From contig JAZDHJ010000059.1 in assembly GCA_043805995.1 (NCBI GenBank), positions 71 to 64,070 on the forward strand: a stretch of DNA of 64,000 nt, read 5' to 3'. The notes under the pieces are model-generated. The model saw only the letters and a program-made list of their open reading frames with translations. It was not told where the DNA came from and searched no databases. A program made the translations under genes and the position numbers. The stretch comes from Candidatus Uhrbacteria bacterium. Lineage in GTDB: Bacteria; Patescibacteriota; Patescibacteriia; UBA9934; GWF2-40-263. Shown here piece after piece: positions 1 through 64,000 of this stretch; the stretch's first letter is position 1, and every line of letters begins with the position of its first letter.

Positions 1-251
1 CAATCTTGAACCGTTCTTTTTTGTCTCAATGGAACCGCAAGACGGACATTTTCTATTTTTTAAACATACACACTTTTTTATTCACAGGTTATTAAACCTT
101 TTTTATAGAGTATAACACGCGAATTAAGGCTTAACAAAGCGGTGAAATGGTGTTTTTAGCAACCGATATGTCGTACGCTGTCCGGATTTTAGTCTGGACA
201 AAAAGGGGTTTTTGTGATAGATTTTTATTACTTCCTAATTTTCATTCTAGA

Positions 252-509
252 CTAAATTAATCGTTTTCTCGAAAAAGCGTAACCAGAATTACCTTTCAAA
301 TAAGCTTCAAATTCCTGAGCTTTTTTCTTTGAAGAAAAAGCAGCATACCAGACAATTTTCCAAGGCCTGAATTTTTTAGTGTACAAAGATTTTCCGTCGT
401 TGTGTTCTTTTAATCGTTCCGATGGATCTATTTCAGTAAAACCGTAATAATAACGTTTATCTAATTCGCTTTGTAAGACGTAAACAAACCACATAATTTT
501 GCGGCCCAC
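252..509 (-). CDS. GIY-YIG nuclease family protein (small, UPF0213/YhbQ-like)
   Basis: 85 aa; N-terminal motif FVYVLQS...YYYGFT matches the GIY-YIG signature; lies directly beside tRNA-Asp. Confidence 0.65.
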   Translation of the reverse strand: MGRKIMWFVYVLQSELDKRYYYGFTEIDPSERLKEHNDGKSLYTKKFRPWKIVWYAAFSSKKKAQEFEAYLKGNSGYAFSRKRLI

Positions 510-575
510 TTCGCTCGCGACGAGCTACGTTGGGGCCATCCCTACCGTAGCCTCGTCCAACGAGGCGAAGGGGGA
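509..575. repeat. Two inverted units of the CCTTCGC(T)CG-loop-CGAGCTACGGAAGG palindromic repeat directly abutting the tRNA-Asp 3' CCA
   Basis: cttcgctcgcgacgagctacg and ccgtagcctcgtccaacgaggcgaagg read directly; the same motif family recurs more than 10 times in the window. Confidence 0.6.
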
Positions 576-653
576 TGGCGGACTGGAAGGGATTTGAACC
601 CTTGATCTTCTCCGTGACAGGGAGACGTGTTAACCGGGCTACACCACCAATCC
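576..653 (-). tRNA. tRNA-Asp (anticodon GTC) with encoded CCA
   Basis: Reverse complement GGATTGGTGGTGTAGCCCGGTTAACACGTCTCCCTGTCACGGAGAAGATCAAGGGTTCAAATCCCTTCCAGTCCGCCA; folds as a cloverleaf with D stem GTGT/ACAC, anticodon stem TCTCC/GGAGA, loop CTGTCAC and T arm AAGGG-TTCAAAT-CCCTT. Confidence 0.85.
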
Positions 654-759
654 GCGTTTGTTCCGACGGCAATTATATTAACAAAAGGGACGAATTTAGG
701 CAAGAGTGAATATCCCCAACGATTGCTTGGGAGAGGTGAACCCTTCGACCTGGCTCAGG

Positions 760-850
760 GTCTTCGAGGGGTTGAACCACCCTTCCTCCTTCGCTCGGGC
801 TTCGGAAGGACAGGTCGCTCGTGGCGAGCTACGGAGTGGCGTGGCGGGGG
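760..850. repeat. CCTTCGC...CGGAAGG palindromic repeat cluster
   Basis: ccttcctccttcgctcgggcttcggaaggacaggtcgctcgtggcgagctacgg; same family as at 509-575, 5985-6050, 8521-8640, 18666-18740, 37880-38010 and 53505-54000. Confidence 0.55.
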
Positions 851-885
851 ATTTTTTGGTTGGATTAAATTGGTGGTTTTTGTTT

Positions 886-3800
886 TTATATGGAAGCAAG
901 TCGTTGATTAACTTGTTCCAGTTGTTGGTCTAACTCAACGATTTGTTCTGAAAGTCTTTCTTTTTTATTTGTTTTTACTGTTTTTAGTAATTTTGCTGTC
1001 AATCTTCCTTTCTGGCTTTCTAATGAAATAGCTTTTTTTCGCAACTCGTCAGCATCCATATCTTCCAATCTTTTTTCTCCTGTTATCTCATCAAATCTAG
1101 CTGGCCCGGCTGGCGATACGATCGCTGGATTTACTGGAGGTGCTTCGGTTTCGGTTGGGGCCTCGACTGGTGAGGCGGCTTCGACTGGAGCCGTTTCAGA
1201 CGACGGGGTATCAGAAACCTCGGCGGCTGATGAAGTGGCTCCTTCAGCCTCTATCAACACCAACAAATCCTGTGCTGCTTGAATTTCAGCTCGAACTTTC
1301 ATCAGACGTTGTGGATTTGTGTTACTTTCAACCAATCTTTCTTCTTCACTGCTTAATCTTGCAACTTTTTCTTCTAATTTTTCAGACGGAAAATCTTTCA
1401 TTTTTTCGGTTAGTGTCCGAACAAAATCTTGATATCTTCTGTCTAATTCTTGTTGGATTGAAGCACTTTCTTCACTAGGCTCCATACCAGGCTCTTCGGC
1501 TTCTTTGGCTCTTAACGTTTCAAGTCGAGAAGACAACTCGTTGATTGAAGAATTTAAATCAATCGGCGTTTCAACGACCGGTGGTTTTTCAGCTTCATCT
1601 GGTTGGGCTTCGGTGGGAATCTCGGTCGTCGTTGAAGCGACAGGGACAGCTTCGACCGGCTGTTGGGCTAATAAAATATTCACGGCACCCAATTCACCAT
1701 CACAGCTGGTTAAAGCTAGCTTTATTTCACCAATCGGCCTGCCTGCTTCTCTGGCCAATCTTAATTCGTTTTTCAACCGGCTAAATTCTTTTCTTAAAGC
1801 GGCGGCTCTATTTTCCAAACTAGAAACTGGCTCGCCTTCATAATCTTTCATGAAACTCTCAATCAAGTCATTAAACTTTTCCTCTAAAACCTGATCAAGA
1901 ACTTTTCGTCTTTTTTCTAACTCTTTGTTATCCAGATCTCCTTTCAAAGCCGCGTCCAACTCAAAAGAAAGTCTTTGCAAAGTCGAACCTCTTTCTTTTC
2001 TGTATTCTGCCAAGATTGCCGCCTCGTCTATGGCGACTTCTGGTGCTGCAGGTGCGGTTTCGGCCGATCTTTTTTGATCAAGTAAGGTTTTAATCGCGGT
2101 TATTTCTACATCATGTTCAGCTAAAAGACCTTTTATTATTCCAGCAGTTATTTCGTTGCCTGCCGCCAGAGCTTTTAATAAACCTTGTTCTACTCTACCT
2201 TTCGCTTCAGTCAACTCCTCCAAACGTCTTTTCAAATCTGAAAGCGAATCGTCTTTATGTTCAGTTAAAAATTTTTGAACCGCCTCAAGTTTTTCTTTTA
2301 AAACCTGATCAAGAACTTTTTTTCTTAATATTAATTCAGCGTCGTCTGGATGTTCTTCTAAAGACGCTCCCAAAATAGGAGAAATATTTTGCAAACTCAA
2401 AATACTATTTTTTTTATATTCTGCAAGTATTGCCACCTCATCTGTGGCAGTCTCAGCAGCTCCGGTTTCGGCTTCAGACCCCGAAGCAGGTTCAGTCGAC
2501 GAACCAACGGGTGACTCTGCTTCTGGAATGTTCAGCAAATTTTCAATTGCCTGTTCTTCGGCACCGCATTCACTCAAATCCAACATTATTTGAGCCTCGG
2601 TTTCCCTGGCTGCGATTCGAGGTTCTGTTTTACGAGAATTTTGCAAAGCCGACTTCAGTTCAAGTCGTCTTTTTCCTAATTCGTCACGTCTTGATTCCAA
2701 ATCAGAAACCAATTTGCCCCTGTGTTTTTCTGTAAAAATTTCAACCGACGCCTTTATTTTTTCCTCCTTAATCGCTTTGATGATAGCTAACCTTAATTTT
2801 AATTCTGGATTTTCTTCATCTTTTTCCCGATCTAAAACCAAATCAAAATCAACCTTTCTTAAATCTAAATCGCTGAGTTTACTGTATTCGTCTCTCATTC
2901 GTTCTTTTTCATCCCTGGCTGTTTCGACCAACCCGGCCGGTTCGGCCGGCACGGTTGAGTCGGCTGGTTTTTCTGGTGGAGATGAGGCTGCAGGGGTTTC
3001 GACAATTGGTGGAGCAGTAACCGGCGTTTCAACAGACGACGAGGCGTCTCTGATAAACAAATAAAGTGCTTCCAGGTCTTTTCCAAGGTATGAAGCGGCC
3101 CGAGCTTTTGCAACACCGGATTTATAATCTCTCAAAGATCCCTCTATGGAAATAATTACATCTTCAAAATCGTAAAGATCTCGAATTTGTGGTGGTACCC
3201 TTAAAGCGAGGATATCTCCTTTAATGCGAAACCTAACAACATCATGTACCTCGGGGTCAGAAATAATTGATGAAGATTCTGCCAATGGACCCACCCTACC
3301 CCTGCGTTCTTCAAGCGCTGTTTTAAATTTAATCCATAGTGGTTCAGATTGTGTCAGTTTTTCAAAAACCGCCCTTCCTTCTTTTATTAACTTAGCAATT
3401 TCTTCCGTTTCACGCTCATTTAATTCAAAATTTATACCGTACAAGGAATTCGGATATTTGCCCTCATGTTTTGCAAAACATCTTTTTTGTATGCTCTTCA
3501 AAAGATCTAAATCCAATAAACTCTCAACTCCAGCGGCTTCCGGCGATCCAACAACTTTTTCTGGTCCATCTCCTTTACTTGAACTGATATCACCAACCGG
3601 TTTAGATGCTTCAGCGCCGGCCACGACAGGCTTTACCACCTCAGCTGCCAAACTTCGATATTCTCTAATATTCAGATATTCCCCGCCTGCCCAAGTAAGA
3701 CCAAAAAACGAACCGCTTGGTTCTGGTTTAAAAACAAGTTTTTCTGCTTTACCTTTTTCTACCAGTTTCCCGCCTTCGATGCCGGTCAATTTATATTTAC

Positions 3801-5571
3801 CATCCGCTGTTTTTTCCACAATCAAAGAATTGCCATCGGACTGCGTGCCGAATTCTAAACGACCGAGAGCCGGTAGTTCTTGAAGAGCTTTTTCAACCGC
3901 TGTCGAAACATTCTCGACTCGCCGACCACCTTTTTCCAAAAGACCAGACCATCTACCGGGAATCATTTTTTCTGGAACAGGCGGAGTGGTTTCCACAGTA
4001 GCTGTAACAACAGAAGGTTTAACCAATTCTTCGCGAGTCGGAGCAGGTGGAACAACCTCAACAACTGGGGCAACTGGTGCTACTCGAACCGTTTCAACTG
4101 GCCGAACAGCTGAAGTTGTACCTGGAACAACCGAAGATCTTCTGGTAAGCCCGGCCTTTGCCACGGTCTTATAATTCGTAAAAACACCTTCCACGTTTAC
4201 CCCTGATGAAATACCGCGTCCAGAAAGTTCTACTCCGGCCAGCGAGCCGATTGCCCCGCCATCACTACTGCCAACGACTGAGACAAACTCAATGTAAGAA
4301 TTTTTAATTTTTGCTCGTTCCTTTGGAGTGGCCGTAGTCATGGCTTCAACAAATTTGGTAAAGGTTTTTATTTCATTACCTTTTCCGTCAACAATAAGCA
4401 TTGGTGGTCTTAAACCAGGTTCAATTCTGTTCCAATTTTCAATAACATATTGAAAAACATTTTTATATTCATTAAAATTTTTGGCAACCAGCCGTTCAGA
4501 CTCTTCTTTATCCTTCCTAATATATTCAGTTTTTGGTAAACCAAAAGCCTTGAGAAAAGTCAACATTGTTTCGGCAGTAAATTTTTCTGCAACTTCGGTT
4601 TTAGTCTCTGACACGGGTGTTATATCAGAACCGGCCGCAACAATCGGTTCAGCTGTTTCAGCCACATTTGCAACAACTACGGCTACCGGTTCTTCTGTTT
4701 CAGTTCCCGCCTTACGACCAATGACCTCAACAACTATTTTTTTTAATTTTCTATAACTCAGCACTCGTTTATAAATATTCTCTGCCTTATCAAAAGCGTC
4801 TTTATAACCCGGCTTTGTGGCTTTGATCTTGGCAAGATCTTCATAAGCCTTAACACGTTCTTTCTCTAATTTTTCCAAAATTTTATCGTAATTGGCCGCA
4901 ATCTTTTTAAGTTCCGCCAATTTTATATCTTCAAAACCAGTATTGGTTCTTTCAACCAACGGAATTTCTGGCAATGGACCGGATGTCTCTGTTGATGACA
5001 TATCAGGATTTTTTAAAATTGGTGGAACGACTTCAGGAACAACAGCTGGTTTAGGCGCTTCAGCTGTCGCTTTTTTTGCCGTTTCATTTAATTCACCCAA
5101 TCTTTCAGCGTAATCCGCTTTTCTTTCCTCTCGTTCTCTTGTTTCTCTTTCAGTATTTCGCAAAGCTTTTAATTTTTGTTTGGTGCGGTTACGAACCGCG
5201 GTTAATCGATTTCCTAAAGTTCCTATTTCGACCCCTAGAGGGGCCAAAATCTCCGCACGCTCTTCTTTAAGACCTATGCGATTGAGGACCTCTATAACCA
5301 TGGTTGGAGAAGCGATAAATTTTTTTTGCATTTCTTCAGACATCACATCCGTAAGAGCGCTTATATCTTCAATAATTTGCAAAGCCGCTTCATCACGAGC
5401 GTCAGGACGATCCTCTCTTTCGTATTGATCCACCAAACTTTTAAATTTTTTTTCGATAGCCGAAGAAGAATCAATCTTTGATGATTCTTGTGGCGCCTCG
5501 ACCGCGGCTGGTGTTGTCTCGACCGCTGGGGGTGCTTCATTTTCTATTGGAGCAATTGGTGTGTCTGCCAT
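886..5571 (-). CDS. Very large hypothetical protein of about 1560 aa; cytoplasmic-looking, coiled-coil and Pro/Ala/Glu-rich linkers, with an internal tandem duplication of about 130 aa
   Basis: Long ORF; the likely true start is MADTPIAPIENE at 5571, since the upstream part of the track ORF runs into the preceding small gene. No signal peptide. The two copies of the repeated block start with VAILAEYKKNS... and AAILAEYRKERGS... and share ...LDQVL(K/E)EK... further on. No recognisable catalytic motif. Confidence 0.55.
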   Translation of the reverse strand: MADTPIAPIENEAPPAVETTPAAVEAPQESSKIDSSSAIEKKFKSLVDQYEREDRPDARDEAALQIIEDISALTDVMSEEMQKKFIASPTMVIEVLNRIGLKEERAEILAPLGVEIGTLGNRLTAVRNRTKQKLKALRNTERETREREERKADYAERLGELNETAKKATAEAPKPAVVPEVVPPILKNPDMSSTETSGPLPEIPLVERTNTGFEDIKLAELKKIAANYDKILEKLEKERVKAYEDLAKIKATKPGYKDAFDKAENIYKRVLSYRKLKKIVVEVIGRKAGTETEEPVAVVVANVAETAEPIVAAGSDITPVSETKTEVAEKFTAETMLTFLKAFGLPKTEYIRKDKEESERLVAKNFNEYKNVFQYVIENWNRIEPGLRPPMLIVDGKGNEIKTFTKFVEAMTTATPKERAKIKNSYIEFVSVVGSSDGGAIGSLAGVELSGRGISSGVNVEGVFTNYKTVAKAGLTRRSSVVPGTTSAVRPVETVRVAPVAPVVEVVPPAPTREELVKPSVVTATVETTPPVPEKMIPGRWSGLLEKGGRRVENVSTAVEKALQELPALGRLEFGTQSDGNSLIVEKTADGKYKLTGIEGGKLVEKGKAEKLVFKPEPSGSFFGLTWAGGEYLNIREYRSLAAEVVKPVVAGAEASKPVGDISSSKGDGPEKVVGSPEAAGVESLLDLDLLKSIQKRCFAKHEGKYPNSLYGINFELNERETEEIAKLIKEGRAVFEKLTQSEPLWIKFKTALEERRGRVGPLAESSSIISDPEVHDVVRFRIKGDILALRVPPQIRDLYDFEDVIISIEGSLRDYKSGVAKARAASYLGKDLEALYLFIRDASSSVETPVTAPPIVETPAASSPPEKPADSTVPAEPAGLVETARDEKERMRDEYSKLSDLDLRKVDFDLVLDREKDEENPELKLRLAIIKAIKEEKIKASVEIFTEKHRGKLVSDLESRRDELGKRRLELKSALQNSRKTEPRIAARETEAQIMLDLSECGAEEQAIENLLNIPEAESPVGSSTEPASGSEAETGAAETATDEVAILAEYKKNSILSLQNISPILGASLEEHPDDAELILRKKVLDQVLKEKLEAVQKFLTEHKDDSLSDLKRRLEELTEAKGRVEQGLLKALAAGNEITAGIIKGLLAEHDVEITAIKTLLDQKRSAETAPAAPEVAIDEAAILAEYRKERGSTLQRLSFELDAALKGDLDNKELEKRRKVLDQVLEEKFNDLIESFMKDYEGEPVSSLENRAAALRKEFSRLKNELRLAREAGRPIGEIKLALTSCDGELGAVNILLAQQPVEAVPVASTTTEIPTEAQPDEAEKPPVVETPIDLNSSINELSSRLETLRAKEAEEPGMEPSEESASIQQELDRRYQDFVRTLTEKMKDFPSEKLEEKVARLSSEEERLVESNTNPQRLMKVRAEIQAAQDLLVLIEAEGATSSAAEVSDTPSSETAPVEAASPVEAPTETEAPPVNPAIVSPAGPARFDEITGEKRLEDMDADELRKKAISLESQKGRLTAKLLKTVKTNKKERLSEQIVELDQQLEQVNQRLASI

Positions 5572-5581
5572 ACAAAAAAAA

Positions 5582-5782
5582 TTAATTTGTTTTAGAAGTA
5601 AAAATTTTTGAAATAAAACCACGAATCCGATCGGCGGCTTTCGCTTCACCGGCTTTAATGGTTTTTTTGACCAAATCGTCGTGTTCGTTTTTAATCGCCG
5701 CCACTGACTGTTCAAACTCTTGAGTGATTTGAACGGCCGCTTTTATGCGATCGTCGGCAGTTTGTGAGGTGGGGTCGGCCAT
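5582..5782 (-). CDS. Small hypothetical protein (66 aa); stop lies 10 bp upstream of the large coiled-coil gene start
   Basis: ORF only; the tight spacing suggests co-transcription. Confidence 0.35.
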   Translation of the reverse strand: MADPTSQTADDRIKAAVQITQEFEQSVAAIKNEHDDLVKKTIKAGEAKAADRIRGFISKIFTSKTN

Positions 5783-6050
5783 ATGTTGGTGATTATAGCA
5801 CGGATTGGGGTGGAGTTGGGAGGCGACATGGGCTTCAGGCCTCGCCCGTAGGCTATGGCCGAGGGGGCTTGATGGGCTTGGCTGGAGAGGCCAGAAGAGG
5901 CTTAAAAGGCTTGAGAGGCTTTGTGGGGGATGGTTTTAGGGACTAAGGTTGGAACTGGGAAACGTTTCTAAATCAAAGCCACGCGGCCCTCCTTCGCTAG
6001 GGCTACGGAAGGGTGAACGAGATCCTTCTCTGGCTCAGGATGACAAATAT
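5783..6050. repeat. Composite intergenic repeat block: a G-rich GGCCTCGCCCGTAGGCTATGGCCGAGGGGG unit plus CCTTCGCTAGGGCTACGGAAGGG and GATCCTTCT-TGGCTCAGGATGACA units
   Basis: The same submotifs are seen at 8521-8640, 32690-32870, 35395-35570 and 42404-42740. Confidence 0.55.
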
Positions 6051-6054
6051 TGTA

Positions 6055-8442
6055 TTATTTTTTTCGTCTCAATTTTGCTAAAGCGAGACGAGTTGGTAAA
6101 ACTGAGTCTGGGTTTAGGGACAAACTGTCGATACCGGCTTTCATTAACATGACGGCGAAGGCGGGATAATCTGATGGGGCCTGGCCGCAAATACCGACTT
6201 TGATTTTGTGCCCGCGAGCGACTTTGATGACTTTTTTAATAAGTTCGACCACCGCCGGATTCCGTTCATCGGCCACGGCGTGCAAACGCGGAGAATCACG
6301 ATCAAGGCCGAGGGTGAGTTGGGTTAAGTCGTTTGAACCGATACTGAAACCGTCAAAAATTTCGGCGAACTCGTCAGCTAAAATTATGTTCGAAGGAATC
6401 TCGACCATAACAAAAACTCTCAGCTTGTTTTTTCCACGCACCAGACCAGCTTTTTTCATAACTGCAAGCACCTTCTGCCCTTCCTCAACCGTTCGACAAA
6501 ATGGCACCATGGGGACAACATTATTCAAACCCATTTCATCGCGCACCCGACGAATAGCTTCGCACTCCAAAAGAAAAGCTGGCTCAAAATCCGGATCATA
6601 ATACCGCGAAGCACCGCGCCAACCGATCATGGGATTTTCTTCTTTTGGTTCAAACTCGGCACCGCCTAAAAGCGAAGCATACTCATTAGTTTTAAAATCA
6701 GAAAAACGAACGATAACATCATTCGGATAAAAAGCCGCGGCAATTTTGGCGATACCACTGGCTAATTTCTCGATGTAAAAATCTGTCGGTTTTTTATAAC
6801 CGACTGTCAACTTAGCAATCTTGGCCACCAAACTTCGGTCTTTAAGTTTTGGATATCTGACAAGCGCCATTGGGTGAGCCTTAACCATGTTGGCAATAAT
6901 AAATTCCTCGCGAGCCAAACCAACACCATCGTTTGGAATACGACACAACTCAAAAGCCGTATCGGGCTGACCGACGTTCATCATGATTTTGATCGGCAAC
7001 TTTGGCACTTTAGAAATATTCGTTCGTTTGATTTTGAACAATAACTCGCCCTCATAAACTCGGCCATCCTCACCCTCGGCACAAGAAACCGTAATTTTTG
7101 AATTATCTTTAATCATCTGAGTTCCCTTGCCTGTACCAACCACACAAGGCACGCCAAGTTCGCGGCTAACGATGGCTGCATGCGAAGTTCGACCACCGCC
7201 ATCGGTCACAATGGCCGCGGCTTTTTTCATAATCGGTTCCCAAGCCGGATCAGTCATTCTGGCCACCAAAACATCGCCGGTCTGAAAAGCGTCAATCTGT
7301 TTTGGACTCTTAACCAACCTGGCTCGACCAGAACCGATTTTTGAACCGACAGCGATGCCTTTAATAATAATTTTTCCTGGCTGAGTTAAACGATACTCCT
7401 CGATGACCTCGGTATTTTTTTGCGCCTGAACTGTCTCGGGCCGAGCTTGAACAATAAAAAGTCGACCGGTTGGACCGTCCTTGGCCCATTCAATATCCAT
7501 CGGCTTAGCAAAAGCCTTTTCAATCTCGACTGCCCACTTGGCCAATTGCAAAACCTCATCGTCACTAAGAGAAAACTTGCCGCGTTCCTTAGCCTCAGTC
7601 GCTACAATCCGGCTACCGCCATCTTTCTTCATCACATACTTCAAAAGCTTACTGCCAAGTTTCCGTTCCAAAATTGGTCGATGTTTTTCCAAAGTATTTT
7701 TAAAAACCGAAAAATGATCAGGCACAGCTTTGCCTTGAACAATCGCCTCACCATAACCCCAAGAAGCATCGATATTAACTATTCGTTCAAAACCCGACTC
7801 GGTATCAATGGTAAACATGACACCAGAAGCGGCGCGATCGGAACGAATTAAAAATTGCACGCCGACCGACATGGAAACCAAACGGTGTTTAAATTTATTA
7901 TTGACCCGATAAGAAATGGCCCGATCAGTAAAAAGCGAAGCAAAACATTTTTTAACTGCTTCGACGACTTCATTTTTCCCGGAAATATTTAAATACGAAT
8001 CGTGCTGGCCAGCAAAAGAAGCGCCGGGCAAATCCTCGGCCGTGGCTGAGGAGCGCACAGCTACCGTGATGGCTTTTGAACCGAGCTCAGCCGATAATTT
8101 TTCGTAAGACTTGATGATCATCTTCGTTAATTCATCCGGCATCGGTGTCGACATTATCAACTCACGAATCTTTTTTCCCTCACGAGCCAAAACCTCGGTA
8201 TTCTGAACATCAATCGACTCGACCATTTGCCAAACTTGTTTGGCAATTTTCCCCTCAGTTAAAAAAAACCGAAAAGCTTCGGCTGTAACCGCAAAACCCG
8301 GCGGTACTGGGAAACTAATTTTGTTTTTTTTGCTCGATCGCAGACCAAGACGAGTCATTTCACCGAGAGCTGCATTTTTACCACCAACCAAACCAACATC
8401 AGTAATTTTAATTTGTTTGAACCACAGAATGAAGTTGGACAT
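6055..8442 (-). CDS. ppsA: Phosphoenolpyruvate synthase (pyruvate, water dikinase)
   Basis: 795 aa; N-terminal GLVGGKNAALGEM; GGRTSHAAIVSRELGVPCVVGTG phosphohistidine-domain motif; C-terminal PEP-utilising TIM-barrel motifs; size matches PpsA. Confidence 0.85.
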   Translation of the reverse strand: MSNFILWFKQIKITDVGLVGGKNAALGEMTRLGLRSSKKNKISFPVPPGFAVTAEAFRFFLTEGKIAKQVWQMVESIDVQNTEVLAREGKKIRELIMSTPMPDELTKMIIKSYEKLSAELGSKAITVAVRSSATAEDLPGASFAGQHDSYLNISGKNEVVEAVKKCFASLFTDRAISYRVNNKFKHRLVSMSVGVQFLIRSDRAASGVMFTIDTESGFERIVNIDASWGYGEAIVQGKAVPDHFSVFKNTLEKHRPILERKLGSKLLKYVMKKDGGSRIVATEAKERGKFSLSDDEVLQLAKWAVEIEKAFAKPMDIEWAKDGPTGRLFIVQARPETVQAQKNTEVIEEYRLTQPGKIIIKGIAVGSKIGSGRARLVKSPKQIDAFQTGDVLVARMTDPAWEPIMKKAAAIVTDGGGRTSHAAIVSRELGVPCVVGTGKGTQMIKDNSKITVSCAEGEDGRVYEGELLFKIKRTNISKVPKLPIKIMMNVGQPDTAFELCRIPNDGVGLAREEFIIANMVKAHPMALVRYPKLKDRSLVAKIAKLTVGYKKPTDFYIEKLASGIAKIAAAFYPNDVIVRFSDFKTNEYASLLGGAEFEPKEENPMIGWRGASRYYDPDFEPAFLLECEAIRRVRDEMGLNNVVPMVPFCRTVEEGQKVLAVMKKAGLVRGKNKLRVFVMVEIPSNIILADEFAEIFDGFSIGSNDLTQLTLGLDRDSPRLHAVADERNPAVVELIKKVIKVARGHKIKVGICGQAPSDYPAFAVMLMKAGIDSLSLNPDSVLPTRLALAKLRRKK

Positions 8443-8444
8443 AT

Positions 8445-8769
8445 GGTGGAAATTATTGAATTTTCAAATTATTTAATTATTGAATTATGGAAAATTATCT
8501 TTTACATTTTTAAAATTAACCCTTTCTCCTTCTCTCGAGCTTCCTCCTTCGCTCGTGACGAGCTACGGAAGGACGCGGTCGGAAGGACAAACCGCTCGCG
8601 TCGAGTGGCAAACGAGATCCTTCTTTGGCTCAGGATGACAGGTGAATTGGAATGTCAAATGACAAATGATGGAATTTATTATTCTAAAAATTCAACCTCC
8701 ATACTTAGACACCCCTAACAATCGAGCTTCCTTAATTCAATAATTCAGAAATTAAATAATTCAATAATT
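8445..8769. repeat. Intergenic repeat block: AT-rich AATTATTGAAT iterations plus a CCTTCGCTCGTGACGAGCTACGGAAGG unit and a GATCCTTCTTTGGCTCAGGATGACA unit
   Basis: Direct reading; the same units occur elsewhere (5985-6050, 17770-17830, 60090-60110). Confidence 0.5.
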
Positions 8770-10158
8770 TCAAATCTCCTTTATCTCCACAAAATTTACC
8801 CGTTTACCGACTGGCTGACCAGCTAAAATGATTATTTTTTCTCCCTGTTTAACCAAATGTTCTTTTTTTAATCTTTTAATGGATTTGGCAATCAAATCAT
8901 CAATATTAAAAGTTTTAGGAATGGCGATAGGCGAGACAGCCCAGGATAAACACAATTGATGGCGAACAAATTCGGAAGCGGTGGCGGAAATAATCGGTAG
9001 TTCTGGTCTAAAACGGCTAACCAATCGCGCAGTACTACCGGAAAGTGTAGCTACTAAAATAGCATTGGCCTTAACTGTACGAGACAATAAGTTGGCCGCG
9101 CCGCCAATAGCATCCTCGATAACTTTTACAAAACCCGCCGCCTCATCTGGCGAAACATCGTCAAAAGGTGAGGCCTCGGTTTCCATAATAATTTTTGCCA
9201 TGGTCTCGACGGCCTCGACCGGGTATTTACCGGTTGCGGTTTCACCCGACAACATGACGGCGTCGGTGTGATCAATAACCGCATTGGCAACGTCGGAAAC
9301 CTCGGCCCGCGTCGGTCGAGGATTTCGGATCATGGAATCGAGCATTTGGGTGGCCACAATAACTGACTTACCAATTGTCCGGCACTTTTCAATTATTTCT
9401 TTTTGCACTAAAGGCACCTGCTCGGCCGGAATCTCGATTCCTAAATCACCACGAGCCACCATGACGGCGTCGACTTCTTTGAGAATTTCATCGAAACGAC
9501 GAACCGCTTCGTGCTTTTCGATTTTCGCAATAATCATGGGAATTGGTTGACTGGCTTTGGCTTTTGTTTTTAAAAGACGTCGCAGATTGCGAATGTCTTT
9601 AGGATCAGTCACAAACGACATGGCGACATAATGTACGCCTTCACGGACACAAAAAGCCGCATCTAAACGGTCTTTTTCGGTAAGTGGTTCAATTTTTAGC
9701 GTTGAGTCGGGAAAATTTAAACCTTTATGAGAAGTAAGCGTGCCACCGACGTTAACTTTAATTTTTAAAAATCCGGACTTACCGCCGATACACTCGCCAT
9801 CCATAATTCCATCATCAAGCAAAATCCGATCGCCTTTTTTGACGTCACGAAAAAGATTCGGATAAGTGACTGGAACCTCAATTGTTTCTCCTTTAACAAT
9901 TTTCAAACCTGCCGCCGGCAAATCACCAACTCTAATTTTTGGTCCTTGGAGATCACCAATAATAGCAATCGGTTCACCAAGTTTTTTCTCAACCGCTCGA
10001 ATACTTCTAATCGTCGCCCGATGACTTTTATAATCACCATGCGACAAATTTAATCGAGCCACGTTCATACCACTGCGAATCAATCGGGTAAGTTTAACAG
10101 TTGATGAAGAAGCTGGACCGATGGTGCAAACTATTTTAGTTCTTTTTTGTGGTTTCAT
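8770..10158 (-). CDS. pyk: Pyruvate kinase
   Basis: 462 aa; N-terminal TKIVCTIGPAS...MNVARLNLSHG is characteristic of pyruvate kinase. Confidence 0.9.
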   Translation of the reverse strand: MKPQKRTKIVCTIGPASSSTVKLTRLIRSGMNVARLNLSHGDYKSHRATIRSIRAVEKKLGEPIAIIGDLQGPKIRVGDLPAAGLKIVKGETIEVPVTYPNLFRDVKKGDRILLDDGIMDGECIGGKSGFLKIKVNVGGTLTSHKGLNFPDSTLKIEPLTEKDRLDAAFCVREGVHYVAMSFVTDPKDIRNLRRLLKTKAKASQPIPMIIAKIEKHEAVRRFDEILKEVDAVMVARGDLGIEIPAEQVPLVQKEIIEKCRTIGKSVIVATQMLDSMIRNPRPTRAEVSDVANAVIDHTDAVMLSGETATGKYPVEAVETMAKIIMETEASPFDDVSPDEAAGFVKVIEDAIGGAANLLSRTVKANAILVATLSGSTARLVSRFRPELPIISATASEFVRHQLCLSWAVSPIAIPKTFNIDDLIAKSIKRLKKEHLVKQGEKIIILAGQPVGKRVNFVEIKEI

Positions 10159-10169
10159 ATTGTTTTTTT

Positions 10170-10384
10170 GGGGTTAAGGGGACGGAAGGGGTTAAAGGGG
10201 TTGCAGAGGGTTTTAAGTTGGGTCGGAGTTTTGTTGGTTATTATCGGAGGGTGGTTTTTAGGTGATTAAAAAGGTGATTATTTTTTTGATAGTTAATAAC
10301 TCACCAATCATCTAAATAATCACTCTAATCAACACCAAATAAAATCCTCTACAACCCCTTCCGCCCCTTAAACCCCTTATTCCC
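10170..10384. mobile_element. MITE-like G-rich element of about 215 bp with terminal inverted repeats (GGGTTAAGGGGACGGAAGGGGTT ... AACCCCTTCCGCCCCTTAAACCCC)
   Basis: The ends are reverse complements of each other; it sits exactly between the pyk start and the htrA stop; related to the 35395-35570 and 42404-42740 elements. Confidence 0.5.
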
Positions 10385-10387
10385 TAA

Positions 10388-11584
10388 TTACTCCTCCTTA
10401 TACTCCTCAAGCGTCACCAACAATTCCAACGTCTCCTCGCCGCGCAAGACGGTCAGTTTCAAAACGTCGCCAGACAAATGTTCACGAACGACTTTTGATA
10501 AAGAATTTTCTTCGGTTAAAATTTCACCGTCAACTTTTGTCACAACGTCACCGGTTTTCAAACCAGCTTTATCGGCCGGGCCATCTTTAACAATTGCTTC
10601 ATCGCCCTCATCAGCCGAAATCAAAGCTCCAACTTCAACCGGCAAACTTTCCGCCTCGGCGTATTCTTTATTGATCATAAGAAAACGCACACCGAGCCAA
10701 GGCCGAATAATTCGCCCGTCTTTTTTGACACTCTCGATGGCCTGCTTAATCTCATTAACCGGAATGGCAAAACCCAAACCCTGACCGTCAGAACTAACAG
10801 CTGTATTCATACCAATAACCTCACCTAACAAATTGATAAGCGGACCACCGGAATTTCCTAAATTAATAGCGGCGTCAGTTTGAATAGCGCCTTCAATAAC
10901 TTCACCACCGCTCAAATTATCATAAGTTTCCAGACGACGATTAACGCCCGAAATTACGCCTTTGGTAACGGTGTTTTGATATTGAGAAAGAGCATTGCCA
11001 ATAGCAATAACTGTTTGTCCAACTTCCAAATTGTCGGCGTCACCAAAAACCACCGTTGGAAAATTAGCCCCTTCGATTTTTAAAATCGCAATATCAAAAA
11101 ACGGATCAATATCAACAACTTTTGCTTCGTATTCTTTATCATCAAGAGTTACCACGGTAAAGAAAGCGTCTTCCTCTTCTACCACATGACGATTGGTTAC
11201 GACATAACCATCACTCGTAACAAAAAAACCAGTCCCGGCCCCGACCTCGACAAGCTTATCTGGATCTTCAATTTTTGGTTCAACTGGAGCCTCTTGGCCA
11301 AAAAAGAAGAGATTCATGGAATTGGTTTGAACGTCCTTAGCTTTCTTTTTTATAACGATGCTCACCACAGCCGGCGTGACTCGATCAACCACACTAATGG
11401 CCGAAGATTCTTCCTCGATCATTTGGATAATATTTTTATCAACTTGATCTGAGACAGAAAACAATCTACCTGATAAAGAAAAATATTGATTGGCCAAAAA
11501 ACCGCCAAGCACACCGAATGAGGTGGAGATGAGGACGGTAATGGCTAGTAAAACTATGAGGGTTGTAGATTGTTTGTTTTCCAT
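10388..11584 (-). CDS. htrA: HtrA/DegP-family serine protease with C-terminal PDZ domain
   Basis: GTGFFVTSDGYVVTNRHVV (His), GNSGGPLIN (Ser) catalytic motifs; PDZ-like C-terminus; N-terminal TM/signal. Start chosen at MENKQSTT, since the upstream extension of the track ORF overlaps a repeat. Confidence 0.9.
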   Translation of the reverse strand: MENKQSTTLIVLLAITVLISTSFGVLGGFLANQYFSLSGRLFSVSDQVDKNIIQMIEEESSAISVVDRVTPAVVSIVIKKKAKDVQTNSMNLFFFGQEAPVEPKIEDPDKLVEVGAGTGFFVTSDGYVVTNRHVVEEEDAFFTVVTLDDKEYEAKVVDIDPFFDIAILKIEGANFPTVVFGDADNLEVGQTVIAIGNALSQYQNTVTKGVISGVNRRLETYDNLSGGEVIEGAIQTDAAINLGNSGGPLINLLGEVIGMNTAVSSDGQGLGFAIPVNEIKQAIESVKKDGRIIRPWLGVRFLMINKEYAEAESLPVEVGALISADEGDEAIVKDGPADKAGLKTGDVVTKVDGEILTEENSLSKVVREHLSGDVLKLTVLRGEETLELLVTLEEYKEE

Positions 11585-11591
11585 ATGGTAG

Positions 11592-11733
11592 GGGTTACGA
11601 ATCACGAATTTTGACACGAATCTACGAATCAACGAAATTGGTTTTTATTTTCAAAACAACATTCGTTGATTCGCCGTGCCCATCCGTAGCTCGTCACGAG
11701 CGAAGGTGGGTGACACAATTCGTTATTCGTAAC
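11592..11733. mobile_element. Degenerate third copy of the GGGGTGCGAATAACGAAT-TIR MITE
   Basis: Left end GGGGTTACGAATCACGAAT and internal ATTCGTTATTCGTAAC resemble the TIRs of the copies at 18647-18879 and 36235-36431; it contains a CCTTCGC-family unit. Confidence 0.4.
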
Positions 11734-11805
11734 TGCCAAGAAATTATACCAGAAAAAAGATTAAGAAAACAGTGGAAAAAAGATGAAAAAATTATGAAAA
11801 AAAAT

Positions 11806-11832
11806 GTAGAGACAGGGCATTACCCTGTCTCT
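11806..11832. repeat. Hairpin TAGAGACAGGGCATTACCCTGTCTCTA, the same hairpin carried inside the MITE copies
   Basis: Perfect 11-bp stem; MITE copy 2 has TAGAGACAGGGCATTGCCCTGTCTCTA and copy 1 has TAGAGACGTTGCATTGCAACGTCTCTA, which differs by compensatory changes. Confidence 0.6.
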
Positions 11833-11877
11833 ACGCCGTTTTACATTTTTTTAAATTTTTGGCTTTTTTACTTCATA

Positions 11878-11990
11878 GGACTTTCTCATTTGGCTGCAGA
11901 ACGAGGAAAAACCTGAATTTTTTGTGAGACGTATGCCTTATACGTTGAACAAAAAATTCAGGCTTTGACGAAGTTATGCGCCAAATGTGA
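11878..11990. repeat. About 105-bp nested-palindrome element, copy A, immediately downstream of the ftsZ stop; inverted relative to copy B at 13300-13405
   Basis: CCTGAATTTTTTG...CAAAAAATTCAGG outer stem and ACGTATGCCTTATACGT inner stem; its reverse complement matches 13300-13405 at roughly 85%. Confidence 0.65.
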
Positions 11991-11995
11991 AAGTC

Positions 11996-13270
11996 CTACA
12001 TCATCTTTTTCCGAATAAACGCCGGGATCTCCAATTCCTCTTCCTCGGTTGTCTGTTGCGGTTGTGGAATTGAAATTGGTCTTGGGGTTAATTTTGGTTG
12101 CGGTTGTTGCAGTGGCGGCATGTTTACATTAATTGGCCGTGATTGAGTTTGTTCGTCGATAAAACGTGGTTTCATGTTGGTTGATGGTGGTTGGAGTGAA
12201 GAGGGTTTTGTTTGATGCTTTTCTTCCTCTTCACGATCACGGCGGGAGAAAAAAGAACTGGGTGTCCAAGTGCCTTGGGATTGAACCTCTACCCCACCAC
12301 CTGGACGACGACGATCGTGATGATCAAAGCCAGTGGCGACTACAGTAACTCTAACCTCTTCATTTAAACTTTCGTCGATGTTGGCACCGAAAATAACCTT
12401 AGCATCTTCATCGGCTGAACTGGTAATAATTTTAGCGGCCTCGGCCACCTCGTGCATACCCAAATCCTTACCGCCGGTAATGGTAAACAAAATGCCTTTA
12501 GCACCATCAACCGAGAGCTCGAGGAGTGGACTGGCAATAGCCTGCTTAGCCGCCTCAACGGCTCGATTTTCACCAGTCGCTCGGCCAATACCCATAAGTG
12601 CCGAACCAGCATTTTCCATGATGGCTCTAACGTCGGCAAAGTCGACGTTAATAAGACCTGGAATAGTAATAAGTTCTGAAATACCTTGCACACCCTGACG
12701 CAAAACATCGTCGACGATATTAAAGGCATCGAGGAGCGAAGTTTTTTTATCAATAATTTGTAAAACCCGATCATTAGGAATGGTAATCACTGTATCAACA
12801 TACTGAAGAAGTTCAGCAAAACCTTCTTCGGCAATTCGACGGCGTTGGGCGCCTTCGAATGAGAATGGTTTTGTGACCACGGCTACAGTAAGAGCACCAA
12901 TATCTTTTGCTAATTTAGCAACCTCGGGAATAGCACCGGTACCGGTTCCGCCGCCCAAACCACAAGTTAAAAAAACCATGTCCGCACCATTAAGTGCATT
13001 ACGAATATCATTCTGACTTTCCTCGGCCGAACGACGACCAAGTTCCGGATTCATACCAGCTCCCAAACCGCGGGTAATACTTTTACCAATGGCAATTTTA
13101 GTTGGGGCGGGATTATTATGAAGAGCCTGAACATCAGTGTTGATAGCAATAAAATCAACACCTTTTATTTTGTCGCTGATCATGCGAATAACGGCCGCGC
13201 CACCACCGCCGCCAATACCGCAAACTTTTATTTTAGCGAAGGTTTCAATGTCCGGTTGTACTTGTGCCAT
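11996..13270 (-). CDS. ftsZ: Cell division protein FtsZ
   Basis: GGGTGTG tubulin signature, N-terminal IKVCGIGGGGGAAV; Pro/Gln-rich C-terminal linker. Start chosen at MAQVQPD. Confidence 0.95.
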   Translation of the reverse strand: MAQVQPDIETFAKIKVCGIGGGGGAAVIRMISDKIKGVDFIAINTDVQALHNNPAPTKIAIGKSITRGLGAGMNPELGRRSAEESQNDIRNALNGADMVFLTCGLGGGTGTGAIPEVAKLAKDIGALTVAVVTKPFSFEGAQRRRIAEEGFAELLQYVDTVITIPNDRVLQIIDKKTSLLDAFNIVDDVLRQGVQGISELITIPGLINVDFADVRAIMENAGSALMGIGRATGENRAVEAAKQAIASPLLELSVDGAKGILFTITGGKDLGMHEVAEAAKIITSSADEDAKVIFGANIDESLNEEVRVTVVATGFDHHDRRRPGGGVEVQSQGTWTPSSFFSRRDREEEEKHQTKPSSLQPPSTNMKPRFIDEQTQSRPINVNMPPLQQPQPKLTPRPISIPQPQQTTEEEELEIPAFIRKKMM

Positions 13271-13299
13271 ATAAATGTTGTTCCAGAACTTCCTCGTTT

Positions 13300-13405
13300 G
13301 GCGCATAACTTCGTCAAGACCTATATTTTTTCGTTCAACGTATTCGCATACGTCTCACAAAAAAATATAGGTCTTTCCTTGTTCTGCATCCAAACGAGAA
13401 AGTTC
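13300..13405. repeat. About 105-bp nested-palindrome element, copy B, immediately upstream of the ftsZ start
   Basis: CCTATATTTTTTT...AAAAAATATAGG and ACGTATGCGAATACGT; the stems differ from copy A by compensatory substitutions on both strands. Confidence 0.65.
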
Positions 13406-13690
13406 TGTGTTCAAGTGAGTTACCGATGAACACTTTTTGTCGTCATTTAAATCTCTTCAGGACTACTTTAGAGCTCAAGAGGGTCAATTGTAAAGGCAGG
13501 CCTGTGGACAAATAAACTCTTGGAAATTAATGAATTATTTAATTATTGAATTTCTGAATTATGGAGGGTTATTTATTTTAAAATATTTTTCTTCAAACAA
13601 AAAAATGGATCATCCGTAGATGATCCGAGCGTCGAGTGGTTTTGATTTCGAAGAACGAATCTGGTTCGAAGTGATTCAAGAAACTGCGAA

Positions 13691-14551
13691 TTACGCCGCT
13701 TCCTGAGTCGCCTGGAGTTCCAGGAGACGCTCAATAAGAACCAAAACTTGGGCCTGCCTCGGCAGGAGTTCCTCTTCCAGGTACCGTTCTGGCAAGATGT
13801 GTCGCACCGCCTCAACCATGGGCCAGGTGGCTTGATGGTTGTAGACAAGGCAACTGAGCAAGTCTGAATTCTTGTAGTCACCCATCTTGTCCACCGGAAT
13901 GATCGAGCATCCCTGTCCATCACCGCTGAGATACTGACGAAGATCAGCGATGGTGTGCCGGCTCAGGGTTGGTTTACCCTTTAAGGCCCAAGATGTCCTG
14001 GTTATTCCAGCGTCGGCATGGTCACAGATGACCAGCAGACCGAGCAACTTTTCACCAAGCGTTTCGGCCCGGGCGATTTGAAGACCGACCAGCCCTTGGC
14101 TGTGATTTGCAATCGCGAAGTAAACCGCCGCTTTTTCTTCTTCGTTCAGGCCAGCGATCGGCATGAGCCAGAACAGCACAGCCGAAAGTATAGCGTGATC
14201 GATGAACTTTAGATTGTTTAGATCAGTCTTGGCAGCAGCAACGGCCATATCGACATCGGTCGATTTAACCTCTGGATAAGCGAAGTCACCCAGTCGACCG
14301 AGGTCATGAAGCTCCGCAGCCAAGATGAGCAGCTCACCCAACCGCCGATCCTCAAGGAAATCAGCGAGCAGTATTGCTTCTGCCCGCACGCGACGAACAT
14401 GACGTCCCCCGTGGATGGGTTCTGTCCACCATGAACCGTCGCCTTTCGGTGATAGTTCCATGGTCGCTCTGACATACGACCACACACCCTGAAGTGTTGT
14501 TGGTAACAACGTCCCTCCCTCCTTTCTGAAAATCCAGTGGTGGAACACCAA
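13691..14551 (-). CDS. HD-domain-like hypothetical protein in a region of elevated GC
   Basis: 286 aa; AAELHDLGR motif resembling an HD phosphohydrolase; local GC is visibly higher (about 52-55%) and codon choice differs (CTG/GCC-rich) compared with the flanking ftsA and ftsZ. Confidence 0.5.
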   Translation of the reverse strand: MVFHHWIFRKEGGTLLPTTLQGVWSYVRATMELSPKGDGSWWTEPIHGGRHVRRVRAEAILLADFLEDRRLGELLILAAELHDLGRLGDFAYPEVKSTDVDMAVAAAKTDLNNLKFIDHAILSAVLFWLMPIAGLNEEEKAAVYFAIANHSQGLVGLQIARAETLGEKLLGLLVICDHADAGITRTSWALKGKPTLSRHTIADLRQYLSGDGQGCSIIPVDKMGDYKNSDLLSCLVYNHQATWPMVEAVRHILPERYLEEELLPRQAQVLVLIERLLELQATQEAA

Positions 14552-14580
14552 AGGACAAAATAAAGTAACATACTAGACGA

Positions 14581-14617
14581 AAAAAATCAATAAAAAAACA
14601 GGGCTTCTAACCCTGTT
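14581..14617 (-). terminator. Rho-independent terminator downstream of ftsA
   Basis: Stem AACAGGG/CCCTGTT with loop CTTCTAA, followed on the minus strand by a U-run (plus strand AAAAAATCAATAAAAAAA). Confidence 0.7.
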
Positions 14618-14634
14618 TCAAAACTAATTTATTT

Positions 14635-15921
14635 TTACGGCCTCAGCGACTGAAACCACTTACCAACTGTCCCGGCTACGTCTTTCAAGCCTTTAACCTT
14701 ATCGAAAATTTTTCCTAATTTTCCATCGTCAACCTGAGCGGTTAGGTGGTGACCCCAAAGGACCAAGCCGATGGCTGTGGCCATAGATGGATCGTTTACT
14801 CGTTCAACGACTGAGGTGACGCCGATTGGCGTGCCAAGCGAGGCTGGCAGACGTAAATTTTTCTTGGCCGCTTCGACCATACCGTGCATTTTGGCCCCAC
14901 CGCCGGTTAAAACCACGCCAGCTGGCAACATGCCGGAACGACCGACTTTGCGAAGTTCCTCGTCAACCTTTTCAAAAATTTCCTGAACCCGAGCCGAAGC
15001 AATATCGGCAATAAAACGCCGACCGACAATCTCTTCTTCCTCAGCCCCAAGTTCGGCCAAATTAACTTCTTCCTTTTTATTAATTTCTTCTGGGGTAGCA
15101 CTGGCATAACGCAGCTTGGCTTTTTCGGCCACCTCGATAGAAGTTCGCAGACCGATAGCAATATCGGCCGTGATATGAGCGGCACCGATCGGCAAAACTG
15201 ACGCGTACAAAACATCACCTTCTTCAAAAACAATTAAACCGGTGGTGGAAGCGCCGATATTGATGACACAGACGCCAAGTTCTTTTTGTTTATTGGTAAT
15301 GACAGCATCAGAAGTGGCGAGGATTGATAAAACCACGTCTTCGATATCAATACCGGTACGATGAATACATTTTGTAAGATTTTTGATTTGCGAGGTTTGG
15401 CCTTGAACAATTAAAGCATCCACCTCGAGTCTGATACCAGTCATGCCAACCGGGTCGTTAATTCCCCGCTGACCATCGACCGTAAAACTGCGTGGCAGGA
15501 CATGCAAAATTTCACTGTTGGCTGGCATGGCCACCGTCCGAGCGGCATCGATAGCCCGTTCCACATCGTCCTCACGAATTTCACTATCACCACGAGCAAC
15601 CCCGACCACCCCACGGCTTTCCTGACAAGAAACGTGTGTGCCATTAATACCCACCCAAACTCGACTCATTGGCAGACCTGTAAGACGTTCGGCTTGTTCG
15701 AGGGCTTTGGAAACCGAAGAAACAGCATCCTCAATATTGGTGACGCCGCCTTTATTAACACCTTCAGAGGGAACCTCAACTGCCCCGATTATGTGAATAA
15801 CCGGCTTGCCAGTGTCGAGATGATTTCCAGTCGCCATAGCTATTGGTTGACCCACAGCCACCCGCACAGCATAAGAACCAATGTCTAAGCCAACTATTAT
15901 ATCTTCATTCATATCGTTCAA
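14635..15921 (-). CDS. ftsA: Cell division protein FtsA
   Basis: 428 aa; N-terminal IVGLDIGSYAVRVAVG actin-like ATPase fold; typical FtsA length. Confidence 0.9.
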   Translation of the reverse strand: MNDMNEDIIVGLDIGSYAVRVAVGQPIAMATGNHLDTGKPVIHIIGAVEVPSEGVNKGGVTNIEDAVSSVSKALEQAERLTGLPMSRVWVGINGTHVSCQESRGVVGVARGDSEIREDDVERAIDAARTVAMPANSEILHVLPRSFTVDGQRGINDPVGMTGIRLEVDALIVQGQTSQIKNLTKCIHRTGIDIEDVVLSILATSDAVITNKQKELGVCVINIGASTTGLIVFEEGDVLYASVLPIGAAHITADIAIGLRTSIEVAEKAKLRYASATPEEINKKEEVNLAELGAEEEEIVGRRFIADIASARVQEIFEKVDEELRKVGRSGMLPAGVVLTGGGAKMHGMVEAAKKNLRLPASLGTPIGVTSVVERVNDPSMATAIGLVLWGHHLTAQVDDGKLGKIFDKVKGLKDVAGTVGKWFQSLRP

Positions 15922-15935
15922 AGTATAACGACTTT

Positions 15936-16307
15936 TCAGCCGACTAACAAGTTAAGAAAGTGGGGAAGAAAAATTATCACCCCAATTACGGCGGCAAAAA
16001 GTGAGGCAATAAGCACGGTGGCCGCCATAATATCCTTTATTTCACCAACCACTGGATGAATCCGCGGCTTAAAAGTATCCACCAGACGCTCAAAGATACT
16101 ATTGATCATCTCCAGAACCAGAACCAAAACCACGAGTAACAAAACTATAATAATCTCAAAAACCGATAAAGGAAAAATAATCAGAAAAACTCCGACGACT
16201 AGAGCGGCCAATATTTGCAGACGAAAACTCTGCTCATCTTTTATCAAAGTTTTAACCCCTCGACAGGCGTGAGAAAAACTTTTCAATAAATCTTTTACAC
16301 GAACCAT
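15936..16307 (-). CDS. dgkA: Diacylglycerol kinase / undecaprenol kinase family (DgkA)
   Basis: 123 aa, three TM helices, EMINSIFERLVD motif typical of prokaryotic DAGK. Confidence 0.75.
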   Translation of the reverse strand: MVRVKDLLKSFSHACRGVKTLIKDEQSFRLQILAALVVGVFLIIFPLSVFEIIIVLLLVVLVLVLEMINSIFERLVDTFKPRIHPVVGEIKDIMAATVLIASLFAAVIGVIIFLPHFLNLLVG

Positions 16308-16311
16308 AATT

Positions 16312-16743
16312 TTAACCGGCTTCCGGCCGTTGCCAATTTATTTTTAAATTTTTCAAAATCTTCTGCTGCAAAAGAAACATTTTTTTTGCTTCAGTTTCCT
16401 TCAAATGGTCATAACCAAACAAATGAATCAAACCATGAACCAAAAGAATAGTTATTTCCTCTTCAAGCGAATGCTGATATTCCCTGGCCTGTTTTTTGGC
16501 TTGAGACAAACAAACCAAAACCTCACCAAAAGTTTCTTCGTCAATAAATGGAAACGACAAAACATCAGTCACCTTATCCTTACCTCGATACGATTTGTTT
16601 AATCGTTTAATTACTCCGGGTGTGACAAAAGCGATTGAAACCTGTTTGTCTTTTTTCAAACGCAAACCCCGAGAAACTTCTGACAGAATCTTTTCTTGAT
16701 TTTTTTTGGACAATGGCGATTTGTTCCATTCCGCTTTCAACAT
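16312..16743 (-). CDS. ybeY: rRNA maturation endoribonuclease YbeY
   Basis: TDVLSFP and HGLIHLFGYDH metal-binding motifs. Confidence 0.9.
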   Translation of the reverse strand: MLKAEWNKSPLSKKNQEKILSEVSRGLRLKKDKQVSIAFVTPGVIKRLNKSYRGKDKVTDVLSFPFIDEETFGEVLVCLSQAKKQAREYQHSLEEEITILLVHGLIHLFGYDHLKETEAKKMFLLQQKILKNLKINWQRPEAG

Positions 16744-16744
16744 A

Positions 16745-17785
16745 CTACTGAACCAAAACCAAACTATTTATCATCATTTCAAAAGTCGCCAGATAATCAA
16801 CCGTGGCTTTAACGGTATTTGAATAACTCATAATCACAACTCGACTACCAGCCTCGATGTAAACTGTCATTTGATCTTCAGTTACCAACATTTGATAACC
16901 GTTTTTAGTTTTTGATTCACTAATTTTTATATTTGAGGTCGGATTAGCATTACTAAACCAGGCAGCTAAAGGAATGGCCGCGTCTTTTTCTTCCAAACTC
17001 AAAATTACACTTTCACCGCTCGGCACAACAAAAACCATATTATTTAATTTTTCAGGCTCAGTTTTTGCTGTCCAAATTGTAGGATAATAAAGTGAGTAGA
17101 GATTCTCAACAGAATATTTTGTGACCAGGGCAGTATCGCTCAACTTGGCCGGTGAAGGCACATTTGGATCATAACCGTGAAAAACCTCATTACCGTCAAG
17201 AAAACCATCACTATCAGTGTCTGGTTTTTTAGAACTGGTGCGATAAAAAATTTCTTCGGCATCAGTCAAACCATCACTGTCAGTATCACGACCGGGTTGA
17301 GAGTTATTTGGAAAAGGCGAAGTAGTTGTTCCGCCTGTAGTCACCGGTGGAGTTTCCACTACAACCGGCGGGGTTTCTGTAATTGTCACCGGTGGAGCGG
17401 TATTGACCGGTTTGTTGGTAGTAATGGTTTGATTATTTTTAACCGGCTGAAGTGAATAAAAAACATAAATACCAGCCGAACTTAAAACCATCAAGAGAAC
17501 CACGCCGGCAATAATGATCAGCTTAGTGGTTTTGGCCAGGCCTTTCTTTTTCAAAATCGAAACCGGTTTTACTGGCGGTGGCGGTGGAACCGGTTTAACC
17601 GGAACCGGAGCCGCCGATTGAGTAGCGGCCGGCTTAATTACCGGCGGATTCACCCTAGCCGCCAAACCGCGAAAACTTTCAGGCATAGCAAAAATTTGCG
17701 GCTCGCTTTGAGACGGTTTTGCCCCTGGCGGAGTTTCTAATTTTGGTAATTGAACGTCGGGCATATTTGTTGGCTGAAATTTCAA
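16745..17785 (-). CDS. Membrane protein: Pro-rich cytoplasmic N-terminus, one TM helix, extracellular thrombospondin-type-3-like Ca-binding repeats, plus a C-terminal domain
   Basis: DTDSDGLTDAEE and DTDSDGFLDGNEVFHGYDPNVP motifs; TM segment LIIIAGVVLLMVLSSAGIYVF; stop abuts the ybeY start. Confidence 0.6.
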   Translation of the reverse strand: MKFQPTNMPDVQLPKLETPPGAKPSQSEPQIFAMPESFRGLAARVNPPVIKPAATQSAAPVPVKPVPPPPPVKPVSILKKKGLAKTTKLIIIAGVVLLMVLSSAGIYVFYSLQPVKNNQTITTNKPVNTAPPVTITETPPVVVETPPVTTGGTTTSPFPNNSQPGRDTDSDGLTDAEEIFYRTSSKKPDTDSDGFLDGNEVFHGYDPNVPSPAKLSDTALVTKYSVENLYSLYYPTIWTAKTEPEKLNNMVFVVPSGESVILSLEEKDAAIPLAAWFSNANPTSNIKISESKTKNGYQMLVTEDQMTVYIEAGSRVVIMSYSNTVKATVDYLATFEMMINSLVLVQ

Positions 17786-17884
17786 ATGACAAATTATTGA
17801 ATGTCAAATGATGGATTTTTATTTTTCTAAAAAATTAAGCTTCCTTCATTAGACATTTGACATTCGATCAATTTGAAATTTCCA

Positions 17885-18541
17885 TTATTCCCCTTCAGTA
17901 ACCGGCAACTCAAACAATTTGCCGGCGCCGTTTGGATTGTAGCCGCTTTTAACTTCATCGCCATCTTTATAACTATCACCGTCAGTATCCGGCGACAGAG
18001 GATTAGTGTGATAGACTTCAACTTCTTCGCGGTCAAACAAACCATCGTCATCAGTATCAGTTGAGGTTGGGCTGGTTCCAAGTTCAGCTTCACGAGTGTC
18101 GGTTAGACCATCTTTATCAGTATCAACCTCAACCACCGGTTCGACTACCGGCGTCTGAACCTCGGTTTTGACAGGAGGAGTTGTTGGGATAGTTTCGGTT
18201 TTTACTTGAGTGTTCGCAGTATTGGCAAGATTGTTAACACTTTCAGTAACCGGTTTAGAACTCGAGAGAATGTATCTGGACAACATGGCTCCGGCGGCAA
18301 TAACCACGATCGCCCCAAGAGCAATCAAAACAATCGGTTTCCAAGCAATGGTTTTAGCCGGTTTCACTTCGCTACCAACCGACGGCATACCAGGCGGAGT
18401 TGCAATGTTTGATGGTGGTGGTTGAATAGGTGGAACAGTTGGGCCAGTTGAGGGTACGGGATTACGAAAAGGTGGTGGTACAGGCGATTGATCAACTGAG
18501 GCAAAAATATCTTCGGGTGGTTTTTTTAGTTCGTCGAACAT
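17885..18541 (-). CDS. Membrane protein with C-terminal TSP3-like repeats; paralog of 16745-17785 and 18885-19772
   Basis: DTDKDGLTDTRE, DTDDDGLFDREE, DTDGDSYKDGDEVKSGYNPNGAGKL. Start set at MFDELKK, because the 20 upstream codons of the track ORF (MAGPRQNPMPAGN...) are a translation of the cruciform repeat. Confidence 0.6.
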   Translation of the reverse strand: MFDELKKPPEDIFASVDQSPVPPPFRNPVPSTGPTVPPIQPPPSNIATPPGMPSVGSEVKPAKTIAWKPIVLIALGAIVVIAAGAMLSRYILSSSKPVTESVNNLANTANTQVKTETIPTTPPVKTEVQTPVVEPVVEVDTDKDGLTDTREAELGTSPTSTDTDDDGLFDREEVEVYHTNPLSPDTDGDSYKDGDEVKSGYNPNGAGKLFELPVTEGE

Positions 18542-18565
18542 ATGGGTTGAAATTTCTAAATTATT

Positions 18566-18618
18566 CCCCGCCGGCATAGGATTTTGGCGGGGTCCCGCCA
18601 AAGGCCTCCGCCGGCGGG
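18566..18618. promoter_or_regulatory. Nested cruciform element CCCGCCGGCATAGGATTTTGGCGGGGTCCCGCCAAAGGCCTCCGCCGGCGGG, immediately 5' of a start codon
   Basis: Outer stem CCCGCCGGC/GCCGGCGGG and inner hairpin TTTGGCGGG-GTC-CCGCCAAA; copies at 45752-45804 and 60033-60083, partial copy at 33466-33510; flanked by AATTATTGAAT iterations. Confidence 0.45.
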
Positions 18619-18646
18619 ATAATTATTGAATTATTGAATTATTGGG

Positions 18647-18879
18647 GGGGTGCGAATAACGAATTTTGTTATCCCGCCGACGGAGGCCTTCCTCCTACGC
18701 TCGGGCTTCGGAAGGACAGGTTGGCGGGATCCCGCTCCGAGGCCTACGAGGCGGGACGAATCTACGAATCTACGAATATGAATTTTCGTCCGTAGAGACG
18801 TTGCATTGCAACGTCTCTACGATCGATCGCCGACATTCGTATATTCGTAAATTCGTAATTGATTCGTTATTCGCACCCC
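18647..18879. mobile_element. MITE copy 1 (233 bp) with 18-bp terminal inverted repeats GGGGTGCGAATAACGAAT / ATTCGTTATTCGCACCCC
   Basis: TIRs read directly; internal hairpin TAGAGACGTTGCATTGCAACGTCTCTA; carries a nested CCTTCGC-family unit that copy 2 lacks; ends 5 bp beyond the stop of the adjacent gene. Confidence 0.7.
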
Positions 18880-18884
18880 AATCT

Positions 18885-19772
18885 CTACAACCTTCCTTCC
18901 CCAAGCGGATTGTAACCACCGTCTATTTCGACCTTATCGGAATAACCATCGCCGTCGGTATCAGATTTGGCTGGATCGGTTTTGTATTTATGATACTCGT
19001 CATAGTCAGAAAGTCCATCACTATCTGAATCTATGTTTTCATCACTGATGCCAAGTCGTTTTTCAATTGACGCGTCAAGATTATCCAAATCTTTATCACC
19101 AACCCCAACCGAATCAACGCAACCGCCCTGATCTTGGGGGTTCGACAAAAGCATGCACTGGCCAGGATCTCTGGACGCAATCGCCTTACTTAAGGCTTCT
19201 TGTCTAGTACAAATACTCGGATCAATACCAGTTCCTTGGCATCCTTTTTGCTGAGCAATCTGTTCAGAGACAGTATTAATACATCTGGTTTTACCAATTT
19301 CGCTATTAATTTTTTCGCACCAAGACAAATCTAAATTCACCCCAGCCAAACTTCGATAAACCGTATCCTGACAACCGGTTTGTTTTTCCTTGATTGGAAT
19401 ATTTTTACAGGCTTCAGGATCATTTTCTTGTAAAGCTATTTTCCAAACACAAGTCACCAAAGAGTCATCGGTCAGCTTATTGCAAATTTCAGCTGAACCG
19501 ATTGAACCGGCACTCATTTCCACCATATCAGCTCGACACTGTTCAGGAATTTTAGCTTGATCGCATTCAGACAAAGTTCGGTCCAACTCCAAACTTACTC
19601 GTTCAATGACCGCGGCCTGCTGACCAGCTTCGGTTTTTGTCGAAATCAACCACCTGGCCCCAAAAATAATCAAAATGATAAGAATAACCGTGCCACCAAT
19701 TATAGCAATTGTCTTCCAAGAAATAGGCCCTCGGGTAGGCGCATATTGATCAAAACCGTTCATAAAAAGCAA
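18885..19772 (-). CDS. Membrane-anchored Cys-rich extracellular protein with C-terminal TSP3-like repeats
   Basis: N-terminal TM helix TIAIIGGTVILIILIIFGARWLI; more than 20 Cys; C-terminus DSDSDGLSDYDE...DTDGDGYSDKVEIDGGYNPLGEGRL; start is 4 nt from the giant gene stop. Confidence 0.6.
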   Translation of the reverse strand: MLFMNGFDQYAPTRGPISWKTIAIIGGTVILIILIIFGARWLISTKTEAGQQAAVIERVSLELDRTLSECDQAKIPEQCRADMVEMSAGSIGSAEICNKLTDDSLVTCVWKIALQENDPEACKNIPIKEKQTGCQDTVYRSLAGVNLDLSWCEKINSEIGKTRCINTVSEQIAQQKGCQGTGIDPSICTRQEALSKAIASRDPGQCMLLSNPQDQGGCVDSVGVGDKDLDNLDASIEKRLGISDENIDSDSDGLSDYDEYHKYKTDPAKSDTDGDGYSDKVEIDGGYNPLGEGRL

Positions 19773-19775
19773 AAG

Positions 19776-22700
19776 TTATCTGATCGGACAATAGTTTAAA
19801 CTTATATTACTAATGTTAATTGTACCAGTTCCGTTAAAATCAAATTTTATTGGAATCTCACTTTCTGTGGCGCCGTTACAAGCAAAACCTTCTGGGAAAG
19901 GTATGGTTACACCATTACCTTCGGTTACTGGCCCAGAAGTTATATGAGTTCTGTTATTAACTTCCGTGGTTAATCCAATATGCATATTTACAATGCTCCC
20001 AAGTATTGAATCGAACATTGATGTAAAACCCGAAGCTGTGGTGGCCGAATAGGCATACTCAACACCGTCTTCAGCGTTCTCACGACAATCGGTAACACTT
20101 TCAAAAGGATCGTTGGCTGGATAATTGCAAGACTGCGGGATAGATTCACTACAATAACCATCGATATCATCATCACTAAAAATACAGTTACCTTCGGCAC
20201 ACTGACTATCGTCCCAACAATCGTAGAGTTCTTCCTCATCATTAAGATCCTCGCAATAACCTATTATTCCATCGTTACAAACTGAATCACGGTGATCCTC
20301 TTCTACGTCTGCACATGTAATTGTCGGATCGTTTGAGCAACCGCCTAAACTGCTACACGATGGATAATCTCCACCGCAAGTCGTTCCATCCAGACTGCAC
20401 GTTCCAAGGGCAGAAGAGTTTGTGTCACAGTCATCACTGGAAAAATGTCTCATGTAGCCCAGAACGGTATCAGAATCATCCAGAGGTAAGGCGGCCGAAT
20501 AAACTTTAATTCCAGCTGCCGTTAACTCATTAGTAACAACTCGAGCTTCATCCGCGGCTGTGTCAATAAATTCAGAATAAGCCTCGCCATATGAACCATC
20601 TGACATTCTGACATTTGGCAAACCGTCGCTTAAAAGGATAACGATTTTACTTTGAGCATTCGAACGTGATAATAAATCTTTTGCGCATAACAAACCCGCA
20701 GCTGTTGGTGTTCCATTCTGTAAACGAGAAGCATAAGAAACAACACCGTGATCCGAATCATACAAAAGATCACTTTGGATATTTGTAAAACCCGCATCAG
20801 TAAACGCCAATGGCACCGCATCGTCTCTGCTGGTAACACAAGCCGAGGCAAGAATTGCCAGACCTTGATCAGTTGTCAGACCTTGATCCCAAAGGCTTTC
20901 TTCACCAGAAAAACTGACTAACGCAATTCGCAATTCATCAATATGATCAAAAAGGTCGTCTATTGTTTGAGATAAAACTTCGGTCGCAACACTAATACTG
21001 GTTCCAGGAGCCATTGGCGTATTTGTGTAACCCATAGTAGTGGAGAGATCGGTCACAAAAACAATGTCAGTAGAAGGCGGTGTCCAATTAGTGGTATCGA
21101 TATCGGCGGTTATAGCTGTGCCTATTTCGCAAGCCGGAATAAATAACGTTGCCAAATCAGGACTGTTACCGGCCCGATTATTAAAATCATAAAGATCGGC
21201 GCTGGTTTGTTTGGAAGCTCCGGCTAATTCGGTTTGAATCAAAATCGAAGTTGATTCATAAGTTGTCGGACAAGTAGCGTCGCAGCTATTGGCGCAAGCC
21301 GGCTCAACACAAATTCCCGCGTCGCCAGACTCATCTAATCCGCATTCCTTAGAACTGCTATATGATCCGACCACATTCACACACGGTTCGGCATTGTAAT
21401 AATATTGGTTTGTCGATTCATAACCCCCATTACAAGCTCCAACGTTTTCACAAGTATAACCCGTGGCACAGTCGGCTGGTTGTTCACAGACTGAACCAAT
21501 AATACGTAAACTTGGATCGATTGAACCGCTGAAACAGTACCTGGGAGAATCGACACCATCGCAAAACTCGCCGGTCTGGACAGTTGCATCGCCGCAGTAG
21601 GCACCAGAAACTGTGGTGTACTGACAATTTATGTTGCAATAAGAACAAGTGTCATCATATTCTGGTGAGCAAACATCACCATTTTCATTTCCATTGTCAC
21701 AGGTTTCGTGACCGGCATAAACATAATCATCACCACAAACACTGACTGTACATTCAGAAGTACAATCATCGGTACTATCATCATTACCATCATCGCATTC
21801 TTCATCACCTTCTAAAATTCCATTACCGCAAACTTGATCGCCACCCAAACAAGCGGTCCAAGTTTCCCAAGTACAAGTCGCGCCAGGGGCGTCATTGCAA
21901 GTTCTGGTACGTGACAGTTGATACTCGGCCGAGCTGCAGGTACCGTTTGCGGCCGCGCAATCCGAACCACAAGGATAACCATCTTTAATTCCTCCATCGC
22001 TGCTCTCGCAAACTCTGGCAATATTACAAGCTTGAAATCCCGTAGCGTTACCGCAAACTCCACCGGTTCCGCAATCACTGTCCACGGTGCATTCTTCATT
22101 AATATTGGTTCCGGCGCTACAAAGACTGCCACTCCACGATTCGTAACCACCATCACAGACTTCGGGACCATTCAGCTCACCGTCACCGCAAGACGGACCC
22201 GGGAAGGTGCAATCAAAAGCGCAAGTATCGTCGTAAGTTGTATCGTACTGACCATTGGCGGCGTCACAACTGTTGATAGAGGCCCAACTGGTGGCAGGCA
22301 GATTTGAAGACCAATTGATGGTTGAATAGCAATCACATTCTTCACCACCAGCAATAAAACCATCGCCGCAAGAAAAAGAACCACCGTTACAGCTTTGACT
22401 ACAATGACCATAAGTACCATTTTCTTCTCCGTCGTCACAAAGTTCTGTTCCCTCTTTTACGCCATTACCACAAGAATAAGGAATGCAAGCCGACGTGGCC
22501 GCTGTCTGCCAAGCGCAAGTGCTAACTGAATTCACCATTGTTTCCACACAACCAATATTTTGAGTACCTCCTGTACAAGTTCGAGATTCGTATTCACCGA
22601 TTTCACAAACCTCGGCCTCGTTAACAGTTAACGTATTTGGATTATCTGTTGCCTTAACCCCATCTCCACAACGAGACGAAGAAGTTCCCATGGTTACATT

Positions 22701-25700
22701 ACTACACATTGGTCCGGTTGTTTGAAAACCGCCCGATGTTGCCGGATTTGTTAATGCCGATTCTGCTGAAGATGATGTATAAGCATACTCAGCATAAAGC
22801 GTGGCGTTGTCGGCTGAGTCGTCATCAAGTGAGTAACCCCAGGTTCCGATAATATCACTGCCTTCAAGTTGTACGCCTAATTTATAAGCCACGCCGCCAA
22901 GATTTTGGTAAAGATAAACGTGCGAGCCCTCATGACAAGTAAATTGCCCGGCCGCACTGTCCCAACAATAATTTTCATCGGCACCGGCATGACAACCAAC
23001 AAATTCATTTATTGGATCCGTCGGCAAAGTTGTCCCCAAAGCATTATCTAATTCTGATGTCCATGAAGGCCAAGTGCTGGTAGTAAAAGATGAAAGGAAG
23101 GTACCGCTAATTAATGGCGGCACGTGTTGCTGACAAATTTCATTACCCGGACAATCATCATCTTCGCCGCACAACTGATCGGAGGTTACCGAACAATAAC
23201 TGAAAAGCTGACCATAATTATCAATAATCGTGGCGATTTTACGAGCGTCGGTTAAACGTTTTAAATCTCGAGTCAATTTAGCTTTTTCTCCATCACAAAA
23301 AGCCGAGTCGTCAGTTATTGTTCCACCAGACTGAGTTACTCCCTGACAATCACCGTCCCAATCGCAGGAGACGAGATTTTCGTCTGTATCGTAAACGTAA
23401 TTTACACTTATGGAATCCTCAGTACCTCGACTTTTACAGACATTATCGGAACAAAAGAGTGAACCAGCGCCCGCATCGCATTCTTCGTTTAAAGTGCAGG
23501 GATAAGGTTGACCATCTGAATCAAGAACGGTTTCTTCTGTCGGCAAAGTTATGGTAACAGAATCTTTACAAACATTTACATCGGTGATTACCGAATCGTT
23601 GGTGTTGAAAGTCCAACTATCCAAAACTTGACCAAAAATATTTTCCATTTCGTCACTTGCACCCTCATTATAAGAAATGACGTAAATATTTGGATAAAGA
23701 ATTTTTGTCGAAGTGACTGGATCATTAGAATTGACTGCGGAAACATAATAAGTATTTCCGTCTTGTACCGCTTCGTAACCATCAACAGTGGTCTCTGAAG
23801 GTGAGCCGGTAAAACCTTGATCGGCAAACCAATCGGCTGGAGTAAGATAATTAGGATTTGGTAAAACCCGAACGCCGATGGCGTCGTTATTTGCCAAAAA
23901 GAGCAATTCTTTAAAGATTGTGGTCGAAGCAACCGAGGTTACTTCCCTCACAGTTAAGCTAGGTAAGAGATCAGTTGAACCGGCTTGATCTCGACAGTAG
24001 GAGAAGGCGAAATTGGTGAAATTACCGGTAGCCGACAAACCAAGTTCGACAGCACTAGAGCTCGTGTCTTCAAAACGATAACTACCACCAGTCCTTCTGG
24101 TGGCCGGCCAAGGATTGCTGCAAAGGAAAGTTGTCAAATCAGTTTGACCTGTAACAGATGCATTGACTGTTCTGCCGGAAGAATCAACACTTGTGATATT
24201 TGCCGAGATAACAGCCTGAACCGTTCCATCCTGAGTTTCCGAAGTGGCAGTAGTTGTTCCGGTACCAGTGGCAGCTGGAATGTTCACAATGGTTTCATCG
24301 CTAGCTTCAGTTGAACTCCAAGCACCCCAAGCCCAAGAATAAACACCTGTTATGCTTTGAATCTGTGAGGCCACGGCTCCGTTTAGTGTGAATCCAGCGG
24401 CTGTCAAAGTATGTTGTTCGCCGGTTGATGAGAAAAACCCTGGACTCGGATCTTCATAAATATCGGCACCGATTATTCCGTTATCAATAACCGAAACGTA
24501 ATCAAGAGTACAAATATCTGCCCTGGTCACAAACATGCTTGATTCATTGTTTAACAAATCAACGCCGTCAGCGCTCATCGCTCCGTTTGTATAAGTACCG
24601 GTTGAATTAGACTCACCCATTATGAATAAACTATATTCAGCGTTGGCCACCAAAGCTTCTGGCAAATCAAGGCCAATTTTTGTGGGAGTTACCAGGGTAT
24701 AATTTACCGGCACCAGACAGGCTGAAATTGTCGTGGCTTGAGCACCAAAAATTTGCAAAATATTATCTCTTAACCAATGCCAGGCCCGAACCAACAAATT
24801 TTCATCTTCGTTATTTTCCAAAGTCAAAGAAACAACAGAAGTATAAGACTCCGGGCATTCTGTCAAATCGTCAACAGAATTACCGGCCGTACAACTAGCG
24901 TCTATACAATCTATTTTATTCAATTTCAAATACAAAGTACCTGAATTTTTTACAGCCTCAACATCCATTGGTTGACTGAAATTAACCCAAACTGCCGTAT
25001 TACGACAAACACTTGTCGCACTAATCTCTGGATAACGTCCGAGAACCGTCGGACGACTAAAACAACAACTGGAATTACCGCAGCCGTAACTATTTGCATC
25101 AGTAGTAGAATTGCAGCTGGCATCGGTGGTACAAGAACACTGCAAAGTTAAATAACCATCGCCTGTTTTATTACTTACATCTTCTTTGGCTGTAATTTTC
25201 GAAGAAGCAGAATTTCCTCCCTGGTCGCGAATCTCTTGTTGCGCCGTGTTGGAAATATAAGCCAAGACAAAAGGAGCAATCCTTGTTGCACTGGCCGAAG
25301 TTGCCTCGCACTCTTCCCCAGTTTCCCTGACACCATTACCACAAACAGCGCGACGAGAATCACTTGAACCTTCGGACAAACAGCTGGAAGAACAACCGTC
25401 GCCGCTCACAGAATTTTCATCATCACAATCTTCGCCAGTCTGAGGAACACCGCCGTTACCACACAGCGAATTATAAATAGACGAGGAACCTTCGTTCGTA
25501 CAACTCGATGAACAACCGTCACTGTTTGTAGTGTTTTCGTCATCGCAATCTTCGCCTCCTTCAACAACACCGTCGCCACAAATGGCCGGATAATTACTTC
25601 TTGATTCAGAACCAAGATTCAAACAATTCGCAGAACAATTATTGGCCGAATTTTCATTACCATAATCGCATTCCTCGCCACCAGCTTGATCGCTATGGGC

Positions 25701-28700
25701 CACATCACCGTTTCCGCAAGTTGTACCAACCGAAGAAGCACCAACAGATAAACAAGTTGCTGAACAACCAGGATGACTAGTCAATGCCGGATGGCCTGTC
25801 GACGCCCCAAAATCACAATCTTCACCTGCATTAATGGTTCCATTACCACAAGTTGAACCCGTTGTTCCTATATTCAAACAAGTTGTGGAACAACCAATAC
25901 CACCGTCGCAATCTTCACCCGGTTCTACACATTGCCCATTATTGACATTACATTTTTCGCCGACGCTACAATCACTGTCTGCATCACAATCAAAAACTGC
26001 ATTGTTACCGCAAATGGCCACCGGTGCCGGCGAACCGGTATTTAGACAAAGACTAGAACAACCTACTGGCAAACTTGAAGCGACCCTTAGAGGACTTGTT
26101 CCGCTATAACCAAACAGAGAAGCCACGGTTGCGATTGTGTCGGCCAATTGTCCCTCGTAATCTGTAGCCGTCCAAGCTTCCCAATTATATCCGGAAGCAA
26201 TCAGACGCTGACCTTCGTCAGAACAGTCGTCGGCTGTACCGAATGGCACAGCGGTAAATCGCTGGATATCACCGATTCTTTGCAAAGTGGCCGAGCTTGG
26301 TTCAACTTCAACCCGATCCACTTCGCAGGTAGCATCACCGGTCGTAAAAGTCCAAGTAAGATCACCGTTATACCAAGCCATGTCTCCAACAGCCTCGGCC
26401 AAAGTGGAACCGCTGTCTGATTCGGCATCTTTAGAAACCGTCACGCGGTATGAAGTGTTGGCAATTAAATCAGAGTGGTTAATTATTAATTGATAAATTC
26501 CATTTATAGCATCACCTGTATAAACCGGTGAAATGTGTAAACTGGAAGTTACATCGGTTACTTCGTCTGGAGCGCAGGCTTCGTCTTCACATCCAAACAA
26601 CTTGACTCGATTGTTAGCAAAAGTGTCGACTTTCATGGCCAGATTAAATGTGAGACCAATCTCGGCATTCAAACAAGCCTCGGAACAACTTGGCCAATAA
26701 TTACTAACTTGCGGATCAGAAAAATTAATGGTTAATTCACCAGAACCATCGACGCTTCTTTCACCCCCATTACCATAGTTAAGTTCAAACCAAATTGAAA
26801 CAGGCGATCCGACGGCGGTTTCTTGATACGGCAAAGCCAAGGCGTCGCATATGGAATCCTGCACTCCAACCGTGTTCGGATCTATATCGGCCGCTCTATC
26901 TACAACTGCAGCTTTGGTACTGTTTCTTGAACCGAAATCCCAAAAATTATCCCCGGAATCGCAAGTTAAAAGAGTGCATTCGTATTCCTCTGACACCGGT
27001 GTAGCCGAATAAACTACGGCCCCTGTGCAAGTTAAATCACCCGCCTGACAAATACTATTGGCAGTATACTCAGCCGGATCAACTAAAACCCCCCCAACCG
27101 TACAAGGCTCGCCGTCGGCCGAGGTTTCAAAATACCAGACATAATTTTGCAGCATACCCAAACCTCTTGCACTTAAAACACCGGTTTCGCCACCAGAAAC
27201 TGTTACCTGGTAACGTTTACCCGGGAGCCAACCAGATCCTTCCGGATAATTTGGTTGCCAAAAAAAGCTCCGACTGGTCGGACTCGAAGCCACAGTCATT
27301 GGTACAACTGTCGTGCAGGAATCGCCGACGCATTCTTTAACTAAAATAGTACTGGCCGTAAAAGTTGACGAATTCATGTCCTCGGTAAAAGACACGTGCA
27401 ATATTGCATCTGAACAAACATCTGTGCCACCCTCCCAACCTTCATAAGGCGACGGTGAAACGATTCTTGGGGAGACGCCCGGCGCTGAACACTCCACTTG
27501 AATTGCCGGATTATGTGGAATATCACCGGTGGAAAAACGATAAGCATAATGGGCAGCAAAAGATTCTGCCCCACCACAGCCTAAAGTTGTAGACGAACAA
27601 GCTCCAGTATCGCAACATTCTTGACCGGTAGCACAAGTAAAATCAACATCGCACATTCCAACCTGAAAATTTATAGAATTTGATTCTTGTCCGTCCTTAT
27701 CGACTATAAAAACCGGACCGGTTTCAGTACCTTCTGGCACTGACATTGGATGAGCAATATTACCGAGAATCTGACCGTCGTCCCAAGTAACCGGAGTCGG
27801 GGTGACCTCTACGCCATTATAAAATTCCACTTTTCCAAAAGGAGCCACCGTGCCGGCATCGTCCTCAAATCCCTCACCATAAATCGCCACAGTTGTACCC
27901 ACCGGACCAGCGTCTGGAACCAAAGCACAAATACCAGGCGAGGCCTCACCAGCAGTCACCAAAAAATCGATAGTATCCGAAGACAAGCCACCACGCACCA
28001 CCCATAAATCATGCAAACCGGCAACTACTGCCGGACTGGTTTGAGTTAAGCCATAAACCGCCGGAACCTTGATGACAATTGTGTCGTCTGACCAATAAAC
28101 CGATTCGCAAGCGTCAGGAAAATTATTATTGCCAAGCCCTTCGTATTCAGTTGATTGATTTTGAAAACGAACCGTGCCTTGAGTGGTGCCAAAATTTGAG
28201 CCATAAATTGTTACGTATTGTCCGGCCGGACCGGCATCAAGACAAGACGAACCACCGCAATCCGCATCGCTTGAACAAAGAACTGTGGAATCATTAACAC
28301 AACGCCTTAAACCAGAATCAACATCGATAATAACCGGCGGTTCGGTATTGGAAGAAGTGCTAACCGCAAATTCTTTAACATTGGAGCCTTGGCGGCTATC
28401 AGCCTCACCGGAAAAAAATTGAACATCATAAAAACCACTGTCCAAAAGCGGCGAAATGACAGAAAAAGAAGTTCCATCAGAATTCCAATTGGCATAACTG
28501 GCGGCTTCGTAACTGCCAAAATAAAAAGTGGAATTGCTCAATTCAGCACCAAAATTTTTTCCAGATACCGCCACAGAATCACCACCCTGACCCGCATTCG
28601 GCGATATATTACAAATACCTGGTCGAACTGTAGTATTCACGTCAAAATCACCAATGACAGATCCGTTATCATCATTAGTTTGGTCAAATTTATCATTAAC

Positions 28701-30284
28701 ACTATTTGTAACCTTAATTGGACCGTCTTTGGCACCGGTTGGAACTTGAACAACTATTTCGCTATCCGACCACCAATCACCGCAAGCAGAATTAGAATTA
28801 ATTAATACACTTTCATTGTCACTGACCCCAAGAAAAATTACCGTACCAGCTGTCGTACCAAAACCACTGCCGGAAATGGTAATCAGATTACCTTCAGCTC
28901 CATCGCCAGGCGAAACTCTTTCAATTTCAATCGTGCTGGTGCAAATTCCGTTTTCACAATTACCAGAACGACAGTCGCCATCGTTATAACATTCAGCGCC
29001 ATCACAAGCTCCACAATAATATTCACCGGTGCCGCCGCAGTCGCAAGGTTCTGGATCAACACAAGTACCTGTTTCATAATAAGGATCACCTGAATCAGAA
29101 ATATCGTTATCGCAAGTCGCCGCTCGCAACATTACATTAACCGAACCCGAATCTGAATTTCCGGCACAATCGCTACCCTCGGCCACAATTGTGTACTCAT
29201 GATTAGTAACTTCGCCCGTTGTATTCCACCAACCATCAAAATAATAAGTATCCGGAACAAGCGAATCGGCGGTTCGATAGCTGGTGCTATAAACATCGTC
29301 GCCGCCAACCCAAAAAGTTACCAATGACACACCGACATCATCGACAACTTTCGCTTGCAACGGTTCAGCTCGATCAGCAAAAAGTGAATCACCGGTTGAA
29401 GGACGTTGCATGGTTACGATTGGAGCCGAAACATCCAAACCGCTACCGGTTGTAAAAGAAAAGTCGCAAGGAAAATCTTCGTTCGAACAATCAATTTGAT
29501 AACCGGCTGAACTTTCAAGTGTTGGATCGATAGTTACATCAAAAGTTGTATTTGGTTCGAAACAGAAGAAACCGGAGACGTCTTCGCAAGAATCAAGCGG
29601 AGTAAAAATAAAAGTTTGAGCACTTAAAGCAGTACCGCCAACGGCTGTAAAAGTTCCGGCCACTTCATCGCCAGCTATATCGATTCTAATTTTACTGTTT
29701 TCGGTAATTTCGGCTTTATTGACTCGTTGACTAAAGACAAATCTGGGTTGATAATTTTGAATGGTGGCGGCGCAAGCCGTATCTAAAGGATTCAAAACAA
29801 AAGTTGTTGTCCAATCCGGAACCTCCCAACACTCGGAACCGACACATCCATTTTCTTCTGAAACATTAGTTTCAACACCGCCCCCCATAGCCGTGGTAAT
29901 CCTCGAGATAAAAAACTGAGCAATGGCAAAAGAAGATAAAATTATTACCAAACCAATCAAAGCATTCTTCATTACCGCCTTGGCTTTTTTTATTTTTTCC
30001 TCTTCCCCACCAGCCGTGGTCCACAAAAAACCGGCGTAAATTACAAAACAAACAGCCACCACACCAACAAACCCAAGCGCCACTCGAATTATATTGGCGA
30101 TGAGCAAAACCAAACTAACATTGGCCAAACCGGCTGTTGAAGCAAAGTTTGCACCATTGGTTCCGCCAAACAATTCGTTGGTTGAAACCGTGGCTGCTAA
30201 GGCCGAGTGCGAAACCAAGAAAACAGCGGCCGAAAATAGCACGGCGACCAGAATGATTTTAAGTGAGGGGTGAAAATTTTTCAC
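19776..30284 (-). CDS. Giant surface protein (3502 aa): VirB2/TrbC-like pilin-fold N-terminal membrane module, IPT/TIG-like repeats, many Myxococcus-type Cys-rich repeats, vWA domain
   Basis: N-terminus: signal peptide, then two hydrophobic helices flanking a KIKKAKAV basic loop, the same architecture as the two upstream genes. Repeated xISGSGFGTTAGTVIF / VTIYGSNFGTTQGTVRF (IPT/TIG-like). More than 10 CGNGxxExGEECDDGNxxxxDGCSxxC units. VTDLSTTMGY...ALVSFSGE...ILLSDG matches vWA/MIDAS. Confidence 0.75.
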   Translation of the reverse strand: MKNFHPSLKIILVAVLFSAAVFLVSHSALAATVSTNELFGGTNGANFASTAGLANVSLVLLIANIIRVALGFVGVVAVCFVIYAGFLWTTAGGEEEKIKKAKAVMKNALIGLVIILSSFAIAQFFISRITTAMGGGVETNVSEENGCVGSECWEVPDWTTTFVLNPLDTACAATIQNYQPRFVFSQRVNKAEITENSKIRIDIAGDEVAGTFTAVGGTALSAQTFIFTPLDSCEDVSGFFCFEPNTTFDVTIDPTLESSAGYQIDCSNEDFPCDFSFTTGSGLDVSAPIVTMQRPSTGDSLFADRAEPLQAKVVDDVGVSLVTFWVGGDDVYSTSYRTADSLVPDTYYFDGWWNTTGEVTNHEYTIVAEGSDCAGNSDSGSVNVMLRAATCDNDISDSGDPYYETGTCVDPEPCDCGGTGEYYCGACDGAECYNDGDCRSGNCENGICTSTIEIERVSPGDGAEGNLITISGSGFGTTAGTVIFLGVSDNESVLINSNSACGDWWSDSEIVVQVPTGAKDGPIKVTNSVNDKFDQTNDDNGSVIGDFDVNTTVRPGICNISPNAGQGGDSVAVSGKNFGAELSNSTFYFGSYEAASYANWNSDGTSFSVISPLLDSGFYDVQFFSGEADSRQGSNVKEFAVSTSSNTEPPVIIDVDSGLRRCVNDSTVLCSSDADCGGSSCLDAGPAGQYVTIYGSNFGTTQGTVRFQNQSTEYEGLGNNNFPDACESVYWSDDTIVIKVPAVYGLTQTSPAVVAGLHDLWVVRGGLSSDTIDFLVTAGEASPGICALVPDAGPVGTTVAIYGEGFEDDAGTVAPFGKVEFYNGVEVTPTPVTWDDGQILGNIAHPMSVPEGTETGPVFIVDKDGQESNSINFQVGMCDVDFTCATGQECCDTGACSSTTLGCGGAESFAAHYAYRFSTGDIPHNPAIQVECSAPGVSPRIVSPSPYEGWEGGTDVCSDAILHVSFTEDMNSSTFTASTILVKECVGDSCTTVVPMTVASSPTSRSFFWQPNYPEGSGWLPGKRYQVTVSGGETGVLSARGLGMLQNYVWYFETSADGEPCTVGGVLVDPAEYTANSICQAGDLTCTGAVVYSATPVSEEYECTLLTCDSGDNFWDFGSRNSTKAAVVDRAADIDPNTVGVQDSICDALALPYQETAVGSPVSIWFELNYGNGGERSVDGSGELTINFSDPQVSNYWPSCSEACLNAEIGLTFNLAMKVDTFANNRVKLFGCEDEACAPDEVTDVTSSLHISPVYTGDAINGIYQLIINHSDLIANTSYRVTVSKDAESDSGSTLAEAVGDMAWYNGDLTWTFTTGDATCEVDRVEVEPSSATLQRIGDIQRFTAVPFGTADDCSDEGQRLIASGYNWEAWTATDYEGQLADTIATVASLFGYSGTSPLRVASSLPVGCSSLCLNTGSPAPVAICGNNAVFDCDADSDCSVGEKCNVNNGQCVEPGEDCDGGIGCSTTCLNIGTTGSTCGNGTINAGEDCDFGASTGHPALTSHPGCSATCLSVGASSVGTTCGNGDVAHSDQAGGEECDYGNENSANNCSANCLNLGSESRSNYPAICGDGVVEGGEDCDDENTTNSDGCSSSCTNEGSSSIYNSLCGNGGVPQTGEDCDDENSVSGDGCSSSCLSEGSSDSRRAVCGNGVRETGEECEATSASATRIAPFVLAYISNTAQQEIRDQGGNSASSKITAKEDVSNKTGDGYLTLQCSCTTDASCNSTTDANSYGCGNSSCCFSRPTVLGRYPEISATSVCRNTAVWVNFSQPMDVEAVKNSGTLYLKLNKIDCIDASCTAGNSVDDLTECPESYTSVVSLTLENNEDENLLVRAWHWLRDNILQIFGAQATTISACLVPVNYTLVTPTKIGLDLPEALVANAEYSLFIMGESNSTGTYTNGAMSADGVDLLNNESSMFVTRADICTLDYVSVIDNGIIGADIYEDPSPGFFSSTGEQHTLTAAGFTLNGAVASQIQSITGVYSWAWGAWSSTEASDETIVNIPAATGTGTTTATSETQDGTVQAVISANITSVDSSGRTVNASVTGQTDLTTFLCSNPWPATRRTGGSYRFEDTSSSAVELGLSATGNFTNFAFSYCRDQAGSTDLLPSLTVREVTSVASTTIFKELLFLANNDAIGVRVLPNPNYLTPADWFADQGFTGSPSETTVDGYEAVQDGNTYYVSAVNSNDPVTSTKILYPNIYVISYNEGASDEMENIFGQVLDSWTFNTNDSVITDVNVCKDSVTITLPTEETVLDSDGQPYPCTLNEECDAGAGSLFCSDNVCKSRGTEDSISVNYVYDTDENLVSCDWDGDCQGVTQSGGTITDDSAFCDGEKAKLTRDLKRLTDARKIATIIDNYGQLFSYCSVTSDQLCGEDDDCPGNEICQQHVPPLISGTFLSSFTTSTWPSWTSELDNALGTTLPTDPINEFVGCHAGADENYCWDSAAGQFTCHEGSHVYLYQNLGGVAYKLGVQLEGSDIIGTWGYSLDDDSADNATLYAEYAYTSSSAESALTNPATSGGFQTTGPMCSNVTMGTSSSRCGDGVKATDNPNTLTVNEAEVCEIGEYESRTCTGGTQNIGCVETMVNSVSTCAWQTAATSACIPYSCGNGVKEGTELCDDGEENGTYGHCSQSCNGGSFSCGDGFIAGGEECDCYSTINWSSNLPATSWASINSCDAANGQYDTTYDDTCAFDCTFPGPSCGDGELNGPEVCDGGYESWSGSLCSAGTNINEECTVDSDCGTGGVCGNATGFQACNIARVCESSDGGIKDGYPCGSDCAAANGTCSSAEYQLSRTRTCNDAPGATCTWETWTACLGGDQVCGNGILEGDEECDDGNDDSTDDCTSECTVSVCGDDYVYAGHETCDNGNENGDVCSPEYDDTCSYCNINCQYTTVSGAYCGDATVQTGEFCDGVDSPRYCFSGSIDPSLRIIGSVCEQPADCATGYTCENVGACNGGYESTNQYYYNAEPCVNVVGSYSSSKECGLDESGDAGICVEPACANSCDATCPTTYESTSILIQTELAGASKQTSADLYDFNNRAGNSPDLATLFIPACEIGTAITADIDTTNWTPPSTDIVFVTDLSTTMGYTNTPMAPGTSISVATEVLSQTIDDLFDHIDELRIALVSFSGEESLWDQGLTTDQGLAILASACVTSRDDAVPLAFTDAGFTNIQSDLLYDSDHGVVSYASRLQNGTPTAAGLLCAKDLLSRSNAQSKIVILLSDGLPNVRMSDGSYGEAYSEFIDTAADEARVVTNELTAAGIKVYSAALPLDDSDTVLGYMRHFSSDDCDTNSSALGTCSLDGTTCGGDYPSCSSLGGCSNDPTITCADVEEDHRDSVCNDGIIGYCEDLNDEEELYDCWDDSQCAEGNCIFSDDDIDGYCSESIPQSCNYPANDPFESVTDCRENAEDGVEYAYSATTASGFTSMFDSILGSIVNMHIGLTTEVNNRTHITSGPVTEGNGVTIPFPEGFACNGATESEIPIKFDFNGTGTINISNISLNYCPIR

Positions 30285-30290
30285 AAAATT

Positions 30291-32186
30291 TTATTGGCTA
30301 ATTGTGACTCCGGTGAATGTGCATGGATCGAGGCTAGCCACACCATTGCAACAATACCTACCAGAATTTGCACCACCACAATTTGAAGTGACATTGTCTT
30401 CTTTTGGTCCATTTGCCGGCGACATACAAATTTGCCAGGCGCTTTTAACACCGTTGGTAATCACTGGATAATAACTGTACAAATCACCGGTTCGTCCGTT
30501 ACCGTTTGAATCTTCGGTGCCGTTATCACTCTCCCAAAAAGTCGCATGGTTAATTGTCACCACAGTAAAATTATCATCAAACGAACTTGGTGTAGTTATT
30601 ACATCAGCAACAGAGCCAGGATTTTCAGCATTGGAATTTTGATACCAAAAAGCCTGAACAAAATCAGGCAACAGTCTGATATTAGTGGAATTAAGAGTTG
30701 AAGATTGCATGAGTGAATCAAAATTGATCGTTACATTCTGATTCAAAGTAACTTGTCCTTGATTAACCGTAGGGCCAACACTGAAAATTGCCGGCACATC
30801 GGTTCTGGGTTCAGCTTCAGTTGTAAAACCCCATTCGTAGTTGTCCAAACTTGACGGAGAACCTGGACCGTCAGCTATGCCATTTCTGTTTCCATCCAAA
30901 GAATTGCCAGCCGCATCAACCAAACCATTAAACAAACCTTCGTCAGTCATGGCCGCTTGAGGCGGATCAGTACTTAACGCAGCAGCCTTGGCCACGACAT
31001 CCAAATTCACATTTCTCGGCAAACAGAAAATATCATTTCCGCAGGGATCAGAACCACAAATTTCGGTTGGTACAAATTCCACAGTTCGGTAGACATTGGA
31101 GACACTATAAGTACCGGCGGTATTGTCTGTGGTGTTTTTTAAAACCTTAATGTTAGTAAACTCCGGTGGCGAGTCTGCTGGCAGAGGTGTTACACCGGTA
31201 TAAGTTCCACTGGCCGCTATTGGGTCCATAGCTTCGTTAAAAGTTATGGCCACAATAATATTTGGCGCTTCGGTTGACCTAAGGGGTGATAAATCGGCTG
31301 GCACAACCGAAACAACTTGTGGTGGGGTTAAATCAACTTCGGTTGAAACCTCGAACTGCCAGGCATAACCTTCAGAATCAAAGGCACCGGCAAAGGAACC
31401 ATTGGGTAAAACTTTTTTAATTCCGGTACCGAGAGTCACGGTATAATTCATTTCTGTTGTGTCGCTACCAAGCAAGACCGTAGGATCAAAGCTAAAAGTT
31501 TTGTGATCGGCTGTAACCGCAACTTGTACTTGACTGCCAGTCAAAGCTACTCCGTCCGCAATATCGGTTGGAGCAATGGTTACGTTGGCTGCGTTTAAAA
31601 CATTAGGGGTAGTCGCAACACCATCATCATCAACCATAATAGTATCGACTTTAATCGCCTCCTTAAAAGTCACATAAATTCTGGTGTTGCGGGGAATTTC
31701 GGTAGCGTCACGGGCTGGATAATGAGATTCAATGATGCCAGAACCGAGTGAACCAGCTAAAGGTTCATTAAAATTTTGCGCTGTAGTGGTGGAAATGCCA
31801 CCGTTTAAACCAGCGGCCTCGAGAAGATAATTTAAAACAAAAGTGGCAATGGAATAAGCCGAGAGAATTATGAGCAACCCGATGATAGTGGTTTTAATAA
31901 TATCTTTGGCTTTTTTGGTATTTTTTTCTTCGCCTTGAGAAGTGAAATAAAGCCAACCGGCATAAATTATTAAACACACCATGATGACACCCAAAACCCC
32001 AAGAACGATTCTGATAATTCGAGCCACTAAAATACCAAGCTCAATTGTAGCTAAACCCGAAGTCTCGCCAACTGTGGATAGTTCGTTAGTTACCAAATCT
32101 GCGGCAAAAGAATGAAATGGTAAAAACAACAAAAAAGCCACGGTGGCAATACCAACTGCCGTAATCAAAAGCCTATTTTTTTTCAC
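30291..32186 (-). CDS. Surface protein (631 aa) with the same pilin-like N-terminal module fused to Ig-like extracellular domains
   Basis: Signal peptide, then NELSTVGETSGLATIELGILVARIIRIVLGVLGVIMVCLIIYAGWLYFTSQGEEKNTKKAKDIIKTTIIGLLIILSAYSIATFVL, aligning with the giant protein's N-terminus; the following region (SHYPARDATEIPRNTRIYVTF...) is also paralogous to the giant's post-pilin region. Confidence 0.7.
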   Translation of the reverse strand: MKKNRLLITAVGIATVAFLLFLPFHSFAADLVTNELSTVGETSGLATIELGILVARIIRIVLGVLGVIMVCLIIYAGWLYFTSQGEEKNTKKAKDIIKTTIIGLLIILSAYSIATFVLNYLLEAAGLNGGISTTTAQNFNEPLAGSLGSGIIESHYPARDATEIPRNTRIYVTFKEAIKVDTIMVDDDGVATTPNVLNAANVTIAPTDIADGVALTGSQVQVAVTADHKTFSFDPTVLLGSDTTEMNYTVTLGTGIKKVLPNGSFAGAFDSEGYAWQFEVSTEVDLTPPQVVSVVPADLSPLRSTEAPNIIVAITFNEAMDPIAASGTYTGVTPLPADSPPEFTNIKVLKNTTDNTAGTYSVSNVYRTVEFVPTEICGSDPCGNDIFCLPRNVNLDVVAKAAALSTDPPQAAMTDEGLFNGLVDAAGNSLDGNRNGIADGPGSPSSLDNYEWGFTTEAEPRTDVPAIFSVGPTVNQGQVTLNQNVTINFDSLMQSSTLNSTNIRLLPDFVQAFWYQNSNAENPGSVADVITTPSSFDDNFTVVTINHATFWESDNGTEDSNGNGRTGDLYSYYPVITNGVKSAWQICMSPANGPKEDNVTSNCGGANSGRYCCNGVASLDPCTFTGVTISQ

Positions 32187-32280
32187 ATGCTTTGTGTTTA
32201 AGAAACCGTAATCATTTTAGCACAAAAAACAAAAAACCGCTTGGCTTTTTTCACCAAACGGTTGTGGATAATAAACCAAC

Positions 32281-32670
32281 CTAAGATACAGCTCCTAAAC
32301 GAATCAAACTAGAAGTAGCAATCAGGTAAATACAGAACATAACCACCATACCTGTTCCACCAACAAAAACCAGGTAACGACAGTGACGAACCTTATCATC
32401 AGATCCTGAGGATATAATATATTGAAGCGCTCCTTGCAAAAGGAGAAAAATGAAAAAAATGGCAAAAACCGCCGAAGCTACTCGCAAACCACGAAAAAAC
32501 AATTCCAAGGTTTGTCCGGAATTAAAAGCTTGTCCTTGAAGAAAATCAAAAAACGAACCCTTAGCCGGAGCCGATGAGTTTACCGAATTCGTCGCTGGAG
32601 TTTTCAAGATAGTAGTTGGCACTCCACTCACGGCCAAAAGCGTCGATGATTTTAAACCTGGAAAAAACAT
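32281..32670 (-). CDS. Small VirB2/TrbC-like pilin-fold protein (about 129 aa)
   Basis: Start set at MFFPGLKSST, since the upstream extension of the track ORF translates a G-rich repeat. Signal-like N-terminus, then two hydrophobic helices (VASAVFAIFFIFLLLQGAL and YLVFVGGTGMVVMFCIYLIA) around a charged loop, the same topology as the N-terminal modules of the two following genes. Confidence 0.55.
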   Translation of the reverse strand: MFFPGLKSSTLLAVSGVPTTILKTPATNSVNSSAPAKGSFFDFLQGQAFNSGQTLELFFRGLRVASAVFAIFFIFLLLQGALQYIISSGSDDKVRHCRYLVFVGGTGMVVMFCIYLIATSSLIRLGAVS

Positions 32671-32689
32671 ATAAATTTTATTTATGGTA

Positions 32690-32870
32690 GAGGGAGTAAA
32701 TTGTCTGGGGCGTTGAGGCATTAAAGCCTCGCCCGTAAACCAGCTCTGCCCATAGAGCAACACCTGAGGGGCTATGGCCGAGGGGCACTAAGGCAAGGAA
32801 AATATTTCTTAGGCAAAATCCTCCATGCCCCTAAGGCCCTTTAACGCCCCACAACGCCCCCCCCTAAACC
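32690..32870. repeat. G-rich intergenic repeat of the GCCTCGCCCGTAAAC...GGCTATGGCCGAGGGGCACTAAGG family
   Basis: Shares GCCTCGCCCGTA and GGCTATGGCCGAGGGG cores with 5800-5890, 35410-35460 and 42430-42470; its translation produces spurious N-terminal extensions on flanking ORFs. Confidence 0.5.
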
Positions 32871-33307
32871 AACACCTTTTCCAAAACCTCTTTAACTCGT
32901 CCAGCATTCGCTCGACCAGCTACGGCTGTCATTACAGCCCCCATCGCTTTCCCTGTATCTGCTTTGGCCGAAATTCCAGCTTCCAATAAAGCATCACGAA
33001 CGGTTTTTTCCAAATCTTCGTCCGGCATCTCGGCCGGCAAATAACCTTCAAGTGTTACCAATTCATTTTTATTTTTTTCCACCAAATCATTTCGACCAGC
33101 CGCTTCAAAAGAAGCCAATGCATCTTTGAGTTGTTTGATTTGAGTTCGGATAACTGCCAAGACATCTTCTTCCTTTAATTCCCGAATTAATTCAATCTCT
33201 TTATTTTTAAGCGCCGAACGCAAAAGTCGAAGGGTGGAAAGCACGGCCTCCTTTTTTTCCTTCATGGCCGCGGTGAGATCGGCGTTGATTTTTTCTAGGG
33301 TGGACAT
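32864..33307 (-). CDS. GatB/YqeY-domain protein
   Basis: 147 aa; INADLTAAMKEKKEAVLSTLRLLRSALKNKEIE is typical of the YqeY family. Confidence 0.8.
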   Translation of the reverse strand: MSTLEKINADLTAAMKEKKEAVLSTLRLLRSALKNKEIELIRELKEEDVLAVIRTQIKQLKDALASFEAAGRNDLVEKNKNELVTLEGYLPAEMPDEDLEKTVRDALLEAGISAKADTGKAMGAVMTAVAGRANAGRVKEVLEKVLV

Positions 33308-33329
33308 ATTTTTGATTGGGTTATGTAAA

Positions 33330-33600
33330 TAGGTAGAAACATAGAAATTGTAGATTGGTAGAAAACGTAGAATTTTTGTCGGTTGTTTGCTTTTGAACTC
33401 TGATTAAAATGATTTTCTGATTACAATGATTTATTTTTAATCCAATTCCAACAATCATGGCCATCACTTCCCGCCGGTGGAGGCCTTTGGCGGGATCCCG
33501 TTCGAAACTAAGAGGCGAGATAATCAGTTTAATCAGAGTTCAGCCAACCAACACAACAATCTACGCCGTCTACGACTTCGACTATTCTACTAAAACCAGT
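33330..33600. repeat. Intergenic palindromic element (TTGAACTCTGATTAAA ... TTTAATCAGAGTTCAG) containing a partial cruciform unit CCCGCCGGTGGAGGCCTTTGGCGGGATCCCG
   Basis: A 16-bp inverted repeat flanks the core; the TTTGAACTCTGATT motif is shared with the 42404-42740 element. Confidence 0.5.
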
Positions 33601-33602
33601 AT

Positions 33603-33632
33603 ACAAAAAAGCGGCTAAAGCCGCTAGTTTGT
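33603..33632 (-). terminator. Rho-independent terminator of rpsU
   Basis: Minus-strand hairpin AGCGGCTTTAGCCGCT followed by UUUUUUG. Confidence 0.6.
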
Positions 33633-33893
33633 TTATTTGCGATGTGATTTGTTTTTCTTTTCTTCTTCTTCAGTCAAACGACCAGTTTTCAGTAAGAATT
33701 CACGATGAGCAGCCGTTTCTAAACGACGAAGTGCGCTGTTTCTGAGGGAAGTTTTGTTTTTATCACGAGCGTGGAAGCGGTGCTTTTTAGCTTCGATAAG
33801 ACGGCCAGAAAGCTGAACGCGTTTGGTAAAGCGACGCAACAGAGCGTCGAAGCTTTCGCCTTTACGGCGTTTTGTTTCTAACATATCTATCAC
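33633..33893 (-). CDS. rpsU: 30S ribosomal protein S21
   Basis: KGESFDALLRRFTKRVQLSGRLIEAKKHRFH aligns with the S21 consensus (EPFDVALRRFKR...). Confidence 0.75.
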   Translation of the reverse strand: MIDMLETKRRKGESFDALLRRFTKRVQLSGRLIEAKKHRFHARDKNKTSLRNSALRRLETAAHREFLLKTGRLTEEEEKKNKSHRK

Positions 33894-33957
33894 CTTCCTT
33901 TCCTGCAGGAGCTAAATAGCCTCTGCTTAAGTTTTGACGCTGGTTATAATGCCTTTT

Positions 33958-35391
33958 TTAATGCTTGGTGTCAAGACCTTTGGCTATTTCCAGTTTCTTT
34001 TTCATAATATGGATGATTTTACTAGCGTCAACAATTTCCTGGGCGCCGGATTCCATGTCACGAACTATGATTGTGCCATCGAGAACTTCTTTTTGTCCAA
34101 GAATCAGAGTGAACAATACACCAAGCTTATTAGCTAATTCCAACTGAGTTTTTAAAGAACCTTTGCCAAAAGCCTCGCGAACACTGATACCAGACTGACG
34201 AAAATCTTCAAAAACCTTTAGACCGACCCGGCGAGCTGAATCACCTAATTGAGCAAAAAAGACATCAACTTTTTTGGCGGGTGGCTGAACCTTTAATTCT
34301 TTCAAAGCCAACACAATGCGTTCCATGCCCAAAGCCACACCACAACCCGGAGTTCCCTCGCGACCACCAAGAAGTTCGACTAAACCGTCATAACGACCGC
34401 CGCCGCCGATGGCATTCTGAGCTCTTTCGCCTTCATCGTTCACGGTCCAGATTTCAAAAACTGTACGGTTGTAATAATCGAGTCCACGCACCAAATGTGG
34501 ATCAAGGGTGTAAGGCACACCAGCTTCGTCTAAAAATTCCAAAATGCGCATGAAGTGATTTTTGGATTCTTCGTCAAGCCAATCAAGAATTTGTGGCGCG
34601 TCAACTTTCACAGCCAAACAGCCTTCGACTTTACAATCCAAAAGGCGCATAGGATTTTTTAAAAGGCGGCGTTTACAATCCTCGCAAATCTGATTTTTTT
34701 TGGTGCGATAATAAGAAGCCAATTCTGTTTTATAAGCTTGACGTGAATCTTGAGTCCCAATGGAATTCATGCGGATGTTGGTTTCCAAACCAATGGTTTT
34801 TAAAAGATTGTAAGTCATGACAATAATCTGCGCGTCGATGATAGGTTCGGAACTACCAAAAGCCTCGAAACCGATTTGATAAAACTGACGATAGCGACCA
34901 GCTTGTGGACGGTCGTATCTAAAATTTGGACCTTCGTAAAAAAGTTTAACCGGCTGAGGCAGGTTTAACATGCCGTGATTAATGTAAGCTCGAGCCGCCG
35001 AAGCCGTCATTTCCGGACGCATGACTACCTTATCACCACCCTTGTCCTCAAAACTATAAATTTCTTTTTCAACAATATCGGTCTGTTTACCAACGGTGCG
35101 AATAAACAATTCTTCCTTTTCCAAAATTGGAAAATCAATTCGGTCAAAACTGTAAGTCTCAGCCATGCTTTTGGTTGCTTCACGTAAAATATCCCAATAT
35201 ATTTGTTCGTCTGGCAAAATGTCACGAAAGCCGCGCAAAAGTTCCGGAGTTTTTCGACCCTTTGATAATGGTACGACCGGTGGTTCTGGTACCGAAATTT
35301 TCTTTTTTAATTCTTCCGGCTCTTCGATTTTATCTTCAACCTTAATCGATTTTTCTATTTTTTTCACCGGTGCTTTTATTTTATTGGGCAT
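33958..35391 (-). CDS. hisS: Histidine--tRNA ligase
   Basis: LRGFRDILPDEQIYW class-II HisRS motif; C-terminal anticodon-binding domain. Start set at MPNKIKAP, since the track ORF extends into a G-rich repeat. Confidence 0.85.
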   Translation of the reverse strand: MPNKIKAPVKKIEKSIKVEDKIEEPEELKKKISVPEPPVVPLSKGRKTPELLRGFRDILPDEQIYWDILREATKSMAETYSFDRIDFPILEKEELFIRTVGKQTDIVEKEIYSFEDKGGDKVVMRPEMTASAARAYINHGMLNLPQPVKLFYEGPNFRYDRPQAGRYRQFYQIGFEAFGSSEPIIDAQIIVMTYNLLKTIGLETNIRMNSIGTQDSRQAYKTELASYYRTKKNQICEDCKRRLLKNPMRLLDCKVEGCLAVKVDAPQILDWLDEESKNHFMRILEFLDEAGVPYTLDPHLVRGLDYYNRTVFEIWTVNDEGERAQNAIGGGGRYDGLVELLGGREGTPGCGVALGMERIVLALKELKVQPPAKKVDVFFAQLGDSARRVGLKVFEDFRQSGISVREAFGKGSLKTQLELANKLGVLFTLILGQKEVLDGTIIVRDMESGAQEIVDASKIIHIMKKKLEIAKGLDTKH

Positions 35392-35394
35392 ATT

Positions 35395-35570
35395 TTTGGC
35401 TTGGATTAAAGGGGACGGAAGGCCTCGCCTGTAGGCCAGGCTATGGCCGAAGGGGTTTAAGGGGTTGAAGAGTTTTTTAAAATTTGGTTGGAACACAGAA
35501 TATTATTCTCTATTCAAAACCGTAATAAAAATCCCCTGCAACCCCTTCGACCCCTTATTCCCCAAAAAAA
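35395..35570. repeat. G-rich MITE-like intergenic element (GGGGACGGAAGGCCTCGCCTGTAGGCCAGGCTATGGCCGAAGGGGTTTAAGGGG ... CCCCTTCGACCCCTTATTCCCC)
   Basis: Ends are approximately inverted; cores are shared with the 10170-10384 and 42404-42740 elements. Confidence 0.5.
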
Positions 35571-36194
35571 TTACAAATTGTAAGATGGAATTTCGAAAGT
35601 GCCGATTCTGTCAAAAGGTAAACCACGTACCCAGACTTTTCCGATTATATCTTCCTTTGTCAAAGCTCCCCAAACCCGCGAATCAGAACTGGCGTCGCGA
35701 TGATCACCAAGAACAAAGTATTCATCGGCTCCAAGAGTTACCTTTTTTGTTCCTGTCGTCACTGTACCTTCCGGTAAATAAACCGATTCGTCAAGCGCTA
35801 GACCGTTTGGATGTTCATCATTATAAATTGTTACTCGACCGTTTGAGACTTCGATTGTTTCGCCTGGCAAACCAATAACCCGCTTGATAAAAAATTCTGA
35901 TGGATCTTTTGGGTAACGAAAGACAATAGTTTCGCCACGAGCCGGTGCCGCAAAACGATAACTTAATTCGTCGATAATCAAATATTCACGATCGTAAAAA
36001 TTTGGTTCCATGGACGCGCCTTTGACATAAAAAGGTTGAACCAAAAAATAACGAATCGGAATAATAATGGCCGCAGAAATAACCGCGATTTGAACAAACT
36101 CCAAAATCAAAACAATCACCGTTCCGGCCGGTATGCCGAATTTACGGTGCCAAAAAGTGTCATTAGCGTGTTCTTGGCGACAAAAAAGTTTCAT
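35571..36194 (-). CDS. lepB: Signal peptidase I
   Basis: GASMEPNF (Ser box) and GDHRDASSDSRVWG (Lys/box E) motifs. Confidence 0.9.
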   Translation of the reverse strand: MKLFCRQEHANDTFWHRKFGIPAGTVIVLILEFVQIAVISAAIIIPIRYFLVQPFYVKGASMEPNFYDREYLIIDELSYRFAAPARGETIVFRYPKDPSEFFIKRVIGLPGETIEVSNGRVTIYNDEHPNGLALDESVYLPEGTVTTGTKKVTLGADEYFVLGDHRDASSDSRVWGALTKEDIIGKVWVRGLPFDRIGTFEIPSYNL

Positions 36195-36234
36195 AGTTCC
36201 TGTCTAAAATACTCCAAATAAAAAGAAAAAGCAA

Positions 36235-36431
36235 GGGGGGCGAATAACGAATTGATTATCCCGCCGACGGTGGCCTTTGACGGGATCCCGCTCCGAGTCC
36301 TACGAGGCGGGACGAATTTACGAATCTACAAATATGGATTTCCATCCATAGAGACAGGGCATTGCCCTGTCTCTACAATCGGTCATATTCGTATATTCGC
36401 AAATTCACAAAAAATTCGTTATTCGCACCCC
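36235..36431. mobile_element. MITE copy 2 (197 bp), TIRs GGGGGCGAATAACGAAT / ATTCGTTATTCGCACCCCC
   Basis: Collinear with copy 1 except for a missing nested CCTTCGC unit; internal hairpin TAGAGACAGGGCATTGCCCTGTCTCTA. Confidence 0.7.
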
Positions 36432-36510
36432 CTCCAAAAAAAGATCCCGGCAGAGATGCACGGGATAGAACGTCTTGATGTGAACCAAGAGTTTACTTGG
36501 CTCGAGTGGC

Positions 36511-36918
36511 TCAGTGACGAGGGCTGGGATCGCGCACACTGGACTGATCCCGTCTAGCCTGATCTGCCTCGTCTGCAGGATCTCCGGCCGCAACCGAGCG
36601 ACGAGACTGCCGATCTTTAGAAGGTCCGTTATGAACGCCTCTTCCGTCACTTGAAGAAGACTTAGACTTCCTCCACTGAGGCAAACTCCCGGATGGTGTG
36701 AAATCCTTTTCAGCTTGTGTTTCCGGTACTTCGACCAACCGTAACTCCCCATCCAGGGCGTGATGCGTGTCAGTCCAATGATCATCTACCAATAAAAGCC
36801 TGATCTCCTTGATGTCGGCCTCCCTGCTCGCCTTATCCCCGGGATCGGTCGCCGGATCACCAGAAATTTCACGGTCACAAATCGGACAAAAGATTACCCC
36901 TCGAACCTTGGCTGACAT
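36511..36918 (-). CDS. Hypothetical protein with N-terminal CPICDRE Zn-ribbon-like motif, in a GC-rich islet
   Basis: 135 aa ORF; local GC about 52%, versus about 43% in the flanks. Confidence 0.4.
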   Translation of the reverse strand: MSAKVRGVIFCPICDREISGDPATDPGDKASREADIKEIRLLLVDDHWTDTHHALDGELRLVEVPETQAEKDFTPSGSLPQWRKSKSSSSDGRGVHNGPSKDRQSRRSVAAGDPADEADQARRDQSSVRDPSPRH

Positions 36919-36973
36919 CTGTTTTCCCCTCCCTCTGATTTTCGAGGTTGGACTGATTGTTTGGTAGGGTCTC

Positions 36974-37327
36974 CTATGAAGACTCTCGCTCTCGTCTCTC
37001 GGCCCCTCGCTCCATTATAAAAGTCCTGAGAGCCACAAGATCCTTCATAGTAAAGGTTTGACCTGACAAAAAAACGATTCCAATGAACACTACCGCTTCC
37101 AACGGCGTTAGAAGGTCAAAGATATGATGCCATGCCTCGTGGATAGAACGAGGCAGCGTAACCAGGTTGTTTCCGTCTCGGCCGCCACGAGCCCAGGGAA
37201 GAATATGATGGATAGAAGGACTGTGCCGTTCTTGTCCATCTTTTCTTATGAGCCGTTTGGCCTTAATGGCTCGCCTTCTGGCTCGCTTCCGCTGTTTTCG
37301 TTCCTTACGAGTTGTAGTTTTCTTCAC
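36974..37327 (-). CDS. HNH-endonuclease-like protein (degenerate HNH motif) in a GC-rich islet
   Basis: HHILPWARGGRDGNNLVTLPRSIHEAWHH resembles the HNH core (HxIxPxxxGGxxxxxNLxxL...H), though the usual Cys pair is replaced; basic N-terminus. Confidence 0.5.
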   Translation of the reverse strand: MKKTTTRKERKQRKRARRRAIKAKRLIRKDGQERHSPSIHHILPWARGGRDGNNLVTLPRSIHEAWHHIFDLLTPLEAVVFIGIVFLSGQTFTMKDLVALRTFIMERGAERRERESS

Positions 37328-37383
37328 TCTTTTTCCTTCTAAAGGATCGGGTTAGAAAACGAAACACCTTACGACTTCCCACC

Positions 37384-37418
37384 TCCGACAGTTATTTTTC
37401 TAAAAAAATAACTGTCGG
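37384..37418. repeat. Perfect 14-bp inverted repeat CCGACAGTTATTTT/AAAATAACTGTCGG bounding the GC-rich islet
   Basis: Read directly; it could be a terminator or an element boundary. Confidence 0.45.
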
Positions 37419-37428
37419 AAATGACAAT

Positions 37429-37761
37429 TTATTTTTTTGGTTCAAGTTTCTCTTTTGCAGCTGCAAAAGCACTATAAATTAAAGAAGAGTCTCCGACTTC
37501 AAAAGCTCTTCTAACTGTTTCAATAAGTTCTGGACAAACGACACCAATCGCCTCTATTAAAGACGCTTTATCGCTCCTCGGATAATTTTTTATTAATGCC
37601 TTAACATCGGGTCCGGATTTCCCCATTTCATCGTCTAAGGCTTTATCAAATTCCTGTTCTAATAAAATTAATCTTTCTAAATTATTTTTTCTTTCTACGT
37701 CGAAATCCAAAAAAACTTGTCCTGTTTCGCCATCGGATTCTGAAAAGTTTTTTTGAACCAT
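37429..37761 (-). CDS. Hypothetical protein (110 aa)
   Basis: ORF only. Confidence 0.4.
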   Translation of the reverse strand: MVQKNFSESDGETGQVFLDFDVERKNNLERLILLEQEFDKALDDEMGKSGPDVKALIKNYPRSDKASLIEAIGVVCPELIETVRRAFEVGDSSLIYSAFAAAKEKLEPKK

Positions 37762-37789
37762 ATGAAATTAAAATTAAACAAATGGCCGA

Positions 37790-38010
37790 CTATGTCGCTC
37801 ACGAGCGACGGTGAATTTTATGGTCGAAGACCATGAACAGTGAGGGTAAATGAAACTGTGAGCCCCTCGATTGGCCTCGGGACATTCGACTACAGCGGTA
37901 ACAGTACAGCTGTCCGCCCTCCGTCGCTCGTGCCGAGCTATGGAGGGCATCCTTCGCAAAAAGCGAGCAAAATGATGGCCCGCCATCCGAAGCTCGCCAC
38001 GAGCGAAGGA
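37790..38010. repeat. CCTTCGC-family palindromic repeat cluster abutting the tRNA-Val 3' end
   Basis: CCGTCGCTCGTGCCGAGCTATGGAGGG and CCATCCGAAGCTCGCCACGAGCGAAGGATGG run directly into the tRNA CCA. Confidence 0.55.
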
Positions 38011-38087
38011 TGGTGGACGTTACTGGATTCGAACCAGTGACCTTTGCAATGTGAATGCAACGCTCTAACCAGCTGAGCTAAACGTCC
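38011..38087 (-). tRNA. tRNA-Val (anticodon CAC) with encoded CCA
   Basis: Reverse complement GGACGTTTAGCTCAGCTGGTTAGAGCGTTGCATTCACATTGCAAAGGTCACTGGTTCGAATCCAGTAACGTCCACCA; clean cloverleaf. Confidence 0.9.
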
Positions 38088-38223
38088 TTTATCGGAATCT
38101 GAATTTCAGAAAACAGATTAACACAGTTTGCCAAAAAAAATCAAGAAAATGGCAAAATTATCCTCTTTACTTTTTCGTTGTTTTGTGATAATTTAAGGAC
38201 ACTCCCCCGTTTAATTAATCCGA

Positions 38224-38691
38224 ATGTTTTCAACTATGGGAAAACAGTTAACCAAACAAGACCTTTTCGAAGTTATCAACAAATCCAACCAAGAATTACA
38301 CGAAGTTATAAATAGTTCCAGCCAAGACATACTCGAAGCTATCAACGACTCATTCTCCGAATTCGAAGGAAAAATTGTCACCAAATTTAATTCAATCGAC
38401 CAAAAATTCAATTCGATCGAGCAGAGATTAAATTCGATCGACCGAAGATTTGATTCAATCGAGCAAAGAATGGCTACCAAAGCTGATTTGGCCGCCATGG
38501 AAACCAGATTGGTCACCAAAAGTTATCTCGACGACAAACTTTCAACTCTTCGTGGCGACCTTTTAGAGGTTATTCAAAAGGAAGACCACAAACTTGGATC
38601 GCTGGTCAACAAACTAGCCAATCATAAAGTCTTACCTGTCAAAGAAGTTCGCGAAATTTTAGCTATGGAACCGTTTGCTAAAACTTTATAA
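38224..38691 (+). CDS. Hypothetical coiled-coil protein with short tandem peptide repeats (FNSIDQKFNSIEQRLNSIDRRFDSIEQR)
   Basis: 155 aa ORF followed by a terminator. Confidence 0.45.
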   Translation: MFSTMGKQLTKQDLFEVINKSNQELHEVINSSSQDILEAINDSFSEFEGKIVTKFNSIDQKFNSIEQRLNSIDRRFDSIEQRMATKADLAAMETRLVTKSYLDDKLSTLRGDLLEVIQKEDHKLGSLVNKLANHKVLPVKEVREILAMEPFAKTL

Positions 38692-38769
38692 TTTTTCAAT
38701 AAAACCGTCATTAATCGACGGTTTTATGTTGCAAAATTTTTCAAAAATTCATTTGAGATCTAAAAGACA

Positions 38770-38800
38770 AAAACCGACCGGATTTTTTTCGGTCGGTTTT
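38770..38800 (+). terminator. Rho-independent terminator
   Basis: AAAACCGACCG-GATTTTTTT-CGGTCGGTTTT, then T-rich sequence. Confidence 0.7.
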
Positions 38801-38830
38801 ACTTTTGTAACTGTAAATAAAAAATCTGAC

Positions 38831-39199
38831 TTATTTGATTCCAAAAAACCGGTTTAAAACTTCTGGTGTAGTACCGATGTCTTCGGGGATTAAATTACCT
38901 CTTTCCATAGCTTTAATTAAACACCTCAAATTAATTTCTGGAAAATCGTTTGCTAATATAGCTTTTAGAGCTTTTTTTGCTTCACATTTAGCTGCCTTGT
39001 CTAAAAATATTGCCACTTCCTCTTTGGAACTTCCAATATCTTCGGGACATAAACCGCTTTGTTTTAACGCTTCATTAAAAAGTTCTAAAGACCCTAAACC
39101 CAAAGCCTCATCTTTTCTAAATGCGGATAAATATTCTTCTGCTATCACTTTTAATTTTGGATCCCCTCTTCTTTGTTCAAATGATATTACCCCTGCCAT
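38831..39199 (-). CDS. Hypothetical protein (122 aa)
   Basis: ORF only. Confidence 0.4.
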   Translation of the reverse strand: MAGVISFEQRRGDPKLKVIAEEYLSAFRKDEALGLGSLELFNEALKQSGLCPEDIGSSKEEVAIFLDKAAKCEAKKALKAILANDFPEINLRCLIKAMERGNLIPEDIGTTPEVLNRFFGIK

Positions 39200-39236
39200 A
39201 ATTTTTTAGTTAATTTTTAAAACTAATTTTAGTTTA

Positions 39237-39246
39237 CCCCCCCCCC
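39237..39246. repeat. Homopolymeric C10 tract (G10 on the minus strand) about 40 bp upstream of the 38831-39199 start
   Basis: Counted directly. Confidence 0.6.
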
Positions 39247-39473
39247 GAAGCTTTTTGGCAAACAAACTTATCAACACACTGCCAATCCGATAAAATCCTT
39301 TCGCCACGGCGAGCTTCGGCAAGACGAATTGTTCGCAACGAACTATGGAGGGGCGTGACGGTTCAGATAAACACCGTTGCTTTTCCACTCAAACCTGTTT
39401 AGTTGAATTTTGTTCACTCACTCTCAGTTGCCAAAACTGTTTTTTTTCTTTATAATAAGGCCGTCAAAAGCCA

Positions 39474-41027
39474 TTGGCTATGGAACAGCACAAAATCGAC
39501 TTTTTAAAGGAAAAACACAGCCTTAACGTTGACCGGCGTCGACCTTTTGTTTTTTTTGGCAAAATTTTTGCAGCTGTATTAATTATCACCGCCGGTCTGG
39601 GTGCGGCTTTTTCCTTCAACATAAAAACCAGTGGCGATGTCTCCTTGGCCGACGTGCCACGTTTTTCTTTGTTTGATACTTTACGCAGTCTTCTCTCCCC
39701 AGCCGACGATGCTTTAAAAGGTGCAGAAAATGATCGTATCAATCTTTTGCTCCTCGGTGTTGGTGGTGATGGTCACGACGGCGCGCAACTAACTGACACA
39801 ATTATCTTTACCAGCCTTCGACCGTCAGACAAAGCTGTGGGCATGATGTCAATTCCCCGCGACTTAACAGTTCCGATACCAGACGAAGGCTGGAGAAAAA
39901 TTAATGCCGTGAATGCTTTAGCCGAAGCTAAGGAGGCAGGCAGCGGTTCGGTAGCCACCAGTCAAATTCTTTCTTCCATGCTTGATCAAGAAATAAATTA
40001 TTATGTCAAAGTAGATTTTGATGGCTTTGCCGAACTCATAGACGAACTGGACGGTTTGAATATTTACGTGGAAAAAACTTTTTCTGATTATGAGTATCCA
40101 GTTCACGGCATGGAGGATGCCAATTGCGGCAGCACGACTCAAATTAATGAAGTTGGTGAAACTGTCGAGGTGCCTTTTTACAGTTGTCGTTACGAAACAC
40201 TTTCCTTTCAAGAAGGCTGGACACAAATGGACGGCGAAACAGCTCTCAAATATGTCCGTTCACGCCACGGCAATAATGGCGAGGCTTCTGATTTTGCCCG
40301 CAGTCGTCGACAACAAAATCTGCTCATGGCCCTTAAAGAAAAAATTCTTGATTTAAACACTCTAAGTCATCCTTCAAGAATCACGGCCATCCTCAAGGCG
40401 CTCGAAGAACATATTCAAACCAATTTAACTATCGGTGAACTTTTAATTCTCGGTCGTGAATATGGAAACATTGATCGCGGGCAAATTGCCAACCAGGTTC
40501 TCGACACCGCAGAAGACGGTCCACTCTATGCCACCTCAATGAACGGTGCTTATGTCATTCTGCCAAAAAACGATGACTGGACACCGATTCAAAATTTGGC
40601 AGCTAATATTTTTTCTCAAACCGCCTCGACCGATTCTGTAGCCATAAATTCTCAAACTGTTCCACAGTTTATCAAAATAGAAATTCAAAACGGTACGACA
40701 ATTTCTGGACTAGCGTTTCAAGCTTCGCAACTGCTCTCGGCTCAAGGTTTTGAAATAGTAAAAATTGGCAATGCCGAAGATCGCAATTTTGAACACACGA
40801 TTATTTATGATTTAACCAATGGTGAAAAAGCTGATGAATTAAAAGATTTACAAAAAACTTTGGCCGCCGAAGTTGCCATGTCAACCACCGGCTGGATTTT
40901 TTCCGGCGAAATCGTCCCAAAGGAAATCACGGTTACTGATGAAAATTATTCCTCAAAAACCACCACTGAAAATCTAGATTTTCTAATCATTCTAGGTGAA
41001 AACAGCGCTAATTTAGTCCGAAGATAA
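39474..41027 (+). CDS. LytR-CpsA-Psr (LCP) family protein with C-terminal LytR_C domain
   Basis: N-terminal TM; LLLGVGGDGHDG...DTIIFTSLRP...MMSIPRDLTVPIP...KINAVNA LCP core. Confidence 0.8.
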   Translation: MAMEQHKIDFLKEKHSLNVDRRRPFVFFGKIFAAVLIITAGLGAAFSFNIKTSGDVSLADVPRFSLFDTLRSLLSPADDALKGAENDRINLLLLGVGGDGHDGAQLTDTIIFTSLRPSDKAVGMMSIPRDLTVPIPDEGWRKINAVNALAEAKEAGSGSVATSQILSSMLDQEINYYVKVDFDGFAELIDELDGLNIYVEKTFSDYEYPVHGMEDANCGSTTQINEVGETVEVPFYSCRYETLSFQEGWTQMDGETALKYVRSRHGNNGEASDFARSRRQQNLLMALKEKILDLNTLSHPSRITAILKALEEHIQTNLTIGELLILGREYGNIDRGQIANQVLDTAEDGPLYATSMNGAYVILPKNDDWTPIQNLAANIFSQTASTDSVAINSQTVPQFIKIEIQNGTTISGLAFQASQLLSAQGFEIVKIGNAEDRNFEHTIIYDLTNGEKADELKDLQKTLAAEVAMSTTGWIFSGEIVPKEITVTDENYSSKTTTENLDFLIILGENSANLVRR

Positions 41028-41041
41028 TACCAAAATTTTTT

Positions 41042-42403
41042 ATGTCAAAAATACCTACTGTCGCCATTATCGGCCGAACCAACGTTGGCAAATCAACTTT
41101 GTTCAACCGCATGATCGAACAACCAAAAGCTTTAATTTCCAGCGTGCCTGGCACAACTCGCGATCGCAACGAAGCCGAGGTTCTTTGGCGAGCCAAAATC
41201 TTTCGCGTGGTCGACACTGGCGGCACTGACAGCAAATTTGGTAAGGAAATCGAAAAGGCAACCGTTGACCAGGTTTGGCGAGCAGCGAATGAAGCCGACA
41301 TAATTCTTTTTGTTGTTGATTTAAAAACCGGTCCTATGCCTCAGGAACGAGCTTTGGCCAAAAAACTCAAAACCATAAACAAGCCAGTTATTGTCGTCGG
41401 CAACAAAGCCGAAACACCAAACCTAGTCGCTTCGGTTCACAATCCGGAATGGCGTTTAGCCGGTCTGCGTTCACCAATGGCGGTTTCGGCCTTACGCGGC
41501 ACTGGTGTCGGAGATTTACTTGATTTGATTCACAAGGAACTTAGAAAAATAAAACGTCCATCAACCGAAAGAAACGAAGATCAAATAGTTCGTGTCGCCA
41601 TTATTGGCAAACCTAATGTTGGCAAATCTTCCATTGTCAACGCCATTCTTGGTGAGGAAAGAGTTATTACCAGTCCAATGACTCATACCACCCGCGAACC
41701 AATTGATACTAAAATTGAATTGAATGGTAAAAAATATCTTTTCATCGACACGGCCGGCATGAGAAAAAGCGGTAAAGTTAAACGAGCGGGCGGACTCGAA
41801 GCAGCTGGCGTGGCGCGTTCCAAAAAAGCCGCTGAAACAGCCGACGTGGTTCTTATGGTTATGGAAGCCAACGAACAAATCGGTACTCAAGATAAAGCTA
41901 TTGCTGGAATTTTAGATTCTTCAAACGCCGGCGTTATTATTGTCGCCAACAAATGGGATTTGGTGGCGGGCAAAACCCCGACCACCATTAATGATTACGA
42001 AAAATACGTGGCTGGCATGATGCCCTTCATTTCTTACGCGCCAATCGTTTTCACTTCAGCCAAAACCGGCCAGCGTATCGAAAACATTTTCACCTTAATC
42101 GACCAAGTCCAAGCCGCCAGAACCCGAGAATTAACCGAAGAAGAATTAGAAAAATTCTTGCGCCAAGCTGTCTCCCACCGCGCCCCAATCAGAGGCAAAG
42201 TGGTTAAACCACCAAAAGCTCTCGGTTTACGTCAAACCGGCACCTGCCCGCCGTCTTTCGCGGTCACCATCAAAGCCAAACGCGAGGACGCCATCAGCCA
42301 AAGTTATTTGCGCTATATTGAAAATCGCCTACACGAAGAATTCGATTTCACTGGTACACCGGTTGTGGTTAAGGCGAGGCTGCCGAGAATTACGGCCGTT
42401 TAG
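41042..42403 (+). CDS. der: Ribosome-biogenesis GTPase Der (EngA), two tandem GTPase domains plus KH-like C-terminus
   Basis: VAIIGRTNVGKSTLFN and VAIIGKPNVGKSSIVN P-loops. Confidence 0.95.
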   Translation: MSKIPTVAIIGRTNVGKSTLFNRMIEQPKALISSVPGTTRDRNEAEVLWRAKIFRVVDTGGTDSKFGKEIEKATVDQVWRAANEADIILFVVDLKTGPMPQERALAKKLKTINKPVIVVGNKAETPNLVASVHNPEWRLAGLRSPMAVSALRGTGVGDLLDLIHKELRKIKRPSTERNEDQIVRVAIIGKPNVGKSSIVNAILGEERVITSPMTHTTREPIDTKIELNGKKYLFIDTAGMRKSGKVKRAGGLEAAGVARSKKAAETADVVLMVMEANEQIGTQDKAIAGILDSSNAGVIIVANKWDLVAGKTPTTINDYEKYVAGMMPFISYAPIVFTSAKTGQRIENIFTLIDQVQAARTRELTEEELEKFLRQAVSHRAPIRGKVVKPPKALGLRQTGTCPPSFAVTIKAKREDAISQSYLRYIENRLHEEFDFTGTPVVVKARLPRITAV

Positions 42404-42740
42404 ATTGGAGGGGTTAAAGGGGGCGAAGGCCTCGCCCATGGCCAGGCTATGGCCGAGGGGGTTGCAAGGGATTTTTAGTTGGGATTGGATAAGGGTGATT
42501 ATCGGAAGTTGGGGTGATTGTTTAGGTAATTAGTTGGTAGTTGTTATTTTTGAACTCTGATTCCTTATAATCTGTAAGGGAATAATTATTCCGATCAAAA
42601 AACAATCACCTAAAAAATCACCCCCGATAATCACCAAACCCCACCCCTAACCAACTTAAAACCTCCCTCCAACACCCGCCACGTCCTTCCGAAGCCCAGC
42701 GAAGGAGGATTAAACCCCTTCCATCCCCTAACCCCACCCA
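42404..42740. repeat. Large (about 335 bp) imperfectly palindromic G-rich intergenic element
   Basis: The left arm GGTGATTATCGGAAGTTGGGGTGATTGTTT is mirrored by AAACAATCACC...CCCCGATAATCACC on the right; it contains GGCCTCGCCCATGGCCAGGCTATGGCCGAGGGGG and ends with a CCTTCCGAAGCCCAGCGAAGGAGG unit. Confidence 0.55.
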
Positions 42741-42742
42741 AT

Positions 42743-43282
42743 ATGTGCCTAATCGTCGGTCTCGGTAATCCGGGAAAAAAATATGAACGGACTCGTCATA
42801 ATGTCGGATTTTTAGTGCTCGACGAATTAGCTAATTTAACTGAGGGAAAATTTAAAACCAAAAAAGATCTGGCTTGTTCGGCGGCCGAAGTCAAAATCAC
42901 CAATCGCGAAGTCAAACTAATTAAACCGTCGACCTTCATGAATCTTTCAGGTGAAGCAGTAATTCAAACCGCCAATTTCTGGCACATTACCAAAAATAAA
43001 ATCACCATTATCGTCGACGACGTTAATTTACCGCTCGGACAAATTCGCGTGCGCGAAAGCGGTTCAGCCGGTGGTCACAATGGCTTAAAATCAATTATTG
43101 AAAGATTGGGTACAGAAAATATTCGTCGTGTTCGCATTGGTGTCGGCCGAGCCGAAAATCCGGAAATTCCTTTAGACAAATGGGTGCTTGGCGAATGGAA
43201 TAAAACGGAATGGAAAACGATCGTCGAAGCCACCCGCGAAGTGGCAAAAAAGATTTTTAATGGCGAGATCAAAATTGGTTAA
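42743..43282 (+). CDS. pth: Peptidyl-tRNA hydrolase
   Basis: LIVGLGNPGKKYERTRHNVGF signature. Confidence 0.95.
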   Translation: MCLIVGLGNPGKKYERTRHNVGFLVLDELANLTEGKFKTKKDLACSAAEVKITNREVKLIKPSTFMNLSGEAVIQTANFWHITKNKITIIVDDVNLPLGQIRVRESGSAGGHNGLKSIIERLGTENIRRVRIGVGRAENPEIPLDKWVLGEWNKTEWKTIVEATREVAKKIFNGEIKIG

Positions 43283-43384
43283 TTATTTATCCTTCGTCAT
43301 TGCGAGAAGCGAAGCCGCTGAGTGACGAAGCAATCCAATAATTAGATTGCTTCGCGTGGCGCTCGCAATGACGGGTATAAAACT
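43283..43384. other. Nested palindromic structure between pth and dprA (CGTCATTGCGAG...CTCGCAATGACG with inner GACGAAGCAATC/GATTGCTTCG)
   Basis: Two nested inverted repeats read directly; a possible structured RNA or terminator. Confidence 0.4.
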
Positions 43385-44524
43385 ATGACTCAAAAGGACC
43401 TCGGCTTCCTTCTTGCCCTCATCCGGTTCCCTAAATTCGGTCCCATCCGCCTCGCCAAAATGCGAGGATTTTTTGACTCAATGGAAATGGCTTTTTTGGC
43501 TGGACGCAATGAATTATTGGCGGCCGAATTGGAACCAAAAGTTGTTGAAGAATTTTTATCGATTCGAGCTAAACTTTCACCGGAAGAAGAATTAGAAAAA
43601 TTGAGACAAAGTGGAGCTACAGCTATTCCCTTCACCGAGCCTGAATATCCACCGCTCCTGAAAAAAATTTACGATCCGCCAGCTGTCCTTTTTGTTCGTG
43701 GACAACTCCCAAGTCCTGAACTTCTATCTCTGGCCGTCGTCGGCAGTCGCAAAATCACTGATTACGGAACGCGAATAATTGAAGCGATTGTTGAACCCGT
43801 CGCCGCTTCGAATGTCGTAATCGTTTCTGGTCTGGCTTATGGCGTCGACAAACTGGCCCACGAAGCCGCCCTCAAAGTCGGTGGTAAAACGATGGCCGTG
43901 CTTGGTTCCGGCGTCGACAATAATAATATTTTTCCCACCGACAACCGCGAACTGGCGCACCGAATTATCGAATCTGGTAATGCTGTCGTTTCCGAGTTCC
44001 CGATCGGTTCATCACCACTCAAACAAAATTTTCCCATTCGCAATCGCGTCATCGCTGGACTGGCTCATGGAACACTTATTGTCGAAGCCGCCAAAACTTC
44101 CGGTTCGCTTATTACCGCCCGCGCCGCTCTTGAAGCCGGTCGTGAAGTTTTTGCCGTGCCCGGACAAATAAATTCTGAAAGCTCGGAAGGTACAAATCAA
44201 CTTTTAAAATCCGGCGCTCATGTCGTCACCGAAGCCAACGATATTTTATCAGTCCTCGGCCTCACCGCTCGAGCCGATGTTGATTTGAATACAAAAACCC
44301 CGCGAGTAGCTCCGTCGATAATCAAAACCATAAAAACCCGACCAATCCCTGGCAGTCCCGAAGAAGCCGAAATTCTCAAACTCCTCAGTTCTGAACCAAT
44401 CCACGCCGATGATCTGGCTCGCACCACCGGCAAAAAAATCTCAGAAATTTCACACCTCCTGACCCTAATGGAAATGAAAGGTTCGGCAAGACATGTGGGT
44501 GGGTTGTATTATACGATTGGGTAA
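43385..44524 (+). CDS. dprA: DNA-processing protein DprA (Smf)
   Basis: Rossmann-like DprA core VVSGLAYGVDKLAHEAAL...FPIRNRVIAGL...EAGREVFAVPG. Confidence 0.9.
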   Translation: MTQKDLGFLLALIRFPKFGPIRLAKMRGFFDSMEMAFLAGRNELLAAELEPKVVEEFLSIRAKLSPEEELEKLRQSGATAIPFTEPEYPPLLKKIYDPPAVLFVRGQLPSPELLSLAVVGSRKITDYGTRIIEAIVEPVAASNVVIVSGLAYGVDKLAHEAALKVGGKTMAVLGSGVDNNNIFPTDNRELAHRIIESGNAVVSEFPIGSSPLKQNFPIRNRVIAGLAHGTLIVEAAKTSGSLITARAALEAGREVFAVPGQINSESSEGTNQLLKSGAHVVTEANDILSVLGLTARADVDLNTKTPRVAPSIIKTIKTRPIPGSPEEAEILKLLSSEPIHADDLARTTGKKISEISHLLTLMEMKGSARHVGGLYYTIG

Positions 44525-44601
44525 ACTTCTTTTATATTGTCATTCTGAACCCTTGTGAAGAATCTCGCCGCGTAATCCAAACGAACTTTAAAACCAAAAT
44601 T

Positions 44602-45624
44602 ATGCCCTTAAATTTAAAAGAAGAAAAAATTTTAAATTCAATTATCGTTGCCTCGGAAAACGATCCTAATAAACCAGAATTTCCACCTGACGATCCGCGC
44701 TTCCCGGCCACTCCCACCTATCAAATTAAGGTGCCTGGTTTTAGTAATGTCTGGTTAAAAGATGAGAGCATCAACCCAACCGGCACACACAAAGATAGAA
44801 TGGCTTGGGAAATGGTGGTTACTTATAAACAACTATTAAAAGCCAAAGCCAACGGTTCCATCAAAAAACTTCCTCAATTCTCCATTATCAGTTCCGGCTC
44901 GGCGGCCAATGCCATACAACAAATGTTAAAAAAATATAACTTACCAAACATCAAAGCCCTCCTGGATTTTAGAGTTGATAAAAGAATTAAAAACTCTTTA
45001 GAAAAAATCGGCTGTGAAATTTTTGAAACCGATTTGTCCAAACAAATGTTGTCTGCCGAAGATATTCTAAAACTAACCAACAACTCTGACGGTATCGATA
45101 TCACTTCCGACGACTCTCTTGGTCCTTGCAGTATTTTTTACGATTGGATGAGCTATGAAATTTTAAATCAAAACGCTGATTATATTTTTGTGCCTTATGG
45201 CACAGGCAATCTTTACGAAAACATCGTTAACATTGCGGTCAAAGAAAGCAAAAATTTATTATTTCACGATAAACGTCTAAAAGTTCCGGCTTCCAGCCTA
45301 AAAAAATCTCATTTCTTGGGAGCAACCACAAATAATCCCTTAACCGAAGCCGATAAACTTTATTCATCGCATTTACCTTTTGTTCATTTTGACACTCACT
45401 GGATAAAATTGGCCATCAAAAATGGTTACATCGGAAACGAATCTAATGTTTATAATACCCAGGAAAAATTCTTTGAAAAAGCGATGACTGTGGCTAAAGA
45501 AAACAACATAACCTGCGAACCATCCGGTATTGCCGGCTTGGCTCTTATGCTCCAAATGAACGATCGTTTGCCTAAAAATAAAAAGATACTGGTTGTAAAT
45601 ACCGGCCAAACAAAATTATCTTAA
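44602..45624 (+). CDS. PLP-dependent enzyme, fold type II (threonine synthase / Trp-synthase-beta superfamily), divergent
   Basis: KDESINPTGTHKDRMA matches the lysine-containing PALP motif (ESxNPTGSFKDRG); function not assignable. Confidence 0.55.
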   Translation: MPLNLKEEKILNSIIVASENDPNKPEFPPDDPRFPATPTYQIKVPGFSNVWLKDESINPTGTHKDRMAWEMVVTYKQLLKAKANGSIKKLPQFSIISSGSAANAIQQMLKKYNLPNIKALLDFRVDKRIKNSLEKIGCEIFETDLSKQMLSAEDILKLTNNSDGIDITSDDSLGPCSIFYDWMSYEILNQNADYIFVPYGTGNLYENIVNIAVKESKNLLFHDKRLKVPASSLKKSHFLGATTNNPLTEADKLYSSHLPFVHFDTHWIKLAIKNGYIGNESNVYNTQEKFFEKAMTVAKENNITCEPSGIAGLALMLQMNDRLPKNKKILVVNTGQTKLS

Positions 45625-45751
45625 CACCACTCCAACTTGACGAAAACCCAAAAATCCACCATTATCTAAACCACAATCGTAATTCACAAATTTCCAAATT
45701 TTCCAATTTCTAAATTATTGAACTAAACTCCTCCCATAATTCCATAATTAT

Positions 45752-45804
45752 CCCGCCGTCATAGGATTTTGGCGGGACCCCGCCAAAGGCCTCCGTCGGC
45801 GGGG
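45752..45804. promoter_or_regulatory. Nested cruciform element immediately upstream of topA
   Basis: CCCGCCGTCATAGGATTTTGGCGGGACCCCGCCAAAGGCCTCCGTCGGCGGGG; same family as 18566-18618 and 60033-60083. Confidence 0.45.
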
Positions 45805-45828
45805 AATAATTAAATAATTTCTTTCCCC

Positions 45829-48069
45829 ATGTCCTACTCACTTGTCATCGTTGAGTCTCCGGCCAAGGCTCGAACTATTTCTAAATTTTTAGGGAACAAA
45901 TATAAAGTTCTCTCGTCTTTTGGGCATGTCCGCGATTTGCCAAAAAAGGAACTTGGGGTTGATGTTGAGCATGGTTTTTTGCCAAAATATGTTGTCTCGC
46001 GCGACAAGGCTAAACAAGTTAAAGCTCTAAAAGACGCGGCCGCCAAAGCTGATGAAATTTTATTCGCAACTGACGAAGATCGTGAAGGTGAAGCTATTTC
46101 TTGGCACTTGGCGCAAATTTTAAAAGTTGAGCCGGAAAAATTAAAACGCATCACTTTTCACGAAATCACCAAACGGGCCATCGACGAAGCGATTGAACAT
46201 CCACGAACTCTTGATTTAAATTTGGTCAATGCTCAACAAGCGCGCCGGGTTTTGGATCGTTTGGTTGGTTACGAACTTTCACCATTCCTCTGGCGCAAAG
46301 TTCAAAAAGGTCTTTCGGCTGGTCGAGTTCAATCCGTCTCGGTTCGTTTAGTTGTCGACCGTGAACGTGAACGTGATGCTTTCAAACCTCAGGATTTTTG
46401 GACAGTTGATACAATTTTCAATAAAGATAAAATTTCTTTTCCCGGCAAACTTCACGCCATCGGCGATAAAAAATTAGAAAAACTCGGCATCACTTCGGAA
46501 ACCGAAGCCACAAAAATTCTCGAAGCGCTTAAAAATGGCAAATATAATGTTACCGATGTTACCAAAAAAACCGTTAAGCGTTCCCCGGCTCCGCCTTTCA
46601 CCACTTCCACTCTGCAGCAGGAAGGCAACAACAAATTAAATTTCTCGGCCAAAGAAACCATGTCGCTGGCTCAGCGCCTTTACGAAGGTGTCGATATTCC
46701 CGGCGAAGGTTCAATTGCTCTTGTTACCTACATGCGTACCGACTCGGTCAACTTGTCAGATCTTTTTATAAACGAGGCGCGAAATTTTATTTCCGGTAAC
46801 TTCGGAGCTGATTATTTATTGGCCGAACCGCGTCGGTTTAAAACCAAATCCAAAGGTGCTCAAGAAGCCCACGAAGCCATCCGTCCAACCGATGTCTCTC
46901 GAACGCCCGAATCTCTCAAATCAGTTCTTGACCGCGATCTCTGGCGTTTATACGACCTCATTTGGCGTCGCGCTGTGGCCACTCAACTCCCAGAGGCTGT
47001 CTTTAATGCCACCTCGGCTGACATTACCACTGGCGAATATGTTTTCCGTTCCACCGGTTCAACCATTAAATTTGAAGGTTATCTAAAAGTCTACGAAGAG
47101 AAACGCAACGAATCGATTTTGCCAGATCTGACCAAAGGTGACGAGGTGGCTTTGGAAAATCTCGAGTCAAAAAAGCATACCACTGAACCGCCGGCTCGCT
47201 ACTCAGATGCCACTCTCATCAAGGCACTCGAGGAACACGGCATTGGTCGTCCTTCCACTTACGCGCCGACCGTTAACACCATTGTCGAGCGCGGTTATGT
47301 TGAGCGTGATGAAGCCAAAAAACTCAAACCTTGCGCCGTGGCTTACACCGTCAACGATCTCTTAGTCGAACACTTCCCTAACATTGTTGACTTGGCTTTC
47401 ACAGCTAACATGGAAGAAAATCTCGACCAGGTAGCTGAAGGTGAAAAAGAATGGGTACCGGTTCTTCAAGATTTTTACGGACCATTCCACGAAAACCTGG
47501 TGGCCAAAGAAAAAGATGTCAAAAAATTAAAACCGGACGATAAGGCCACCGACATTGTTTGCGAAAAATGCGGCCAACCAATGGTCATCCGTTCCGGTCG
47601 TTTTGGTGAATTTATGGCTTGCTCAGCTTATCCAGCCTGCAAAAACACCAAACCGGTTACGCAAAATGAAAAAGGTGAGACGGTTGTAGCTGTTCCAGAA
47701 GATACTGGCGAAGTTTGCCCAACCTGCAGTGCACCAATGGTTCTTAAACGCGGCCGTTTTGGTCCATTCTTGTCCTGTTCCAAATATCCTGATTGCAAAA
47801 CCATTAAAAACATCGAAAAGAAAACCGGCCTGGTCTGCCCGGAATGCGGCCAAGGCGACTTAGTCGAAAGACGCGGCCGTTCCGGCAAACCGTTTTACAG
47901 CTGCAACAAATACCCTGATTGCAAATTCGCCCTTTGGCAAAAACCGACTGGCGAAAAATGTCCGCAATGCCAATCCCTCATGACTTTCGCCACCAAAGGC
48001 ATGACTCAGTGTTCAAAAAAAGAATGCGGATTTAAAAAGGCTTTGGAAATAGAAGTGGCCGAAACGTAA
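45829..48069 (+). CDS. topA: DNA topoisomerase I with C-terminal Zn-ribbon repeats
   Basis: Toprim N-terminus LVIVESPAKARTI, active-site region, and four CxxC...CxxC zinc ribbons at the C-terminus. Confidence 0.95.
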   Translation: MSYSLVIVESPAKARTISKFLGNKYKVLSSFGHVRDLPKKELGVDVEHGFLPKYVVSRDKAKQVKALKDAAAKADEILFATDEDREGEAISWHLAQILKVEPEKLKRITFHEITKRAIDEAIEHPRTLDLNLVNAQQARRVLDRLVGYELSPFLWRKVQKGLSAGRVQSVSVRLVVDRERERDAFKPQDFWTVDTIFNKDKISFPGKLHAIGDKKLEKLGITSETEATKILEALKNGKYNVTDVTKKTVKRSPAPPFTTSTLQQEGNNKLNFSAKETMSLAQRLYEGVDIPGEGSIALVTYMRTDSVNLSDLFINEARNFISGNFGADYLLAEPRRFKTKSKGAQEAHEAIRPTDVSRTPESLKSVLDRDLWRLYDLIWRRAVATQLPEAVFNATSADITTGEYVFRSTGSTIKFEGYLKVYEEKRNESILPDLTKGDEVALENLESKKHTTEPPARYSDATLIKALEEHGIGRPSTYAPTVNTIVERGYVERDEAKKLKPCAVAYTVNDLLVEHFPNIVDLAFTANMEENLDQVAEGEKEWVPVLQDFYGPFHENLVAKEKDVKKLKPDDKATDIVCEKCGQPMVIRSGRFGEFMACSAYPACKNTKPVTQNEKGETVVAVPEDTGEVCPTCSAPMVLKRGRFGPFLSCSKYPDCKTIKNIEKKTGLVCPECGQGDLVERRGRSGKPFYSCNKYPDCKFALWQKPTGEKCPQCQSLMTFATKGMTQCSKKECGFKKALEIEVAET

Positions 48070-48091
48070 ATAGGTAAAAATTGTAAAAAGT

Positions 48092-48130
48092 AAAAACCGC
48101 CGGAATAAAATCCGACGGTTTTATTTTTTT
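48092..48130 (+). terminator. Rho-independent terminator after topA (possibly bidirectional)
   Basis: AACCGCCGG-AATAAAAT-CCGACGGTT, then TTTATTTTTTT. Confidence 0.6.
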
Positions 48131-48212
48131 ACAATTTTTCGCTCCTATTTACATTTTTCACCCCATCATCCAAAACCCATATTTTACTAAGAGAGAAGTA
48201 AGTGAGAATCGA

Positions 48213-49646
48213 TTATGCCATTTTACCCAAAGCTTTTTCTTTTAATTTTTTATACGTTTCATCTGCTTTTTTATCCAATTTGGCCTCTGTCTCCCACTTA
48301 GGCTCCCATTTTTTTCCGAGCATTAACTGCCCAGTTAGTTTATTCAAATCCCATAACCCCTGACTTAACCCATGTCTAGCTTTTTTTGTCGCAAAACGAA
48401 TGGGTTTAAGGCCAAGTTCCACTGCCACTAAAGGTAGCACCAATGGAGCCTTCCAGTGTTCAGACGCCATTTTTTTGAGGACTTCTTTATCCTCTAACGG
48501 CCCGGTATCCTTGGGAATTTCGTGAATTTTACCTAACAATATTGCATCCTTAACGACTTCAGAATCTCTAATAGCCGCCCCAATTCGACCTTTGGCTAAA
48601 GAAACATCCCAACCCGAACCAAATCTAATTCTGTTAAGGGCATACCGACCAGAAAAAAAGCTCCCGGCCGAAATTGGTTGAATTTTATCAACGTCAACTT
48701 CTGGTCTACCTAAAAGGATCCGATTACCATTTTTATCAAAAAGATGAACCAACTCTGCTTCTCGAATCAAAGTGAAAAGTTCTTTTTGCCGCCTAAAACC
48801 TTCGCGACCACCATAATCAACAAAAAGACTTTTTCCGGTTGTGGCTTCAACTCTTTTAAACTCGTCTTCAACAAGTTTATCAATAACCAACTCGGCTGTC
48901 CGTGAGGCTAACGAATGTTCTTTTTCCAAATCTTCGTAACGACTTCTTAAAATACGAAGATCTACCCGGTCATAATCGTCCTTAATTTTTTCCAAACCTT
49001 GAACTAGTTTTTTTCTGGCCACTAATTCCTTATGGATCATTACGCCCTCAGCGGTTTGGCTGGGACGATCCTCAAAACCACCGTCTTTTTTGGCCACCGA
49101 AATAATTTTAGTTTCATTGTCATGAATCGCCCGAGTGATTTCGCGAATAATAAATGGTAAATCTTCGGAACCAACGTCCACAGGAATTTTAATTACCCTT
49201 GGCTCCCTTTCTTTTGTATTGGGGTCCATTTCTAACTTCGTGCCAAAAATAATTTTTATTGGCCTAGTTTCGTCATTTGCCCCAGGCAGAATTGAAAGAA
49301 GATTAACCGCTCTATCCGTTAAACTTTTAACAAAAATTCTAGCCTCCTTACCCACTACCGGTTCACGGCCGTCTACCGTTCTAACTCTAATTTCAACAGT
49401 GTTCCTTACTGCCTCAGAAGCTCTGGCTTCACGCACGGCCGCGGCTCGGGCCTCAGCTCGAGCTGCGGGGGCCAAACTCTCTACTTCTGATTCACGTCTT
49501 TGTCTTTCAATTCGTGCCCTCATGGCATCTAAAGCTCTTTTGTTTAATCTTTCGAGTCGCTCTTCCGGTGTTTCTGCCGGTGCCGAAACAACGTCTGGCG
49601 CACGAACACTAGTATCGGGAGTTCTTGATCGATTATGTCTACTCAT
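48213..49646 (-). CDS. Hypothetical protein (477 aa) with an Arg/Ala-rich N-terminus
   Basis: Long ORF, no recognised motif. Confidence 0.45.
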   Translation of the reverse strand: MSRHNRSRTPDTSVRAPDVVSAPAETPEERLERLNKRALDAMRARIERQRRESEVESLAPAARAEARAAAVREARASEAVRNTVEIRVRTVDGREPVVGKEARIFVKSLTDRAVNLLSILPGANDETRPIKIIFGTKLEMDPNTKEREPRVIKIPVDVGSEDLPFIIREITRAIHDNETKIISVAKKDGGFEDRPSQTAEGVMIHKELVARKKLVQGLEKIKDDYDRVDLRILRSRYEDLEKEHSLASRTAELVIDKLVEDEFKRVEATTGKSLFVDYGGREGFRRQKELFTLIREAELVHLFDKNGNRILLGRPEVDVDKIQPISAGSFFSGRYALNRIRFGSGWDVSLAKGRIGAAIRDSEVVKDAILLGKIHEIPKDTGPLEDKEVLKKMASEHWKAPLVLPLVAVELGLKPIRFATKKARHGLSQGLWDLNKLTGQLMLGKKWEPKWETEAKLDKKADETYKKLKEKALGKMA

Positions 49647-49734
49647 ATTTTTATATTTATAATCAAAATAATCATAACAAAAAAACCCCGGTTTGTCATC
49701 TTGAGGGCTAAGTGATAATGTAAGAAATACAGTT

Positions 49735-51252
49735 ATGATTGATATAATTCATACTTACGAAGATTTGGAACGGCTCATAAAAAAAAATTATGTGACGCCG
49801 GATTTAACTTTGGTACGCCGAGCTTATGAAATGGCCGAACGGGCTCATAAGGACGAAATTCGCTACACCGGCCACCCTTACATTACCCATCCATTAGCCG
49901 TCGCCTTCAAACTGGCCGAAATGTGTTTCAACCTTAACATGATCGTGGCCGGTCTACTTCACGATACTGTTGAGGACACAGAAATTACTCTTGATGATAT
50001 TAAACGCGAATTTGGTACCGATGTTGCCGACATGGTTGACGGGGTTACCAAACTCAAAAAAATTAAATATCAAGGCGTCGAACGTTACGTAGAAAACATG
50101 CGCCGCATGTTTATGGCTATGGCTTCCGACGTTCGCGTGGTTTTTATAAAATTTGCCGATCGCTTGCACAACCTACAAACTTTATACGCTCGCCCTGGCC
50201 ACAAACAGGAACGCATTGCCAGAGAAACTTTGGAAATCTATGCACCAATTGCCAACCGTTTAGGTATGGGCGAAATGAAAGGCGAAATGGAAGACTTATC
50301 CTTCAAATATCTTCAACCAAAAGAATACGATTGGGTCCAACAAATCATGGACACCAAGGTGAGAGAAAAAGGCGTTCAAATAACCCGCATCATGGACACG
50401 GCCGATGGAGTTTTACGAGCCGCTGGCATTACCCCGATTCAAATTCACGGTCGGGTTAAACGCCTCTTCAGTCTTTTTCACAAACTTCAACGTTACGGGA
50501 ACGACATTAATAAAATTCACGACCTGGTAGCGGTTCGGGTTGTCCTTTCTGATGTCGAAGATTGCTACGCCGCCCTTGGAGTCATTCACCAAAAATGGCA
50601 CCCGGTACCTAATCGCATCAAAGATTACATTGCTCAACCAAAACCCAACGGTTACCAATCTTTACACACCACAGTTTTTTGCGAAGGCGGTGAAACCGCG
50701 GAGTTTCAAATTCGCACTGAAGAAATGCACGAACTAGCCGAATACGGTGTGTCGGCTCACTGGCGGTACAAGGAAACTGGTCGCACACCACCAAAAAGTC
50801 TGCGCTGGATGGAGGAGCTGGTGACCATTCAAAAAGAATTGGCCAACAAAAAAGATTTCATGGAACAAATGGAAGTCTTAAAAATCGACGTCTTCCGCGA
50901 TCGCATTTTCGTTTTCACACCTCAGGGCGATGTCATCGATTTGCCAGAAGGCGCCACGCCGGTTGATTTCGCCTTCATGGTGCATTCCGATGTCGGTAAC
51001 AAATGCGTGGCCGCCCGCGTCAACGAACAAATGGTCAACCTAGACTCACCACTCAAATCAAACGATGTGGTGGAAATAATAATCGACAAAAATCGTCGTG
51101 GTCCTAATCCTGACTGGCTAAAATTTGTTAAAACCCACCACGCCCGCGAACACATTCGCGAAGCGGCGAGGCGTGGCATGAAAAGTTGGCTAAATTTTAT
51201 GATGCCTAAACCGGGGTTTGGGGGAAAGAAAAAGGAGAAGGGGAAGAAGTAG
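49735..51252 (+). CDS. rel: Short bifunctional (p)ppGpp synthetase/hydrolase Rel (HD + synthetase + TGS domains, no ACT)
   Basis: HD motif GLLHDTVEDT; RelA/SpoT synthetase core; TGS motif IFVFTPQGDVIDLPEGATPVDFAF. Confidence 0.85.
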   Translation: MIDIIHTYEDLERLIKKNYVTPDLTLVRRAYEMAERAHKDEIRYTGHPYITHPLAVAFKLAEMCFNLNMIVAGLLHDTVEDTEITLDDIKREFGTDVADMVDGVTKLKKIKYQGVERYVENMRRMFMAMASDVRVVFIKFADRLHNLQTLYARPGHKQERIARETLEIYAPIANRLGMGEMKGEMEDLSFKYLQPKEYDWVQQIMDTKVREKGVQITRIMDTADGVLRAAGITPIQIHGRVKRLFSLFHKLQRYGNDINKIHDLVAVRVVLSDVEDCYAALGVIHQKWHPVPNRIKDYIAQPKPNGYQSLHTTVFCEGGETAEFQIRTEEMHELAEYGVSAHWRYKETGRTPPKSLRWMEELVTIQKELANKKDFMEQMEVLKIDVFRDRIFVFTPQGDVIDLPEGATPVDFAFMVHSDVGNKCVAARVNEQMVNLDSPLKSNDVVEIIIDKNRRGPNPDWLKFVKTHHAREHIREAARRGMKSWLNFMMPKPGFGGKKKEKGKK

Positions 51253-51312
51253 TGGAGTTAAGGGCCTTGAAGGGCACTAAAGGAATTAAAATGTTTTTAA
51301 ATTCCTCCGCAA

Positions 51313-51355
51313 AAAATACCACGCAAGGGCCGATCGGCCCTTGCGTGGTATTTTT
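51313..51355. terminator. Strong bidirectional terminator between rel and parB
   Basis: Perfect palindrome AAAATACCACGCAAGGGCC-GATC-GGCCCTTGCGTGGTATTTT with T-runs on both strands. Confidence 0.8.
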
Positions 51356-51366
51356 AATTTCAAATT

Positions 51367-52236
51367 TTAAACCTCCGACAACCTCGCCAATAACTCTACC
51401 AAATCATCCTTCGAGTAAAAATGCAGAGTAATAACTCCTTTGCCGCCGCGTTCCTTAATTTCCACTTTTGTTCCAAGAATTTCCTGCAGTTTCTTTTCAT
51501 GGGCCACCAAATTTGGATCGACGTGGCGACCGACTGAAACTTTTGGTCGATGAATTGAAACGGCCGCCTCTGCTTCACGAACTGTAATCTTGCCAGTCAG
51601 CATCGCTTCAAATAGTTCGTGTTGTTTTTTAGGATCAGTTTCAGCCAGTAAAGTTCTGGCATGACTTTTTGTAATTTTCCCATCGCGGAGTCCATCCTGA
51701 ATTTCTTCTGGTAATTCAAGCAGACGCAAGGTATTAGCCACAACCGAACGACTCTTCCCTACTTGTTTGGCGGCTTCTTCCTGGGTAAAGCTGAGTTCAT
51801 CCATTAGGGTGCGATAGGCCAAAGCCTCCTCGAGCGGATTCAAATCGGCCCGTTGCAAGTTTTCAATTAAAGCCCATTCCAACTTCTGTTGTTTGGTAGC
51901 GTCACGAACAATTACAGGTACAGTTTTTTGACCCAAAGATTTTGAAGCCCGCCAGCGTCGCTCACCAGCAATCAACTCAAATTTATTATCGGCTTCACAT
52001 TTACTAACAATGAGTGGTTGAAGAATTCCATGCTCTCTGATTGAACTAACTAAGTCCTCCAAATCAGCCTCGGAAAAATAATGACGAGGTTGATGCGGAT
52101 TTGGCGTAATGTCCTCGACGGGAATTTGCAAAACTTCCTGATGACCAATAACCGAAGTCACGACCTGAGAAACTTTTTTGGTGGGAATCAGTGAGCCGAG
52201 CCCGCGACCGAGTACTGGTTTCATGTTGGTGTTCAT
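51367..52236 (-). CDS. parB: Chromosome partitioning protein ParB/Spo0J
   Basis: ParB box LIAGERRWRAS and HTH region. Confidence 0.9.
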   Translation of the reverse strand: MNTNMKPVLGRGLGSLIPTKKVSQVVTSVIGHQEVLQIPVEDITPNPHQPRHYFSEADLEDLVSSIREHGILQPLIVSKCEADNKFELIAGERRWRASKSLGQKTVPVIVRDATKQQKLEWALIENLQRADLNPLEEALAYRTLMDELSFTQEEAAKQVGKSRSVVANTLRLLELPEEIQDGLRDGKITKSHARTLLAETDPKKQHELFEAMLTGKITVREAEAAVSIHRPKVSVGRHVDPNLVAHEKKLQEILGTKVEIKERGGKGVITLHFYSKDDLVELLARLSEV

Positions 52237-52242
52237 ATTTGG

Positions 52243-52350
52243 AGTGTTGGAGTGTTGGAGTCGTGGAGTCGTGGAGTGAAAGAAGCTCTTATTCTAATAA
52301 ATAATCTTCCATAACTCCAAGACTCCACGACTTTAAATACTCCATGACTT
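52243..52350. repeat. Tandem GGAGT(G/C)(G/T)T octamer repeats with an inverted partner (ACTCCACGACTT)
   Basis: GGAGTGTTGGAGTGTTGGAGTCGTGGAGTCGTGGAGTG ... ACTCCAAGACTCCACGACTT; related to the CCACCACTC array at 57874-57932. Confidence 0.55.
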
Positions 52351-52356
52351 TACAAT

Positions 52357-53130
52357 TTACAAATCTCCATTTTCCCTCAATAAAAATTCATGAGCCAAGC
52401 GTTCATAAGCTTTAGCCGCTTTAGAGGCTGGATCGTAATGAAGAATGGTTTTACCAAAAGATGGTGCCTCGGATAATCTAACACTGCGAGGAATGACCGA
52501 ACGGAAAATATTATTAGGAAAATATTTATAAAGTTCCTCCAAAACTTCCTTGGATAATTTCAGCCGCGAATCGTACATGGTGATAACCGCACCCATGACT
52601 TTAAGATCAGGGTTGAGTTGCTCGCGAATAAGATCGACGGTACCCAAAAGTTGTCCGAGTCCTTCGAGAGCGTAATATTCGGCCTGAACAGGAATTAGGA
52701 CTGAATCAGAAGCGGTTAAACCATTGATCGTAAGTAAACCAAGTGATGGTGGATTATCAATAAGTACGTAATCAAAATCATTTCGGATTTCCAGCAGACC
52801 TTTTCGCAAACGATGTTCGCGTTCCTCTACCCCGACCAGCTCAACAGCTGCCCCAGCCAAAGCTTGAGTGGCCGGAATAATTTTTAGACCAGCGTGATCG
52901 GTTGGCATAATCAAATCCCGCATACGATGCGAACCAATCATACCTTCGTAAATTCCCGCCGGAATATTTCGGTAGTCAATTCCGAGACCAGAAGTGGCAT
53001 TGGCTTGCGGATCAAGATCGACTAATAAAACAAACTTACCCAAATGAGTTAGGTAAGCGGCCAAACTTAAAGACGTGGTAGTTTTCCCCACCCCACCTTT
53101 TTGATTCACAATCGAAACCACGTGAGCCAT
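52357..53130 (-). CDS. parA: Chromosome partitioning ATPase ParA/Soj
   Basis: Deviant Walker A VNQKGGVGKTTT. Confidence 0.95.
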   Translation of the reverse strand: MAHVVSIVNQKGGVGKTTTSLSLAAYLTHLGKFVLLVDLDPQANATSGLGIDYRNIPAGIYEGMIGSHRMRDLIMPTDHAGLKIIPATQALAGAAVELVGVEEREHRLRKGLLEIRNDFDYVLIDNPPSLGLLTINGLTASDSVLIPVQAEYYALEGLGQLLGTVDLIREQLNPDLKVMGAVITMYDSRLKLSKEVLEELYKYFPNNIFRSVIPRSVRLSEAPSFGKTILHYDPASKAAKAYERLAHEFLLRENGDL

Positions 53131-53159
53131 AAGCGGTTGTATTATAGCATATCGGTTGT

Positions 53160-53240
53160 TGGGGTTTAAGGGGTTGAAGGGGCATAAGGGGTTGAAGGGA
53201 AATTTTACCGTAGGGGCGAGAGGCCTCTCGCCCTATATTG
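53160..53240. repeat. G-rich GGGGTTTAAGGGGTTGAAGGGG ... GGGCGAGAGGCCTCTCGCCC repeat
   Basis: Same family as 10170-10384. Confidence 0.5.
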
Positions 53241-53297
53241 AAGATTATTTTTTCATTTTACAAAACAAAAACACCTGACGATAAAGTCGGGTGTTTT

Positions 53298-53374
53298 TGG
53301 TTGCGGGGGTCGGATTTGAACCGACGACCTTCTGGTTATGAGCCAGACGAGCTGCCAGGCTGCTCTACCCCGCG
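53298..53374 (-). tRNA. Initiator tRNA-fMet (anticodon CAT)
   Basis: Reverse complement CGCGGGGTAGAGCAGCCTGGCAGCTCGTCTGGCTCATAACCAGAAGGTCGTCGGTTCAAATCCGACCCCCGCAACCA; C1:A72 mismatch; near-identical to the E. coli initiator. Confidence 0.9.
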
Positions 53375-53427
53375 ATGTTTTATTTCTGGGCTAAGAATAC
53401 TTCTTTTTTCTTGGCCTGTCAACGATT

Positions 53428-53504
53428 TGGTAGCGGGAGCCGGAATCGAACCGGCGACCTAAGGCTTATGAGTCCTTCGCTCTAACCGACTGAGCTATCC
53501 CGCC
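53428..53504 (-). tRNA. Elongator tRNA with CAT anticodon (Met or lysidine-Ile)
   Basis: Reverse complement GGCGGGATAGCTCAGTCGGTTAGAGCGAAGGACTCATAAGCCTTAGGTCGCCGGTTCGATTCCGGCTCCCGCTACCA. Confidence 0.85.
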
Positions 53505-53600
53505 ATTTTTGCGAGGTCGGTTCAATTACCGACTGCTTGCCCTTCCGTAGCTCGCCACGAGCGTAGGAGGGAGCTATCCCGCCATGTCTTTAAAACGGGT
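53505..53600. repeat. CCTTCGC-family repeat plus a 14-nt duplication of the 5' end of the adjacent tRNA (GAGCTATCCCGCCA)
   Basis: CTTCCGTAGCTCGCCACGAGCGTAGGAGG followed by GAGCTATCCCGCCATG, which duplicates tRNA positions 1-14. Confidence 0.55.
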
Positions 53601-53656
53601 AAATAATACCAAACTCTTGAACTTCTGACAAGGTTTTGATAACATATCCTCACCGA

Positions 53657-53758
53657 TATTTTAAATGGGCGAGTGGCGGAACCCTCCTTCGCTAGGGCTT
53701 CGGAAGGGCAAGCTGGTATAGGTGATTAACCGCCACTAAAATTTAAAAACAACAAAAT
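53657..53758. repeat. 16-nt duplication of the tRNA-Leu 5' end (GGGCGAGTGGCGGAAC) followed by a CCTTCGC-family unit and scrambled tRNA-like fragments
   Basis: GGGCGAGTGGCGGAAC|CCTCCTTCGCTAGGGCTTCGGAAGGG...CTGGTATA...AACCGCCACT, then the intact tRNA. Confidence 0.55.
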
Positions 53759-53845
53759 GGGCGAGTGGCGGAACTGGTATACGCGCAGGACTCAAAATCC
53801 TGTGTTCGCAAGAGCATGAGAGTTCGATTCTCTCCTCGCCCACCA
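53759..53845 (+). tRNA. tRNA-Leu (anticodon CAA), long variable arm, encoded CCA
   Basis: GGGCGAGTGGCGGAACTGGTATACGCGCAGGACTCAAAATCCTGTGTTCGCAAGAGCATGAGAGTTCGATTCTCTCCTCGCCCACCA. Confidence 0.9.
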
Positions 53846-54000
53846 CCCTTCGCTCTGTGGCAGAGCTTCGGGTGGCAGGCCACCCTATTTGGCGAAGGGT
53901 GTCCCCCATAGCTCGACGCGAGCAGCTTGTCCTTCCGACCGTGTCCTCCCGTAGCTCGCCACGAGCGAAGGAGGAAGCCCGGCGAAGGAGGACGGGGGAC
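53846..54000. repeat. Cluster of CCTTCGC...GCGAAGG palindromic units starting at the first base after the tRNA-Leu CCA
   Basis: CCCTTCGCTCTGTGGCAGAGCTTCGGGTGGCAGGCCACCCTATTTGGCGAAGGG; CCCGTAGCTCGCCACGAGCGAAGGAGG. Confidence 0.55.
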
Positions 54001-54121
54001 GCAAAACATGGAAGCAAGTGGCCGGCCGAAAATAAAATAACCATTTAATTGGTTGTTTTTGTTTTATCCACTTAATCTTCCCAAAAGGACAAAAAAATGC
54101 TATTCTATATCCAGTTAAACT

Positions 54122-54586
54122 ATGACACTAACAGCCCACGCGGCCATGGGAGCAGTTATTGGTGAAGCCATTGGCAATCCCCTTCTGGGTTTTGTCCTGG
54201 CGATCATTATTCATTTTCTGGTTGATATAATTCCCCACGGCGACACTTTCATTTCCAATAACTACCGAATTCTAAAACGCCGGCGTAAACAAGCTTTAGC
54301 TTACGTCACCGTCGACGCCATCTGTGCTATTCTCTTCATCTTGTTCATCGTCAACATCCGCGACGTGGCGCTTATTCGACCAATCAGCTTAGGTATACTT
54401 GGTTCGGTTCTACCAGATCTTTTAGTCGGCCTTTACGACATTACCAAATCCAAATATCTCCGCTGGCTTTTCAAACTGCATTTTTACTTTCACGATTTGA
54501 TTATTAAAAAACGTGGCGATGTGCCTCTCAAGTATGCACTGGCCGCTCAAGCAGTTCTAGTTCTTCTATTGCAAGCAAGATTATAA
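54122..54586 (+). CDS. Hypothetical integral membrane protein, possibly a YdjM/DUF457-like metal-dependent hydrolase
   Basis: Four TM helices; HFLVDIIPHGD motif. Confidence 0.35.
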   Translation: MTLTAHAAMGAVIGEAIGNPLLGFVLAIIIHFLVDIIPHGDTFISNNYRILKRRRKQALAYVTVDAICAILFILFIVNIRDVALIRPISLGILGSVLPDLLVGLYDITKSKYLRWLFKLHFYFHDLIIKKRGDVPLKYALAAQAVLVLLLQARL

Positions 54587-54610
54587 AAAAAATTATTAAC
54601 CTAAAAATTT

Positions 54611-55396
54611 ATGTTTAAAGGAATTTTTGGAGGAAATGAAAGCGGACAACATCAAGTACTGGTAGAGTCACATGAAAAACCGAGCGCGTCATCAGACGAA
54701 ACAAGGCGATTATTCGATGAAATGAGACAATTAGAAAAGCTAGGTCAGCCAACGGACATGACTGGAGCCGAACTAATAGGAAGAATTCGAATGGTTGTAG
54801 AAAAAGACCTTGAGGCAACAAAACGATCCAATCAAGACTATGTAGATCGCGGTAGCGTTTCCGAAGTTAATAACAACTCTATTTTAATGTTAGAAAATCG
54901 CTTAGCGGTTTTGGATGAAGTCGCGAAAGACACGGCGTTTGCTACAAAACAAATCAGAGTTCAACCGTCGGCTTTTACAGATTTAACTGGCCCTCTTTTT
55001 CGTAGCGGAGAGATGGAAATTAGACCTGATAATTATTTGAGTGAATTAATTCGTAAAACAAAAAGTCCAGAAGAAGAAAGAAAGGATTATGAAAATTCTT
55101 CATCTCACCGTATTAAGAAAGAGGTAAGTCGAGTAGTGACTGCTGCAGAAAGAATTTTGTATCCAGATCATGAGACTATGCCTGTCGAAATTTATGGCGT
55201 CTTAGGCCAAGCCGAAGAAATAGCGCTTGCTAGAATCATAAAAAAACTAAAACCAAAAGGCGGAGTTATACCTAACGAAAATCGTTTTCGGTATGATGAT
55301 TATGCTATAGAAAAAGACCAACAGGTTCTTGATGACAACGACATAAAAGACATTGCTTCGTTTATGCACGATGCCATGACCAGGGCCAAAATATAA
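54611..55396 (+). CDS. Hypothetical protein (261 aa)
   Basis: ORF followed by a strong terminator. Confidence 0.45.
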   Translation: MFKGIFGGNESGQHQVLVESHEKPSASSDETRRLFDEMRQLEKLGQPTDMTGAELIGRIRMVVEKDLEATKRSNQDYVDRGSVSEVNNNSILMLENRLAVLDEVAKDTAFATKQIRVQPSAFTDLTGPLFRSGEMEIRPDNYLSELIRKTKSPEEERKDYENSSSHRIKKEVSRVVTAAERILYPDHETMPVEIYGVLGQAEEIALARIIKKLKPKGGVIPNENRFRYDDYAIEKDQQVLDDNDIKDIASFMHDAMTRAKI

Positions 55397-55411
55397 TAAA
55401 TTACAATCCAT

Positions 55412-55445
55412 AAAAATTCGCCGGCTTCAACCGGCGAATTTTTAT
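55412..55445. terminator. Bidirectional rho-independent terminator
   Basis: AAAAATTCGCCGG-CTTCAA-CCGGCGAATTTTT, perfect 13-bp stem. Confidence 0.8.
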
Positions 55446-56575
55446 TTTTCCTTTAAGACCAACAAAATTTTCTCGATAGTTTTTTTCCAAGTAAATTTTT
55501 CCGACCATTGTTTCCCTCTTTCAATGTAATCTTTTCTTGTCTCCAAGTCTGCCATCTCTTTCATTGCCAGGGCCAATTCTTCTGGATCTGTACCAGAGAC
55601 ATATCGGGCCGCCGAACCACAAGCTTCGGGTAGCGAGCCGACAGCGGTTGTAATAATCGGCGTGCCAATTTTCATAGCTTCGAGTGGTGGCAGGCCAAAA
55701 CCTTCGTACAGTGAAGGAAAAACCAAAGCTTCCGCGCCAGCCAGCAAAGCCAGTTTTTCCTCTTGAGAAACATAGCCGAGTTCGTTGATTATTTTCTTAC
55801 TCTGATTCACCCGCTTAATTTCCTCAACCGTCGCCTGCCACTTCCACCCCCGTTTTCCGACGATTACCAACCGAAACTCCACCCCACCCTCACACAGAAT
55901 TTTTGCGGCTTTAACCGCCATAAAAAAATTCTTTCGTGGCTCGATCGTGCCAAGGCACAAAAAATAACGACCAAGCAGATCAAATTTTTGGCGGAGCTCA
56001 TCGGTCAAAACTGGAATAATTTTTGGAATTGAAACCGCTGGATGAACGACGAAAATTTTTTCTTCTTTTATTTTGAAGTGACGAATCAGATCTTTTTTCG
56101 TCGCCTCAGAGATAGTGATAATTTTCTTGGCTCGAAAAAAACTGAGTGGTACGACAATTTTCGTCGAGAACCAACGAACGAAACCATTGTCAGGAAACCA
56201 CTCCGGGTGATCGTAAATTGCCAAATCATGAACTACAACAACCGCTCGACCAATAAAACCGAGTGGTAGTTGTCCGGCTGGCGCAAAAAATAAATCGCTT
56301 TTGTTTTTTAAAATTAGGTAAGAGAAAATGAAATGATTGAGAAAAAAAATACTTCGAAAACGAGGTACTAAAATAATCTTCACGTCTGATCGCAGGGATT
56401 GGAGTGCTTGAATTATTTCCAGTGAAACATCCGGTCGAAAAAACAAAACAATTTGCCAATCGGTTGGCGCAAATTCCAAAAAACCTCGCGTCACGCCATC
56501 GACGTAGTGTGGAATGCCGGCGTAAGAACCGCGCGCCGGCGAGAGAATTTCACGACAGTCGATAGCGAGGTACAT
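55442..56575 (-). CDS. Glycosyltransferase family 4 (GT1-type, GT-B fold)
   Basis: EGFGLPPLEAM motif; start set at MYLAIDCRE, since the track ORF begins at a TTG. Confidence 0.8.
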   Translation of the reverse strand: MYLAIDCREILSPARGSYAGIPHYVDGVTRGFLEFAPTDWQIVLFFRPDVSLEIIQALQSLRSDVKIILVPRFRSIFFLNHFIFSYLILKNKSDLFFAPAGQLPLGFIGRAVVVVHDLAIYDHPEWFPDNGFVRWFSTKIVVPLSFFRAKKIITISEATKKDLIRHFKIKEEKIFVVHPAVSIPKIIPVLTDELRQKFDLLGRYFLCLGTIEPRKNFFMAVKAAKILCEGGVEFRLVIVGKRGWKWQATVEEIKRVNQSKKIINELGYVSQEEKLALLAGAEALVFPSLYEGFGLPPLEAMKIGTPIITTAVGSLPEACGSAARYVSGTDPEELALAMKEMADLETRKDYIERGKQWSEKFTWKKTIEKILLVLKEK

Positions 56576-56598
56576 ACAAATAAAAAAAGATAAAAAAA

Positions 56599-57363
56599 TT
56601 ATCTTTTTTTCGAAACAAAAATTTTCATCGGCCAATTTAAACAATACAATCCGCCGTGTTTTTCAATACCAAGAATTTCTTCGGCACCCTTTAAACATTC
56701 CTCCGGCGTGGTTTTGGTCATGGCGTGCAATTTATACAAAAAAATTCCGATATCTTTTTTGTTCTTAAATTTCCATTTCAAAGGCAAATTATAAAACTTT
56801 GGCTTTTCAAAACCAGCGTTAAAACAAAGCGTCTCGACATACTCTTTGCTCCAAAAAGCCACTTCATGCCCAGTGAGACAATATTTTGCCACCTTATCAT
56901 CAAAATGTTTGGCTAAACTTGATCCGGAAAATACATCGGCAATTACTATTCGACCGCCATTTTTCAGAATTCTGCCCATGTTTTCGAAAGATTTACTTTT
57001 TTGAAACATGTGGTGCATGGCGCCAAAAGACCAAATGGCCTCAACCTTATCTTTTTCCAAATTAACTGTCTCGGAACCGAACTGAACAAAATTAATCACG
57101 TCGATATTTTTCTTTCCGAGTTTTTTAATTTCTGCCAATTGATCGAGCGACGGATCAGAAACTATTAATCTTCCACTGGCTCCAAGTAAATCAGAAATAT
57201 GTTTGGAAAAAAATCCACTGCCGGCGCCGATTTCCAAAATCCTTTCGCCTGGCTTTGGCGCCAAATATTTTTTCATAACCAAAACATCCTCGTCTCTGGC
57301 TTGAGAGAATTCTTTCAAACACTCCTTATATAATTTTGCTCTGAGACCATTAAATTCTGCCAT
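56599..57363 (-). CDS. Class I SAM-dependent methyltransferase
   Basis: ILEIGAGSGFFSKHI motif I; start set at MAEFNG. Confidence 0.75.
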   Translation of the reverse strand: MAEFNGLRAKLYKECLKEFSQARDEDVLVMKKYLAPKPGERILEIGAGSGFFSKHISDLLGASGRLIVSDPSLDQLAEIKKLGKKNIDVINFVQFGSETVNLEKDKVEAIWSFGAMHHMFQKSKSFENMGRILKNGGRIVIADVFSGSSLAKHFDDKVAKYCLTGHEVAFWSKEYVETLCFNAGFEKPKFYNLPLKWKFKNKKDIGIFLYKLHAMTKTTPEECLKGAEEILGIEKHGGLYCLNWPMKIFVSKKR

Positions 57364-57379
57364 ATTTATTTTTAAATCC

Positions 57380-57856
57380 TTAAACCATCCACCCCAAAAA
57401 TCCCAAAGCACCCTGAACAATCAAAGTTACAATAATTCCCGCCACCACCACCCCGGCGATCACGGCTGGAAAAGAATATTTTGGTTGAATTTTTAAAATC
57501 GTCGCTAGGGCGGCACCGGTCCAAGCACCGGTCATTGGTAACGGAATGGCCACAAAAATTGCAAGCGCCAGGGCACCGTACTTGTCATAAGAATCCTGAA
57601 ACTTAGCGCGTTTTTTTTCGAGCGCAAGGGTCAGATGTTTATGCAACCAAGGAATTCTTTTTTCCAGCCAAACCATAACTTTTGGCAACAGATAAAAAAT
57701 TACCGGAATCGGTAAAGAATTTCCAATCACCGAATAAAAAAAGGCTGACCAAGGCGCCAAATGCAAAACCGAAACCCCAAAAGGAATCGAACCACGAAGC
57801 TCAGTCAAAGGTAAAGCCGCCGAAAGCAAAGTCCAAATTTCCGGAGAAATAATCAT
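57380..57856 (-). CDS. Small membrane protein (COG2426 / small multidrug export-like)
   Basis: ELRGSIPFG motif, four TM helices. Confidence 0.4.
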   Translation of the reverse strand: MIISPEIWTLLSAALPLTELRGSIPFGVSVLHLAPWSAFFYSVIGNSLPIPVIFYLLPKVMVWLEKRIPWLHKHLTLALEKKRAKFQDSYDKYGALALAIFVAIPLPMTGAWTGAALATILKIQPKYSFPAVIAGVVVAGIIVTLIVQGALGFLGWMV

Positions 57857-57873
57857 ATCTTTTTAAAGTTAAA

Positions 57874-57932
57874 CCACCACTCCACCACTCCACCACTCCA
57901 CCACTCCACCACTCCACCACTCCATCACTCCA
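57874..57932. repeat. Tandem 9-bp repeat CCACCACTC, about 6.5 copies
   Basis: CCACCACTCCACCACTCCACCACTCCACCACTCCACCACTCCATCACTCCATCACT; located between the dac stop and the upstream membrane-protein start. Confidence 0.8.
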
Positions 57933-58907
57933 TCACTTCCACTCAAACGTCTGATACGCCCAAACCGCCAAAGCCTTAACATCTTTTAAACGGCCTTGAA
58001 CCGAGTCAGAACCAAGAACCACGACAAAAATATCCTTACTGCCGTCTTTTTCCATTTGCACTCCAAGACAATAGCCGGCTTCTGGCAGATAACCGGTTTT
58101 GCCGCCGACGATTTTGTATGGATCTTGGTTAATAAAACCAGTTAAAAGTTCATTGGTGTTTTCCAGTTGATAAGAATTTCCGTCGGTGTCAGTAATGGTC
58201 GCTGTCGCTTGTTCGGTCGCAAAACGGATGTCGTCATTTTTTAAAGCCGTGCGGATAAGAGCCACCAAATCTGGAGCCGTTGAACGATTGTTTGGCGAGA
58301 GGCCGGTGGGATCAACAAAAGTTGTTGAGACCATACTAATCTCTGCGGCTTTTTCGTTCATTCTAGCCACAAAATCGCTTTCAGAAAAACCAGATAAACG
58401 AGCCAGGGCGGCGGTAGCTGAATTATCCGAAGAAACCAAACTAGCCAAGAGCAAATCTTTTATAGTCACCAATCGACCAGTCGGTACATGTTGTTTCCCG
58501 CCTTCACGAAGATCGCTTGATGCCAAAAAAGTTTGCGTGTTCAAATCAGGATTACCAGATAAAAAAACCAAAGCTGTCATTAGTTTAGTCATGCTACCAA
58601 TCGAGCGAGCTTCGTCGGTATTCTTTTCGAAAAGAATCGCTCCACTCGCCGCATCGGCCACCAAAGCCGTGGTGGCGGCCGTTACAACTCCCAAACTCTC
58701 GGGGCGAATTTTTTTTGGCACTCTGGCCACGTCGTTGGCTAATGGCAAAGCCGGGTACAAAGTTCTCATCACTTCTTCGATATTCACTCTGGAACTAAAA
58801 CCCGCTTGCGGCAATTTGGCATAAGACTCGATAACTCCGGCATCAACCGGAAAAACCTGCACCAAACTGGCGGCTAAAATTATTTCAATTAACGTTTTGT
58901 AAATCAT
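57933..58907 (-). CDS. dacA: D-alanyl-D-alanine carboxypeptidase (S11 family, PBP5/6-like)
   Basis: SxxK motif SMTK and SxN motif SSDN; signal peptide. Confidence 0.8.
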   Translation of the reverse strand: MIYKTLIEIILAASLVQVFPVDAGVIESYAKLPQAGFSSRVNIEEVMRTLYPALPLANDVARVPKKIRPESLGVVTAATTALVADAASGAILFEKNTDEARSIGSMTKLMTALVFLSGNPDLNTQTFLASSDLREGGKQHVPTGRLVTIKDLLLASLVSSDNSATAALARLSGFSESDFVARMNEKAAEISMVSTTFVDPTGLSPNNRSTAPDLVALIRTALKNDDIRFATEQATATITDTDGNSYQLENTNELLTGFINQDPYKIVGGKTGYLPEAGYCLGVQMEKDGSKDIFVVVLGSDSVQGRLKDVKALAVWAYQTFEWK

Positions 58908-59476
58908 ACAATCTGTTTTTCTTCCGGATTCACCAAACCACCGCTAAGTTCCTGAATCATTTGATCGATTTGGACATTGTTATGGAAACTTTCAAAATCA
59001 GGCAGTTCGGCAACGCCGTGAATACCCAAATGACGAAGCATTTCCAAAGAAACCGAATAAACCGGTTGGAGTTTTGTGATGTCATCTTTTTCTTCGATGA
59101 GTCCGCGCACCAAAAGATTCCTCAAAATCAAAGTACAGTTTACACCACGGATCTGCTCGATCTCCGGTTTAGTCATCGGTCCGCGATAAGCGATGATGGT
59201 CAAAGTCTCAAGCGAAGGCCTGGTCAGTTCCCCACCCATATCTTCCTTAGCAAAAGTTTTGACAGCCTCGGCTGCATTCGGATTAGTCGCGAGCTGCAAT
59301 TTTCCCTCTTGCTCAACAACTTGAATACCGGAACTTTCGACATTGCGAAGATTTTTAAGTTCATCAATGGCTTCACGCAAAGTTTCTTGATTGGTATTTA
59401 AAGCCTTAATCAAAACTTTCAAATCGAGCGGCTTGGCGGCGGCAAAAAGTATGGCCTCCAGAGTAGCAATAAGCAT
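58904..59476 (-). CDS. scpB: Segregation and condensation protein B
   Basis: Winged-helix ScpB N-terminus LEAILFAAAKPLDLKVL...; TLTIIAYRGPMTKPEIEQIRG. Confidence 0.85.
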   Translation of the reverse strand: MLIATLEAILFAAAKPLDLKVLIKALNTNQETLREAIDELKNLRNVESSGIQVVEQEGKLQLATNPNAAEAVKTFAKEDMGGELTRPSLETLTIIAYRGPMTKPEIEQIRGVNCTLILRNLLVRGLIEEKDDITKLQPVYSVSLEMLRHLGIHGVAELPDFESFHNNVQIDQMIQELSGGLVNPEEKQIV

Positions 59477-59479
59477 ATG

Positions 59480-60010
59480 TTAAAAATTTTCTTTATCGCC
59501 GATCAAACTTTTTTGACCAGTTATAACATCAAATTGATAATTAAATTCTTTCCCTGTTTTATCAAGTTCTTTATAAAAAACCCTTTGGCTGTCAGTCGAC
59601 CAATTAAAACCATCGAAAACTACTTCGCTTTCTTCGGTCGGAAAAATTGTTTGACCACTAGCTGATTCAATTCGAAAAATATTTATTCTTAAATTCATTC
59701 CTTTATCCCAAACTGGATAAGCGATCCATTTATTATTTGGCGAAATCGAAAACTCGGTTGGTTCGAAAGACTCATCATCCATATAAAAAACTTCGAAATC
59801 GGTTTTAATCTTCTCATTGTCAGGCAAAATTTTATAAAGTTCCCAGACATTTTTTTCATCATTGGCCAAAAAAATAAAATTTTGAGGTGAAACAATTTGT
59901 TGCGACTGGTTATTTTTTTCTTTTAAGACTAAACCGAGCCAGAAAATTAAAACCAAAACTGCTAAGGCTAGAAAAAATGGAATAATTTTGTTTTTTTGTT
60001 CTTTCAACAT
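59480..60010 (-). CDS. Hypothetical membrane-anchored protein
   Basis: Start set at MLKEQKNK, because the upstream codons of the track ORF (MAGSRQSPTSAGE) translate the cruciform repeat. Confidence 0.45.
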   Translation of the reverse strand: MLKEQKNKIIPFFLALAVLVLIFWLGLVLKEKNNQSQQIVSPQNFIFLANDEKNVWELYKILPDNEKIKTDFEVFYMDDESFEPTEFSISPNNKWIAYPVWDKGMNLRINIFRIESASGQTIFPTEESEVVFDGFNWSTDSQRVFYKELDKTGKEFNYQFDVITGQKSLIGDKENF

Positions 60011-60032
60011 ATTTTGGGAATGTCTAATTTCT

Positions 60033-60083
60033 CCCGCCGACGTTGGACTTTGGCGGGATCCCGCCAAAAGCCTCTGCCGGCGG
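60033..60083. promoter_or_regulatory. Nested cruciform element immediately 5' of a start codon
   Basis: CCCGCCGACGTTGGACTTTGGCGGGATCCCGCCAAAAGCCTCTGCCGGCGGG. Confidence 0.45.
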
Positions 60084-60198
60084 GATAATGTCTAATGACA
60101 AATGATGGATTTTAATATTTAAATCTTGTTTTTCTTTATACCACCAAAAAATCAAGACAATCCTTTAATCAAGTGAATCAAGGTTCAGACAAATAATT

Positions 60199-60891
60199 TT
60201 ATTCAACCCGAATCAACTCGATATCTTCAAAATTTTTACTTTGTTGAACTCTAACAATTCGCTGTTTAACGAGTTCAAGTAAGGCCAAAAAACTCACCAC
60301 AATATCAGCTCGAGATTTGGCACCACTGATGACATCGGAAAAACTAAATTTCGCTCGTTCCAAAACCGCCCGCTGAATATCACGAATTTTTTCTTCGACC
60401 GTGGCCACACGTTCGAGTGAGGCTTGTCGTAAAGCAAAAAATGGTTCGAGTTTTTTTATCAAACTCTTAAAAGCTTCAGCTAGCAAACCACTGTTCAAAT
60501 TTTCTGGTGGCCGAAAACCTGGTTCAACCGGTAATGGCACATAAGGTCTGGTATAAAGAGCGACGCCGCTATTATATTTAACTTCCATTTCCCTGGCCAC
60601 TTCAATAAAAGCTCGGTAAAGACGTAACTGGGCGGCCAAAGTATTTGGATCTTCGGCCTCAAGAATCGGCGCCGGTAATATTGAATTTGATTTAATGAGC
60701 AAAAGTTTAGCCGCCACAATCAAAAAATCCGCCAATTCGTCGGCTGGTACATTAGAATTTTCTAGATACTTAAGATAATCGCCGGTGACCTGGGCGAGCG
60801 AAACCTCGGAAATTGGCAACTCGTCTTTTTCAATAAGACCGAGGAGTAATTCGAGAGGACCGGAGAATTTTTCGAGCGAGACTTGGTACAT
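60199..60891 (-). CDS. scpA: Segregation and condensation protein A
   Basis: LEKFSGPLELLLGLIEKDELPISEVSLAQVTGDYL N-terminal kleisin motif. Confidence 0.85.
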   Translation of the reverse strand: MYQVSLEKFSGPLELLLGLIEKDELPISEVSLAQVTGDYLKYLENSNVPADELADFLIVAAKLLLIKSNSILPAPILEAEDPNTLAAQLRLYRAFIEVAREMEVKYNSGVALYTRPYVPLPVEPGFRPPENLNSGLLAEAFKSLIKKLEPFFALRQASLERVATVEEKIRDIQRAVLERAKFSFSDVISGAKSRADIVVSFLALLELVKQRIVRVQQSKNFEDIELIRVE

Positions 60892-60893
60892 TA

Positions 60894-62291
60894 TTATTTC
60901 AATTTAATATGCACATCAGACAAGGTTTTTTCTGGCAGTTCACTTGGTGCGCCCATCATCAAATCTCGGGCGTCACCGGTTTTTGGCATTGGTATAACTT
61001 CGCGAATATTCGGCTCATTGGCCAATATCATAATAATACGATCAATGCCCGGAGCGATACCACCATGTGGTGGCGCACCAAAAGAAAAAGCCTCCAACAT
61101 GTGACCAAATTGGGATTGAATTTGTTCTTCATTAAAACCCATGATTTCCAAAACCTTATGCAAAGCATCGGCGGAATGATTACGGATACTGCCACCACCG
61201 GCTTCATAGCCATTTAAAACGATATCGTATTGGGTAGTGAGAATATCACCGATGTTTTCTTGATTCATCAATTGTTCTCGATGTTCAGGAATAGCCGCCG
61301 AGAAAGGATTGTGAGTAAAGGTCCAGCCGCCTTCTTCGGTTTTTTCAAAAAACGGAAAATCAATCACCCAGCAAAAAGCCAAAAGATTTGGATCGTTTTT
61401 ATCCTCACGAAGATCAGGCTTATCGCAACCATATTTTTCCATTGATTCCTGGTAAGACAAACGAGGAAACGGCACTTGTTGAATTCGTTTTTCTGGCGTT
61501 ACAGTCTTAACCATCTCAATCATCATTTCTTCGATCAAGCTCATAACATCCTCACGCTCGACAAAAGACATTTCCAAATCAAGCTGAGTGAATTCAGGTT
61601 GACGATCGCCACGTTGATCTTCATCGCGGAAGCAACGAGCGACCTGAAAATATCTTTCCACTCCACCGACCATTAACAACTGTTTAAACTGCTGGGGTGA
61701 TTGCGGCAACACATACATTTGGCCAGCGTGAATACGTGAAGGCACCAAAAATTCGCGAGCGCCTTCTGGAGTGCCTTTAGTTAAAATTGGTGTTTCAACC
61801 TCAATAAAATCTCTTTGATGCAAAAAACCGCGAAAAAAAGTTTCAACTTTATCACGCAAGATTAAATTTTTATGCAGGCGTTCGCTGCGCAAATCGAGAT
61901 ATCGATATTTCAAACGAAGTTCCTCGTTAACACCGATGGTATCTTTATCGATTTCGAACGGTGGTGTTTTGCAGGTGTTTAAAACTTTAAAAGATTTGGC
62001 AGCTACCTCAACCGTACCGGTTGGCATGTCTGGGTTGAGTTGCTTTTCTCCACGTTTTTGCACCACACCCTCAATTTCCAAAACATATTCCCCACCGACC
62101 TCATCAACAGCTTTTAACGAAACCTCGTCGAGATCTGGTTTATAACAAACAACTTGAACAATACCACTACGATCTCGCAAGTCGATAAAAACGAGTTTCT
62201 CACCCATGCGACGAATGCAATGAGCCCAACCATTAAGTTTTACCGTTTCCCCCACTTTATTTATTGTTTGGCTATTCCAGGTTCTGGTCAT
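60894..62291 (-). CDS. aspS: Aspartate--tRNA ligase, short form without the GAD insertion
   Basis: FRDEDQRGDRQPEFTQLDLE (motif 2); HNPFSA...GGGSIRNH...GAPPHGGIAPGIDRI...IPMPKT (motif 3) matches bacterial AspRS. Confidence 0.8.
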   Translation of the reverse strand: MTRTWNSQTINKVGETVKLNGWAHCIRRMGEKLVFIDLRDRSGIVQVVCYKPDLDEVSLKAVDEVGGEYVLEIEGVVQKRGEKQLNPDMPTGTVEVAAKSFKVLNTCKTPPFEIDKDTIGVNEELRLKYRYLDLRSERLHKNLILRDKVETFFRGFLHQRDFIEVETPILTKGTPEGAREFLVPSRIHAGQMYVLPQSPQQFKQLLMVGGVERYFQVARCFRDEDQRGDRQPEFTQLDLEMSFVEREDVMSLIEEMMIEMVKTVTPEKRIQQVPFPRLSYQESMEKYGCDKPDLREDKNDPNLLAFCWVIDFPFFEKTEEGGWTFTHNPFSAAIPEHREQLMNQENIGDILTTQYDIVLNGYEAGGGSIRNHSADALHKVLEIMGFNEEQIQSQFGHMLEAFSFGAPPHGGIAPGIDRIIMILANEPNIREVIPMPKTGDARDLMMGAPSELPEKTLSDVHIKLK

Positions 62292-62318
62292 AAATTTTTA
62301 TTTAAAATTTAGCTAACT

Positions 62319-62567
62319 TTAGTCAATTTTTATCGTTCCTAAATATTTGTAAAATTGGGTAGAAAAATCTGGGTTAATGTTTTGATTGTCAGTCACGACT
62401 GTGTTTTCCTCAGTTTTTAGATTGTGTAAAATCAATTTTCCGTCTTGATCAATAACTAAAGTATCATCAAACCAATCCAAAGGAAAAGAAAAGGCGTCAC
62501 AAATTTCTGGCTTGGTCAAATTTTTTTCAACTTTGGTCTGCCAAAAACAATCTTGGTCATCAATCAA
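62319..62567 (-). CDS. Hypothetical small ORF, possibly the C-terminal part of a disrupted gene together with 62628-63527
   Basis: ORF only; 60-nt gap and a frame change relative to the upstream ORF. Confidence 0.3.
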   Translation of the reverse strand: MIDDQDCFWQTKVEKNLTKPEICDAFSFPLDWFDDTLVIDQDGKLILHNLKTEENTVVTDNQNINPDFSTQFYKYLGTIKID

Positions 62568-62627
62568 ACCGACTGTCTTACCATCAGGCGACCAAATTGC
62601 ATTAGAAATTTCTCCTAAACTGCCTCG

Positions 62628-63527
62628 CTATAGTTCCTTGGTCTCACCACTTGGCAAATCAACCCCATTAACAATAGTTAAGTTGTCCGTTCGTTTATTA
62701 ATAAGATAAGTAATCTTTTCATTATCACCATCATACCAAGTGACCCAGTCTGATTCTTCAGCGTCGGTTTTAAGTCGAGAAATTTCTTGCCATTCATTAG
62801 TGGCCAAAGAAACTTTCCAAAAAATATCATCGTTTATAGCCTCGATTGTTCGACCCCAAACATAAATATCGTTTCCATTGTCGGAAATAAACCAAACGCC
62901 AGCTTCGGCCATTTCATAACCAATATTAGACCATCTAATCTCCGTAGTTCCAATCAAATCATCGTTTTTATTAAAGGCTTTTATAGCCAAACCATCACGA
63001 GCAACTGGCATTTCCCCAGAACCAAAATTTAAACCCTGGCCGGTAACAAAAAATTCACCATTATTGGAACTAATCTTATAAACTTCTGTTTGTTTTTCTT
63101 GACCATCTAAACTCAAATCTTTCCAAGTCTCGCCGTTGAAAAAAGAAATATAATATCCATTCTTATAAAGTACCGGCTGTTCGTTCTCAAAAGTTTTTAG
63201 AATTTCTTTTTCACCGCTTTCGATTCGATATCGATAAATAGTTTTATCGTTGGTTGTTGTCCAACCATTGGCTTCACTATCCCAAACATCTTCGCTTTGC
63301 GAAACACTAAAAACAATATAAGTTCCAGGTTGTAAAACAACTTCACGATAATAAAAGGGCAAATAAGGTTCTGCTTCGTACCCAAGGTTAAAATCCGGCC
63401 AACCACCGCACCAAGCCAAACCGCTCGATTGTGTAGACGCACTCCAACGACAAACTGAAAAATTCGCCACCGTTAAAACAGCTCCTAATAAACCAATGAC
63501 AAATAAAGCCGTCCGTAATTTATCCAT
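62628..63527 (-). CDS. Hypothetical secreted protein (299 aa)
   Basis: Signal-like N-terminus LRTALFVIGLLGAVLTVANF; Trp/Tyr-rich. Confidence 0.45.
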   Translation of the reverse strand: MDKLRTALFVIGLLGAVLTVANFSVCRWSASTQSSGLAWCGGWPDFNLGYEAEPYLPFYYREVVLQPGTYIVFSVSQSEDVWDSEANGWTTTNDKTIYRYRIESGEKEILKTFENEQPVLYKNGYYISFFNGETWKDLSLDGQEKQTEVYKISSNNGEFFVTGQGLNFGSGEMPVARDGLAIKAFNKNDDLIGTTEIRWSNIGYEMAEAGVWFISDNGNDIYVWGRTIEAINDDIFWKVSLATNEWQEISRLKTDAEESDWVTWYDGDNEKITYLINKRTDNLTIVNGVDLPSGETKEL

Positions 63528-63579
63528 AAAAAAATTCTTTCCCCTCCCACCCTGGGGGAGGGGTTAGGGGTGGGGGGGC

Positions 63580-64000
63580 CTAAGGCGTCGACCGATTCAA
63601 CGTTCTCGGAAAAGGAATCGTTTCGCGAACGTGATGAACTCCGGTCACCCAACGAACAATTCGCTCTAATCCAGGACCGAAGCCACTGTGTGGTACACTG
63701 CCGTACTTTCGAGTGTTAAGATACCATTCATACTGCTCGAGCGGATAATTTCGATTAACAATTTCTTTTTTTAATTTTTCATAATCTTCTTCACGCTGGC
63801 TACCACCAATAATTTCCCGGCCTTCTTCCGGAGCAATAAGGTCGGCACAAACCGCTCGATAAACTCCGGCCTCGTCGGTGTAATGCTTCATGTAAAAAGC
63901 TTTGACGACGGCTGGGTAATCTTCGATAAAAACTGGCAGTTGATATTTGTTGCCAAGATAAATTTCTTCTTCGGTTGACATGTCGTCGAGTGGATCGACA
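63580..64000 (-). CDS. asnS: Asparagine--tRNA ligase, C-terminal fragment (gene continues beyond the window edge)
   Basis: GGSQREEDYE...EQYEWYLNTRKYGSVPHSGFGPGLERIVRWVTGVHHVRETIPFPRT matches AsnRS motif 3. Confidence 0.8.
   Translation of the reverse strand, partial: VDPLDDMSTEEEIYLGNKYQLPVFIEDYPAVVKAFYMKHYTDEAGVYRAVCADLIAPEEGREIIGGSQREEDYEKLKKEIVNRNYPLEQYEWYLNTRKYGSVPHSGFGPGLERIVRWVTGVHHVRETIPFPRTLNRSTP

Follow-up and report, generated by a model that had tools for sequence, protein, structure and literature searches.

Hairpin units that begin at the 3'-terminal CCA of tRNA and tmRNA genes, always in one orientation and with covarying outer base pairs, are spread across bacterial phyla and are probably REP-like, non-autonomous mobile palindromes, of which one sub-lineage is specific for tRNA acceptor ends. 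Modules at the 5' ends of tRNA genes would be a second, linked phenomenon, namely mini-triplications. The units have the look of a mobile element, so far undescribed, with specificity for tRNA ends, and the behaviour of the repeat supports the original prediction, made from the 64-kb window (the whole stretch of Candidatus Uhrbacteria DNA that was analysed, 64,000 nucleotides), that an element docks on tRNA genes.

The hairpin unit and its copies in the window

The REP-like unit core is CCGWAGCTCG-NNN-CGAGCGWAGG. Its 5-bp inner stem (GCTCG/CGAGC) is capped by a 3-nt loop and separated by a symmetric internal loop (GWA/GWA) from a variable outer helix, behind which stands a short tail, C-R-R-G. 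About 18 copies are present in the 64 kb, where CCTTCGC occurs 21 times (7.3 expected) and GCTCGNNNCGAGC nine times (0.02 expected). All eight canonical long units lie between large open reading frames, and six of the eight are at most 150 nt from a tRNA gene. The predicted dispersed copies were found at about 5988, 8543 and 11679, together with others at 777-839 and 42683-42708 (Table 1), and some insertions are nested in the loops or internal loops of other hairpins. At gathering as well as permissive thresholds, Rfam matched the units in the window and in unit-rich loci to no family, recognizing only tRNA and tmRNA; sub-threshold matches over the units were miRNA-like noise. Derivation of the unit from a tRNA D-arm, considered for the resemblance GTAGCTC..GAGCG, found no support past a shared motif of 7+5 nt.

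ARAGORN and Rfam identify five tRNA genes in the 64-kb window. Behind tRNA-Asp, tRNA-Val and tRNA-Leu, the palindromic unit starts at the CCA itself, CCA-N-CC being paired with GG-N'-TGG in predicted hairpins with z = -3.5 to -3.9. Each of these trailers holds two to four units of mixed orientation, inverted dimers and clusters among them, and the composite of Val units 2 and 3 also follows other tRNAs in relatives (L040, L133, L148). A CCA-docked unit had been claimed for a fourth gene, the elongator tRNA(CAT), which was read on the wrong strand: what was taken for CCA at 53503-53505 complements bases at the 5' end of this tRNA and immediately before it, so that three of the five tRNAs qualify, not four. 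The unit assigned to its 3' end actually lies upstream, within a 5' module. The true 3' end, at 53428, leads into the promoter of the next tRNA (AATCG-TTGACA), and the CCA of the initiator-like tRNA(CAT) into an ordinary hairpin and T-run (about 53262-53297).

Nor are the units themselves terminators, as had been suggested, for they have no T-run, and canonical hairpin-plus-T-run terminators lie downstream of the arrays, both behind tRNA-Leu (54039-54065) and in L124 and L144. A simple terminator scan of 53150-54120 called none, missing the one behind tRNA-Leu, which has a weak stem with few G-C pairs; its reading as a terminator also rests on comparison with empty sites in L110, L113 and L005.

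Table 1. Positions of tRNA genes, hairpin units, 5' modules and predicted signals in the 64-kb window
Feature	Position	Strand	Details
Asp trailer unit 2	505..534	+	Orientation opposite to unit 1; BIME-like pair
Asp trailer unit 1	536..578	-	Basal helix CCATCCC..GGGATGG takes in tRNA CCA 576-578; fold -28.4 kcal/mol, z = -3.8
tRNA-Asp(GTC)	576..653	-	ARAGORN and Rfam
Dispersed unit CCACCC..GGAGTGG	777..839	+	Short unit nested at 786-814
Dispersed short-form unit	5988..6013	+	Followed by TGTC-tagged hairpin, about 6013-6045
Dispersed long-form unit	8543..8572	+	Followed by half unit and TGTC-tagged hairpin, to about 8645
Dispersed long-form unit CCCACC..GGATGGG	11679..11710	-	Not adjoining any tRNA
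Val trailer units 2 and 3	37917..37978	-	Unit 2 degenerate (37948-37978); unit 3 (37917-37947)
Val trailer unit 1	37983..38013	-	CCATCC..GGATGG takes in tRNA CCA 38011-38013; fold z = -3.9
tRNA-Val(CAC)	38011..38087	-	ARAGORN and Rfam
Dispersed short-form unit	42683..42708	-	
Initiator-like tRNA(CAT)	53298..53374	-	ARAGORN; without unit
tRNA(CAT), elongator Met or Ile2	53428..53504	-	ARAGORN; 3' end without unit
CAT 5' module	53505..53585	-	In tRNA-strand order: fragment tRNA -2..+13 (53571-53585), unit and CAAG tail (53536-53570), D-loop remainder CAGTCGGT (53528-53535), inverted arm ACCGACCTCGC (53511-53521), A-rich spacer
Predicted native promoter TTGTCA-17-TATTAT	53603..53631	-	Upstream of CAT fragment, not of intact tRNA
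Leu 5' module	53663..53758	+	Fragment tRNA -4..+16 (53663-53682), short unit and CAAG (53683-53712), D-loop remainder CTGGTATA (53713-53720), inverted arm CCGCCACT (53730-53737), A-rich spacer
tRNA-Leu(CAA)	53759..53845	+	ARAGORN and Rfam
Leu trailer array	53843..53995	+	Unit 1 (53843-53875, with CCA), CAGG, second CCA and degenerate unit 2 (53880-53901), unit 3 (53902-53929), inverted unit 4 (53944-53975), half unit
Putative intrinsic terminator of tRNA-Leu transcript	54039..54065	+	Hairpin and T-run, by eye; downstream of unit array

Specificity for the CCA ends of tRNA and tmRNA genes

The predicted enrichment at tRNA 3' ends extends far beyond the window. Within 889 kb of loci picked solely for containing the core, the core lies 1-5 nt past the 3' end of 10 of 64 tRNAs, compared with about 0.02 expected, and all ten are in one orientation. 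A metagenome scan for the CCA-type unit returned 35 matches, of which 27 have as their CCA the 3' end of a tRNA or tmRNA (25 tRNAs at offset 0, one tmRNA, and one tRNA cut by a contig end), and most of the others are preceded by a helix plus NCCA. The N/N' pair beside the CCA is Watson-Crick in 34 of the 35 (p = 1e-16), a second CCA stands behind the unit in 31 of the 35 (p = 1e-42), and the distal GCGAAGG-N'-TG likewise covaries with N. The pattern CCA-N-CC-TWCG..CTWC-GG-N'-TGG-CRRG-CCA is common to about 20 trailers from at least eight phyla.

Genes without an encoded CCA are informative about what is recognized. The unit-rich loci of Taylorbacteria contain seven tRNAs, six of which lack an encoded CCA, and none of the seven has an adjoining unit; next to a tRNA-Ser of Saccharibacteria that lacks CCA, the unit pairs with the 3' strand of the acceptor stem instead. 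Both observations suggest recognition of the gene sequence rather than of the mature tRNA. The left junction is fixed at CCA in a single orientation and the right junction also has CCA, with boundaries fixed only to within 1-3 nt; insertion 3' of the CCA, with a terminal or duplicated CCA, is indistinguishable from insertion 5' of it by an element that brings a CCA along. No pair of empty and filled sites for the 3' units was close enough to set these boundaries to the nucleotide, because loci with the same tRNA are not syntenic downstream. In the outer helix CCTCC/GGAAGG, which is common, a C.A mismatch arises if the tRNA-sense strand folds and a G.T pair if the opposite strand does, and the antisense version folds better (-16.6 versus -11.5 kcal/mol); counts of G.T versus A.C as a test of the strand that forms the structure were suggestive at two positions, with an overall p = 0.06 from copies that are not independent.

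Modules at the 5' ends of tRNA genes

The duplications noted beside the CAT tRNA and tRNA-Leu are exact direct repeats of 15 and 20 nt: ATGGCGGGATAGCTC occurs at 53492-53506 and 53571-53585 on the minus strand of the CAT locus, and AAATGGGCGAGTGGCGGAAC at 53663-53682 and 53755-53774 of the Leu locus. They recur elsewhere, an upstream copy of at least 11 nt being present at 11 of 113 distinct tRNAs (background maximum 9), and these copies begin at tRNA position 1 except in L059 (position 2) and at the tRNA-Leu of L113 (position 6). One architecture is found in about ten modules at seven tRNA species, each with the unit in the same orientation; the number of species is six without the tRNA-Arg variant of L059, which has no interrupting unit. 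In this architecture, the unit interrupts the fragment at the D-stem/D-loop boundary, and beyond the unit the fragment resumes in the D-loop of its own tRNA. An inverted copy of the 5' end of the tRNA comes next, and the intact gene stands last. The inverted arm matches its own tRNA (positions 2-21 in L121, 3-19 at the tRNA-Ile of L142, and 4-20 in L113), and the succession of fragment, inverted arm and intact tRNA is seen in at least seven modules, with inverted-match scores of 7-11 against a background mode of 5-6. ARAGORN called the fragment-plus-unit of L083 a tRNA-like span.

Alignment of ten modules ruled out a simple target-site duplication, and the original prediction of ordinary target-site duplications of 14-16 nt is contradicted by the D-loop continuation, by the inverted copy of the 5' end, and by the native promoter, which promoter prediction and comparison with empty sites place upstream of the fragment. 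Direct repeats measure 12-22 nt for the modules, 3 nt (CCA) at 3' ends and 0-1 nt at D-loop insertions. The inverted arm of nearly every class I module reads TCG at the point at which faithful inversion would give GAG; a plain copying error does not predict this, which counts against an origin by replication error. Fragment and inverted arm also follow the tRNA substitutions of their own lineage, which requires concerted evolution, recurrent formation or selection.

Variation among relatives and spread across phyla

Comparison of the tRNA loci across genomes reveals that inserts are present or absent even between close relatives, as had been anticipated: the orthologous tRNA-Leu and tRNA-CAT loci of relatives at 79-91% ParA identity are empty or filled in differing combinations, and the empty sites have a terminator directly behind the CCA. 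Copy number changes as well. L001 and L002, which are 99.8-100% identical, differ by exactly one 116-nt module, and the make-up of the array behind the same tRNA varies between genomes.

The unit core is present in at least ten phyla, with more than 102 matches in MAGs and SAGs; among the matches listed, its hosts are Uhrbacteria, Taylorbacteria, Saccharibacteria, Wirthbacteria, Margulisiibacteriota, Dependentiae, Verrucomicrobiota, Acidobacteriota, Alphaproteobacteria, Planctomycetota, Elusimicrobiota and one cyanobacterium. Loci of Taylorbacteria and DeMMO3_36 hold dozens of copies, and Alphaproteobacteria have tandem unit arrays. Copies within one genome have loop and flank features in common, as expected from amplification within genomes. 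A coding look-alike of the pattern in Alphaproteobacteria and Opitutae (L008, L034, L047, L055, L091, L101) was excluded as a chance resemblance. Full-text literature searches for the core and for palindromes at tRNA ends returned only primer coincidences and unrelated papers, and the core is absent from the supplements of the REP survey.

The search for a partner enzyme covered the window and other loci. Among the open reading frames of the 64-kb window, Pfam recognized neither a transposase nor an integrase nor a reverse transcriptase, nor any RAYT (PF01797-type HUH-Y1), and a crude scan for the HUH-Y1 motif over about 1.1 Mb of loci gave no match. All-against-all clustering of open reading frames in the loci revealed no family that travels with the units: the multi-locus clusters comprised only the coding look-alike and lineage-specific genes, and the only open reading frame between inverted units was SmpB-like.

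Comparison with known systems

REP-type palindromes are among the commonest bacterial repeats. Those tagged GTAG or CGTC occur in eight phyla, and their presumed mobilisers are RAYT HUH-Y1 enzymes, which work on hairpins of single-stranded DNA (PMC3733652, PMC3479197), and insertion of units inside other palindromes is known for them (PMC3733652). Like REPs and BIMEs, the units are short (25-40 nt), imperfect, extragenic palindromes of high copy number, often in inverted pairs or clusters, with variable stems that show compensatory changes and with G(T/A)AG directly 5' of the small stem, and they occur in several phyla, including Verrucomicrobia, Planctomycetes, Cyanobacteria and Alphaproteobacteria. 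They differ in the placement of GWAG, which flanks the inner stem on either side within a symmetric internal loop and is enclosed by an extra outer helix, whereas described REPs have a terminal unpaired tag; in a 23-nt core that is near-identical across phyla; in their tight specificity for tRNA and tmRNA CCA ends with the CCA inside the helix, on which the cited REP papers are silent; and in that no RAYT, the gene of which is typically flanked by REPs, was found in the window or, by motif scan and by inspection of unit-flanked open reading frames, in about 1.1 Mb of loci.

A likeness to IS200/IS605 elements and PATEs can also be drawn, in part from what is generally known of IS608. Both groups have ends defined by hairpins. 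IS200/IS605 elements insert into single-stranded DNA beside a short target with specific strand and orientation, recognize the target through pairing at the foot of the hairpin and make no classical target-site duplication (PMC3479197), and the units may do likewise. Unlike these elements, a unit would consist of nothing more than one hairpin of about 35 nt, and the partner for pairing is a TGG 3' of the hairpin, which is bound to the target CCA by ordinary Watson-Crick pairs. In addition, CCA is found at both junctions, and neither TnpA nor TnpB was seen.

For the 5' modules, the closest parallels are the inverted triplications (ODIRA, fold-back, DUP-TRP/INV-DUP) that arise from replication errors at short inverted repeats, an established class with three copies of which the middle one is inverted, short interrupted inverted repeats at the junctions, and later remodelling through direct repeats (PMC4689423). 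The modules differ in their scale (about 20 nt versus kilobases), in the same architecture at many tRNA genes, in the unit always lying in the first copy, and in a central trinucleotide that is systematically not inverted. Attachment sites of integrases likewise use tRNA genes as docking sites and leave partial tRNA duplications around inserted DNA, but in the window it is the 5' end that is duplicated, and the insert is below 100 nt and mostly target-derived; with no integrase encoded in the window, an integrase-mediated island was rejected. A classical MITE or DDE transposon was rejected for its part because there is no target-site duplication of fixed length and the module interior is target-derived.

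Origin of the units and modules

As REP-like mobile palindromes, the units would insert into unpaired positions at the feet of helices. In the sub-lineage specific for acceptor ends, the outer helix is CCA-N-CC/GG-N'-TGG, in which the CCA is the tRNA's own 3' end; the unit is followed by C-R-R-G and a second CCA, and can stack into arrays and nest. Insertion at the CCA would account for the position of the unit between the tRNA and its real terminator, always in one orientation. The 5' modules would be mini-triplications, direct-inverted-direct, of the initial ~20 nt of the tRNA, and replication errors of the fold-back or template-switch kind, at short inverted repeats, may have generated them; the upstream copy, now dispensable, carries a unit at the D-stem/D-loop boundary, and the flanking direct repeats (13-22 nt) may then permit further expansion or precise loss. 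The anatomy, the specificity for CCA ends, the covariation, the orientation bias, the spread across phyla, the variation among relatives and the changes in copy number are observed, whereas mobility on single-stranded DNA, the order in which these events took place and replication error as the source of the triplication are inferred.

A bolder proposal, which may be entertained tentatively, is that the units constitute an undescribed class of miniature mobile elements in many phyla, whose TGG-containing arm pairs with the CCA (a 3-6-nt 'guide') at the acceptor-helix-plus-NCCA end of tRNA, tmRNA and tRNA-like genes, so that the tRNA end joins the hairpin of the element, and whose machinery, or the replication trouble that it causes, also makes the 5' modules. 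It is rather unlikely that the hairpins are instead functional parts of the pre-tRNA, with a trailer helix that sequesters the CCA, a downstream CCA as decoy and, at the other end, a structured leader, and that selection favours them for their effect on processing, stability or regulation of maturation rather than for selfish spread. Such a role would agree with the perfect conservation of CCA:TGG and N:N' pairing across phyla, with the constant orientation on the tRNA strand, with cotranscription of the units, which precede the terminator, with the alternative pairings that the X - X' - X layout allows and the covariation of the distal GCGAAGG-N'-TG with N, and with the covariation of fragment and inverted arm with the tRNA of their own lineage. 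Nevertheless, orthologous tRNAs of close relatives do without units and have plain terminators, array composition differs by genome for the same tRNA, and many copies of the core lie apart from tRNAs, in either orientation with respect to genes, some of them nested within others; the better folding of the antisense strand also speaks against a role in RNA, as does, weakly, the wobble count.

Spread primed by RNA or a 3'-OH is improbable, although the absolute CCA junction at many tRNAs, a tmRNA and tRNA-like RNAs would follow from it: the TGG would serve as primer-binding site for CCA-3'-OH, or a HUH enzyme would join cleaved unit DNA to it, and the chimera would be copied back into the gene in the manner of SINEs and retroplasmids or by strand transfer. 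The TGG is complementary to CCA, as is that of retroviral primer-binding sites, and in the 5' modules the intact tRNA has A-rich sequence in front of it. A RAYT can in principle pass a cleaved strand to any 3'-OH (PMC3479197). On the other side, no reverse transcriptase is encoded in the window, the six CCA-less genes of Taylorbacteria have no units at their ends, the Saccharibacteria unit joins an acceptor strand without CCA, and the A-rich spacers look like native A-rich leaders. There is very little probability that a classical cut-and-paste or integrase-type element left the 14-20-nt repeats as target-site duplications or att sites. The exact 15- and 20-nt repeats do surround about 65-72 nt of foreign-looking sequence that is missing in relatives, and att-typical duplications of tRNA 3' fragments do occur in L063, L030 and L023. 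The insert, however, continues as a tRNA-specific D-loop and an inverted 5' copy and is therefore largely target-derived, tRNA by tRNA; the repeat length varies from 12 to 22 nt, the module ends have no terminal inverted repeats, no integrase was found, the duplicated part is the 5' and not the 3' end of the tRNA, the native promoter lies upstream of the fragment, and neither an autonomous element with the same ends nor the same insert at unrelated targets was seen. That the pattern is due to chance or to misassembly of GC-rich palindromes is scarcely credible: every genome that carries the family is a MAG or SAG, and the difference in tandem copy number between L001 and L002 could be a misassembly, but the architecture is repeated beside lineage-specific tRNAs across independent studies and assemblers and in complete long-read MAGs (e.g. 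OY970224.1), with statistics far beyond chance.

Implications

The target rule is sharp, combining a tRNA-like CCA end, Watson-Crick pairing between element and target, a single orientation and CCA at both junctions, and it holds from CPR bacteria to Acidobacteria and Alphaproteobacteria, which makes the mechanism of insertion directly testable and provides a handle for discovery of the enzyme by phylogenetic profiling. For annotation, it matters that pseudo-tRNA fragments and false tRNA calls arise from the units and 5' modules, which also lengthen the leaders and trailers of pre-tRNAs. Essential, single-copy tRNA genes of tiny genomes thus undergo stereotyped local rearrangements. If the units do belong to an undescribed class of elements, an enzyme for structure- and pairing-guided insertion of DNA, or for RNA-primed insertion, would be active even in minimal CPR genomes.

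Hairpin units at tRNA 3' ends in the window

The window comes from an unremarkable part of a Candidatus Uhrbacteria (Patescibacteria/CPR) chromosome, with genes for ParA/ParB, RelA/SpoT, TopA, FtsZ/FtsA, HisRS, AspRS, PEP synthase, pyruvate kinase and giant surface proteins, and with five tRNAs on which ARAGORN and Rfam agree; its closest ParA relatives are Uhrbacteria (identity up to 91%). None of the ORFs in the window matched a transposase, integrase or reverse transcriptase. The repeat unit is a compound hairpin that reads X-CC-T(T/A)CG-CTCG-NNN-CGAG-CT(T/A)C-GG-X'-C-R-R-G on the tRNA-sense strand and, on the antisense strand, X-CC-G(T/A)A-GCTCG-NNN-CGAGC-G(T/A)A-GG-X', in most cases with C(T/C)(T/C)G in front; a short form has another inner stem (e.g. 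CCTCCTTCGCTAGGGCTTCGGAAGGGCAAG). The motif GCTCGNNNCGAGC occurs nine times in the window (0.02 expected) and CCTTCGC 21 times (7.3 expected), and the eight canonical long units are all found between large ORFs, six of them no more than 150 nt from a tRNA. An Rfam search with the unit matched no family.

The unit begins at the CCA itself of tRNA-Asp, tRNA-Val and tRNA-Leu, with outer helices CCATCCC../..GGGATGG, CCATCC/GGATGG and CCACCC/GGGTGG, respectively, and the hairpins predicted there by folding have z-scores of -3.5 to -3.9. The original prediction had included tRNA(CAT), an elongator Met or Ile2 tRNA, through a strand error: this tRNA is encoded on the minus strand, where the initiator tRNA's promoter (TTGACA-17-TATTCT) comes after its true 3' end. 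The CCA of the initiator tRNA precedes a plain hairpin and T-run. The observation is genuine for three tRNAs, not four, and extends further than the window alone could show. The units had also been proposed as terminators, but a hairpin with a T-run (read as a terminator by eye, and not called by a simple terminator scan) lies beyond the unit array of tRNA-Leu, so that the units are not terminators but insertions between tRNA and terminator.

Specificity for tRNA ends across phyla

A scan with a 23-nt core, limited to one genome per species, gave more than 102 stretches. Six matches were set aside as a coding look-alike; the others are units of the same architecture, with genome-specific outer helices and flanks, carried by CPR lineages, Margulisiibacteriota, Dependentiae, Verrucomicrobiota, Acidobacteriota, Alphaproteobacteria, Planctomycetota, Elusimicrobiota and one cyanobacterium. 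The expected enrichment at tRNA 3' ends was found outside the window: among 64 tRNAs of the first locus set, chosen by presence of the core only, the core lies 1-5 nt past the 3' end in 10 (about 0.02 by chance), always in one orientation. About 20 tRNAs (all trailers listed) share the junction tRNA-CCA-N-CC-TWCG-(inner hairpin)-CTWC-GG-N'-TGG-C-R-R-G-CCA.

When metagenomes were scanned for units of this CCA type, with neither a tRNA nor N/N' pairing demanded, 35 matches were obtained. In 25 of them (at least 12 isoacceptors) the CCA terminates a tRNA called by ARAGORN; one match is at the CCA of a tmRNA and one at a tRNA truncated where its contig stops, and most others were preceded by a helix and NCCA, including an 88-nt tRNA-like RNA. 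N and N' form a Watson-Crick pair in 34 of the 35, with all four pair types present (p = 1e-16), and 31 have a second CCA after the 4-5-nt tail (p = 1e-42); in five single-unit cases (loci L068, L087, L124, L138 and L144 from other genomes or metagenomes), an AT-rich native-looking flank or the terminator comes after this second CCA. On these results, the CCA-type outer helix occurs essentially only at tRNA-like ends. None of the seven tRNAs at unit-rich Taylorbacteria loci has an adjacent unit, and six lack an encoded CCA; in a CCA-less Saccharibacteria tRNA-Ser, the acceptor 3' strand takes part in the unit's outer helix (TCCGCC/GGCGGA) and is repeated after the tail. These cases point to the gene sequence, rather than the mature tRNA, as what is recognised.

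Triplicated tRNA 5' ends

The two tRNA 5'-end duplications, originally put at 14-16 nt, are both exact, at 15 nt (CAT) and 20 nt (Leu), each taking in 2-4 leader bases. They recur at other tRNA loci: direct-match scores for the 113 distinct tRNAs whose upstream sequence was long enough follow a bimodal distribution, reaching at least 11 in 11 tRNAs, with a background that never exceeds 9. The upstream copy begins at tRNA position 1 in nine of these, at position 2 in L059 and at position 6 in L113 tRNA-Leu. About ten modules from seven tRNA species (six without L059) were aligned: tRNA-CAT (window, L113, L002), tRNA-Leu (window, L113), tRNA-Pro (L083, L142), tRNA-Val (L121, L135) and tRNA-Ile (L142), plus a tRNA-Arg variant (L059) whose fragment has no interrupting unit. 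The alignment gives a common plan of eight parts, in order on the tRNA strand: native promoter and leader; tRNA positions 1-12/13 (..TAGCT(C)), or 1-15/16 in tRNA-Leu; a unit oriented as at 3' ends, with a CAAG/CAGA tail; the D-loop of the tRNA itself (C-AGTTGGT and lineage variants); a 0-9-nt loop; the tRNA 5' end again, inverted, covering at most positions 2-21; a short A-rich, native-leader-like stretch; and the intact tRNA.

The CAT fragment of the window has a predicted promoter upstream (TTGTCA-17-TATTAT), which in empty relatives is found immediately upstream of the tRNA; the fragment is therefore the original tRNA 5' end. Instead of the target-site duplications first proposed, the module is a direct-inverted-direct mini-triplication whose first copy contains the unit. 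The inverted arm of nearly all class I modules reads ..ACCAACT-TCG-CTA.., with TCG in place of the GAG that exact inversion would give; the change leaves an unpaired junction exactly at the branch point of the unit. Lineage-specific tRNA substitutions are carried by fragment, D-loop remainder and inverted arm alike (D-loop/arm AGTCGGT/ACCGAC, AGTTGGT/ACCAACT and AGTTGGC/GCCAACT in CAT; GTGGCGG/CCGCCAC versus GTGGTGG/CCACCAC in Leu), which requires that the sequences evolve in concert through the repeats, that modules form recurrently or that selection acts.

Gain and loss among relatives

Inserts are present or absent between genomes, as envisaged: at syntenic ParA-tRNA loci recovered from relatives, orthologous tRNA loci are variously empty or filled. 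Every site is empty in L005/L007 (ParA 79% identical to the window), with a terminator 1 nt past the tRNA-Leu CCA; L110 (89%) has only a unit at the tRNA-CAT CCA; L113/L114 (89%) have both 5' modules and no 3' units; L116 (88%) has none; and L001/L002 (91%), the closest relative, have the CAT module and, directly after the CCA of both tRNA-Leu and tRNA-CAT, a non-unit palindrome (TTCGACTACAG..CTGTAGTCGA(A/G)), so that the site just past CCA is a hotspot for different hairpin families. L001 and L002 are from strains 99.8-100% identical in different samples, and differ exactly by one extra tandem 116-nt tRNA-CAT 5' module, through either expansion/contraction at 14-nt flanking direct repeats or assembly collapse.

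Coordinates of features in the window and in compared loci
Locus	Position	Feature
Window	777-839	Unit with another nested at 786-814
Window	~5830-5900, 42400-42470, 53160-53240	Repeats of a further GC-rich family, GGCCTCGCCC..GGCCGAGGGGG, and motifs of the GGGGTTGAAGGGG type; one copy just upstream of parA
Window	6013-6045, 8610-8645	Second hairpin family, adjoining units; also at DeMMO3_36 loci (e.g. L012, L019, L026)
Window	~37880-37915	TTCGACTACAG palindrome
Window	53298-53374 (-)	Initiator tRNA
Window	53428-53504 (-)	tRNA(CAT)
Window	53503-53505	Apparent CCA: complement of bases at and just before the tRNA(CAT) 5' end
Window	54039-54065	Hairpin and T-run beyond the tRNA-Leu unit array
Window	60894-62291	Complete AspRS-like gene, 1.3 kb from the 133-aa ORF; unannotated 299-aa ORF in between
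Window	63580-63981	133-aa ORF matching only the C-terminal part of class II aaRS (PF00152); may be a gene fragment or split gene
L001; L002	8500-8830; 2240-2360	116-nt module difference
L001; L002	~9100-9210; ~2640-2700	Initiator tRNA reduced to its 5' half at the syntenic site, abutting a PDDEXK_5-family gene; looks like a separate insertion; HinfI-type restriction-modification pair nearby in L001
L023 (Uhrbacteria)	440-560	tRNA-Thr 3' fragment after a unit
L030 (Taylorbacteria)	3000-3320	66-nt direct repeat from the tRNA-Tyr T-loop
L059 (Thermoanaerobaculia)	190-640	tRNA-Arg duplicated at both 5' (-7..+23) and 3' (12-nt) ends
L063 (Saccharibacteria)	5900-6210	Old tRNA-Ser 3' end and unit pushed 150 nt away by a gene-restoring insert
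L068 (Verrucomicrobiales MAG)	2900-5450	At least 12 tRNA genes in a dense ~2.5-kb array; two with units at or near 3' ends
L083	3365-3440	Fragment, unit and D-loop module
L128	8783-9217	Unit beginning at the CCA of a tmRNA gene
L129	~460-575	Unit at the ACCA end of the 88-nt tRNA-like RNA, within a tRNA array; no call by ARAGORN or Rfam

Insertion sites, known repeats and interpretation

Units nest in hairpin loops or the GWA internal loop of other units (in the window, L013/L058, L064, L095 and the L002 module), occupy the stem/loop junction in D-loops, and lie at the single-stranded NCCA tail at 3' ends; the base after the tail is C at all three kinds of site (CAG, CTG, CCA, CGC). What these sites share is unpaired nucleotides at a helix foot, which suggests that the target is a folded single strand.

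Known REPs, short and imperfectly palindromic with a GTAG or CGTC tag, are found in eight phyla; they often form inverted dimers or clusters and sometimes sit within other palindromes, and the GTAG type is associated with RAYT HUH-Y1 enzymes (PMC3733652); RAYT requires 5' GTAG and a hairpin and cleaves ssDNA at a CT dinucleotide on either side, with strand transfer possible (PMC3479197). The unit resembles REPs in size, copy number, location, clustering and GWAG beside a small stem, but differs in that its GWAG is internal and duplicated, its core is identical across phyla and it follows the tRNA-end rule. Searches of the open-access literature, REP papers included, did not turn up that rule, though an earlier description may exist. 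A TGTCATCC..GGATCTCG hairpin beside some units fits the CGTC/TGTC type of REP, as does the second hairpin family, whose reverse complement is TGTCATCCTGAGCCAGAGAAGGATCTCG. On one strand the latter shares 13 nt (TGGCTCAGGATGA) and an ATCCT/AGGAT stem with the universal 16S rRNA 5' end, and its ATCCC/GGGAT copies suggest hairpin convergence rather than rRNA origin. The 5' modules have, in miniature, the architecture of the inverted triplications that arise from replication errors at short inverted repeats (PMC4689423).

The most probable reading, with moderate confidence, is a family of REP-like mobile hairpins, one sub-lineage of which is specific for the acceptor ends of tRNAs, together with stereotyped local triplications of tRNA 5' ends that trapped units. 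Less probable are a functional pre-tRNA structure; a route primed by CCA or of retro type; a classical target-site-duplicating element, which the triplicated arrangement does not resemble; and an artefact, all carriers being MAGs or SAGs but from many studies, closed long-read assemblies among them. The 5' modules can cause false or shifted tRNA annotations, since ARAGORN took that of L083 as part of a tRNA-like span.
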